From assembly GCF_002165375.2 (NCBI RefSeq), contig NZ_CP032127.1, positions 1-17,009 of the forward strand: a stretch of 17,009 nt of DNA. The letters are read 5' to 3'. A model generated the notes under the pieces. The model had not been told where the DNA came from and ran no database searches. It saw only the letters and a list, made by a program, of their open reading frames with translations. The DNA is from Acinetobacter chinensis. GTDB lineage: Bacteria > Pseudomonadota > Gammaproteobacteria > Pseudomonadales > Moraxellaceae. Of this stretch, positions 1 through 17,009 are shown in pieces (within the stretch, counting starts at the first letter, position 1; each line of letters begins with the position of its first letter). The translations under genes and the position numbers were made by a program.

Positions 1-888
1 TTGGATAAGAATCAAATTGTTAAATCAAATCAAGTTATAGAAGCTTCCTATCAATTAAGTGCTGTAGAACAGCGTATCGTCTTGGCAGCTATTTCACGTA
101 TTCCGAAGAGCCAGCCTATTACTGATGATGAGTTATACCCTGTAAGCGTTAGTGAACTACAGCTATTAGGAGTACATGAAAAAACCGCATACAGAGACTT
201 AAAAGAAGGTATTAATAGACTTTATGAAAGATCTATTAATCTTAGTATTGATGATAAATCTATAAAAATGAGGTGGGTACAAGAGATCCAGTTTTTGGAT
301 AGTCAAAGTATCATTGGTATTCGTTTTTCAAAACCTATCTTGCCCTTCATATCTAATTTAAGTAGAGAATTTACTAAGTATGCTCTATCAGATATTGCTG
401 GGATCAATAGTGGATATGGTATTCGTATTTATGAATTATTGGTGCAATACAGACAAATAGGTAAGCGTGAAATCTCTGTTGAGAGCTTACGAAGCATGTT
501 GGAGCTTGGCAAAAAATACCCACTATTTGCAGATTTCAAAAAACGGGTAATTGATACTGCTGTAGACCAAATAAATGAATGCAGCCCATTAAGCGTTTCC
601 TATGAGCAGAAAAAAACTGGTCGTAAAGTCACCCATATTCTTTTTTCATTTAAAGAAAAATCAAAAAGCATTAATCAAAATAACGAACAAGATAAGGTTT
701 ATAAACTAACAGACGCTCAAATCAATATGTTTGGCAATCAGCTTTCTCGCTTACATGAGCTATCGCATTTAGCAGCTCAAGGAGAAAGCTATGATGTACT
801 GGCATCAAGAATAAAAGAAATGCTTAGAGATCCAATACAACAAAAGCAATTTATTCCTCATCTTAGGAATTTAGGTTTTAAAGGGTGA
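1..888 (+). CDS. rep: Rep_3-family plasmid replication initiator (RepB-like); may lack a few N-terminal codons at the window edge
   Basis: The 295-aa ORF has the N-terminal motif 'VKSNQVIEASYQLSAVEQRIVLAAISRI' typical of Rep_3 initiators of Acinetobacter plasmids. The ORF opens with TTG at base 1, so the true start may lie upstream. Confidence 0.85.
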   Translation: MDKNQIVKSNQVIEASYQLSAVEQRIVLAAISRIPKSQPITDDELYPVSVSELQLLGVHEKTAYRDLKEGINRLYERSINLSIDDKSIKMRWVQEIQFLDSQSIIGIRFSKPILPFISNLSREFTKYALSDIAGINSGYGIRIYELLVQYRQIGKREISVESLRSMLELGKKYPLFADFKKRVIDTAVDQINECSPLSVSYEQKKTGRKVTHILFSFKEKSKSINQNNEQDKVYKLTDAQINMFGNQLSRLHELSHLAAQGESYDVLASRIKEMLRDPIQQKQFIPHLRNLGFKG

Positions 889-964
889 GGTTTGATTGTG
901 TATGTAGCGGTTGACTGTTTCTTAATGTATCTTAGTTCACATAATAGACAACCTAAATTACAAC

Positions 965-1522
965 ATGAAATCACTATCTGTTATCGAACTTTCAAACCTC
1001 TATGGAATGACTCGTCAAGCCGTTTATAAACAAATAAATAAAGGTAATTTAAGTAAGAATAGCGATGGTAAAATTGATCTTTCTGAAGCTATTCGAGTCT
1101 TTGGTGAACCATCTAAACATGTGAACAGTTCACAGACAACCGAAACACGAAAGTTGTCAGAAGTTCACCTGCTTGAACAACAGGTTCACATGCTTCAAAA
1201 ACAGCTAGAACAGGCTCATGACCGTGAGAAATTTCAACGAGATGAATTAAAAGCTAAGAATGATCAGTTACATGTTAAGGACGAACAAATTGAGGCAATG
1301 CAACGTCTATTAGAAGCCCCAAAAACCAATATGACTACGTTTACCGATCAGAAACCTAGCCAGAATATAGCAACGGATCCTCGGCCAGAACCTGAGCTGA
1401 AACATGACGGATTGACTACTCTGGAGCAGACTGAAAATAAGCGTATTCCAGTGCCGGAACATGTTGAACTGGAGCAGCCGAAAAGAGGATGGTTAAGCCG
1501 GTTTTTCTTACCGAATGGCTAA
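965..1522 (+). CDS. Helix-turn-helix DNA-binding protein with coiled-coil region, of the kind found downstream of rep in Rep_3 plasmids
   Basis: The 185-aa ORF has an N-terminal HTH ('LSNLYGMTRQAVYKQINKGNL') followed by a Q/E/K-rich heptad-like stretch. It is on the same strand as rep, 76 nt downstream. Confidence 0.6.
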   Translation: MKSLSVIELSNLYGMTRQAVYKQINKGNLSKNSDGKIDLSEAIRVFGEPSKHVNSSQTTETRKLSEVHLLEQQVHMLQKQLEQAHDREKFQRDELKAKNDQLHVKDEQIEAMQRLLEAPKTNMTTFTDQKPSQNIATDPRPEPELKHDGLTTLEQTENKRIPVPEHVELEQPKRGWLSRFFLPNG

Positions 1523-1672
1523 GGGCATTATTCAAGTGAGCTAATCAAAGTTGTGAAACATTGATCAAAGAATAGGCGTGGAACGTGAAAAATCATAAAA
1601 AAAGCCCACCTTGGGGAAGATGAGCTATCAACTAGAAACTACAGCATTGATTTCTAAAGATAATTATAACGC

Positions 1673-1700
1673 ATTTCGTATAAGGTGTATTATGTTAATT
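1673..1700. other. pdif site (XerC-XerD orientation): ATTTCGTATAA-GGTGTA-TTATGTTAATT
   Basis: This is a 28-bp 11-6-11 site matching the plasmid dif-like XerC/XerD consensus of Acinetobacter plasmids. It forms the left boundary of the msr(E)-mph(E) module. Confidence 0.85.
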
Positions 1701-1995
1701 TTAGAAAATCTTCACTACTATTATTTTAAAATAAGCCTTATATCCAAGCATAAAACAAGGTTGTCTAGACTTCTTTTAACAGTAAAGTTATCATAAAACT
1801 GAATTTTATTTTTTAGGTAAGTTTATGCATTCTATCCGCATTCGTTAAGACACAACTATTTGCATAGTGACACTATTTTATAATGGTGGGCTTTTGTTGT
1901 GTCTTTAAGAATATATGCGGATATATAAAGTAAAAGTATGCTTAATTTATAAGTATGCTTTTAGTGCATAGTTTCCAGTTATAACTTAATTGACT

Positions 1996-2034
1996 AGCTA
2001 TTTGTCCACCCTGTGGATGAATAGCTTTTTTTTT
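1996..2034 (+). terminator. Rho-independent terminator or attenuator hairpin upstream of msr(E)
   Basis: The stem is AGCTATT-TG-TCCAC / GTGGA-TG-AATAGCT with a CCT loop, followed by a run of nine T (2026-2034). Confidence 0.6.
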
Positions 2035-2123
2035 GGGAGGACACTGTGATGCTAGCTTTTGTTTTCACCTAAATCCTGTTTGCTGCATAAAAAATTTCAA
2101 GAGCTAAACAGGAGTAAATAAAA
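2035..2123 (+). promoter_or_regulatory. Candidate msr(E) leader: SD plus 7-codon mini-ORF (MLAFVFT, 2049-2072) followed by a hairpin that sequesters the msr(E) SD
   Basis: GGGAGG (2035-2040) lies 8 nt before ATG 2049, and the mini-ORF stops at TAA 2070-2072. CCTGTTTGCT (2075-2084) pairs with AGC(T)AAACAGG (2102-2112), which overlaps the msr(E) SD AGGAG (2110-2114). Confidence 0.4.
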
Positions 2124-3599
2124 ATGAGTTTAATTATTAAAGCGAGAAACATACGCTTGGATTATGCTGGGCGTGATGTTTTGGATATTGATGAATTGGA
2201 AATTCACTCTTATGACCGTATTGGTCTTGTGGGTGATAACGGAGCAGGAAAGAGTAGTTTACTCAAAGTACTTAATGGCGAAATTGTTTTAGCCGAAGCG
2301 ACATTACAGCGTTTTGGTGATTTTGCACATATCAGCCAACTGGGCGGAATCGAAATAGAAACGGTCGAAGACCGGGCAATGTTATCTCGCCTTGGTGTTT
2401 CCAATGTACAAAACGACACAATGAGTGGCGGAGAGGAAACTCGTGCAAAAATTGCTGCCGCATTTTCCCAACAAGTACATGGCATTCTAGCGGATGAACC
2501 AACCAGCCACCTTGATCTCAATGGAATAGATCTACTTATTGGTCAACTTAAAGCATTTGATGGAGCATTACTTGTTATCAGTCATGACCGATATTTTCTT
2601 GATATGGTTGTAGACAAGATATGGGAGTTAAAAGACGGTAAAATTACGGAATATTGGGGTGGTTACTCGGATTACTTGCGTCAAAAAGAAGAAGAGCGAC
2701 AACACCAAGCCGTAGAATATGAGCTGATGATGAAGGAACGGGAGCGATTAGAATCTGCTGTGCAAGAAAAACGCCAGCAAGCTAATCGATTAGACAATAA
2801 GAAAAAAGGAGAAAAATCCAAAAACTCTACCGAAAGTGCTGGACGACTTGGGCATGCAAAAATGACTGGCACCAAGCAAAGAAAACTGTATCAGGCAGCT
2901 AAGAGTATGGAAAAGCGTTTGGCTGCATTAGAAGATATTCAAGCACCAGAGCATTTGCGTTCTATTCGTTTTCGTCAAAGTTCAGCCCTAGAACTGCACA
3001 ATAAGTTCCCGATTACGGCAGATGGTCTGAGCTTAAAATTTGGTAGCCGTACTATCTTTGATGACGCTAACTTTATAATACCGCTTGGCGCTAAAGTCGC
3101 TATAACTGGATCGAATGGAACAGGGAAAACGTCCTTGTTAAAAATGATATCAGAACGTGCTGATGGATTAACCATATCTCCAAAAGCTGAAATTGGCTAC
3201 TTTACACAAACAGGATATAAATTTAACACGCATAAATCTGTGCTCTCCTTTATGCAGGAAGAGTGCGAGTACACAGTTGCGGAAATTCGTGCAGTATTGG
3301 CTTCAATGGGGATCGGAGCGAATGATATTCAAAAAAACTTATCCGACTTATCGGGAGGTGAAATCATCAAACTGCTTTTATCCAAAATGCTTTTAGGAAA
3401 ATATAATATTTTGCTTATGGATGAACCAGGAAACTATCTTGACCTAAAAAGTATTGCCGCATTAGAAACAATGATGAAGTCCTATGCAGGAACTATTATC
3501 TTCGTATCTCATGACAAGCAATTGGTCGATAATATTGCTGACATTATCTACGAGATCAAAGACCACAAAATCATCAAGACTTTTGAGAGAGATTGTTAA
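2124..3599 (+). CDS. msr(E): Msr(E) ABC-F ribosomal-protection protein (macrolide/streptogramin B resistance)
   Basis: The 491-aa protein has two ABC ATPase domains: Walker A 'GDNGAGKS' and 'GSNGTGKT', and signatures 'MSGGE' and 'LSGGE'. These are joined by a charged linker with no TM domain. I recognise the sequence as Msr(E). An AGGAG SD lies 9 nt upstream. Confidence 0.95.
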
Positions 3600-3654
3600 T
3601 GATAGCCAATCTAATCCGAACATTAATTATTGAACTCTTTAAAGGAAATTAAAA

Positions 3655-4539
3655 ATGACAATTCAAGATATTCAATCACTTGCTGAAGCACACGGCTTGT
3701 TGCTTACGGACAAAATGAATTTCAATGAAATGGGCATTGATTTTAAGGTCGTTTTTGCTCTTGATACAAAGGGGCAACAATGGTTGCTGCGTATTCCTCG
3801 TCGTGATGGCATGAGGGAACAAATCAAGAAAGAAAAACGCATTTTAGAATTGGTAAAAAAACATCTTTCTGTAGAGGTTCCTGATTGGAGAATTTCATCT
3901 ACAGAATTAGTGGCTTATCCCATACTTAAAGATAATCCTGTTTTAAATTTGGATGCTGAAACCTATGAAATAATTTGGAATATGGACAAAGATAGCCCGA
4001 AATACATAACATCTTTGGCAAAAACCTTATTTGAAATCCATAGTATTCCTGAAAAAGAAGTTCGGGAAAATGATTTGAAAATTATGAAACCTTCAGATTT
4101 AAGACCTGAAATAGCAAACAATTTGCAGTTAGTAAAATCTGAAATTGGTATAAGTGAGCAATTGGAAACCCGCTACAGAAAATGGTTGGATAATGATGTT
4201 CTATGGGCAGATTTCACCCAATTTATACATGGCGATTTATATGCTGGGCATGTACTAGCTTCAAAGGATGGAGCTGTTTCAGGCGTTATTGATTGGTCAA
4301 CAGCCCATATAGATGACCCAGCGATTGATTTTGCTGGGCATGTAACTTTGTTTGGAGAAGAAAGCCTCAAAACTCTAATCATCGAGTATGAAAAACTAGG
4401 GGGTAAAGTTTGGAATAAACTATATGAACAGACTTTAGAAAGAGCAGCGGCCTCTCCTTTGATGTATGGTTTATTTGCCTTAGAAACTCAAAATGAAAGC
4501 CTTATCGTTGGAGCAAAAGCTCAGTTGGGAGTTATATAA
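3655..4539 (+). CDS. mph(E): Mph(E) macrolide 2'-phosphotransferase
   Basis: The 294-aa protein has an APH-type kinase fold ('HGDLYAGHVL', 'GVIDWSTAHIDDPAIDF'). It lies immediately downstream of msr(E), as in the known msr(E)-mph(E) pair. Confidence 0.95.
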   Translation: MTIQDIQSLAEAHGLLLTDKMNFNEMGIDFKVVFALDTKGQQWLLRIPRRDGMREQIKKEKRILELVKKHLSVEVPDWRISSTELVAYPILKDNPVLNLDAETYEIIWNMDKDSPKYITSLAKTLFEIHSIPEKEVRENDLKIMKPSDLRPEIANNLQLVKSEIGISEQLETRYRKWLDNDVLWADFTQFIHGDLYAGHVLASKDGAVSGVIDWSTAHIDDPAIDFAGHVTLFGEESLKTLIIEYEKLGGKVWNKLYEQTLERAAASPLMYGLFALETQNESLIVGAKAQLGVI

Positions 4540-4618
4540 TTTAAAAATATGATTGCTGAGAACTGCCTTGTTTTGAAACTTGGTTGGCTTTAATTAGTTT
4601 TTAGTATTCTTTATAGAA

Positions 4619-4643
4619 AATGCCTCGATCAAGGGGCATTTCT
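4619..4643 (+). terminator. Possible weak terminator after mph(E)
   Basis: The hairpin AATGCCTC-GATCAA-GGGGCATT is followed by only a short T-containing tail (TTCT). Confidence 0.35.
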
Positions 4644-4650
4644 AACAATC

Positions 4651-4678
4651 ATTTAACATAAAATTTCTTATGTGAAGT
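4651..4678. other. pdif site (XerD-XerC orientation): ATTTAACATAA-AATTTC-TTATGTGAAGT
   Basis: An 11-6-11 site inverted relative to the site at 1673. It forms the right boundary of the msr(E)-mph(E) module. Confidence 0.85.
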
Positions 4679-4684
4679 AACCTG

Positions 4685-6176
4685 TGTAAGCCCCAAGTAG
4701 AAATGTCCGGTTTCTCCAAAGTAAAAATGTCCGCTTTTAGAATATGCACTTTTGCAATTTTCTTAGCGGACGGTTTGATATGTTGGTGTCTATGTCGGAT
4801 AAAGAACTTAAACGATTGTCGGTCTTGCAAGAAATCTGTGATCAACGCATAACCCAGTCCCAAGCTGCTCAGCTACTTCATATTTCAGAACGTCAGATCA
4901 GACGTTTATTGCAAAAATACAAAGCTCAAGGCCCAGCTGCATTAGCACATGCTGCACGTGGCCAAATCAGCAATTCCAGGCTTCCTGAAGAGCTCAGACT
5001 CAAGTGCCTCAATATTGTTTCGGATCAACTGCATGGTTTCGGACCCACTTTAGCGCATGAAAAGCTCACCACTGTTCATGGATTCGATATTTCAGTGGAA
5101 ACACTGCGTTCCTGGATGATTGCAGCCGATCTGTGGATTCCTCGCGCCAAGCGCCTGAAACGCCCGTATCAGCCTCGTTATAACCGAGATTGTTATGGTG
5201 AACTGATTCAAATCGATGGCTCACACCATGACTGGTTTGAAGGACGCGCTGCTAAGTGCTGTCTGCTGGTATTTATCGATGATGCCACAGGAAAATTACA
5301 GCATTTACGTTTCTGTGAGTCGGAATCAGCATTTGACTATATGATTTCAACACGTTTGTATGTTGAGCAGCATGGTAAGCCGTTGGCGTTTTACAGTGAT
5401 AAACATTCAGTCTTCAGGGTGAATCAAAGCAGCAAGAAAGACACCAAGATTACCCAGTTTGGACGCGTACTCAGTACCCTCAATATCGATATCATCTTCG
5501 CCAATTCACCACAAGCCAAAGGCCGTGTAGAACGGGCGAATAGAACGCTTCAGGACCGTCTGATTAAAGAAATGCGCCTGGAAGGCATCTATTCGATTGA
5601 GCAAGCGAATGCCTGGCTGCCCTGCTTTATCGAGCAATTTAATCGTAAATTTGCCAATATGGCCTTTAATCCCAAGGATCTACACCGGACTGTCACTGAA
5701 ACAGCCGAAGAATTAGATGATGTTTTTACCTGGCGTGAACCCCGCAGAGTCACGAACAGCCTGACGATTACTTATGATAAATGCGTATATTTACTGGAAA
5801 ATACCGAAGAAAATAAAAGGTTGATCGGCAAGTATCTTGAGTTTCTGGAATACCCGGATGGCACGGTAGCCATTGAACATCAAGGAAGAAAAATCAATTA
5901 CAGCATCTTCGATAAATTAAGTCAGCTCAACCAGCGAGAGGTTGTTGAGAATAAACGTTTAGGTGCTGTTCTCAATCATATTCAACAACAGCACGAAGAA
6001 TTAGAACAGCAAAACAAACGCAATCGTTCTCAAAAGATGCCGAGCAGACGTGCACAGAAAACAGTAATCAAAGAACGAAATCTGAATCCTGTGCTTGACT
6101 TGGAAGTGTCTGTATAGGACATTTCTATTTGGTTATTAGGTAGGACATTTCTACTTAGGAATAACAAACCTGAATG
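4685..6176 (+). mobile_element. Insertion sequence, IS1202-group (ISNCY-type), with 24-bp imperfect IRs and a 6-bp target duplication
   Basis: IRL is TGTAAGCCCCAAGTAGAAATGTCC (4685-4708). The reverse complement of IRR (6153-6176) is TGTTATTCCTAAGTAGAAATGTCC, giving 20/24 identity. A second subterminal (A/T)A(A/G)AAATGTCC copy sits at each end. A direct repeat AACCTG lies at 4679-4684 and 6177-6182. Confidence 0.8.
4792..6117 (+). CDS. DDE transposase of the IS1202-group element (N-terminal HTH plus integrase-core domain)
   Basis: The ORF is open from ATG 4744, with alternative ATGs at 4780 and 4792. I prefer 'MSDKELKRLSVLQEI...' by resemblance to related transposases. It has an HTH ('ITQSQAAQLLHISERQIRRLL') and an rve-like core ('IQIDGSHHDWF...FIDDATG...YSDKHSVF'). 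Confidence 0.8.
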   Translation: MSDKELKRLSVLQEICDQRITQSQAAQLLHISERQIRRLLQKYKAQGPAALAHAARGQISNSRLPEELRLKCLNIVSDQLHGFGPTLAHEKLTTVHGFDISVETLRSWMIAADLWIPRAKRLKRPYQPRYNRDCYGELIQIDGSHHDWFEGRAAKCCLLVFIDDATGKLQHLRFCESESAFDYMISTRLYVEQHGKPLAFYSDKHSVFRVNQSSKKDTKITQFGRVLSTLNIDIIFANSPQAKGRVERANRTLQDRLIKEMRLEGIYSIEQANAWLPCFIEQFNRKFANMAFNPKDLHRTVTETAEELDDVFTWREPRRVTNSLTITYDKCVYLLENTEENKRLIGKYLEFLEYPDGTVAIEHQGRKINYSIFDKLSQLNQREVVENKRLGAVLNHIQQQHEELEQQNKRNRSQKMPSRRAQKTVIKERNLNPVLDLEVSV

Positions 6177-6216
6177 CAGCGGTGCCCCATTGGGGGCGCG
6201 TTGAGATAAGCCTCTT

Positions 6217-6828
6217 TTAGATAACTTTAGCAACTCGATAGACAGTTGCAACTCCACAATTCACTGCTTTGGCAATTTCTTCCTTAGTCATATTGCCAAC
6301 TACTAGCAATTCTTTTATTCGTTTATGTTTAGCCTCATTTGCCTTCTTGCCTGTTGGTTTGTAACCCGAACGTGCCAGGCCCTGCTTAATACGTTCTATA
6401 CGTTTCTCATTGTCTAGGCGGGCCATTGTTGCCAGAAGATCAATCAACATATTGTTGATGAGTTCCAAGATTGAATGAGTAATGCTGTCACTGGTTTGAA
6501 TCATTTGGTAGGTAGTAGGAAGATCTGCTACGACTAAACGAAGTCCCTTCTCCTGGATCCTGCGCTTCAGCTCTTGAAAATCTCGTTGGGTTAGGCGTGA
6601 TAAGCGGTCAATACTTTCAACTAACAATGTGTCACCTTGATTTGCTTCTGACAGTAGCTTATTCAATTCAGGTCGGTCTAACTTCGTACCACTATAGTTT
6701 TCCACGTACACAATGGTTTCACCCAAATTCAAGTTTTGGTTTAGATCCTGAAGAATCTGCAAAGCCCTTTCTGCATCTTGATCTTTAGTTGAAGCTCGTA
6801 GATAAATACGTGTATTCATTTCTATCAT
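6217..6828 (-). CDS. Serine recombinase / resolvase-invertase family protein
   Basis: The N-terminus 'MNTRIYLRASTKDQ' carries the catalytic-Ser motif, followed by 'ESIDRLSR', and a C-terminal HTH ('EEIAKAVNCGVATVYRV'). The start may be ATG 6819 (MNTRIY...) rather than 6828. Confidence 0.85.
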   Translation of the reverse strand: MIEMNTRIYLRASTKDQDAERALQILQDLNQNLNLGETIVYVENYSGTKLDRPELNKLLSEANQGDTLLVESIDRLSRLTQRDFQELKRRIQEKGLRLVVADLPTTYQMIQTSDSITHSILELINNMLIDLLATMARLDNEKRIERIKQGLARSGYKPTGKKANEAKHKRIKELLVVGNMTKEEIAKAVNCGVATVYRVAKVI

Positions 6829-6925
6829 TTAATCTTAATTCTATTAGATTAATGATAATACTATCATTTAATTATTGCATTAAGTCTAATGATAGATATT
6901 GTATGCGATTTGGCTCGCTATCATT
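6823..6925. repeat. Five alternating copies of TATCATT/AATGATA upstream of the recombinase gene (candidate res or operator sites)
   Basis: TATCATT occurs at 6823, 6862 and 6919. AATGATA occurs at 6851 and 6888. The central AATGATA-ATAC-TATCATT (6851-6868) is an 18-bp palindrome. Confidence 0.45.
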
Positions 6926-6975
6926 CAGGTATAGTCTTTTGATAAAAAAAGCATGACTAAAAGCCATGCCTTGGG

Positions 6976-7003
6976 AATTCGTATAACGTGTATTATGTTA
7001 ATT
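6976..7003. other. pdif site (XerC-XerD orientation): AATTCGTATAA-CGTGTA-TTATGTTAATT
   Basis: An 11-6-11 site followed by the same TTTAGA flank as the site at 1673. It forms the left boundary of the tet(39) module. Confidence 0.85.
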
Positions 7004-7053
7004 TTAGATAAACTATAGAATCCATTAGTTTTTAAACCAATAAATTAAATATT

Positions 7054-8241
7054 TTATGGAACTCCAGAATATTTATTCAGGCGATACTTAAGCAATAAGG
7101 GTAGGGTGATTACATAAAGTATTGCAGCTAATGCCCATACCATTCCAGGAGCTGATGCCTGAGTCATAAAATAGAGGCTAGTAACTAATACAGGACCAAT
7201 TATAGCCCCCAGACTATTAAAACTGCTTAATAGCCCTTGTAATTCACCTTGTCTTTCATCACTAATACCTCTGGACATCATTGCTTGCAAAGCAGGAACG
7301 GCTACTCCACCAAGGGCAAACAATGGTAACAACGCAAAAGGCACCCATTCTTCAACAGCAATAGATAAAAGAAGTAAACCAATTGCATCGCAAGCTATTC
7401 CACATAACAACGTATTTTTCTCTCCAAACCTCTTTACCATAGGGGCGATAGCAAAAGCCTGTGCAATAGAATGGCATATTCCATAACTAGCAAGGGAAAC
7501 ACCTGCAATAAATATACTCCAGCCATAACGATCCTGCCCATAGATAACCCATAAAGTTGCGGGGACTTGTGAAACCAATGTGATAATTAAAAAGATACCA
7601 AGCAATGGAGCCATATTAGGTTGAGTGATCAAATAGGATAATTTCTTTAATATTGATTGCTCCTGAACCTTCTCAGTCATTTTATTGCTGTGTTTTGATT
7701 CTTTTAATAAGACTGCTGTCATTATTAAATTAATCCCATTCATAAAAGCAGCAGCAAAGAACGGTGCATGTAAGTTCCATTCACCCAAAACTCCACCTAT
7801 TACCGGACCCGCTATAAACCCAATACCAAAGACAGCTCCAAGGAGACCAAACCTTTTTGCACGCTCATGGGCTGGAGTAATATCTGAAACATAAGCTGTT
7901 GCAACAGCCATGTTGGCACCTGTAATTCCCGCAAAAATACGACCAATATATAGCCACAATAGAGAAGGAGCAGCAGCCATTAGGAGATAATCAGCCGTTG
8001 CACCAGCAATTGAAATAATTAATACAGGTCGACGTCCAAATCGGTCACTCAACGCTCCAAGGATAGGTGCAAAAATGAACTGCATCAGAGCATACACAGC
8101 TAATAAAGCACCATAGTGAACACCGCCTGCTTCAGCTCCAGCCAATGACCGTAATAATTCAGGCAAGATCGGCATAATTAAACCAATCCCAACAGCATCC
8201 AGAAATATAGTGATTAAAATCACGCTCAATGATTTCTTCAC
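7054..8241 (-). CDS. tetA(39): TetA(39) tetracycline efflux MFS transporter
   Basis: A 12-TM MFS protein with 'LDAVGIGLIMPILPELL' and 'LSDRFGRRPVL' motifs, divergent from a TetR gene across tetO operators. The GTG at 8241 gives a 395-aa product starting 'MKKSLSVILITIF'. The track's 8286 start would run through the operator region. Confidence 0.92.
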   Translation of the reverse strand: MKKSLSVILITIFLDAVGIGLIMPILPELLRSLAGAEAGGVHYGALLAVYALMQFIFAPILGALSDRFGRRPVLIISIAGATADYLLMAAAPSLLWLYIGRIFAGITGANMAVATAYVSDITPAHERAKRFGLLGAVFGIGFIAGPVIGGVLGEWNLHAPFFAAAFMNGINLIMTAVLLKESKHSNKMTEKVQEQSILKKLSYLITQPNMAPLLGIFLIITLVSQVPATLWVIYGQDRYGWSIFIAGVSLASYGICHSIAQAFAIAPMVKRFGEKNTLLCGIACDAIGLLLLSIAVEEWVPFALLPLFALGGVAVPALQAMMSRGISDERQGELQGLLSSFNSLGAIIGPVLVTSLYFMTQASAPGMVWALAAILYVITLPLLLKYRLNKYSGVP

Positions 8242-8249
8242 AAATGCCT

Positions 8250-8303
8250 TCTCTAGCAATGATAGAATTAATATTCTCTCACACACTCCCTATCAGTGAT
8301 AGA
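8250..8303. promoter_or_regulatory. Divergent tetA/tetR control region with two tetO-like operators
   Basis: TCCCTATCAGTGATAGA (8287-8303) is a near-consensus tetO palindrome. TCTCTAGCAATGATAGA (8250-8266) is a second, related palindrome. Confidence 0.75.
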
Positions 8304-8306
8304 TTT

Positions 8307-8948
8307 ATGAGTAAAAAAGATATTGCACCTCAACGTCTGACACGTGAAATAGTCCTGCGTACCGCATTGGATATGTTGAATGAAGAAGGCATAGATTCAA
8401 TAACCACACGCAAGCTAGCTCAACGATTGGGTATTAAATCTCCAACTCTATATTGGCATTTCAAGAATAAATCCTTGTTAATGGAAGCAATGGCGGAAAC
8501 CATTATAAATGAACACCATTTAGTTTCTTTACCCATCGATGGGATGACATGGCAAGATTGGTTGCTCGCTAATTCTGTAAGCTTTCGTCGAGCACTACTA
8601 GCTTACCGTGATGGTGCTCGTCTACATGCAAGAACTAGCCCCAGTCAAGGACATTTCAACACGATTGAGGCCCAAGTTGCGCTGTTATCTCATGCTGGGT
8701 TTTCTCCTGTTGAAGCAGTTGCATTACTTATGACATTAGGAAGGTTTATTGTTGGGTGGGTCCTTGAGGAGCAGCAAGAAGAAATAAGATCAGACCCACC
8801 ATTCGAAGCCGATCCAACTATATATCCACTCATGCTCCAAGGAGTGAATACCTTACAAAATATGAATGCGGATGACATTTTTGAAAATGGGATTCGTATG
8901 GTGATTATCGGTGCTGAAAGACAACTTGATATTAAAATGCAAACTTAA
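8307..8948 (+). CDS. tetR(39): TetR(39) tetracycline repressor
   Basis: A TetR-family HTH ('TTRKLAQRLGIKSPTLYWHFKNK'). ATG 8307 follows the operator directly, whereas the track's 8229 start would overlap tetA and the operators. Confidence 0.92.
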   Translation: MSKKDIAPQRLTREIVLRTALDMLNEEGIDSITTRKLAQRLGIKSPTLYWHFKNKSLLMEAMAETIINEHHLVSLPIDGMTWQDWLLANSVSFRRALLAYRDGARLHARTSPSQGHFNTIEAQVALLSHAGFSPVEAVALLMTLGRFIVGWVLEEQQEEIRSDPPFEADPTIYPLMLQGVNTLQNMNADDIFENGIRMVIIGAERQLDIKMQT

Positions 8949-9004
8949 CTCTATACTGCTTTAAGCAACTGTTCTATTTAGTAATAAAGCTTTTATCCTT
9001 AATT

Positions 9005-9020
9005 ATTTAACATAATAGAG
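9005..9020. other. Left part of an IS-disrupted pdif site: XerD arm ATTTAACATAA plus start of the central region
   Basis: The XerD arm is identical to those at 4651 and 14400. Joined to 10307-10318 it reconstitutes ATTTAACATAA-TAGAGC-TTATACGAAAC. Confidence 0.65.
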
Positions 9021-9077
9021 GTGGTCCCACTTGTTTGAACAACTAAAAGCGTATTTATAAGTGATATTCCGCTCTAG

Positions 9078-9956
9078 TTAAGCCACCTTGTTTTGTTGGG
9101 GTAGCTGATCATAGTAAAACTCATTTGGTGTCATTTTGTCTAGACTCGAATGAGGTCGTTTCAAATTATAAAACTCAAAATATGCACTTAATTGCTTTTT
9201 CGCATCTGTGACACTGCTATAAGCTTTGAGATACACCTCTTCATATTTAACGCTCCGCCATAATCGTTCAACCATCACATTATCTACCCATCGACCTTTA
9301 CCATCCATACTGATTTGAATGCCATTTGATTTCAATACATCAATAAATGCATCACTGGTAAACTGGCTGCCTTGGTCTGTATTAAATATTTCAGGTCGAC
9401 CATATTTTTCAATCGCTTCATTTAAAGCCGAAATACAAAAATCCACCTCCATACTAATCGATACCCTATGCGCAAGTACCTTGCGGCTATGCCAATCAAT
9501 CACAGCACATAAATAAACAAAGCCTTTTGCCATAGGGATATACGTTATATCCGTAGACCACACTTGATTACTGCGCTGAATAGCCAACCCTTTGAGCAGA
9601 TATGGATATTTACGGTGAGCTTGATTAGCCTGGCTTAAATTTGGTTTGCAATATAACGCCTGAATACCCATTTTCTTCATTAAAGTACGTGTATGACGTC
9701 GTCCTATATGATGTCCTTGACGATTCAACAAATCACGCATCATACGACTGCCTGCAAAAGGATATTGCATATGTAATTCATCAATACATCGCATCAGCTT
9801 CAGATCTGATGCACTCACAGGTTTTGGGCGATAGTAATAACAACCACGGGAGACTTTCAGCAGCTTAGCTTGCTTAGATACTGAAATCTGAAGTGAGTCG
9901 TCGATTAACTTTTGTGGTTGAAGCGGCCCAGTTTCTTCAACACACCTTCTAAAAAA
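9078..9956 (-). CDS. IS3-family transposase OrfB (DDE integrase core), expressed as an OrfAB fusion by -1 frameshift
   Basis: The -1 frame is open from 9956. The slippery heptamer T TTT TTA lies at 9950-9956 on the minus strand, inside the orfA/orfB overlap. An rve core is present ('WSTDITYI...', 'FNTDQGSQFTS', 'VERLWRSVKYE'). Confidence 0.8.
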   Translation of the reverse strand, partial: FFRRCVEETGPLQPQKLIDDSLQISVSKQAKLLKVSRGCYYYRPKPVSASDLKLMRCIDELHMQYPFAGSRMMRDLLNRQGHHIGRRHTRTLMKKMGIQALYCKPNLSQANQAHRKYPYLLKGLAIQRSNQVWSTDITYIPMAKGFVYLCAVIDWHSRKVLAHRVSISMEVDFCISALNEAIEKYGRPEIFNTDQGSQFTSDAFIDVLKSNGIQISMDGKGRWVDNVMVERLWRSVKYEEVYLKAYSSVTDAKKQLSAYFEFYNLKRPHSSLDKMTPNEFYYDQLPQQNKVA

Positions 9957-10210
9957 TCAATTTCTAATGCCTGCTCACCGATTTTTGCATGTAGTTTTTT
10001 TAGATCGATGGGTGGTTCTGTTGGAGCTTTTGATTGATCGAAAGCTTGCGAGGAAGCTGAGATCAATTGATTTTTCCAGTCAATAATTTGGTTTTGATGA
10101 ACATCAAACTCAGCACTCAATTCAGCAAGTGTTTTTTCTGCTTTAATCGCAGCAAGTGCTACCTTAGCTTTAAAATCATTTGAATGATTTCTTCTTGGTC
10201 TACGTGCCAT
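9905..10210 (-). CDS. IS3-family transposase OrfA (HTH)
   Basis: 'MARRPRRNHSNDFKAKVALAAIKAEKTLAELSAEFDVHQNQIIDWKNQL' is a typical IS3 OrfA with a leucine-zipper-like tail. The track ORF starts 4 codons earlier, at 10222. Confidence 0.85.
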   Translation of the reverse strand: MARRPRRNHSNDFKAKVALAAIKAEKTLAELSAEFDVHQNQIIDWKNQLISASSQAFDQSKAPTEPPIDLKKLHAKIGEQALEIDFLEGVLKKLGRFNHKS

Positions 10211-10301
10211 AAAATACTCCATATATTGATGTTTATAACATCATTTGAGGAGCAGAATATCACTTATAGGAGTTGTTCAAATTTACGGATCCATCTCTTA
10301 A

Positions 10302-10318
10302 TAGAGCTTATACGAAAC
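10302..10318. other. Right part of the IS-disrupted pdif site: central region TAGAGC plus XerC arm TTATACGAAAC
   Basis: See the feature at 9005-9020. The XerC arm (reverse complement GTTTCGTATAA) closely matches the other XerC arms. Confidence 0.65.
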
Positions 10319-10386
10319 GTGTTTTTAATATTACTTTAAGATCAGTATCTTATCGTTATTCATACCCTCTGGAACGTTCTCGTTCA

Positions 10387-10416
10387 ACCGACTTGGAAAC
10401 AAGTCGGTTTCTTTTT
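10387..10416 (+). terminator. Rho-independent terminator
   Basis: The stem is ACCGACTT / AAGTCGGT with a GGAAAC loop, followed by TTCTTTTT. Confidence 0.6.
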
Positions 10417-10721
10417 AAGCAAAACTGTAACTTTTAGCCAATAAAATTGATCAAAAAACATTCGTTTTTACATTTTTTCCTGATTTCTCAAGGGTCACAG
10501 TTCAGAAATAATCCCCAATTTCTGCGGACAACTCTTGGGATAAAAAGTGACCAAACTTGTACGTTTTGGCGCACATTCATTCAGGTGCTTTGCGTCTATG
10601 CCATTCTTCATCAATTTCTTATCATGGGGACATAGAGAGCAGGATGCTCCAGATAAGAATAATAAGATCAGATACAAGGAATGTGAGGTACGACAGGAGT
10701 TATACCTAAGCATCAAATACG

Positions 10722-10751
10722 AAAAACCCCGACAGGATGTCGGGGTTTTTT
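10722..10751. terminator. Bidirectional rho-independent terminator; ends the minus-strand RexAB-like operon
   Basis: A GC-rich stem CCCCGACA / TGTCGGGG, with A5 upstream and T6 downstream, so a T-run follows the hairpin on both strands. Confidence 0.8.
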
Positions 10752-10763
10752 ATTGTCCGAATG

Positions 10764-10791
10764 TTCTCGAAAAATCAGTATTATGCTCATT
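10764..10791. other. Degenerate pdif-like site (XerC-XerD orientation): TTCTCGAAAAA-TCAGTA-TTATGCTCATT
   Basis: The XerD arm matches TTATGTTAATT at 9/11 and is followed by the same TTTAGAAAA flank as the sites at 1673 and 6976. The XerC arm keeps the TCG..A.AA core (7/11). Its orientation fits the alternating pattern of the other sites. Confidence 0.4.
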
Positions 10792-10814
10792 TTAGAAAAA
10801 TTAAATGTTCTAAG

Positions 10815-11282
10815 CTATGCCACCTTATTGCTATTAACCAATACGTTAATACCAACAAATATGGTTAAGACTGATTGCAAGAAACTTGCAATAAATAATC
10901 CAACGAAAAACTTCAATAAAATTGACAAATTAATAGCTTCTGTTTTAGCAAAACCAAGTATTGATAGAAAGCCGGCCAAAGATAGGTAGATAAGACACGA
11001 TACCCATAAACAAGCAAAAGCTACTCCGAACTTTCTACGGTAGTTATTAACTCCTGGCTTAGATAGTCCGTATACCAACGTTACAATCATTGCTACGATT
11101 CCAAACATTGCTATTGAGTAACTCAATAGCGCAGTTGCAAGATCTTTGGAATTTTTATAGAAGCTAAAAGTAAAAAAGTTATTGAGATAGTGGAAATAGG
11201 CACACTCTATCAGAAGCCCAATTAGCGGGGTTGTAAAGATAAGCAATACGATCATCCATCTGTTCTGGGACTTCTTGTTCAT
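10815..11282 (-). CDS. RexB-like small inner-membrane protein with four predicted TM helices
   Basis: About 155 aa from ATG 11282, with an AAGG 9 nt upstream; the track uses TTG 11291. Four hydrophobic segments are present: WMIVLLIFTTPLIGLLIECAYF, LATALLSYSIAMFGIVAMIVTLVYGL, FGVAFACLWVSCLIYLSLAGFLSILGF and LSILLKFFVGLFIASFLQSVLTIFVGI. It lies directly downstream of the RexA-like gene. Confidence 0.6.
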   Translation of the reverse strand: MNKKSQNRWMIVLLIFTTPLIGLLIECAYFHYLNNFFTFSFYKNSKDLATALLSYSIAMFGIVAMIVTLVYGLSKPGVNNYRRKFGVAFACLWVSCLIYLSLAGFLSILGFAKTEAINLSILLKFFVGLFIASFLQSVLTIFVGINVLVNSNKVA

Positions 11283-12135
11283 ACTCTTCAACCTTATCTT
11301 TTAGCTCTACATTATTCTCAATTTTTTCCTTTATCTCATCGAAAACCTTACTTTCTTCAGTGCTTTTAATCTCGTCATATAGTGCACCAGCACTATGGAT
11401 ATAAAAATCTTTTACATTATCTTCAAGATTTTGTTTTCCTCGTAAAATAATGCCTTTGATACCATCATCCTCCATAGATACCAATGTTTTTTTAATAGTG
11501 TCAGTTAAAGATTTCCTTGATGCCGGCTTAATAATGATTTCAAAACTTTCAATAACTTCTAGATCATTAGGATTAGTCGATCCTAAGAAAAATTCTTTAA
11601 ATGATTCCCCTAGACTACTATCTTTACGAACTAAAAACCGTGTAGTTCCAATAAATGGTAGTGTCATAGCCTGATTCTTTGTAATTTCAGTTTTCAAAGG
11701 ATGAACAACAAAACTAATATCCTGAATTCTGAGCATAACAAGTAAGTTATTTATATACATTTGGAATGCTGTAAACTTTGGAGAAAGTACTCTTGATGCA
11801 AATCCAAATACTCTTAGTGTTGGATGAAAATACACATACGATGCAAACCCTAAACTCTCATCTTTACTTAATAAAGACTGAATCTCATAAGCCTTAATTT
11901 CATCGTCTTTCTTCTCAATTCTTTTAATAATTTCTCTATCTTTAGTCTGTACAAATAAATAAAAGCTATTTACGACAGGAAGTAAATATAGGTTTTCGCC
12001 AGAATGTCGGTTTTGCTTAGCGAATGGTAAAGCTTCATTCGAAGTTGATGATTTAATAAAATCATTGATCTCCATTCTAAATTGGCTTTTATCTTCAAAT
12101 TTTTCAAAACAATAAGTAAAGTAGTTAAGTTTCAA
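11179..12135 (-). CDS. RexA-like protein (phage-exclusion / abortive-infection sensor component)
   Basis: A 318-aa soluble protein with a TTG start and a strong SD GAGGGG 8 nt upstream. The blocks 'YLFVQTKDREIIKRI', 'DESLGFASYVYF...FGFASRVLSP', 'PFIGTTRF' and 'EIIIKPASRK' line up with my recollection of lambda RexA ('FLFTKTNDKSLVQKI', 'DESLGFPSFLFV...IGFARTVFGP', 'HFIGRTT', 'DIVIKPKFKR'). Confidence 0.6.
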   Translation of the reverse strand: MKLNYFTYCFEKFEDKSQFRMEINDFIKSSTSNEALPFAKQNRHSGENLYLLPVVNSFYLFVQTKDREIIKRIEKKDDEIKAYEIQSLLSKDESLGFASYVYFHPTLRVFGFASRVLSPKFTAFQMYINNLLVMLRIQDISFVVHPLKTEITKNQAMTLPFIGTTRFLVRKDSSLGESFKEFFLGSTNPNDLEVIESFEIIIKPASRKSLTDTIKKTLVSMEDDGIKGIILRGKQNLEDNVKDFYIHSAGALYDEIKSTEESKVFDEIKEKIENNVELKDKVEEYEQEVPEQMDDRIAYLYNPANWASDRVCLFPLSQ

Positions 12136-12357
12136 GTGTTAATCCCCTCATTAATCAAAACATAATATCTTAAATATCAACTAAAAGTGCTCACCTTTAA
12201 GGGCGTGTAAAGAACCTAGTTCTTATATTATTTCCACATATCAATCTTAGTCTGGTACAGCTCCACAAATGTTAGCTGTCTCACGACAAATTTTTTCATA
12301 AGTTTTACTTTCAAAAAAAACTTGCAATCATATGCATTCATTATCAATATATCATTT

Positions 12358-12369
12358 TGTCCTAGGACA
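12358..12369. promoter_or_regulatory. Perfect 12-bp palindrome TGTCCTAGGACA 20 nt upstream of the wHTH gene (candidate operator)
   Basis: The sequence is self-complementary and is followed by a further GGACA copy (12372-12376). It lies between a TTGCAA -35-like hexamer (12322-12327) and the ATG at 12389. Confidence 0.35.
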
Positions 12370-12388
12370 GCGGACACTGTGAATTAAA

Positions 12389-13015
12389 ATGCTTAAGTCT
12401 CAAGATATTCTTGTTTTAGTAAAGTTGCTATCTATTCAAAATGGATTACGTACATCGTCAAACTTCAGTAGGACCTATAGCAACGATTACTCGGACTTCT
12501 ATTTAAAAAGATCTCTTAGCCATCTGTTGTCAGTTAGAGGACTGGCCGAATCTATTGTTATGGGTAAAAGTGAAGTATCAGAATGCATTAAACGATTAGT
12601 AAAAGTTGGCCTACTAGTTATTCACAATCAAAACTTTTCTCAAAGATTGGACTTAGCTAGTCTGGATTGGGATATTAATAAAAGGGGATTTTTCCATTTA
12701 GTCATTTATAGTTTTCAATATTTTTTCCCAGCAGAACTAAAATCAATGGATTTTGGGCTTCCTACAGCATTTTCTAAAGAAGGTCTAAATTCTCTCTTAG
12801 CATATAGCTCTCCAGTACCTTATATTTGGCCAATACAAACCTATAAATCTATTTCAGGCATAGCAGTTGAACCTATGCATAAATCAATACCATATGCAGC
12901 AATTAATGATGAATATCTCTATGAAATATTTGCAATAATTGATATTTTTAGAATGGGTTCTCCTAGAGAGAAACATATCGCAGAAAAACTATTTTTAGAC
13001 ATTTTAGGCTTGTAA
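12389..13015 (+). CDS. Winged-helix DNA-binding protein, AbiEi-like putative antitoxin/regulator
   Basis: A 208-aa protein with an HTH ('LSVRGLAESIVMGKSEVSECIKRLVKVGLL') in the N-terminal half and a separate C-terminal domain. It is the first gene of a tightly packed three-gene operon. Confidence 0.55.
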   Translation: MLKSQDILVLVKLLSIQNGLRTSSNFSRTYSNDYSDFYLKRSLSHLLSVRGLAESIVMGKSEVSECIKRLVKVGLLVIHNQNFSQRLDLASLDWDINKRGFFHLVIYSFQYFFPAELKSMDFGLPTAFSKEGLNSLLAYSSPVPYIWPIQTYKSISGIAVEPMHKSIPYAAINDEYLYEIFAIIDIFRMGSPREKHIAEKLFLDILGL

Positions 13016-13020
13016 AACGA

Positions 13021-13719
13021 ATGAACTCACCATTAATTATAATGCTAGAAAAAGTAGCAAATGCCCTAACTCAAGATCTTAGGCAGGAAATGGTATTCAT
13101 TGGTGGATGTACTACTAGTCTACTGTTAGATCCTGAAAATCATTCATTAGCTACAAGATACACATATGATGTGGATCTAATTGTAGATATAACAACTCAT
13201 GCAGAATGGTATTCACTAGAAGAGAAGATTCGGAAATTAGGTTTCGTGAATGATCAAAATGATAATATTTTATGTCGCTATAGATTAGGGAATGACTTGA
13301 TTGTTGACTTTATGCCTACAGATTCAAATATCTTAGGTTTTAGTAACTATTGGTATGAACAAGCTATTACTCACAAGATTACGTATTGTCTACCAAATAA
13401 AACTGAAATAAACATACTCGAATCCCCATATTTTTTGGCTACAAAATTTGAAGCTTACAAAGGTCGAGGAAATAATGACCCCTTAATGAGTAAAGATATA
13501 GAAGATATTTTAACTGTATGTATGGGTCGAAGCTCTCTAGTTGAAGAAATATACTCTAGCCCTCAAGAGTTAAGAGATTATCTCTCTAATGTACTATTAG
13601 AGTTACACCATCATTCAGAATTTGAAATTGTCTTAGATGATCAATGTCGATATGGTTCAAAAGAAAGAGTTAGGCAAGTTATAAACGCAATAATCAAACA
13701 ATGGAATAAAGCTTTCTAA
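13021..13719 (+). CDS. Nucleotidyltransferase-fold protein, AbiEii/MenT-like putative toxin
   Basis: A 232-aa protein with a Pol-beta-type NTase signature: 'FIGGCTTSLL' (G-G/S loop) followed by 'YDVDLIVD' (DxD). A helical C-terminal part contains 'PYFLATKFEAYKGRG...SKDIEDIL'. It starts 5 nt after the wHTH gene's stop. Confidence 0.6.
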   Translation: MNSPLIIMLEKVANALTQDLRQEMVFIGGCTTSLLLDPENHSLATRYTYDVDLIVDITTHAEWYSLEEKIRKLGFVNDQNDNILCRYRLGNDLIVDFMPTDSNILGFSNYWYEQAITHKITYCLPNKTEINILESPYFLATKFEAYKGRGNNDPLMSKDIEDILTVCMGRSSLVEEIYSSPQELRDYLSNVLLELHHHSEFEIVLDDQCRYGSKERVRQVINAIIKQWNKAF

Positions 13720-14393
13720 TGATTTTTTTCCATTTTACTCATAATCAATGCCTTCCTAACAAACATGGAATAGATGGAACCGGTGAACTTAAATCTAATC
13801 CGCTTTTAGAACTTTGCTATGTAATTGATGGACATAGTAAACATCCCAATAGCGCTATTCTGGTATCTAATTTCCATAAATTTATTCTGGAAAAAAAAGA
13901 AGAATTTACAGATTTAATAAATGAAGATGAGGTAATTAGAGAATTCCTTGAAAGAGTAATTAAAGAATTTCACAAATCTCAATATAGACAGCTCATCCCA
14001 GCAGCCATGAGTATCTGCCTAATCATTTTTAGTCCCCAAAAGGTCTACAGTGTGCATCTAGGAGACTGCCGTTTAGGTCTAATTTTTGAAAAAAAGTTAG
14101 AGTGGTTAACTTATCCACATAATTTAACAATGTGCCGGATTATAGATATTGAAACTTTAGACTTAGAAGAAACATTAAGATCTTCAGCTGATAATCATAT
14201 TGTAACTAATTCTTTAAATACTAAACGCCTAAAAAAAATTGAAATAAATGTATTTAATAGAAAAAAAGGAACATATCTTTTAGCAACAGATGGTTTATGG
14301 AAATTAGAGGTTCATAAAATTCTATCAACTGTAAAAAATAAAGAAAACTATAATGAAATTGATGATTTAGCTTTCATTATAGCTAATGACTAG
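13719..14393 (+). CDS. Minimal PP2C-family (PPM) Ser/Thr phosphatase-like protein
   Basis: A 224-aa protein with the four acidic PPM motifs in the canonical order: 'VIDGHS', 'HLGDCRLG', 'LLATDGLW' and 'IDDLAFII'. Its ATG overlaps the NTase stop (TAATG). Confidence 0.65.
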   Translation: MIFFHFTHNQCLPNKHGIDGTGELKSNPLLELCYVIDGHSKHPNSAILVSNFHKFILEKKEEFTDLINEDEVIREFLERVIKEFHKSQYRQLIPAAMSICLIIFSPQKVYSVHLGDCRLGLIFEKKLEWLTYPHNLTMCRIIDIETLDLEETLRSSADNHIVTNSLNTKRLKKIEINVFNRKKGTYLLATDGLWKLEVHKILSTVKNKENYNEIDDLAFIIAND

Positions 14394-14399
14394 TTCTTC

Positions 14400-14430
14400 A
14401 TTTAACATAAAAAAATCTCTTATGCGAAGC
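14400..14430. other. pdif-like site (XerD-XerC orientation) with an atypical 9-bp central region: ATTTAACATAA-AAAAATCTC-TTATGCGAAGC
   Basis: The XerD arm is identical to those at 4651 and 9005. The XerC arm (reverse complement GCTTCGCATAA) resembles the other XerC arms. The arms are 9 bp apart instead of 6 bp because of an A7 run. Confidence 0.45.
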
Positions 14431-14563
14431 TTGCTTGTTAAAAACCATTTGTGAAGATCTGTATCAAGATTATTGAGAGTATCTATAAAAAATGATGATG
14501 TAGCTATCAAGTCAACCAACTATCTTTGGACATTTAGTTTTCGAATATTATAGGCGGATAAAA

Positions 14564-14806
14564 ATGAGTTTTATGGAACAAATAGAAGAATCTCCAGCTA
14601 AACTGATAGCGATAGCTTTGACGGTAAATTTAATCCTTTTATCATGGATTTTGGATGGCTTCCTCCAAACAAATTTGATTGCATTTAGTCTTCATCACCC
14701 TGATGGAGATATTTTAATATTCACAATAATAGTACTGCTTCTTCTTACTTATATGATTAGTGGTAAATCAGGGCTATTAATGAAATTTTTTTCATTTTTT
14801 GACTAA
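14564..14806 (+). CDS. Small hypothetical membrane protein (two predicted TM helices)
   Basis: An 80-aa ORF with hydrophobic segments 'LIAIALTVNLILLSWILDGF' and 'ILIFTIIVLLLLTYMI'. GGA lies about 7 nt upstream of the ATG. Confidence 0.45.
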   Translation: MSFMEQIEESPAKLIAIALTVNLILLSWILDGFLQTNLIAFSLHHPDGDILIFTIIVLLLLTYMISGKSGLLMKFFSFFD

Positions 14807-15103
14807 TTGTAATCATGCTTATTCACCATTAAATAAACAATCCAATTGTTTTTCTTATGTTTTTTTAACTTTCGTCGAGTCTTAATAATAAAATATTAAA
14901 CTTTCAAAAGACAAGAGTGGCTTACCAGTCATGGACCTGTAGACCATAAAAGATATGGCGAGCTAAATACATTATTCCAAAACTTATGTGAAATATAGCG
15001 GTTCTATTGCATAGGAAACTGAGGTCTAATACCCCATCCCTTCTCACATGATCCACTTTAACAGCTCAAGATTTATGGGACTTTATTAAAATCCCTATAG
15101 AAT

Positions 15104-15137
15104 AAAAAATATGGGAGTAAAAACTCCCATATTTTTT
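15104..15137. terminator. Bidirectional rho-independent terminator immediately after the 85-aa gene
   Basis: The stem is ATATGGGAG / CTCCCATAT with a TAAAAA loop. An A-run lies upstream and a T-run downstream. Confidence 0.7.
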
Positions 15138-15393
15138 AAAATTCTGCTTTTGAATCGGCTATCACATATGGCTTCCATTTAGGACTAGTACAGTTAAACT
15201 TTGGATCCTGATAGTGTGGAGGAAATTTATTATCTTTATCATGATCATTGACAGCGACTTCACGCTTACATTGAGTACATCGATAGATTCCTGAATGTGG
15301 AACTTTAGATCCAGCAGAAAAAATTTGATTAAAAAAGGCATCATTACTATTGGTAGAAAACTCATTTAAGGTTTTACGTTCAACTAAAGACAT
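15136..15393 (-). CDS. Small hypothetical protein with a zinc-ribbon-like motif
   Basis: An 85-aa protein. 'GIYRCTQCKREVAV...KFPPHYQDPKFNCTSPKW' gives CxxC plus a distal His/Cys. A strong terminator follows directly. Confidence 0.55.
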   Translation of the reverse strand: MSLVERKTLNEFSTNSNDAFFNQIFSAGSKVPHSGIYRCTQCKREVAVNDHDKDNKFPPHYQDPKFNCTSPKWKPYVIADSKAEF

Positions 15394-15523
15394 TTTAACT
15401 ATTCCAAATTGATTAAATCTGATCAGAATATCAACAATTTAACTCATAAACACATTCAAAAATGATAACTGCGACACACTTTGTCGTTAAGAATCACCTG
15501 TCTTCAGTTAAATGTAAAATCAC

Positions 15524-15829
15524 TTATTTTAACTTACCAATACAATCTAATATTTCCTTTAATTGCTCAGGATCATTTTCTTCTAACTTTTTAAAAACCT
15601 CCTCTAAAGCTATTTCAAGTAGTTGATTTAATAACTTATTTCTTGTTGGATTACCGAGGTGGGCTTTCAATGCCTCTACCTTTTCAAAGTTCCATTGATA
15701 TATACGAAATGGTACTTGATGAGTTACCCCTAAAGTCTCCGTGTTATATGTCCTAGCTTTAATTTGTGACACCAAAATATCTAACTCTTTCGGGTCATTT
15801 TCCCCCTTAACATAAAGTCTATTTAACAT
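15524..15829 (-). CDS. Hypothetical protein, possible ribbon-helix-helix-like regulator
   Basis: I prefer the start at Met18 of the track ORF ('MLNRLYVKG...'). 'VPFRIYQWNFEKVEALKAHLGNPTRNKLLNQLLEIALEEV' has a strand-helix-helix pattern. It is divergent from the next gene across TGATAT repeats. Confidence 0.4.
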   Translation of the reverse strand: MLNRLYVKGENDPKELDILVSQIKARTYNTETLGVTHQVPFRIYQWNFEKVEALKAHLGNPTRNKLLNQLLEIALEEVFKKLEENDPEQLKEILDCIGKLK

Positions 15830-15900
15830 TTCATCACCAATGAATTTGATATATAAAAATGATATAGTTTTTAATATCAAAAATACAAGTGAGTTTTAAA

Positions 15901-16437
15901 ATGGGACAAGCAAAAAATCGGGGCTCTCTGGAAGAAAGAGTTAAAAATGCTAAAAAATTTAGAAAAGAAGCTATCTTAAGTGAACTTAAAAAAATCGTAG
16001 AGGGGCATTATCAACACGTACCAGATCAATTTTCACATCGCCAGAACTATTTAGATGGATGTGTAATTGCAATGGATATTAAAGAAGCAATGGACATCGT
16101 CTTAGACGATGGCGATATTGGTATCATTGAAGATGGTTGCCCAAAACCAGAATATATATTAGGACTATTTGAAGTTGCTTTAGATAACTACGGTCTCGAT
16201 GATAATGAGAATATTCAGGAATGTGCAGCTTGGGTTGATGAAGACATAAGTATGAATACTACGTTCTTTAGATTTAAAGATGCATCAGAGTTTAATCAAT
16301 TAGAAGATGTTCTAAAGGCCGTTAATAAATTTTCATTTTGGTTGCCAACTTATATCATGCTAAACGGCACTTGGTATGATACTTACGAAATTGGTGCTGT
16401 AGATGAAAATGGAAATACTATAGGCTCCAGGTTTTAA
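15901..16437 (+). CDS. Hypothetical acidic protein
   Basis: A 178-aa product from ATG 15901; the track starts at GTG 15889. The central part is D/E-rich ('DIVLDDGDIGIIEDG', 'LDNYGLDDNENIQECAAWVDEDI'). A strong terminator follows. Confidence 0.55.
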   Translation: MGQAKNRGSLEERVKNAKKFRKEAILSELKKIVEGHYQHVPDQFSHRQNYLDGCVIAMDIKEAMDIVLDDGDIGIIEDGCPKPEYILGLFEVALDNYGLDDNENIQECAAWVDEDISMNTTFFRFKDASEFNQLEDVLKAVNKFSFWLPTYIMLNGTWYDTYEIGAVDENGNTIGSRF

Positions 16438-16447
16438 TTGATTTATA

Positions 16448-16474
16448 AAGCCCAGGTTAATCCTGGGCTTTTTG
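16448..16474. terminator. Rho-independent terminator shared by convergent genes
   Basis: The stem is AGCCCAGG / CCTGGGCT with a TTAAT loop, followed by TTTTT on the plus strand. Confidence 0.75.
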
Positions 16475-16627
16475 TTCAATCTGATCATTAGCCTCAAACA
16501 TGCCAGGATTGGTAATCTGGATATTGTCCTGACAATTTCCGCAAAGCATCAGCCCTGCAAAAAGCTGTACGTTTTCCCTTGAATCACAGAAAGCACATGG
16601 TTTAGAAAGTTGAATAATATTACTCAT
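16457..16627 (-). CDS. Unannotated 56-aa zinc-ribbon protein (CxxC-x14-CxxC), start/stop-coupled to the upstream RHH gene
   Basis: My manual translation is MSNIIQLSKPCAFCDSRENVQLFAGLMLCGNCQDNIQITNPGMFEANDQIEQKAQD. Its ATG (16627) overlaps the stop of the 129-aa gene as ATGAGTAA. It is absent from the supplied ORF track. Confidence 0.5.
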   Translation of the reverse strand: MSNIIQLSKPCAFCDSRENVQLFAGLMLCGNCQDNIQITNPGMFEANDQIEQKAQD

Positions 16628-17009
16628 GATTTTTTCCTTTCAGATAGCTAGCCTTGGCATGACTTCTTCCTTTAGCCTGCATTCCTCGAATCTCATATTT
16701 CTCTGTTTGTAGCTTCATAAGAATGCCTATTTGAAACATGTATATTTCCCCTAAATCTCCTAATAAATTTTCATTCAAAGAATTAGCTTGAGTAAATTGA
16801 TCCAATGATCGATTAATATCTTTTTCAAAATCATTCACCAGTGTTTCAATCCGACTGACTTGTCGCTCAATGCTGGCCATCTGTAAATTATTGGTCAGAA
16901 GATCCCGCAGATAAGTCCCTAATTTATCGCCCTTCAACTGAGCCAAACGCTCATATTCTTGTGCAACCTGATTGTCTAATCTGACGGCAACGGTTCGAGT
17001 ACTGTTCAT
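16620..17009 (-). CDS. Ribbon-helix-helix (CopG/Arc/MetJ-like) domain protein with coiled-coil C-terminal part
   Basis: The N-terminus 'RTVAVRLDNQVAQEYERLAQLKGDKLGTYLRDLL' has the strand-helix-helix pattern of RHH or MobC-like proteins. The ATG lies exactly at the window edge. Confidence 0.6.
   Translation of the reverse strand: MNSTRTVAVRLDNQVAQEYERLAQLKGDKLGTYLRDLLTNNLQMASIERQVSRIETLVNDFEKDINRSLDQFTQANSLNENLLGDLGEIYMFQIGILMKLQTEKYEIRGMQAKGRSHAKASYLKGKNHE

Follow-up and report, generated by a model that had tools for sequence, protein, structure and literature searches.

A 3.7-kb block of an Acinetobacter resistance plasmid (positions 10764-14430 of the window) is very probably a D-type dif module that holds two long co-inherited putative phage-defence units, carries lesions at both ends and is most likely immobile by the Xer route. 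The window, the whole stretch of DNA analyzed here, covers 17,009 bp of an 18,155-bp plasmid of the Rep_3/OrfX type; a domain search found Rep3_N and Rep3_C domains encoded on it, and its OrfX homolog is 52-58% identical to annotated OrfX proteins. A dif module is a cassette between two inversely oriented XerC/XerD sites (pdif) whose XerD arms face inward, and its transfer between co-resident plasmids would take two Xer-catalyzed steps, the second being resolution at a second pair of sites.

The plasmid is built of alternating dif modules. On the 18,155-bp circle lie six pdif sites of alternating orientation, at 1673 (C/D), 4651 (D/C), 6976 (C/D), 9005/10318 (split, D/C), 10764 (C/D) and 14400 (D/C), and a site scan of the remainder of the contig found no others. 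A previous sequence-only reading had proposed the last two as the bounds of the block, continuing the alternation of four clear pdif sites upstream. Both sequences are indeed present at 10764-10791 and 14400-14430 in the orientations claimed, and they do continue the alternation, but the fourth upstream site is not clear, being broken by a copy of ISAba14. Because the four upstream sites already alternate, alternation by itself does not require two additional ones. The small C module that separates the fourth site from the left site includes a terminator hairpin at 10722-10750.

Table 1. Features of the putative dif module and its left-hand surroundings (window coordinates; dN/dS values are for the window against pAJ14).
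Feature	Coordinates	Strand	Description
Fourth pdif site, split by ISAba14	9005-10318		XerD arm 9005-9015; IS ~9021-10301; XerC arm 10308-10318
Small C module	10319-10763		445 bp, between fourth site and left site; no recognizable gene function
Left pdif site, decayed	10764-10791	+	C/D; XerC arm TTCTCGAAAAA, spacer TCAGTA, XerD arm TTATGCTCATT, then TTAGAAAA
Flank of left site	10792-10814	+	conserved TTAGAAAA adjoining the XerD arm, plus short stretch up to the rexB stop codon
rexB-like gene	10815-11291	-	small membrane protein, 158-aa ORF; PADLOC RexB E=7e-7; dN/dS 0.11
rexA-like gene	11179-12135	-	318 aa; Pfam RexA PF15969 E=2.3e-54; PADLOC RexA E=7e-49; dN/dS 0.06
Divergent control region	12136-12388	.	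253 bp; palindrome GTCCTAGGAC just upstream of the winged-helix (wHTH) gene
PDC-M21A	12389-13015	+	MarR-like winged-helix protein; PADLOC PDLC04515 E=5e-39; dN/dS 0.11
PDC-M21B	13021-13719	+	nucleotidyltransferase; PADLOC PDLC04516 E=5.7e-77; dN/dS 0.04
PDC-M21C	13719-14393	+	PP2C-type phosphatase; PADLOC PDLC04518 E=1.6e-23; Pfam PP2C E=1.1e-5; dN/dS 0.13
Right pdif site	14400-14430	-	D/C; perfect XerD arm ATTTAACATAA, 9-bp spacer AAAAATCTC, XerC arm TTATGCGAAGC with 2 mismatches

By definition, a D-type module lies between an inverse pair of pdif sites, each with an 11-bp XerC arm, a 6-bp spacer and an 11-bp XerD arm placed inward. Orientation and position fit here; the window's copy departs from the definition in its right spacer, which is 9 bp long because of three extra A bases, and in the left site, whose arms differ from the pdif consensus at six positions (4 + 2). 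The right site retains both inner motifs, ATAA and TTAT. A TTAG(A/G)A flank follows nearly all TTATGTTAATT-type sites in the window's genome and in the loci retrieved for comparison. To estimate chance occurrence, we shuffled the window 1000 times under a first-order Markov model. Sites of the left type, defined by the TTAGRA flank and no more than 6 arm mismatches, of which no more than 2 in the XerD arm, have an expectation of 0.001 per window. Sites of the right type, defined by an XerD arm free of mismatches, up to 2 mismatches in the XerC arm and a spacer of 6-9 bp, appeared in 0 of 1000 shuffles.

The hypothesis that the block is a module survived a search for it elsewhere: the segment turns up in different backbones, and its breakpoints lie at the two sites. 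The five-gene block is present in at least seven other plasmids and contigs, including pAJ14, p2_100004 and metagenome contigs L039-L042, at ~82-83% identity in the two named plasmids, and the Rep proteins of the carrier plasmids are 32-37% identical to that of the window. Homology to the window stops exactly at 14430 in pAJ14, spans 10778-14412 in p2_100004, and in the metagenome contigs spans 10778-14430 or ends at 14428, so that the breakpoints fall within or at the edge of the proposed sites. To the right, five different sequences begin directly behind the 11-bp XerC arm; to the left, neighbors of two kinds end at the left site. What pAJ4131 has in common with the window is confined to the XerC-arm (outer) side of the right site, from 14400 onward: the XerC arm is the same, as are 390 bp of outer flank, but they adjoin another D module, with a spacer of the normal 6 bp in between. 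On the left side, homology to pAJ14 and contigs L040-L042 does not stop at 10764, the small C module and the defence module traveling together there as a C+D pair. The block is thus largely supported, as far as sequence comparison goes, as a genuine Xer-type dif module.

In each of the seven other copies the XerD arms are perfect and the spacers 6 bp long, which matches the D-type definition fully for the XerD side and spacer length; the defects of the window's sites are therefore derived. On the right, the spacer is 6 bp (AATCTC) in every relative, and its expansion is private to this plasmid. On the left, the private lesions are the loss of ATAA (the XerC arm ends in AAAA only in this copy), one spacer substitution (TCAGTA versus TCCGTA in relatives) and two XerD-arm substitutions (TTATGCTCATT versus TTATGTTAATT). 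The other copies agree in these XerD arms and spacer lengths despite a dS of 0.6-1.1 between the window and pAJ14, the sole pair measured; the sites have therefore been conserved elsewhere and have decayed here. In the relatives, too, the left XerC arm is already 4-5 mismatches off consensus. At this junction, where other modules adjoin, pARA3 and p3SAAt401 show a similarly poor XerC arm, likewise without ATAA, beside an XerD arm with one mismatch. The copy in p2_100004 (A. pittii, NZ_CP027248; an r3-T5/r3-T6 cointegrate) comprises all five genes, is 82% identical and lies between pdif sites at orthologous positions, with 6-bp spacers and perfect XerD arms; it differs in that ISAba26 interrupts rexB and the TTAT/ATAA motif is missing from the right XerC arm.

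The module contains only RexA/RexB and all three PDC-M21 proteins. This is the content that had been claimed, namely rexB and rexA on the minus strand, a 253-bp intergenic region and three plus-strand genes at 12389-14393, and profile matches (Pfam, PADLOC, PDB) bear out its description as defence cargo. The first unit is, by sequence homology, a RexA-family protein with an adjoining RexB-like small membrane protein. The RexA-like protein scores 184.9 bits against PF15969 (cut-off 25) and matches lambda RexA (PDB 8TWQ) at E=8.6e-14; the RexB match covers 130 of the 141 PADLOC profile positions, and a Pfam search gave the RexB-like protein no support. In one metagenome copy (L038) rexB encodes 155 aa, and therefore the true start is probably slightly further in. 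As in phage lambda, the small hydrophobic RexB-like partner lies directly downstream of rexA and overlaps it; by contrast with the lambda pair, which is prophage-borne beside cI, this one is plasmid-borne within a dif module, and its RexB similarity is weak. In lambda, infection is sensed by RexA, which then activates RexB, a membrane channel, leading to abortive infection. By analogy, the plasmid pair may also exclude phage by abortive infection through membrane depolarization.

The second unit matches all three components (A-B-C) of the PADLOC candidate system PDC-M21, adjacent and co-oriented, as they also are in 66%-identical copies. PDC-M21B is faintly AbiEii-like (Pfam AbiEii only at E=0.057), and a sequence search for a relative of solved structure returned none. 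PDC-M21 is a candidate on computational grounds only. Its neighbors are RexAB here, a ThsB-like TIR protein and PDC-M50A in CP085287, and the BREX gene brxL in pTol5 and pXH901, making it a candidate for phage defence through guilt by association. Here and in relatives, PDC-M21 differs from the PADLOC entry in that it is anchored to a pdif site with a GAGATT spacer, which adjoins the stop codon of the PP2C gene or overlaps it. The site scan found no pdif-like site between the two units, the control region included; in window coordinates, RexAB-only copies stop at 12192 and PDC-M21-only copies start at 12290. All five cargo genes are intact and, with dN/dS of 0.04-0.13 between the window and pAJ14, remain under purifying selection.

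Private lesions at both ends would most likely leave the module immobile by the Xer route. That it is "locked", as had been suggested, is a reasonable inference because recombining pdif sites require spacer identity (PMC13141974), and a site divergent in the ATAA-spacer-TTAT motif was poorly bound and did not recombine (PMC11705084). These published rules predict that XerC/XerD recombination would fail at the window's sites. The left site, in particular, lacks the ATAA motif needed for binding and cleavage, and every documented Acinetobacter pdif event used identical or one-off 6-bp spacers (PMC13141974). We found no other site with a GAGATT, TCCGTA or TCAGTA spacer in the window's genome, no matching-spacer site for either end there or in the scanned collections, and no exact copy of either mutated site in the metagenome and genome collections scanned.

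A genuine module could still be mobile if its divergent sites worked, whether by XerD-first or XerC-only exchange or by tolerance of the 9-bp spacer. Natural Xer sites have central regions of 6-8 bp, which, together with the spacer and motif evidence above, makes continued mobility unlikely. In favor of mobility, the XerD arm of the right site is still perfect, its XerC arm is good and both inner motifs are present; XerC arms differ widely among active pdif sites and XerC by itself binds them poorly (PMC11705084), and those at the pARA3 and p3SAAt401 junctions are comparably degenerate. Given this natural variability, which the relatives share, arm degeneracy alone says little about inactivity. 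The 9-bp spacer might instead be an assembly error, leaving a normal 6-bp right site and only the left one impaired, since the surplus bases are three A's that lengthen a homopolymer from four to seven. We regard this as improbable: a +3 error in a short homopolymer is unusual, and the left-site substitutions, in the same module, are independent and non-homopolymer, which fits a real relaxation of constraint at both ends.

Least probable of all is that Xer recombination played no part, the pdif-like ends being merely conserved sequence for homologous recombination or shuffling driven by insertion sequences. RexAB does occur alone, without pdif sites, beside ISAba22 in A. baumannii OXA-24 plasmids; pARA3 and p3SAAt401 diverge ~15 bp past the XerD arm and not in the spacer; and insertion sequences are common within and near the copies (ISAba14 here, ISAba26 in p2_100004). 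However, the right-hand neighbors start exactly after the XerC arm and the left-hand ones end at the left site, the right site has independent partners on each of its sides, the XerD arms stay invariant among copies although dS between the window and pAJ14 is ~1, and experiments have demonstrated that plasmid pdif sites recombine in a XerC-dependent manner (PMC11705084). Homologous recombination in conserved pdif and flanking sequence cannot be distinguished from Xer exchange by sequence alone.

The decayed D module resembles known Acinetobacter dif (pdif/xrs) modules in its inverse 28-bp XerC/XerD sites with internal XerD arms, its alternation with C modules, and its presence in backbones that are unrelated, the junctions coinciding with the sites. 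It differs in that both sites of the window's copy are damaged, and in its two predicted phage-defence units, where known modules carry resistance, toxin-antitoxin or metabolic genes. Dif modules were already known in Acinetobacter as carriers of antibiotic-resistance, toxin-antitoxin and stress genes; D modules of Rep_3/OrfX plasmids include, for example, tet39 and msrE-mphE (Blackwell & Hall; Ambrose, Xiao & Hall 2026, PMC13141974). That study drew p2_100004 with rexA in its Fig. 11 and flagged some of the plasmid's pdif sites as perhaps inactive; rexA appears only in the figure legend, and the module is not discussed as phage defence. The BREX system of GR13 plasmids is not within a dif module (PMC9455709), and the open-access literature we searched contained no paper describing a defence-system dif module. 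Our findings extend a known mechanism, with one copy already in a published figure, and reveal no new one; they add predicted phage-defence genes as dif-module cargo, here a block of two systems whose linkage has persisted in several species and backbones. Phage and antibiotic resistance would therefore be linked on one shuffling platform, which bears on phage therapy against Acinetobacter.

We tentatively suggest that dif modules may constitute an exchangeable phage-defence cassette system of Acinetobacter Rep_3 plasmids, a proposal we think somewhat less likely to be right than wrong. If it is right, site decay would be one route to the fixation of defence cassettes in resistance plasmids. 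The decayed sites also offer a natural substrate pair for examining the spacer-length and ATAA-motif requirements of Acinetobacter XerC/XerD, and are an example of how a module may come to merge with its backbone.

Part of this proposal is a family of D modules that share a spacer pair, with GAGATT at the right end and either TCCGTA or CGTGTA at the left, and in which PDC-M21 is anchored at the right-hand site. Its partner unit in these modules varies, being RexAB, a ThsB-like TIR protein with PDC-M50A, or an uncharacterized 393-aa protein. In pAJ4131, a HEPN/DUF6236 module lies between the same two spacers.

The contig that holds the window, C2, is an 18,155-bp plasmid within a 3.7-Mb genome, and its bases 1-17009 are the window. 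It encodes a Rep_3 initiator (Rep3_N, E=2e-35; Rep3_C, E=8e-22) and, downstream of it, an OrfX homologue: this ORF has 52-58% identity with proteins annotated 'plasmid replication DNA-binding protein' in other Acinetobacter plasmids. In addition, megablast against PLSDB identified two well-known dif modules, msr(E)-mph(E) at 1673-4678 and tet(39) at 6976-9032. Together, these features place the plasmid with the Rep_3/OrfX kind described by Ambrose, Xiao & Hall, in which a backbone 'C module' is accompanied by accessory C and D modules and 28-bp pdif sites lie between modules, C/D and D/C in turn (PMC13141974). The accessory modules are ordered D (msrE-mphE), C (an ISNCY-like transposase and a resolvase), D (tet39), C (445 bp) and D (RexAB and PDC-M21), and the backbone C module completes the circle. 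No recognisable gene was found in the 445-bp C module beside the defence module, and no further pdif sites were found in the remaining 1.1 kb of C2 outside the window. All four upstream sites that the sequence-only reading had called clear are present, but the fourth is interrupted: ISAba14 (IS3 family) sits in the spacer of the right-hand site of the tet39 module (9005-10318), an insertion that disables a third of the six plasmid sites. Likewise, the six sites do alternate between C/D and D/C, although this alternation holds equally without the last two.

Sites and cargo genes of the window plasmid (orientation for pdif sites, strand for genes)
Feature	Position	Orientation or strand	Details
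pdif site 1	1673	C/D	perfect
pdif site 2	4651	D/C	
pdif site 3	6976	C/D	
pdif site 4	XerD arm 9005-9015, XerC arm 10308-10318	D/C	split by ISAba14 copy
pdif site 5 (left site)	10764-10791	C/D	XerC arm TTCTCGAAAAA, spacer TCAGTA, XerD arm TTATGCTCATT, then TTAGAAAA
pdif site 6 (right site)	14400-14430	D/C	XerC arm TTATGCGAAGC with two mismatches, nine-base spacer, perfect XerD arm
rexB-like	10815-11291	-	PADLOC RexB E=7e-7
rexA-like	11179-12135	-	Pfam RexA E=2.3e-54; PADLOC RexA E=7e-49; solved lambda RexA 8TWQ E=8.6e-14
PDC-M21A	12389-13015	+	PADLOC E=5e-39; Pfam MarR faint, E=0.013
PDC-M21B	13021-13719	+	PADLOC E=6e-77; Pfam AbiEii faint, E=0.057
PDC-M21C	13719-14393	+	PADLOC E=2e-23; Pfam PP2C E=1e-5

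The observation of two sites bounding the RexAB and PDC-M21 genes is confirmed, both sequences being present exactly as first claimed. Markov shuffling of the window (1000 replicates) gave an expectation of 0.001 left-type sites with flank per window and not a single right-type site. The flank, TTAG(A/G)A, stands after nearly all TTATGTTAATT-type sites in the genome and the fetched plasmids (in the window at 1701-1706, 7004-7009 and 10792-10797, and also at sites on contigs C1 and C8 of this genome); TTATGTTAAAT-type sites in the same survey lack it. This distribution suggests that the flank may be an extended recognition or accessory element of one class of XerD arm, and its presence makes it more likely that the left site is a real site that has decayed.

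Two PLSDB plasmids carry the complete block, A. johnsonii pAJ14 at 83% and A. pittii p2_100004 at 82%, and a metagenome scan with RexA recovered four further full copies (loci L039-L042), a left-junction fragment (L044) and two RexAB-carrying contigs (L038 and L043), the first of which combines RexAB with a different partner gene within one dif module. Both pAJ14 and p2_100004 have a backbone different from that of the window plasmid, as their Rep proteins share only 32-37% identity with its Rep. Homology starts on the left at 10778, within the left-site spacer, in p2_100004, L039 and L044, and ends on the right at 14412 against p2_100004, at 14430 against L039 and exactly at 14430 against pAJ14, which beyond this point runs into backbone sequence found in the window only from 16449. 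Among the aligned copies, five different sequences directly follow the right XerC arm, and the left neighbours are of two kinds. Conversely, plasmid pAJ4131 matches the window in the right-site XerC arm and some 390 bp of outer flank (14431-14823), but on the other side of a normal 6-bp spacer it has a different D module, which encodes DUF6236 and a HEPN protein. The right site thus has independent partners on both sides, the signature of exchange at this site. Since pAJ14 and L040-L042 also have the neighbouring small C module on the left, the unit that they have in common with the window plasmid is a C+D pair, which fits the published view that modules come and go in pairs (PMC13141974). The expectation that the block would recur in different backbones, with breakpoints at the two sites, was thus borne out by plasmids and metagenome contigs alike, and the interpretation of 10764-14430 as a dif module is supported. 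In p2_100004, an ISAba26 copy (IS256-like; L002, 4134-5446) breaks rexB.

To the right of the module, the window has about 2 kb (14431-16448) more than pAJ14 and pAJ_082-4. No pdif site was found at 16421-16448, where pAJ14 backbone homology resumes, even with 8 mismatches and spacers of 5-9 bp allowed; this stretch is therefore extra DNA within a composite backbone C module. Parts of it occur elsewhere: 14431-14823 in pAJ4131, where a pdif site separates it from the following modules, and 14922-16439 in CP065663, where a pdif site follows the piece. In the window plasmid, it looks as though modules became part of the backbone as sites were lost. The four small ORFs in 14431-16448 gave no family matches.

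How the two systems came together was addressed through copies that carry only one of them. In A. baumannii OXA-24 plasmids, RexAB (10815-12192) is found beside ISAba22 without PDC-M21; flanking pdif sites were not found for these copies, and they were set aside as support for the module. A. lwoffii GC2 has PDC-M21 without RexAB (from 12290), in a D module that also encodes a 393-aa protein and has a TCCGTA-spacer site at one end and a perfect GAGATT site at the other; in p6SAAs474, PDC-M21 belongs to a fused CD module. That RexAB and PDC-M21 were two modules parted by a since-lost site is unsupported, no site being found between them at ≤6 mismatches, and the single-system breakpoints, 12192 and 12290, are not pdif-like. 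The single-system copies instead indicate that the block is a composite, formed by non-Xer joins within the 253-bp control region between rexA and PDC-M21A (12136-12388); this composite would then have propagated as a single module.

Related modules show further combinations. The D module of pAJ4131 (L037, NZ_CP045104, 591-2528) encodes DUF6236, the HEPN protein (a weak PDC-M28A match, E=4e-7) and a third ORF; TCCGTA and GAGATT are its two spacers, as they are for the RexAB and PDC-M21 module of pAJ14, so that a cointegrate-resolution model would make the two modules interchangeable 'alleles'. A second dual-defence D module, in CP085287 (L028, A. haemolyticus w12 p3, 904-4742), lies between a C/D site and a D/C site with a GAGATT spacer; its PDC-M21 operon, 66% identical, is preceded by PDC-M50A-like and ThsB-like TIR genes. 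In pTol5 (L029) and pXH901 (L030), brxL lies about 0.6-1.8 kb from PDC-M21 homologues, each of which terminates at a pdif site whose spacer is GAGATT and whose XerC arm is degenerate. Among the partner proteins, neither DUF7946/7947 nor the 393-aa HHH protein nor DUF6236 had a convincing match to a defence family.

In all seven other copies, the XerD arms are perfect on both sides and the spacers are 6 bp long (left, TCCGTA or CGTGTA; right, GAGATT on the minus strand), so the defects in the window are derived. The GAGATT site abuts or overlaps the PP2C stop codon and is kept even in 66%-identical PDC-M21 copies. Changes found only in the window comprise two XerD-arm substitutions, a spacer substitution and an XerC arm ending in AAAA rather than ATAA at the left site, and three extra A's in the right-site spacer, which fall within a homopolymer, a caveat on its nine-base length. 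Neither mutated site had an exact match in the metagenome collection or in the genome collection, which shows that the variants are private to the window within the collections scanned. The sequence-only reading had proposed that the module may be 'locked', both bounding sites being defective. In every documented case of inversion, deletion or cointegration at Acinetobacter pdif sites, the 6-bp spacers were identical or one-off (PMC13141974), and xrs107, divergent in the ATAA-spacer-TTAT motif, showed poor binding, no cleavage and no recombination (PMC11705084); no compatible spacer was found among the other pdif sites in this genome. In light of these published requirements and of the lack of a compatible spacer, locking is a plausible and well-grounded inference. 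However, all relatives likewise have a poor left XerC arm, an arm without ATAA still stands at a junction with other modules in pARA3 and p3SAAt401, and the right XerC arm of p2_100004 also lacks the ATAA/TTAT motif, all of which temper this reading.

No account of a dif module carrying a defence system emerged from full-text literature searches. For GR13 plasmids, BREX is reported to lie outside any identifiable dif module (PMC9455709), and where plasmids were correlated with defence systems, the modules described were resistance modules only (PMC13125923). The kind of module and its mechanism are already known, and one copy was previously drawn: an analysis of p2_100004 coloured rexA in its Fig. 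11 without comment, and starred some pdif sites as possibly non-functional (PMC13141974). What is new, but incremental, is the recognition of a dual phage-defence module, of its spread and of its decayed state in the window plasmid.

All five cargo genes are intact, with dN/dS of 0.04-0.13 at dS of 0.6-1.1 against pAJ14, indicating that RexAB and PDC-M21 have long been co-inherited under selection. PDC-M21 is a computational candidate defence system; a sequence search with PDC-M21B found no solved relative, and a profile search was positive for it in 4 of 240 species-representative genomes of the genus, this one included, too few for statistics. The neighbours of PDC-M21 homologues (a ThsB-like TIR protein and PDC-M50A in CP085287, BREX brxL in pTol5 and pXH901) are consistent with a defence role. 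A promoter scan of the control region returned fewer matches than in shuffles and was uninformative. Just upstream of the wHTH (PDC-M21A) start, at about 12358-12367, lies a perfect palindrome, GTCCTAGGAC, which is kept in the 68%-identical copy of p6SAAs474 (L010/L027) and is probably an autoregulatory operator.

What the first reader, a model, noticed from the sequence alone, without database searches (positions are those of the whole stretch)
10815..12135. RexA/RexB-like phage-exclusion pair on a plasmid, with a 104-nt out-of-frame overlap between the two genes
Seen in sequence:
- A 318-aa soluble protein is followed on the same strand by a roughly 155-aa protein with four clear hydrophobic helices.
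- A bidirectional GC-rich terminator (10722-10751) ends the pair.
- Several blocks of the large protein ('DESLGFASYVYF..FGFASRVLSP', 'YLFVQTKDREIIKRI', 'EIIIKPASRK') resemble lambda RexA as I remember it.
- The small partner matches the size and four-TM topology of RexB.

Unusual detail:
- The RexA-like frame runs 104 nt past the ATG (11282) of the membrane-protein frame.
- The first TM helix of the partner is therefore encoded inside the overlap. The corresponding RexA-like tail ('DDRIAYLYNPANWASDRVCLFPLSQ') extends past where lambda RexA, as I recall it, would end.
- This could be a genuine long overlap, a read-through extension after loss of the ancestral stop, or a frameshifted fusion.

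RexAB mechanism is still debated, and plasmid-borne homologues in dif modules would be a new context.
Basis: partly seen in the sequence, partly recalled or inferred. Interest (0 to 1): 0.7.

Follow-up and report, generated by a model that had tools for sequence, protein, structure and literature searches.

The report
RexAB phage-exclusion pair with conserved overlap
This Acinetobacter plasmid carries true relatives of phage lambda's RexA/RexB anti-phage pair, and their 104-base out-of-frame overlap is an inherited, selected feature of most RexAB systems that makes gene finders truncate or miss rexB.

Summary
The 318-aa ORF (11179-12135, minus strand) is a RexA: Pfam 2e-54, PADLOC 7e-49, lambda RexA structure 8TWQ by sequence and by fold. 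The 155-aa four-helix membrane ORF (10815-11282) is a RexB: PADLOC 7e-07, profile against lambda RexB 96%.

The 104-nt overlap is genuine, not an error or a fusion. In more than 20 distinct loci, with RexA identity down to about 28% and GC from 32 to 65%, rexB opens in the +1 frame. Its start codon lies 77-158 nt before the rexA stop, behind a Shine-Dalgarno motif built from RexA codons.

Both frames are constrained. RexA's invariant Trp306 (TGG) shares bases with RexB's invariant Gly22. The RexB wobble base before that Gly is T in all 25 loci. Synonymous-site diversity is the lowest of each gene inside the overlap. Only the last nine RexA codons are a lineage-specific run-on.

Lambda-type phages have a 15-24 nt gap instead, so the textbook layout is the exception. 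Gene callers truncate or skip rexB.

The pair shares a pdif-bounded block with the candidate defence system PDC-M21. The abortive-infection mechanism is inferred from homology only.

The parts
11179..12135 (-). rexA, 318 aa, with a TTG start. It has the RexA two-domain fold plus a C-terminal extension relative to lambda RexA (279 aa).
   Evidence: Pfam RexA 2.3e-54 over residues 1-240. PADLOC RexA 6.9e-49. 8TWQ 8.6e-14. hhalign 99.8% against lambda RexA residues 1-256. AF2 pLDDT 83 with Foldseek top hit 8TWQ.
12144..12149 (-). Shine-Dalgarno-like GAGGGG, 8 nt upstream of the rexA TTG start.
   Evidence: Read from the sequence. Relatives have G-rich motifs at the same place, with ATG, TTG or GTG starts.
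10815..11282 (-). rexB, 155 aa from the ATG at 11282. It is a four-helix inner-membrane protein with a basic N-terminus (MNKKSQNRW).
   Evidence: PADLOC RexB 6.7e-07, and 18 of 18 relatives match with a best E of 8.8e-24. hhalign against lambda RexB 96.2%, E 2.5e-9, covering residues 12-141 of 144. BLASTP is colinear from lambda residue 2. The ATG at this position is conserved in all 9 close relatives.
11179..11282 (-). 104-nt dual-coding overlap. It encodes RexA residues 285-318 in frame 0 and RexB residues 1-34 in frame +1, including all of TM1.
   Evidence: The same +1 arrangement occurs in more than 20 distinct loci, with the start 77-158 nt before the rexA stop. Third-position diversity is the lowest of each gene here: A frame 0.223 against a minimum of 0.289 in 260 windows, B frame 0.278 against a minimum of 0.437 in 96 windows.
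11291..11295 (-). Shine-Dalgarno-like AAGGT for rexB, formed by RexA codons Lys281-Val282, about 9 nt before the ATG.
   Evidence: AGG or GGAG motifs lie roughly 5-16 nt upstream of the rexB start in nearly all loci. I read the Lys281 codon off the upstream sequences printed. It is AAG in all 18 loci that have Lys there, against 31% AAG among all RexA Lys codons.
11217..11220 (-). Shared bases of RexA Trp306 (TGG, 11220-11218) and RexB Gly22 (GGG, 11219-11217). Each residue is invariant in its own family alignment.
   Evidence: W306 is invariant in A1 and G22 is invariant in A2. The pattern xxT-GGN occurs in 25 of 25 loci. The T is a synonymous site in RexB but is required for Trp in RexA.
11182..11208 (-). 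Lineage-specific run-on of RexA, codons 310-318 (RVCLFPLSQ).
   Evidence: Close relatives stop at codon 310 (L004, L015) or 315 (L010), although all 9 have an identical 1321-nt length. Position 1+2 diversity is 0.35. AF2 pLDDT is below 50 for residues 313-318.
10722..10750 (.). GC-rich hairpin with flanking A and T runs. It is the likely terminator of the rexAB transcript.
   Evidence: 13 pairs, 6 of them G-C, with a T-run on the minus strand. The A-run on the other side makes it symmetrical.
10291..10318 (-). Left boundary of the mobile block. It is the XerC half plus spacer of a pdif site that was split by an IS3-family insertion. The XerD half is at 9005-9032.
   Evidence: Half-site scans and the sequence. 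Homology with plasmid pAJ14 starts at 10308, and there it abuts an intact pdif site.
14400..14430 (-). Right boundary of the block. It is a pdif-like site with a 9-nt instead of a 6-nt spacer.
   Evidence: Homology with pAJ14 ends at 14430, at that plasmid's intact pdif site.
12389..14393 (+). Divergent three-gene neighbour, PADLOC candidate defence system PDC-M21 (A, B, and C with a PP2C-like phosphatase). It travels with rexAB in the same block but is not part of RexAB.
   Evidence: PADLOC 5e-39, 5.7e-77 and 1.6e-23. Pfam PP2C 1e-05. It is co-linear with rexAB in L001, L003, L023, L025 and L026 and absent next to rexAB in L002.

Best explanation
This is a RexAB-family two-gene phage-exclusion module carried on a multiresistance Acinetobacter Rep_3 plasmid. 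rexA encodes a cytoplasmic protein with the fold of lambda RexA, which is a dimeric, non-specific DNA-binding sensor. rexB encodes a four-helix inner-membrane protein homologous to lambda RexB.

By homology, RexA is expected to respond to an infecting phage and activate RexB. RexB then damages or depolarises the membrane and aborts the infection. This step is inferred, not shown.

The two genes are truly dual-coding over 104 nt. rexB is translated from its own ATG (11282) and its own Shine-Dalgarno motif. Both lie inside the codons of RexA's last long helix. RexA's frame runs on across the DNA that encodes RexB's basic N-terminus and first membrane helix. This yields a structured C-terminal tail with an invariant tryptophan.

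This layout is ancestral to, and conserved across, most of the RexA family. Lambda-type phages, which have a 15-24 nt gap, are the exception. RexB's first helix is shared with lambda, but the RexA tail is not. The tail therefore most likely arose by overprinting after the ancestral rexA stop and spacer were lost (inference).

The likely functional consequence is a hard-wired RexA:RexB ratio. The rexB start lies about 100 nt upstream of the rexA stop, so termination-reinitiation coupling is not possible. Ribosomes translating rexA must pass over the rexB initiation site. RexB output is therefore tied to, and probably held below, RexA output (inference). Rex systems are known to be stoichiometry-sensitive.
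For: **Family membership**

**Overlap conserved in the +1 frame**
- The close Acinetobacter relatives have no indels in 1321 nt.
- Loci with RexA at 28-43% identity and GC of 32-65% have the rexB start 77-110 nt before the rexA stop.
- Two further clades with different tails have overlaps of 119 and 143-158 nt.

**Independent initiation of rexB**
- A Shine-Dalgarno-like motif sits before the start in nearly all loci. Lys281 uses AAG in 18 of 18 loci against a 31% background (read output).
- The rexB frame is closed 0-42 nt upstream of its first ATG.

**Selection on both frames**
- The Trp/Gly shared bases, with T at the RexB wobble position in 25 of 25 loci.
- The lowest synonymous-site diversity of each gene falls in the overlap.
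- An orphan RexA clade with no rexB still keeps the Trp tail.
- The AF2 tail has pLDDT 82-94 up to about residue 310.

**Lambda-type layout**
- A gap rather than an overlap in lambda and in Klebsiella, Hafnia and Salmonella phages.

**Size of the long-tail form**
- Most of the best 150 of 296 50%-identity clusters are 305-320 aa and match through the tail.

**Stoichiometry sensitivity**
- Reported for lambda and for P. putida RexAB (PMC12894663).
Against: - There are no expression, proteomic or phage data for this locus. The rexB start, the function of the RexA tail and any defence phenotype are all inferred.
- Overall nucleotide diversity in the overlap (0.229) is no lower than in the flanks (0.226 and 0.263). 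Each protein is simply more tolerant there: positions 1+2 of the RexA tail evolve about 1.6 times faster than the RexA body.
- Some clades have unrelated, low-complexity RexA tails without Trp. The tail sequence is therefore not universally required.
- The window RexB match to PADLOC RexB is modest (7e-07), and BLASTP against lambda RexB is weak (E 0.013).
- No significant RNA structure surrounds the rexB start (z = -0.30). A structure-opening coupling mechanism is therefore not supported.
- The biological role of lambda Rex is itself debated (PMC11077077).
Confidence: 0.85

Rival explanations
1. rexB really starts at a downstream codon, as the databases annotate it (146, 119, 110, 97 or 91 aa). 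The overlap would then be shorter (77 nt) or absent, and the upstream in-frame codons would not be translated.
For: Public gene calls never use the 155-aa start. The ATG at 11255 (77-nt overlap) is conserved in 8 of 9 close relatives.
Against: - The ATG at 11282 is conserved in all 9 close relatives and has the Shine-Dalgarno motif. The ATG at 11255 has none and is Ile in L015.
- Starts beyond the rexA stop would delete TM1. That helix is conserved with an invariant Gly22 and aligns to lambda RexB from residue 2 or 12.
- Even the 146-aa call overlaps by 77 nt.
- As I recall, Prodigal caps same-strand overlaps at 60 nt. That would explain the truncated calls without any biology.
Confidence: 0.08
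2. Only rexB is under selection in the overlap. The RexA tail beyond about residue 285 is a functionless run-on that ends wherever a stop codon happens to fall.
For: - The position of the rexA stop drifts between codon 310, 315 and 319 among close relatives.
- The RexB wobble position is still the most variable phase in the overlap (0.33).
- Other clades have unrelated, low-complexity tails.
- The last 6 residues are disordered in the model.
Against: - Trp306 is invariant in the A1 alignment, and the T it requires is kept at a RexB synonymous site in 25 of 25 loci.
- An aromatic or Leu residue six positions before the Trp is conserved in nearly all loci.
- An orphan RexA without rexB keeps the tail.
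- The tail is modelled with pLDDT 82-94.
- The RexA frame stays open 25-50 codons past the rexB start in every lineage, although P is about 0.1-0.2 per lineage.
Confidence: 0.1
3. The overlap serves programmed +1 ribosomal frameshifting, or reflects a frameshift mutation, and the product is a RexA-RexB fusion protein.
For: A 431-aa RexA-RexB fusion exists in an ocean metagenome contig (P0070, L050). It was created by a single frameshift inside the overlap. A fusion is therefore topologically possible.
Against: - In the window and in every other analysed locus, both frames have their own start and stop.
- The rexB frame is closed just upstream of its ATG.
- I noticed no shared slippery motif when reading the junction sequences. 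This was not searched systematically.
- The fusion is a single low-coverage contig and may be a sequencing error or a pseudogene.
Confidence: 0.03
4. The pair is RexAB by descent, but on the plasmid it serves plasmid maintenance or host physiology rather than phage defence. Examples would be RexB-type inhibition of ClpXP or ClpAP proteolysis of antitoxins, or post-segregational killing.
For: Lambda RexB has separate anti-proteolysis activities, and RexA has a RexB-independent role in the lysis-lysogeny switch (PMC11077077). Small Acinetobacter plasmids are rich in toxin-antitoxin modules.
Against: - The plasmid has no cI/cro switch for RexA to modulate.
- The pair sits next to another candidate defence system, PDC-M21, in one mobile block. 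That is typical defence-island behaviour.
- In other loci the same clade sits beside restriction-modification genes and in prophage immunity regions.
- P. putida RexAB protects against phages (PMC12894663).
Confidence: 0.12

Closest known systems
Bacteriophage lambda RexA/RexB exclusion system (PDB 8TWQ for RexA)
   Same: Both have a homologous RexA, by sequence and by predicted fold, and a homologous four-helix RexB. The gene order rexA then rexB on one strand is the same, and both are followed by a terminator. The inferred logic is also the same: a sensor plus a membrane effector, sensitive to stoichiometry.
   Different: - Lambda RexA is 279 aa and lacks the Trp-containing tail of about 26-35 aa.
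- Lambda has a 15-nt gap between the genes, not a 104-nt overlap.
- The lambda genes sit downstream of cI in a prophage immunity region. Here the pair is on a plasmid, with no repressor and a divergent PDC-M21 operon.
- Identity is only about 25% for RexA and about 20% for RexB.
Pseudomonas putida prophage P1 RexABpp (PP_5643/PP_5644; PMC12894663)
   Same: It is a RexA-like DNA-binding protein longer than lambda's (37.5 kDa with tag) plus a four-helix RexB. It has been shown experimentally to defend against phages and to be toxic through RexB when RexA is overproduced.
   Different: It is prophage-borne. The sequence relationship to this locus was not tested here, and I could not check whether its genes overlap.
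Actinobacteriophage Rex-like pairs (Sbash gp30/31, CarolAnn gp44/43, Butters)
   Same: They are two-gene exclusion systems with a soluble RexA-like protein and a membrane protein.
   Different: They are much more distant, with RexA-like proteins of 337-372 aa. They did not appear among my sequence hits. No overlap is described in the papers I read.
Long same-strand overlapping (overprinted) genes in phages and bacteria
   Same: Two proteins are read from one DNA stretch in different frames. Synonymous variation is depressed in both frames, and one of the two segments is evolutionarily younger.
   Different: Overlaps above about 60 nt in bacterial annotation are mostly errors (my recollection of the literature). 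This one is supported by conservation across a whole defence-gene family.
Acinetobacter pdif (dif) modules
   Same: In related plasmids the rexB-rexA/PDC-M21 block is bracketed by XerC/XerD pdif sites (L003, L023, L001). The window also carries the classic msr(E)-mph(E) and tet(39) dif modules. rexA has already been drawn in such plasmids (PMC13141974).
   Different: In this window, one bounding site is split by an IS3-family element. One has a 9-nt spacer. The site next to rexB is degenerate (7 mismatches). The module is probably immobilised.

Membership tests
RexAB phage-exclusion system | RexA protein: Pfam PF15969 / PADLOC RexA profile match | tested here: met
   Pfam 2.3e-54 with a cut-off of 25 bits. 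PADLOC 6.9e-49 over profile positions 1-262 of 267.
RexAB phage-exclusion system | RexA two-domain fold as in the lambda RexA crystal structure | tested here: met
   AF2 model with pLDDT 83. Foldseek top hits are 8TWQ chains B and A at E 9.7e-15, probability 1.00. TM is only 0.44-0.49, probably because of a different inter-domain angle. The next hits are kinetochore CENP-N/CHL4-type proteins, as reported for RexA (PMC11077077).
RexAB phage-exclusion system | RexB: small inner-membrane protein with four transmembrane helices, homologous to lambda RexB | tested here: met
   Four hydropathy peaks. PADLOC RexB 6.7e-07, and 18 of 18 relatives match. hhalign against lambda RexB 96.2%, E 2.5e-9 over 130 columns. 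No dedicated topology predictor was available.
RexAB phage-exclusion system | rexA immediately followed by rexB on the same strand, as one unit | tested here: met
   No terminator-like site was found between them, and one follows rexB.
RexAB phage-exclusion system | Location beside a CI-type repressor in a prophage immunity region (typical, not strictly defining) | tested here: not met
   The window is a Rep_3 plasmid, and the neighbours are PDC-M21 and an IS element. Distant members of the same clade do sit beside CI-like repressors (L012).
RexAB phage-exclusion system | Exclusion of superinfecting phage; RexB-dependent membrane depolarisation; RexA dimerisation and DNA binding | not testable with these tools
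   Needs plaque assays, membrane-potential assays and EMSA.
Genuine dual-coding (overprinted) gene pair | Both frames stay open across diverged homologues more often than chance allows | tested here: met
   More than 20 distinct loci. P is about 0.10-0.19 per lineage from measured alternate-frame stop densities.
Genuine dual-coding (overprinted) gene pair | Purifying selection detectable in both frames | tested here: met
   Third-position diversity in the overlap is below every same-size window of the non-overlapping part of each gene. T is kept at a RexB synonymous site in 25 of 25 loci to preserve RexA Trp. No formal dN/dS model for overlapping genes was run.
Genuine dual-coding (overprinted) gene pair | Both products translated from the overlap | not testable with these tools
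   Only indirect evidence is available: a conserved ATG and Shine-Dalgarno motif.
Acinetobacter pdif module | Gene set bracketed by XerC/XerD (pdif) sites in inverted orientation | tested here: inconclusive
   Met in relatives: L003 has sites at 2987-3014 (+) and 7939-7966 (-), and L023 likewise. In the window the flanking sites are IS-split (9005-9032 / 10291-10318), degenerate (10764-10791) or carry a 9-nt spacer (14400-14430).
PDC-M21 (PADLOC candidate defence system; neighbour) | Three adjacent genes matching the PDC-M21A, B and C profiles | tested here: met
   5e-39, 5.7e-77 and 1.6e-23.

The most novel reading that the evidence does not exclude
The long out-of-frame rexA/rexB overlap is the ancestral and dominant architecture of RexAB systems, and it is functional. 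The rexB initiation site embedded in rexA hard-wires the RexA:RexB ratio on which the suicide switch depends. The overprinted RexA tail, with its invariant Trp sharing bases with the invariant Gly of RexB helix 1, is the part of RexA that engages RexB or the membrane. If so, many reported 'orphan' RexA genes, and an undercount of Rex systems in defence censuses, would be artefacts of gene callers that cannot call overlaps this long.
Probability: 0.35. Interest if true: 0.65.

Novelty: new variant of a known kind. Interest (0 to 1): 0.5.

Why it matters
- **Study of RexAB.** RexAB is the oldest known abortive-infection system, and how RexA talks to RexB is still unresolved. A recent paper counts only five RexAB-like systems as described (PMC12894663). 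This analysis shows that the studied lambda layout is atypical. Most of the family encodes RexA's C-terminal tail and RexB's first membrane helix on the same DNA.
- **Concrete targets.** The results point to specific things to test: Trp306, Gly22, the internal Shine-Dalgarno motif and the fixed expression ratio.
- **Annotation.** Public gene calls for rexB in this clade are truncated or missing. Tools that need both proteins may then miss the system or report RexA as an orphan.
- **Plasmid biology.** The locus shows two anti-phage systems riding in one XerCD-recombination block, next to macrolide and tetracycline resistance modules, on a small Acinetobacter plasmid.

Tried and rejected
- **Genome-contig scan.** The scan with the RexA alignment returned only one locus because the back-translated pattern was too narrow.
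- **NCBIfam.** It has no model for either protein.
- **RNA structure.** I looked for structure that could sequester the rexB start, which would support translational coupling by unfolding. The MFE is -20.2 kcal/mol and z is -0.30, so it is not significant.
- **Internal promoter.** I looked for a promoter for rexB like lambda pLit. One weak sigma-70-like match lies at 11339-11311, but the region has fewer matches than shuffled sequence. It is not evidence.
- **RexB structure prediction.** I did not repeat it with the single sequence.
- **pdif scan.** A strict scan with a 6-nt spacer missed the sites that bound the rexAB block. A relaxed scan and comparison with related plasmids were needed.
- **Sequencing or frameshift error.** Rejected for the window, because the same architecture occurs in independent assemblies.
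- **Fusion.** Rejected, because each frame has its own start and stop.
Full report
**1. The observation**

The window holds, on the minus strand, a 318-aa ORF (11179-12135, TTG start) and a 158-aa ORF in another frame (10815-11291 from TTG, 155 aa from the ATG at 11282). The stretch from the ATG at 11282 to the end of the rexA stop at 11179 is exactly 104 nt.

The small protein has four hydrophobic segments, and the first is encoded entirely within the overlap. A 13-pair GC-rich hairpin at 10722-10750, flanked by A and T runs, follows the pair.

**2. Identity of the two proteins**

The large protein is a RexA.
- Pfam PF15969 scores 2.3e-54 and PADLOC RexA scores 6.9e-49.
- The only solved relative is lambda RexA, 8TWQ, at 8.6e-14. 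BLASTP gives 25% identity.
- A 25-sequence profile aligns to lambda RexA residues 1-256 at 99.8% probability.
- An AlphaFold2 model (mean pLDDT 83) finds 8TWQ as its only significant PDB match (E 9.7e-15). Kinetochore CENP-N/CHL4-type proteins follow. The RexA structure paper reports the same distant relatives (PMC11077077).

The small protein is a RexB.
- PADLOC RexB scores 7e-07 for the window protein.
- All 18 relatives I extracted match the same model, with a best E of 8.8e-24.
- Their profile aligns to lambda RexB residues 12-141 of 144 at 96.2% probability, E 2.5e-9.
- BLASTP is weak (E 0.013) but colinear from lambda residue 2.

**3. Is the overlap real?**

I collected related loci from plasmids, from exact-protein look-ups, and from viral and metagenome scans.

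- **Close relatives.** Nine Acinetobacter relatives, with 70-97% RexA identity, all measure exactly 1321 nt from the rexA start to the rexB stop, with no indel.
- **Distant relatives.** In loci whose RexA is only 28-43% identical, and whose GC content runs from 32 to 65%, an ORF of 154-164 codons opens in the +1 frame.
  - Its first ATG lies 77-110 nt before the rexA stop. In the 65%-GC locus the start is a GTG.
  - It encodes four hydrophobic helices.
- **Other tail types.** Two further clades with different RexA tails have overlaps of 119 nt and 143-158 nt.
- **Chance.** The alternate-frame stop density measured in the non-overlapping parts is 0.062-0.073 per codon. A 30-codon open stretch therefore has P of about 0.10-0.14 in any one lineage. 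Its recurrence in all these lineages is not chance.
- **Exceptions.**
  - One orphan rexA clade has no rexB anywhere in the DNA held (L011, L030).
  - In L036 the rexB-frame ORF stops after 60 codons, well inside the held DNA, so it looks disrupted.
  - One locus is a partial or broken copy (L045).

**4. Where rexB starts**

- The ATG at 11282 is conserved at the equivalent position in all nine close relatives. The second ATG at 11255 is Ile in L015.
- About 9 nt upstream lies AAGGT, formed by RexA codons Lys281-Val282. An AGG or GGAG-type motif lies roughly 5-16 nt upstream of the first start in nearly all loci.
- I read the Lys281 codon off the upstream sequences. It is AAG in all 18 loci that have Lys there, whereas AAG makes up only 31% of RexA Lys codons. 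That is a nucleotide-level signature of a ribosome-binding site.
- The rexB frame is closed 0-42 nt upstream of its first ATG. This argues for independent initiation and against a shift from the rexA frame.
- The encoded N-terminus is basic (MNKKSQNRW here; SRKR in many relatives) and precedes helix 1, as expected for an N-in membrane protein.
- Database gene calls never use this start. They give 146, 119, 110, 97 or 91 aa, or no gene at all, sometimes with a spurious opposite-strand ORF instead. As I recall, Prodigal forbids same-strand overlaps above 60 nt, which would explain this.

**5. Are both frames selected?**

Phase-specific diversity among the nine close relatives, by rexA codon position:

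| Region | rexA pos. 1 (= rexB pos. 3) | rexA pos. 2 (= rexB pos. 1) | rexA pos. 3 (= rexB pos. 2) |
|---|---|---|---|
| rexA only | 0.17 | 0.09 | 0.42 |
| Overlap | 0.33 | 0.16 | 0.20 |
| rexB only | 0.50 | 0.22 | 0.07 |

- The rexA-only region shows the usual third-position excess in the rexA frame, and the rexB-only region shows it in the rexB frame. The overlap is intermediate.
- RexA third-position diversity in the overlap (0.223) is below all 260 equal-size windows of the rest of rexA (minimum 0.289). RexB third-position diversity (0.278) is below all 96 windows of the rest of rexB (minimum 0.437).
- At the protein level, RexA Trp306 is invariant across the 25-sequence alignment and RexB Gly22 across the 18-sequence alignment. 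The two share bases (TGG over GGN).
- The base before the Gly codon is a synonymous site for RexB, in Ile, Pro or Leu codons. It is T in 25 of 25 loci, as Trp requires.
- The orphan RexA clade keeps the Trp tail without any rexB.
- AlphaFold models residues 261-310 with pLDDT 82-94.

Against a strong constraint:
- Total diversity in the overlap is no lower than in the flanks.
- RexA tail positions 1+2 evolve about 1.6 times faster than the RexA body.
- Some clades have unrelated, low-complexity tails.

Only the last nine codons of the window's RexA (RVCLFPLSQ) look like a neutral run-on.
- Relatives stop at codon 310 or 315.
- Position 1+2 diversity there is 0.35.
- pLDDT is below 50.

**6. 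Comparison with lambda, and origin**

Lambda, Klebsiella phage ST101-KPC2phi6.1 and Hafnia phage yong1 have a 279-aa RexA and a 15-nt gap. Salmonella phage MS2 LVA has a 281-aa RexA and a 24-nt gap.

The lambda-type RexA ends about 10 residues after the helix that, in the window clade, contains the rexB ribosome-binding site. RexB helix 1 is homologous in both types, but the RexA tail exists only in the overlapping type. I infer that the tail arose by overprinting, when the rexA stop and spacer were lost. The direction of change is not proven.

A search of 1.84 billion cluster representatives found 296 RexA clusters, 227 of them at E of 1e-30 or better. Most of the best 150 are 305-320 aa and match through the tail. 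By sequence diversity, the overlapping form is the main form of the family.

**7. How it most likely works**

- **Shown:** homology of both proteins to RexA and RexB, and the gene layout.
- **Inferred from lambda and P. putida work (PMC11077077, PMC12894663):** RexA senses infection, and RexB damages or depolarises the membrane, aborting the infection.
- **The overlap.**
  - The rexB start is about 100 nt upstream of the rexA stop. Termination-reinitiation coupling is therefore excluded.
  - rexB must be initiated de novo at a site that rexA-translating ribosomes traverse.
  - I found no significant RNA structure there (z = -0.30).
  - The most economical reading is that the arrangement fixes the RexA:RexB ratio. 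Both studied systems are reported to be sensitive to that ratio.
  - A direct role of the Trp tail in contacting RexB or the membrane is possible but untested.

**8. Context**

The window is essentially a small Acinetobacter Rep_3 plasmid carrying the msr(E)-mph(E) and tet(39) dif modules.

- The block 10308-14430 is co-linear with plasmid pAJ14, where intact pdif sites bracket it.
- In L003 and L023, a pdif site lies directly after rexB and an inverted one after the third neighbouring gene.
- In the window, the left site is split by an IS3-family element (halves at 9005-9032 and 10291-10318). The site next to rexB is degenerate (10764-10791). The right site has a 9-nt spacer (14400-14430).
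- The divergent three genes at 12389-14393 match the PADLOC candidate system PDC-M21 A, B and C (5e-39, 5.7e-77, 1.6e-23). The block is therefore a two-system defence module.
- rexAB also occurs without PDC-M21 (L002), beside restriction-modification genes on an A. pittii chromosome, and beside CI-like repressors in phage-like contigs.

**9. Novelty**

- RexAB is known, and existing PADLOC models recognise both proteins.
- rexA has already been drawn in Acinetobacter dif-module plasmids (PMC13141974).
- Three full-text searches and the papers I read describe no overlap between rexA and rexB.
- The RexA structure paper discusses 'orphan' RexA genes. In two loci where callers reported no rexB (L012, L014), I found intact overlapping rexB ORFs. 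Some orphans may therefore be annotation artefacts, although at least one clade is a true orphan.

I rate this as a new variant of a known kind. It is of moderate interest for Rex biology, for defence-system annotation, and as a well-supported case of a long bacterial gene overlap.

Noticed in passing
window 12389-14393 (+): Three genes divergent from rexA match the PADLOC candidate defence system PDC-M21 (A 5e-39, B 5.7e-77, C 1.6e-23). Protein C has a weak PP2C phosphatase match, and RefSeq calls protein A 'MarR family'. They travel with rexAB in several plasmids.
   Followed up: partly
window 9005-9032 and 10291-10318, with the IS between them (about 9033-10290; ORFs 9078-9818 and 9905-10222): An IS3-family element appears to have inserted into the spacer of a pdif site. 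It separates a perfect XerD half (TTATGTTAAAT) from a near-perfect XerC half (GTTTCGTATAA), and TAGAG-like duplications sit at both junctions.
   Followed up: partly
window 14400-14430: A pdif-like site has a 9-nt rather than a 6-nt spacer (GCTTCGCATAA-GAGATTTTT-TTATGTTAAAT). Relatives have GAGATT. The 3-nt insertion probably inactivates the site.
   Followed up: no
window 10764-10791: A degenerate relic (7 mismatches) sits where relatives L003 and L023 have a pdif site directly downstream of rexB.
   Followed up: partly
L050 507-1802 (protein P0070, Global Ocean Sampling contig): A 431-aa RexA-RexB fusion ORF is created by a single frameshift inside the overlap. The normal RexB N-terminus and the normal RexA Trp-tail are still readable in the other two frames. 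It could be a real fusion, a pseudogene or a sequencing error.
   Followed up: partly
L011 3001-3951 and L030: A RexA clade (about 34-36% identical) has no rexB anywhere in the DNA held. It sits in a P2-like context (Ogr/Delta, Toprim) and still keeps the Trp-containing tail.
   Followed up: partly
L003 about 3452-4764 (A. pittii p2_100004): ISAba26 (IS256 family) is inserted inside the rexA/rexB overlap, at window position about 11215-11229 near the Trp306/Gly22 codons. It disrupts both genes at once.
   Followed up: no
L051 1448-1605 and L053 930-1048: Other RexA clades have tails that lack the conserved Trp; one tail is basic and low-complexity. They overlap rexB by 143-158 nt and 119 nt respectively. 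What is universal is the embedded rexB start, not the tail sequence.
   Followed up: partly
window 10600-10803: A segment of about 200 bp downstream of rexB, including the terminator hairpin, matches more than 150 Acinetobacter plasmids at 81-96% identity with nothing annotated. It may be a common module-boundary or terminator cassette.
   Followed up: no
window 12133-12135 and relatives: rexA starts with TTG or GTG in most Acinetobacter-clade loci, behind a strong G-rich Shine-Dalgarno motif. rexB starts with ATG. More distant clades use ATG for rexA. This may bear on the RexA:RexB ratio.
   Followed up: no
window 1673-1700, 4651-4678, 6976-7003: Canonical pdif sites bound the msr(E)-mph(E) module and start the tet(39)-tetR module. 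A resolvase gene (6217-6828) and a 457-aa ORF at 4744-6117 (not analysed here) lie between them.
   Followed up: partly

What the first reader, a model, noticed from the sequence alone, without database searches (positions are those of the whole stretch)
12389..14393. Three-gene operon wHTH + AbiEii/MenT-like nucleotidyltransferase + PP2C phosphatase: candidate undescribed tripartite TA / abortive-infection system
Seen in sequence:
- Three co-directional genes are packed with a 5-nt gap and a TAATG start/stop overlap.
- Gene 1 has a winged-HTH ('LSVRGLAESIVMGKSEVSECIKRLVKVGLL').
- Gene 2 has a Pol-beta NTase signature ('FIGGCTTSLL' ... 'YDVDLIVD').
- Gene 3 has all four PPM/PP2C acidic motifs ('VIDGHS', 'HLGDCRLG', 'LLATDGLW', 'IDDLAFII').

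Established knowledge:
- A wHTH antitoxin paired with an NTase toxin is the AbiE (AbiEi/AbiEii) type IV TA / abortive-infection architecture.
- Related MenT NTases are toxic by modifying tRNA.
- As I recall, one MenT toxin is held inactive by antitoxin-mediated phosphorylation.

Inference:
- I do not know of a dedicated PP2C phosphatase coupled to an AbiE-like pair.
- It could act as a switch that activates or resets a phospho-regulated toxin or antitoxin, making this a three-component system.
- The operon sits next to a RexAB-like locus in an AT-rich accessory segment, a context typical of defence islands.
Basis: partly seen in the sequence, partly recalled or inferred. Interest (0 to 1): 0.85.

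Follow-up and report, generated by a model that had tools for sequence, protein, structure and literature searches.

The report
Catalogued toxin–regulator–phosphatase defence candidate (PDC-M21)
The three genes are real and form an operon, but the trio is already listed as the untested phage-defence candidate PDC-M21; it looks like a MenT/AbiE-type tRNA-modifying toxin with a DNA-binding partner, plus an optional phosphatase that could switch a phosphate-silenced toxin back on.

Summary
Three co-directional genes lie at 12389-13015 (A), 13021-13719 (B) and 13719-14393 (C), with a 5-nt gap and a TAATG overlap.

**Already catalogued.** All three proteins match PADLOC-DB candidate PDC-M21 (A 5e-39, B 6e-77, C 2e-23). 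Payne et al. 2024 defined it by "guilt-by-embedding" and left it untested. The triad is therefore not undescribed.

**What the genes are:**
- **B** folds most like the M. tuberculosis toxin MenT1. It keeps the GG, DxD, D and K catalytic set, plus an invariant Thr (T48) at MenT1's T39 phospho-acceptor position.
- **C** is a minimal Stp1-type PP2C with all the acidic motifs.
- **A** has a winged helix and an unannotated C-terminal domain. It shows no detectable relationship to AbiEi.

**Survey of 79 assessable genome loci:**
- A+B is the obligate core.
- C is present in 40 loci, degraded in 4 and absent in 35.
- The cassette often sits between hsdR and hsdM, and once inside BREX.
- A conserved dyad, GTCC-NN-GGAC, lies about 21 nt upstream of A in 59 of 81 loci.

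**Best model (inferred):** A represses the operon and induces B auto-phosphorylation; C removes the phosphate. No function has been tested for any of the three genes.

Interest is moderate.

The parts
12322..12327 (+). TTGCAA hexamer, a possible -35 element of the cassette's own promoter (tentative)
   Evidence: It lies in the roughly 75-nt stretch upstream of A that is conserved in four Acinetobacter plasmids. The consensus promoter scan did not call a promoter here, so this is inference only.
12358..12369 (.). Perfect 12-bp palindrome TGTCCTAGGACA (core GTCC-NN-GGAC), the probable operator bound by protein A
   Evidence: This is the only GTCCNNGGAC match in the 17-kb window, and it ends 19 nt before the ATG of A. 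The same dyad lies within 80 nt upstream of A in 59 of 81 loci, with its end 7-37 nt (median 21) from the start codon. Background in the same loci is 16 matches in 885 kb. It is conserved in four Acinetobacter plasmids, and the TA-to-GC centre change in p2_100004 preserves the symmetry.
12389..13015 (+). Gene A (PDC-M21A), 208 aa: an N-terminal helix (MLKSQDI...), a winged HTH at about residues 45-80, and a conserved unannotated C-terminal domain; the proposed autoregulator and antitoxin
   Evidence: PADLOC PDC-M21A scores 5e-39. MarR_2 matches weakly and in 8 of 36 family members. A precedes B in essentially every locus, usually with a 4-nt overlap. The C-terminal motifs (GIPTAF, YVWP, PLFKSVP, DAIRLGxxRE) are conserved. 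The model is poor (pLDDT 64, residues 111-169 below 50), and no AbiEi or MenA match was found.
13021..13719 (+). Gene B (PDC-M21B), 232 aa: a DUF1814-superfamily, MenT1-like nucleotidyltransferase; the proposed toxin/effector
   Evidence: PADLOC PDC-M21B scores 5.7e-77. The model has pLDDT 90.4 and pTM 0.89. The top Foldseek PDB hits are MenT1 8an5/8an4/8rr5 (E 2e-5, prob 1.0, TM 0.50-0.62), followed by MenT3/TglT. G28-G29, R46, T48, D50, D52, D96, K142, R149, D159 and D162 are invariant or nearly so in 86-87 homologues. R46-x-T48-x-D50-x-D52 aligns with MenT1 R37-x-T39-x-D41-x-D43.
13719..14393 (+). Gene C (PDC-M21C), 224 aa: a minimal PPM/PP2C Ser/Thr phosphatase; a facultative third component
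   Evidence: Pfam PP2C scores 25.7 bits, above the gathering score of 20.3. PADLOC PDC-M21C scores 1.6e-23. The family profile matches SaSTP 2pk0 at 5.4e-18 and other bacterial PP2Cs. D19, D37 and D116 are invariant; G115, D191, G192, D215 and D216 are at least 90% conserved. C is intact in 40 of 79 assessable loci and fragmentary in 4.

Best explanation
The operon is an Acinetobacter-plasmid copy of the catalogued but untested defence candidate PDC-M21. I read it as a MenT/AbiE-like (DUF1814) toxin-antitoxin or abortive-infection module with a built-in phosphatase.

**Shown here**
- B has the fold and catalytic residues of the tRNA-3'-end nucleotidyltransferase toxin MenT1. This includes an invariant Thr at the phospho-acceptor position.
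- A is a winged-helix protein that always precedes B, usually with overlapping stop and start codons.
- A deeply conserved dyad (GTCC-NN-GGAC) lies just upstream of A.
- C is a PP2C with all its metal-binding motifs intact.
- The cassette is repeatedly embedded in type I R-M and BREX loci.

**Inferred**
- A binds the dyad and represses the operon.
- A also binds B and induces B to phosphorylate itself on T48, which silences it. This is the mechanism demonstrated for MenA1-MenT1, MenA3-MenT3 and AbiEi-AbiEii.
- C removes that phosphate, so toxin activity depends on the balance between A and C.
- When A is lost, titrated away or no longer made (for example on phage infection or plasmid loss), C quickly converts the stored phospho-toxin into active toxin. 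Translation then stops through tRNA 3'-end modification.
- Cassettes without C would depend on a host phosphatase or on newly made toxin.
For: - **Identity:** all three PADLOC PDC-M21 models hit strongly. The cassette is defined in Payne et al. 2024 Supplementary Table 8.
- **B is MenT1-like:** Foldseek's top hits are MenT1, including the T39-phosphorylated form. The HMM alignment puts RYT48YD50VD52 on MenT1 RFT39RD41VD43. The MenT1 residue roles come from PMC11375011. T48 is invariant in 86 of 86 homologues.
- **C:** it passes the Pfam PP2C threshold. Its family profile's best PDB hit is SaSTP (5e-18), the same enzyme shown to dephosphorylate AbiEii-p in vitro. All acidic motifs are conserved.
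- **Coupling:** A, B and C distances co-vary (Spearman 0.87-0.90), and C presence tracks the B phylogeny (0.78 against 0.50 by chance, p < 0.001).
- **Autoregulation:** the dyad is present in 59 of 81 loci, against a background of 0.0014 per 80 nt.
- **Defence context:** 13 of 44 upstream neighbours are HsdR and 15 of 50 downstream neighbours are HsdM. One locus has the order BrxB-BrxC-[ABC]-PglX. Shedu and NERD genes are neighbours elsewhere, and RexAB is adjacent here.
- **Open question addressed:** Arrowsmith et al. 2026 name phosphatase-driven reactivation of DUF1814 toxins as unresolved.
Against: - Nothing functional has been tested for any PDC-M21 gene.
- A is not detectably related to AbiEi or MenA, and its C-terminal half is poorly modelled. 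Its antitoxin role therefore rests on analogy and gene order.
- T48 is equally invariant in cassettes without C (34 of 34). MenT1 T39 also contributes to catalysis, so conservation alone does not prove phospho-regulation.
- MenT4 shows that not all DUF1814 toxins are phosphorylated.
- C is absent from about 44% of the loci sampled here. If the first column of Payne's table is an instance count, C is absent from most A-B cassettes in RefSeq (713 for the pair against 166 for the triad). C is therefore not essential to the core mechanism.
- C has no sensor domain, so how it would avoid constitutive activation of the toxin is unexplained.
- Structural similarity to MenT1 is moderate (TM 0.5-0.6), and sequence-level similarity to PDB toxins is marginal (E 1.2 for 8an4).
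- In the window's clade, motif I of C reads KHGID instead of the family's DNRD.
Confidence: 0.45

Rival explanations
1. A+B is the whole toxin-antitoxin/Abi machine, and C does not act on B. C could instead protect the module against phage protein kinases that disarm defences by phosphorylation, making it an anti-anti-defence accessory. Alternatively it could act on A or on a host or phage protein.
For: C is facultative and has been lost repeatedly: 33 A+B loci and 4 loci with C remnants, and 713 against 166 in Payne's table. C evolves much faster than A or B (mean distance 0.69 against 0.46-0.49), as expected for a component facing phage proteins. The phage T7 kinase broadly disarms bacterial defences by phosphorylation (PMC13645617).
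Against: B carries an invariant phospho-acceptor Thr in a family where that exact residue is the off-switch. PP2Cs of the type closest to C dephosphorylate AbiEii-p and MenT3-p in vitro. C co-diverges with B. No phage-kinase link to this cassette is known.
Confidence: 0.2
2. On this plasmid the cassette works mainly as a post-segregational-killing (plasmid-addiction) module rather than as phage defence. The biochemistry could be the same as in the best explanation.
For: The cassette sits on small Acinetobacter Rep_3 plasmids, including a 7,979-bp plasmid made up of little more than rep, rexA and the triad. It ends at a pdif-like site, as mobile plasmid modules do. According to the preprint's authors, S. 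agalactiae AbiE gave no phage protection in E. coli against 32 phages.
Against: Most relatives are chromosomal and embedded in type I R-M or BREX loci, or sit next to Shedu or NERD genes. This pattern is typical of defence genes and is not explained by plasmid maintenance. The two roles are not mutually exclusive.
Confidence: 0.2
3. B is a small-molecule (aminoglycoside or lincosamide type) nucleotidyltransferase resistance gene, controlled by a MarR-like repressor (A).
For: The Figure 6E legend of Payne et al. lists 'AAD(2'')' next to 'PP2C'. LnuA is a weak Foldseek hit (E 0.037). The plasmid carries other resistance genes.
Against: The best structural matches are the MenT toxins. The T-x-D-x-D phospho-acceptor motif and the K...R...DxxD motif are DUF1814 features. 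Embedding in R-M and BREX loci, and a partner phosphatase, make no sense for a drug-modifying enzyme.
Confidence: 0.05

Closest known systems
PDC-M21 (PADLOC-DB v2.0.0; Payne, Hughes, Fineran & Jackson 2024, bioRxiv 10.1101/2024.01.29.577857)
   Same: All three proteins match the A, B and C models, in the same order and adjacent to one another. The cassette is embedded in type I R-M and BREX loci, as in the discovery criterion.
   Different: Nothing structural differs. PDC-M21 is only a predicted candidate, with no tested phenotype or proposed mechanism. The points added here are the MenT1-like fold, the phospho-acceptor Thr, the facultative nature of C and the conserved operator.
MenA1-MenT1 (Rv0078B/Rv0078A) of M. 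tuberculosis, a type VII-like TA
   Same: B's closest solved fold is MenT1. The R-x-T-x-D-x-D motif, the catalytic Lys and the later acidic residues are shared. In MenT1 the Thr (T39) is auto-phosphorylated on antitoxin binding, which inactivates the toxin.
   Different: According to the AbiEii preprint, MenA1 lacks a wHTH and belongs to no regulator superfamily. A is a 208-aa wHTH protein with a different C-terminal domain. No phosphatase gene is described as part of menAT1 in the papers read here. Sequence similarity between B and MenT1 is marginal (15-18% identity).
AbiEi-AbiEii (L. lactis / S. agalactiae; COG5340-COG2253, Pfam PF08843)
   Same: The architecture matches: a roughly 200-aa wHTH protein upstream of, and overlapping, a DUF1814-superfamily NTase. 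Autoregulation through inverted repeats is plausible. AbiEii is switched off by AbiEi-induced phosphorylation of T65, and the PP2C SaSTP reverses this in vitro.
   Different: The window B falls below the PF08843 gathering score, and A matches neither the AbiEi families nor structure 6Y8Q. The phosphatase acting on AbiEii is a housekeeping enzyme encoded elsewhere, whereas here a PP2C is encoded in the operon.
Bacterial Stp1/PstP/tPphA-type PPM (PP2C) phosphatases
   Same: The C family profile aligns over nearly its full length with SaSTP, tPphA, S. aureus Stp1, MspP and PppA. All the acidic metal-binding motifs are conserved.
   Different: C is a minimal 224-aa catalytic domain encoded on mobile defence cassettes. 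It evolves fast (mean pairwise distance 0.69). It uses GDC instead of GDSR, and DGS/DGH instead of DGMGG. In the Acinetobacter clade motif I reads KHGID.

Membership tests
PDC-M21 (PADLOC candidate system) | Hits to the PDC-M21A, PDC-M21B and PDC-M21C HMMs | tested here: met
   A 5e-39, B 5.7e-77, C 1.6e-23, each covering nearly the full length.
PDC-M21 (PADLOC candidate system) | Three adjacent co-directional genes in the order A>>B>>C (CAS_00093: FAM_01665>>FAM_00091>>FAM_01402) | tested here: met
   ORF coordinates and junctions; cassette definition in Supplementary Table 8.
PDC-M21 (PADLOC candidate system) | Anti-phage activity | not testable with these tools
   The authors describe the 145 PDCs as untested. 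No paper holds the term 'PDC-M21', and the cold-seep validation used other PDCs.
AbiE (AbiEi/AbiEii) | Toxin belongs to Pfam AbiEii (PF08843) above the gathering score | tested here: not met
   The window B scores 13.8 bits against a cut-off of 22.5, E 0.057, matching residues 18-73 only. Of 16 diverse homologues, 12 hit at E <= 0.1, with a best of 8e-5. The relationship is at superfamily level only.
AbiE (AbiEi/AbiEii) | Antitoxin is an AbiEi/COG5340 protein (sequence family or 6Y8Q fold) | tested here: not met
   No AbiEi Pfam hit for A or for any of 36 family members. Neither Foldseek nor the profile search of the PDB found AbiEi. The A model is of low confidence, however.
AbiE (AbiEi/AbiEii) | Pol-beta NTase motifs (hG[GS], DxD, a third acidic residue, K...R...D motif) | tested here: met
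   G28-G29, D50/D52, D96, K142, R149 and D159/D162 are invariant.
AbiE (AbiEi/AbiEii) | Negative autoregulation through inverted repeats in the promoter | tested here: inconclusive
   A conserved GTCC-NN-GGAC dyad lies upstream of A in 59 of 81 loci. Binding and repression were not tested.
MenT / DUF1814 type VII TA toxins | MenT-like fold | tested here: met
MenT / DUF1814 type VII TA toxins | Ser/Thr phospho-acceptor two residues before the DxD | tested here: met
   T48 aligns with MenT1 T39 and is invariant in 86 of 86 homologues.
MenT / DUF1814 type VII TA toxins | Antitoxin-induced auto-phosphorylation that abolishes NTase activity; tRNA 3'-end modification | not testable with these tools
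   This needs Phos-tag or mass spectrometry and tRNA nucleotidyl-transfer assays.
PPM/PP2C phosphatases | Pfam PP2C above the gathering score | tested here: met
   PF00481 scores 25.7 bits against a cut-off of 20.3. The NCBIfam Stp1 equivalog scores 44 bits against a cut-off of 230, so C is not an Stp1 equivalog.
PPM/PP2C phosphatases | Conserved metal-binding Asp residues (motifs I, II, GDS-like, DG, DN/DD) | tested here: met
   D19, D37 and D116 are invariant, and D191, G192, D215 and D216 are at least 90% conserved in 32 sequences. The profile aligns motif for motif with SaSTP. The final DD/DN motif lies outside the printed alignment and is assigned by pattern.

The most novel reading that the evidence does not exclude
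The operon-encoded PP2C is a dedicated 'eraser' for a phospho-silenced DUF1814 toxin. That would make PDC-M21 the first toxin-antitoxin or abortive-infection system carrying its own reactivating phosphatase. It would be a three-part switch: A induces the toxin's self-phosphorylation, C removes the phosphate, and A also controls transcription through a deeply conserved GTCC-NN-GGAC operator. It would also make the module portable to hosts that lack a suitable housekeeping phosphatase.
Probability: 0.35. Interest if true: 0.7.

Novelty: new member of a known kind. Interest (0 to 1): 0.5.

Why it matters
The 2024-2026 work on MenT1, MenT3 and AbiEii showed that these widespread tRNA-modifying toxins are switched off by antitoxin-induced self-phosphorylation. 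How they are switched back on remains open, and the authors name cellular phosphatases as the missing piece.

PDC-M21 is a natural case in which a PP2C of the same type is encoded in the same operon as a MenT1-like toxin. That toxin keeps the phospho-acceptor Thr. About half of the close relatives lack the phosphatase, which provides a built-in comparison. The reactivation question therefore becomes directly testable with three small genes.

The conserved operator adds a simple handle on regulation. For annotation, the practical message is that this locus should be labelled PDC-M21 (a candidate defence system), not a new system and not AbiE.

Tried and rejected
- **Structure of A.** The model is poor (pLDDT 64, residues 111-169 below 50). 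The fold search gave only non-significant MarR/ArsR hits. The C-terminal domain stays unassigned, and no AbiEi or MenA relationship could be shown or excluded.
- **Promoter and terminator scans.** The consensus scan over 12000-14700 found fewer promoter-like sites than shuffled sequence and no terminator. It was uninformative.
- **Word-indexed searches for A and C.** These returned only close relatives, 22 and 12 proteins. The family alignments were built from genome loci instead.
- **Alternative third genes.** I looked for a replacement phosphatase after A+B where C is missing. The Marinobacter Metallophos protein is paired with an SMC-like ATPase and looks SbcCD-like. The other downstream genes are defence, housekeeping or IS genes. 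This idea was rejected.
- **Phage carriage.** Only 1 relative of B was found in 2.9 million viral contigs, so the cassette is not typically phage-borne.
- **Obligate RexAB link.** This was rejected. RexAB occurs without the triad on A. baumannii plasmids, and the triad occurs without RexA in other loci.
- **Literature.** Searches for 'PDC-M21' and for DUF1814 together with PP2C found no paper.
Full report
**Observation.** The A/B junction is TAA-aacga-ATG, a 5-nt gap. The B/C junction is TAATG. All the quoted peptide motifs are present. Upstream and divergent lie a RexA gene (Pfam PF15969, 2.3e-54) and a RexB-like gene (PADLOC 7e-7). GC content falls to 0.28-0.33 across this segment.

**Source of the window.** It is an Acinetobacter Rep_3 plasmid. 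It carries an ABC-F gene plus a macrolide-phosphotransferase-like gene, an MFS efflux gene with a TetR regulator, IS elements and a resolvase. About 83% identical copies of rexA plus the triad sit on A. johnsonii pAJ14 (7,979 bp) and on A. pittii p2_100004.

**The triad is already catalogued.**
- Against PADLOC-DB v2 the three proteins hit PDC-M21A (5e-39), PDC-M21B (5.7e-77) and PDC-M21C (1.6e-23).
- PDC-M21 comes from Payne, Hughes, Fineran and Jackson (bioRxiv 10.1101/2024.01.29.577857). They collected gene cassettes embedded in BREX, DISARM and type I R-M systems.
- Their Supplementary Table 8 lists CAS_00093, FAM_01665>>FAM_00091>>FAM_01402, with the number 166 and the decision 'Assign as candidate PDC-M21'.
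- The authors state that the 145 PDCs are untested.
- The Figure 6E legend lists 'Hyp', 'AAD(2'')' and 'PP2C' among the example multi-gene PDCs. This is probably the triad, but the figure itself could not be viewed.
- The same table lists the two-gene cassette FAM_01665>>FAM_00091 with 713 and 'Reject'.
- No paper in the searchable library contains 'PDC-M21'. A later study that validated some PDCs tested other candidates.

The system remains functionally uncharacterised.

**Gene B.**
- Pfam AbiEii is only a sub-threshold hit for the window protein: 13.8 bits against 22.5. Twelve of 16 diverse homologues reach E <= 0.1.
- The AlphaFold model is confident, with pLDDT 90.4 and pTM 0.89.
- Its best matches among solved structures are M. 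tuberculosis MenT1 (8an5, 8an4, and 8rr5 'phosphorylated at T39'; E 2e-5 to 3.5e-3, prob 1.0, TM 0.50-0.62). MenT3/TglT follows. The drug-modifying enzyme LnuA is much weaker.
- Across 86-87 full-length homologues, G28-G29, R46, T48, D50, D52, D96, K142, R149, S157, D159, E161, D162 and R170 are invariant or nearly so.
- The profile alignment to MenT1 places R46-Y-T48-Y-D50-V-D52 on R37-F-T39-R-D41-V-D43.
- In MenT1, D41xD43 binds Mg2+, K137 contacts the gamma-phosphate, and T39 is the residue auto-phosphorylated on antitoxin binding, which abolishes activity (PMC11375011).
- B therefore belongs to the DUF1814 superfamily, is nearest to MenT1, and retains the phospho-acceptor position.
- The family is moderately large: 1,071 clusters at 50% identity with E <= 1e-30 among 1.84 billion representatives.

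**Gene C.**
- It passes Pfam's PP2C threshold, 25.7 bits against 20.3.
- A profile of 32 family members matches S. agalactiae Stp1 (2pk0) at 5.4e-18 over almost the whole length. It also matches tPphA, S. aureus Stp1, MspP and PppA.
- The acidic motifs are conserved. In window numbering they are D19 (family consensus DNRD), D37-G38 (DGS/DGH), G115-D116 (GDC), D191-G192 (TDGFW) and D215-D216 (DDxS).
- C is thus very probably an active, minimal PPM phosphatase.
- In the Acinetobacter clade motif I reads KHGID, with the Asp retained.

**Gene A.**
- Evidence for a winged helix is weak but consistent. The window protein scores MarR_2 at E 0.013, and 8 of 36 family members match (best 1.6e-6). The best PDB profile hits are wHTH regulators.
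- The structural model is poor in residues 111-169. Foldseek gave only non-significant MarR/ArsR hits, with no AbiEi or MenA match.
- The C-terminal half is nevertheless strongly conserved, with motifs such as GIPTAF, YVWP, PLFKSVP and DAIRLGxxRE. This implies a specific function that remains unassigned.
- A is therefore AbiEi-like only in architecture and position, not by detectable homology.

**Synteny survey.** A pattern scan of one genome per species found at least 591 relatives of B, and 80 loci were kept. I called ORFs in these loci and built iterated HMMs for A, B and C.
- A precedes B in essentially every locus, mostly with a 4-nt overlap.
- Among 79 assessable loci, 40 have an intact C, 4 have C fragments and 35 have none.
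- These 80 loci are the ones closest to the window's B. The fraction with C is therefore probably inflated relative to Payne's figures of 166 against 713.
- Where C is missing, the next gene is never another phosphatase. It is HsdM, Shedu SduA, a NERD nuclease, an MmeI-like gene, a Cas3-like helicase, housekeeping genes or an IS element.
- Thirteen of 44 same-strand upstream neighbours are type I restriction subunits. Fifteen of 50 downstream neighbours are type I methyltransferases.
- One marine contig has the order BrxB-BrxC-[A-B-C]-PglX.
- Pairwise distances of A, B and C are tightly correlated (Spearman 0.87-0.90), and C evolves fastest.
- The presence of C follows the B phylogeny (nearest-neighbour concordance 0.78 against 0.50 by chance) but not perfectly. 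C has therefore been gained or lost several times.
- T48 is invariant whether C is present (42 of 42) or absent (34 of 34).

**A conserved operator-like dyad, apparently not reported before.**
- A perfect palindrome, TGTCCTAGGACA, lies at 12358-12369, ending 19 nt before the start codon of A. It is conserved in four Acinetobacter plasmids, and a TA-to-GC centre change in one of them preserves the symmetry.
- The core GTCC-NN-GGAC lies within 80 nt upstream of A in 59 of 81 loci. These come from Acinetobacter, Pseudomonas, Rhizobiales, Sphingomonadales, Geobacter and a CPR genome.
- The dyad ends 7-37 nt (median 21) before the start codon.
- The same motif occurs only 16 times in the remaining 885 kb of those loci, and only once in the whole window.
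- This argues that A is a sequence-specific autoregulator, and that the cassette keeps its own control even inside hsd or BREX operons. Binding itself is inferred, not shown.

**Mechanism.**
- Established knowledge: MenA1-MenT1, MenA3-MenT3 and AbiEi-AbiEii silence their NTase toxins by antitoxin-induced auto-phosphorylation of the Thr or Ser two residues before the DxD. The housekeeping PP2Cs PstP and SaSTP remove this phosphate in vitro. How toxins are reactivated in cells is stated to be open (PMC11375011; bioRxiv 10.64898/2026.01.19.700257).
- Best-supported model for PDC-M21: A represses the operon at the dyad and drives B to phosphorylate T48. C erases the mark. Loss or titration of A, on phage infection or plasmid loss, lets C convert the stored phospho-B into active toxin, which blocks translation by extending tRNA 3' ends.
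- Steps shown here: the folds, the catalytic and phospho-acceptor residues, the operon structure, the co-evolution, the operator conservation and the defence-locus embedding.
- Steps inferred: toxicity, the A-B interaction, phosphorylation, the substrate of C and the trigger.
- Weak points: C is facultative, C has no sensor domain, T39/T48 also has a catalytic role, and MenT4 shows that not all DUF1814 toxins are phospho-regulated.
- I give this model about 0.45.

**Rivals.**
- C counters phage kinases or acts on a target other than B (0.2). The phage T7 kinase is reported to disarm defences by phosphorylation (PMC13645617), and C evolves fast.
- The module serves mainly as plasmid addiction on these small plasmids (0.2). 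This is compatible with the same biochemistry.
- B is a drug-modifying NTase (0.05). This is contradicted by the MenT-type fold and the genomic context.

**Verdict.**
- The domain calls are largely correct. The AbiE label is not supported as membership, and the novelty claim is wrong because PADLOC already lists the triad.
- Points added here: a MenT1-like fold with a conserved phospho-acceptor, evidence that A+B is the core and the PP2C is an optional add-on, a deeply conserved operator, and a literature-grounded, testable phospho-switch model.
- Interest is moderate, at 0.5.

Noticed in passing
window 1673-1700, 4651-4678, 6976-7003, 9005-9015, 14400-14430: pdif-like XerC/XerD sites bracket the resistance modules. 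Full C/D sites lie at 1673-1700 and 6976-7003 (0-1 mismatch; none expected by chance), and a D/C site lies at 4651-4678. A XerD-type half-site at 14400-14410 starts 7 nt after the stop codon of gene C, followed by TTATGCGAAGC after an atypical 9-nt spacer. The half-site at 9005-9015 lacks a recognisable XerC arm; IS3-family transposase genes lie downstream (9078-10222). The RexAB plus PDC-M21 block may therefore be one dif module.
   Followed up: partly
window 10815-12135 (- strand): A RexA (318 aa) and RexB-like (158 aa) pair lies divergent from the triad. The same pair occurs at about 89% identity on several A. baumannii plasmids that lack the triad (H3-H8), so the two systems are separable neighbours.
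   Followed up: partly
window 2124-4539 and 7054-8948: One module carries an ABC-F protein (491 aa) plus an APH-family phosphotransferase (294 aa), resembling msr(E)/mph(E). Another carries an MFS efflux pump plus a TetR repressor, resembling a tet module. The gene names are from memory; only the Pfam domains were tested.
   Followed up: no
L039:5230-5277 and L057 upstream of gene A: Some loci have much longer palindromes built around the same core. Pseudomonas gingeri has 16-bp arms (ACATGTCCACAGTCCATGGACTGTGGACATGT), and L057 has 10-bp arms around GTCCATAGAC. These may be extended or double operators.
   Followed up: no
L025, L031, L059, L064 downstream of gene B: Four loci carry truncated or split remnants of the phosphatase gene next to an A-B pair (in L064 B itself is split and in L025 A is truncated). 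This is direct evidence of ongoing loss of C.
   Followed up: partly
L003:5888-9678 and L084 (Marinobacter): Here A-B without C is followed by a Metallophos protein (about 375 aa) and an 882-aa SMC/LmuB-like ATPase. This is an SbcCD-like pair with weak hits to Lamassu, Gabija and PARIS ATPase models, and may be another defence system.
   Followed up: partly
L044:5986-7809: In a Pseudobdellovibrionaceae MAG the B ORF runs on into a MobA/VirD2 relaxase-like segment (607 aa in total). This is probably a frameshift, a fusion or an assembly artefact.
   Followed up: no
Payne et al. 2024, Supplementary Table 8: The two-gene cassette A>>B (FAM_01665>>FAM_00091) is listed with 713 and 'Reject'. The B family also pairs with a different upstream family (FAM_00075>>FAM_00091, 730, 'Reject'). 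The NTase family thus has several alternative partners.
   Followed up: no
L089 (IMGVR_UViG_3300048838_001812): This is the only viral contig, out of 2.9 million, that encodes a relative of B (40% identity). Its gene neighbourhood was not examined.
   Followed up: no
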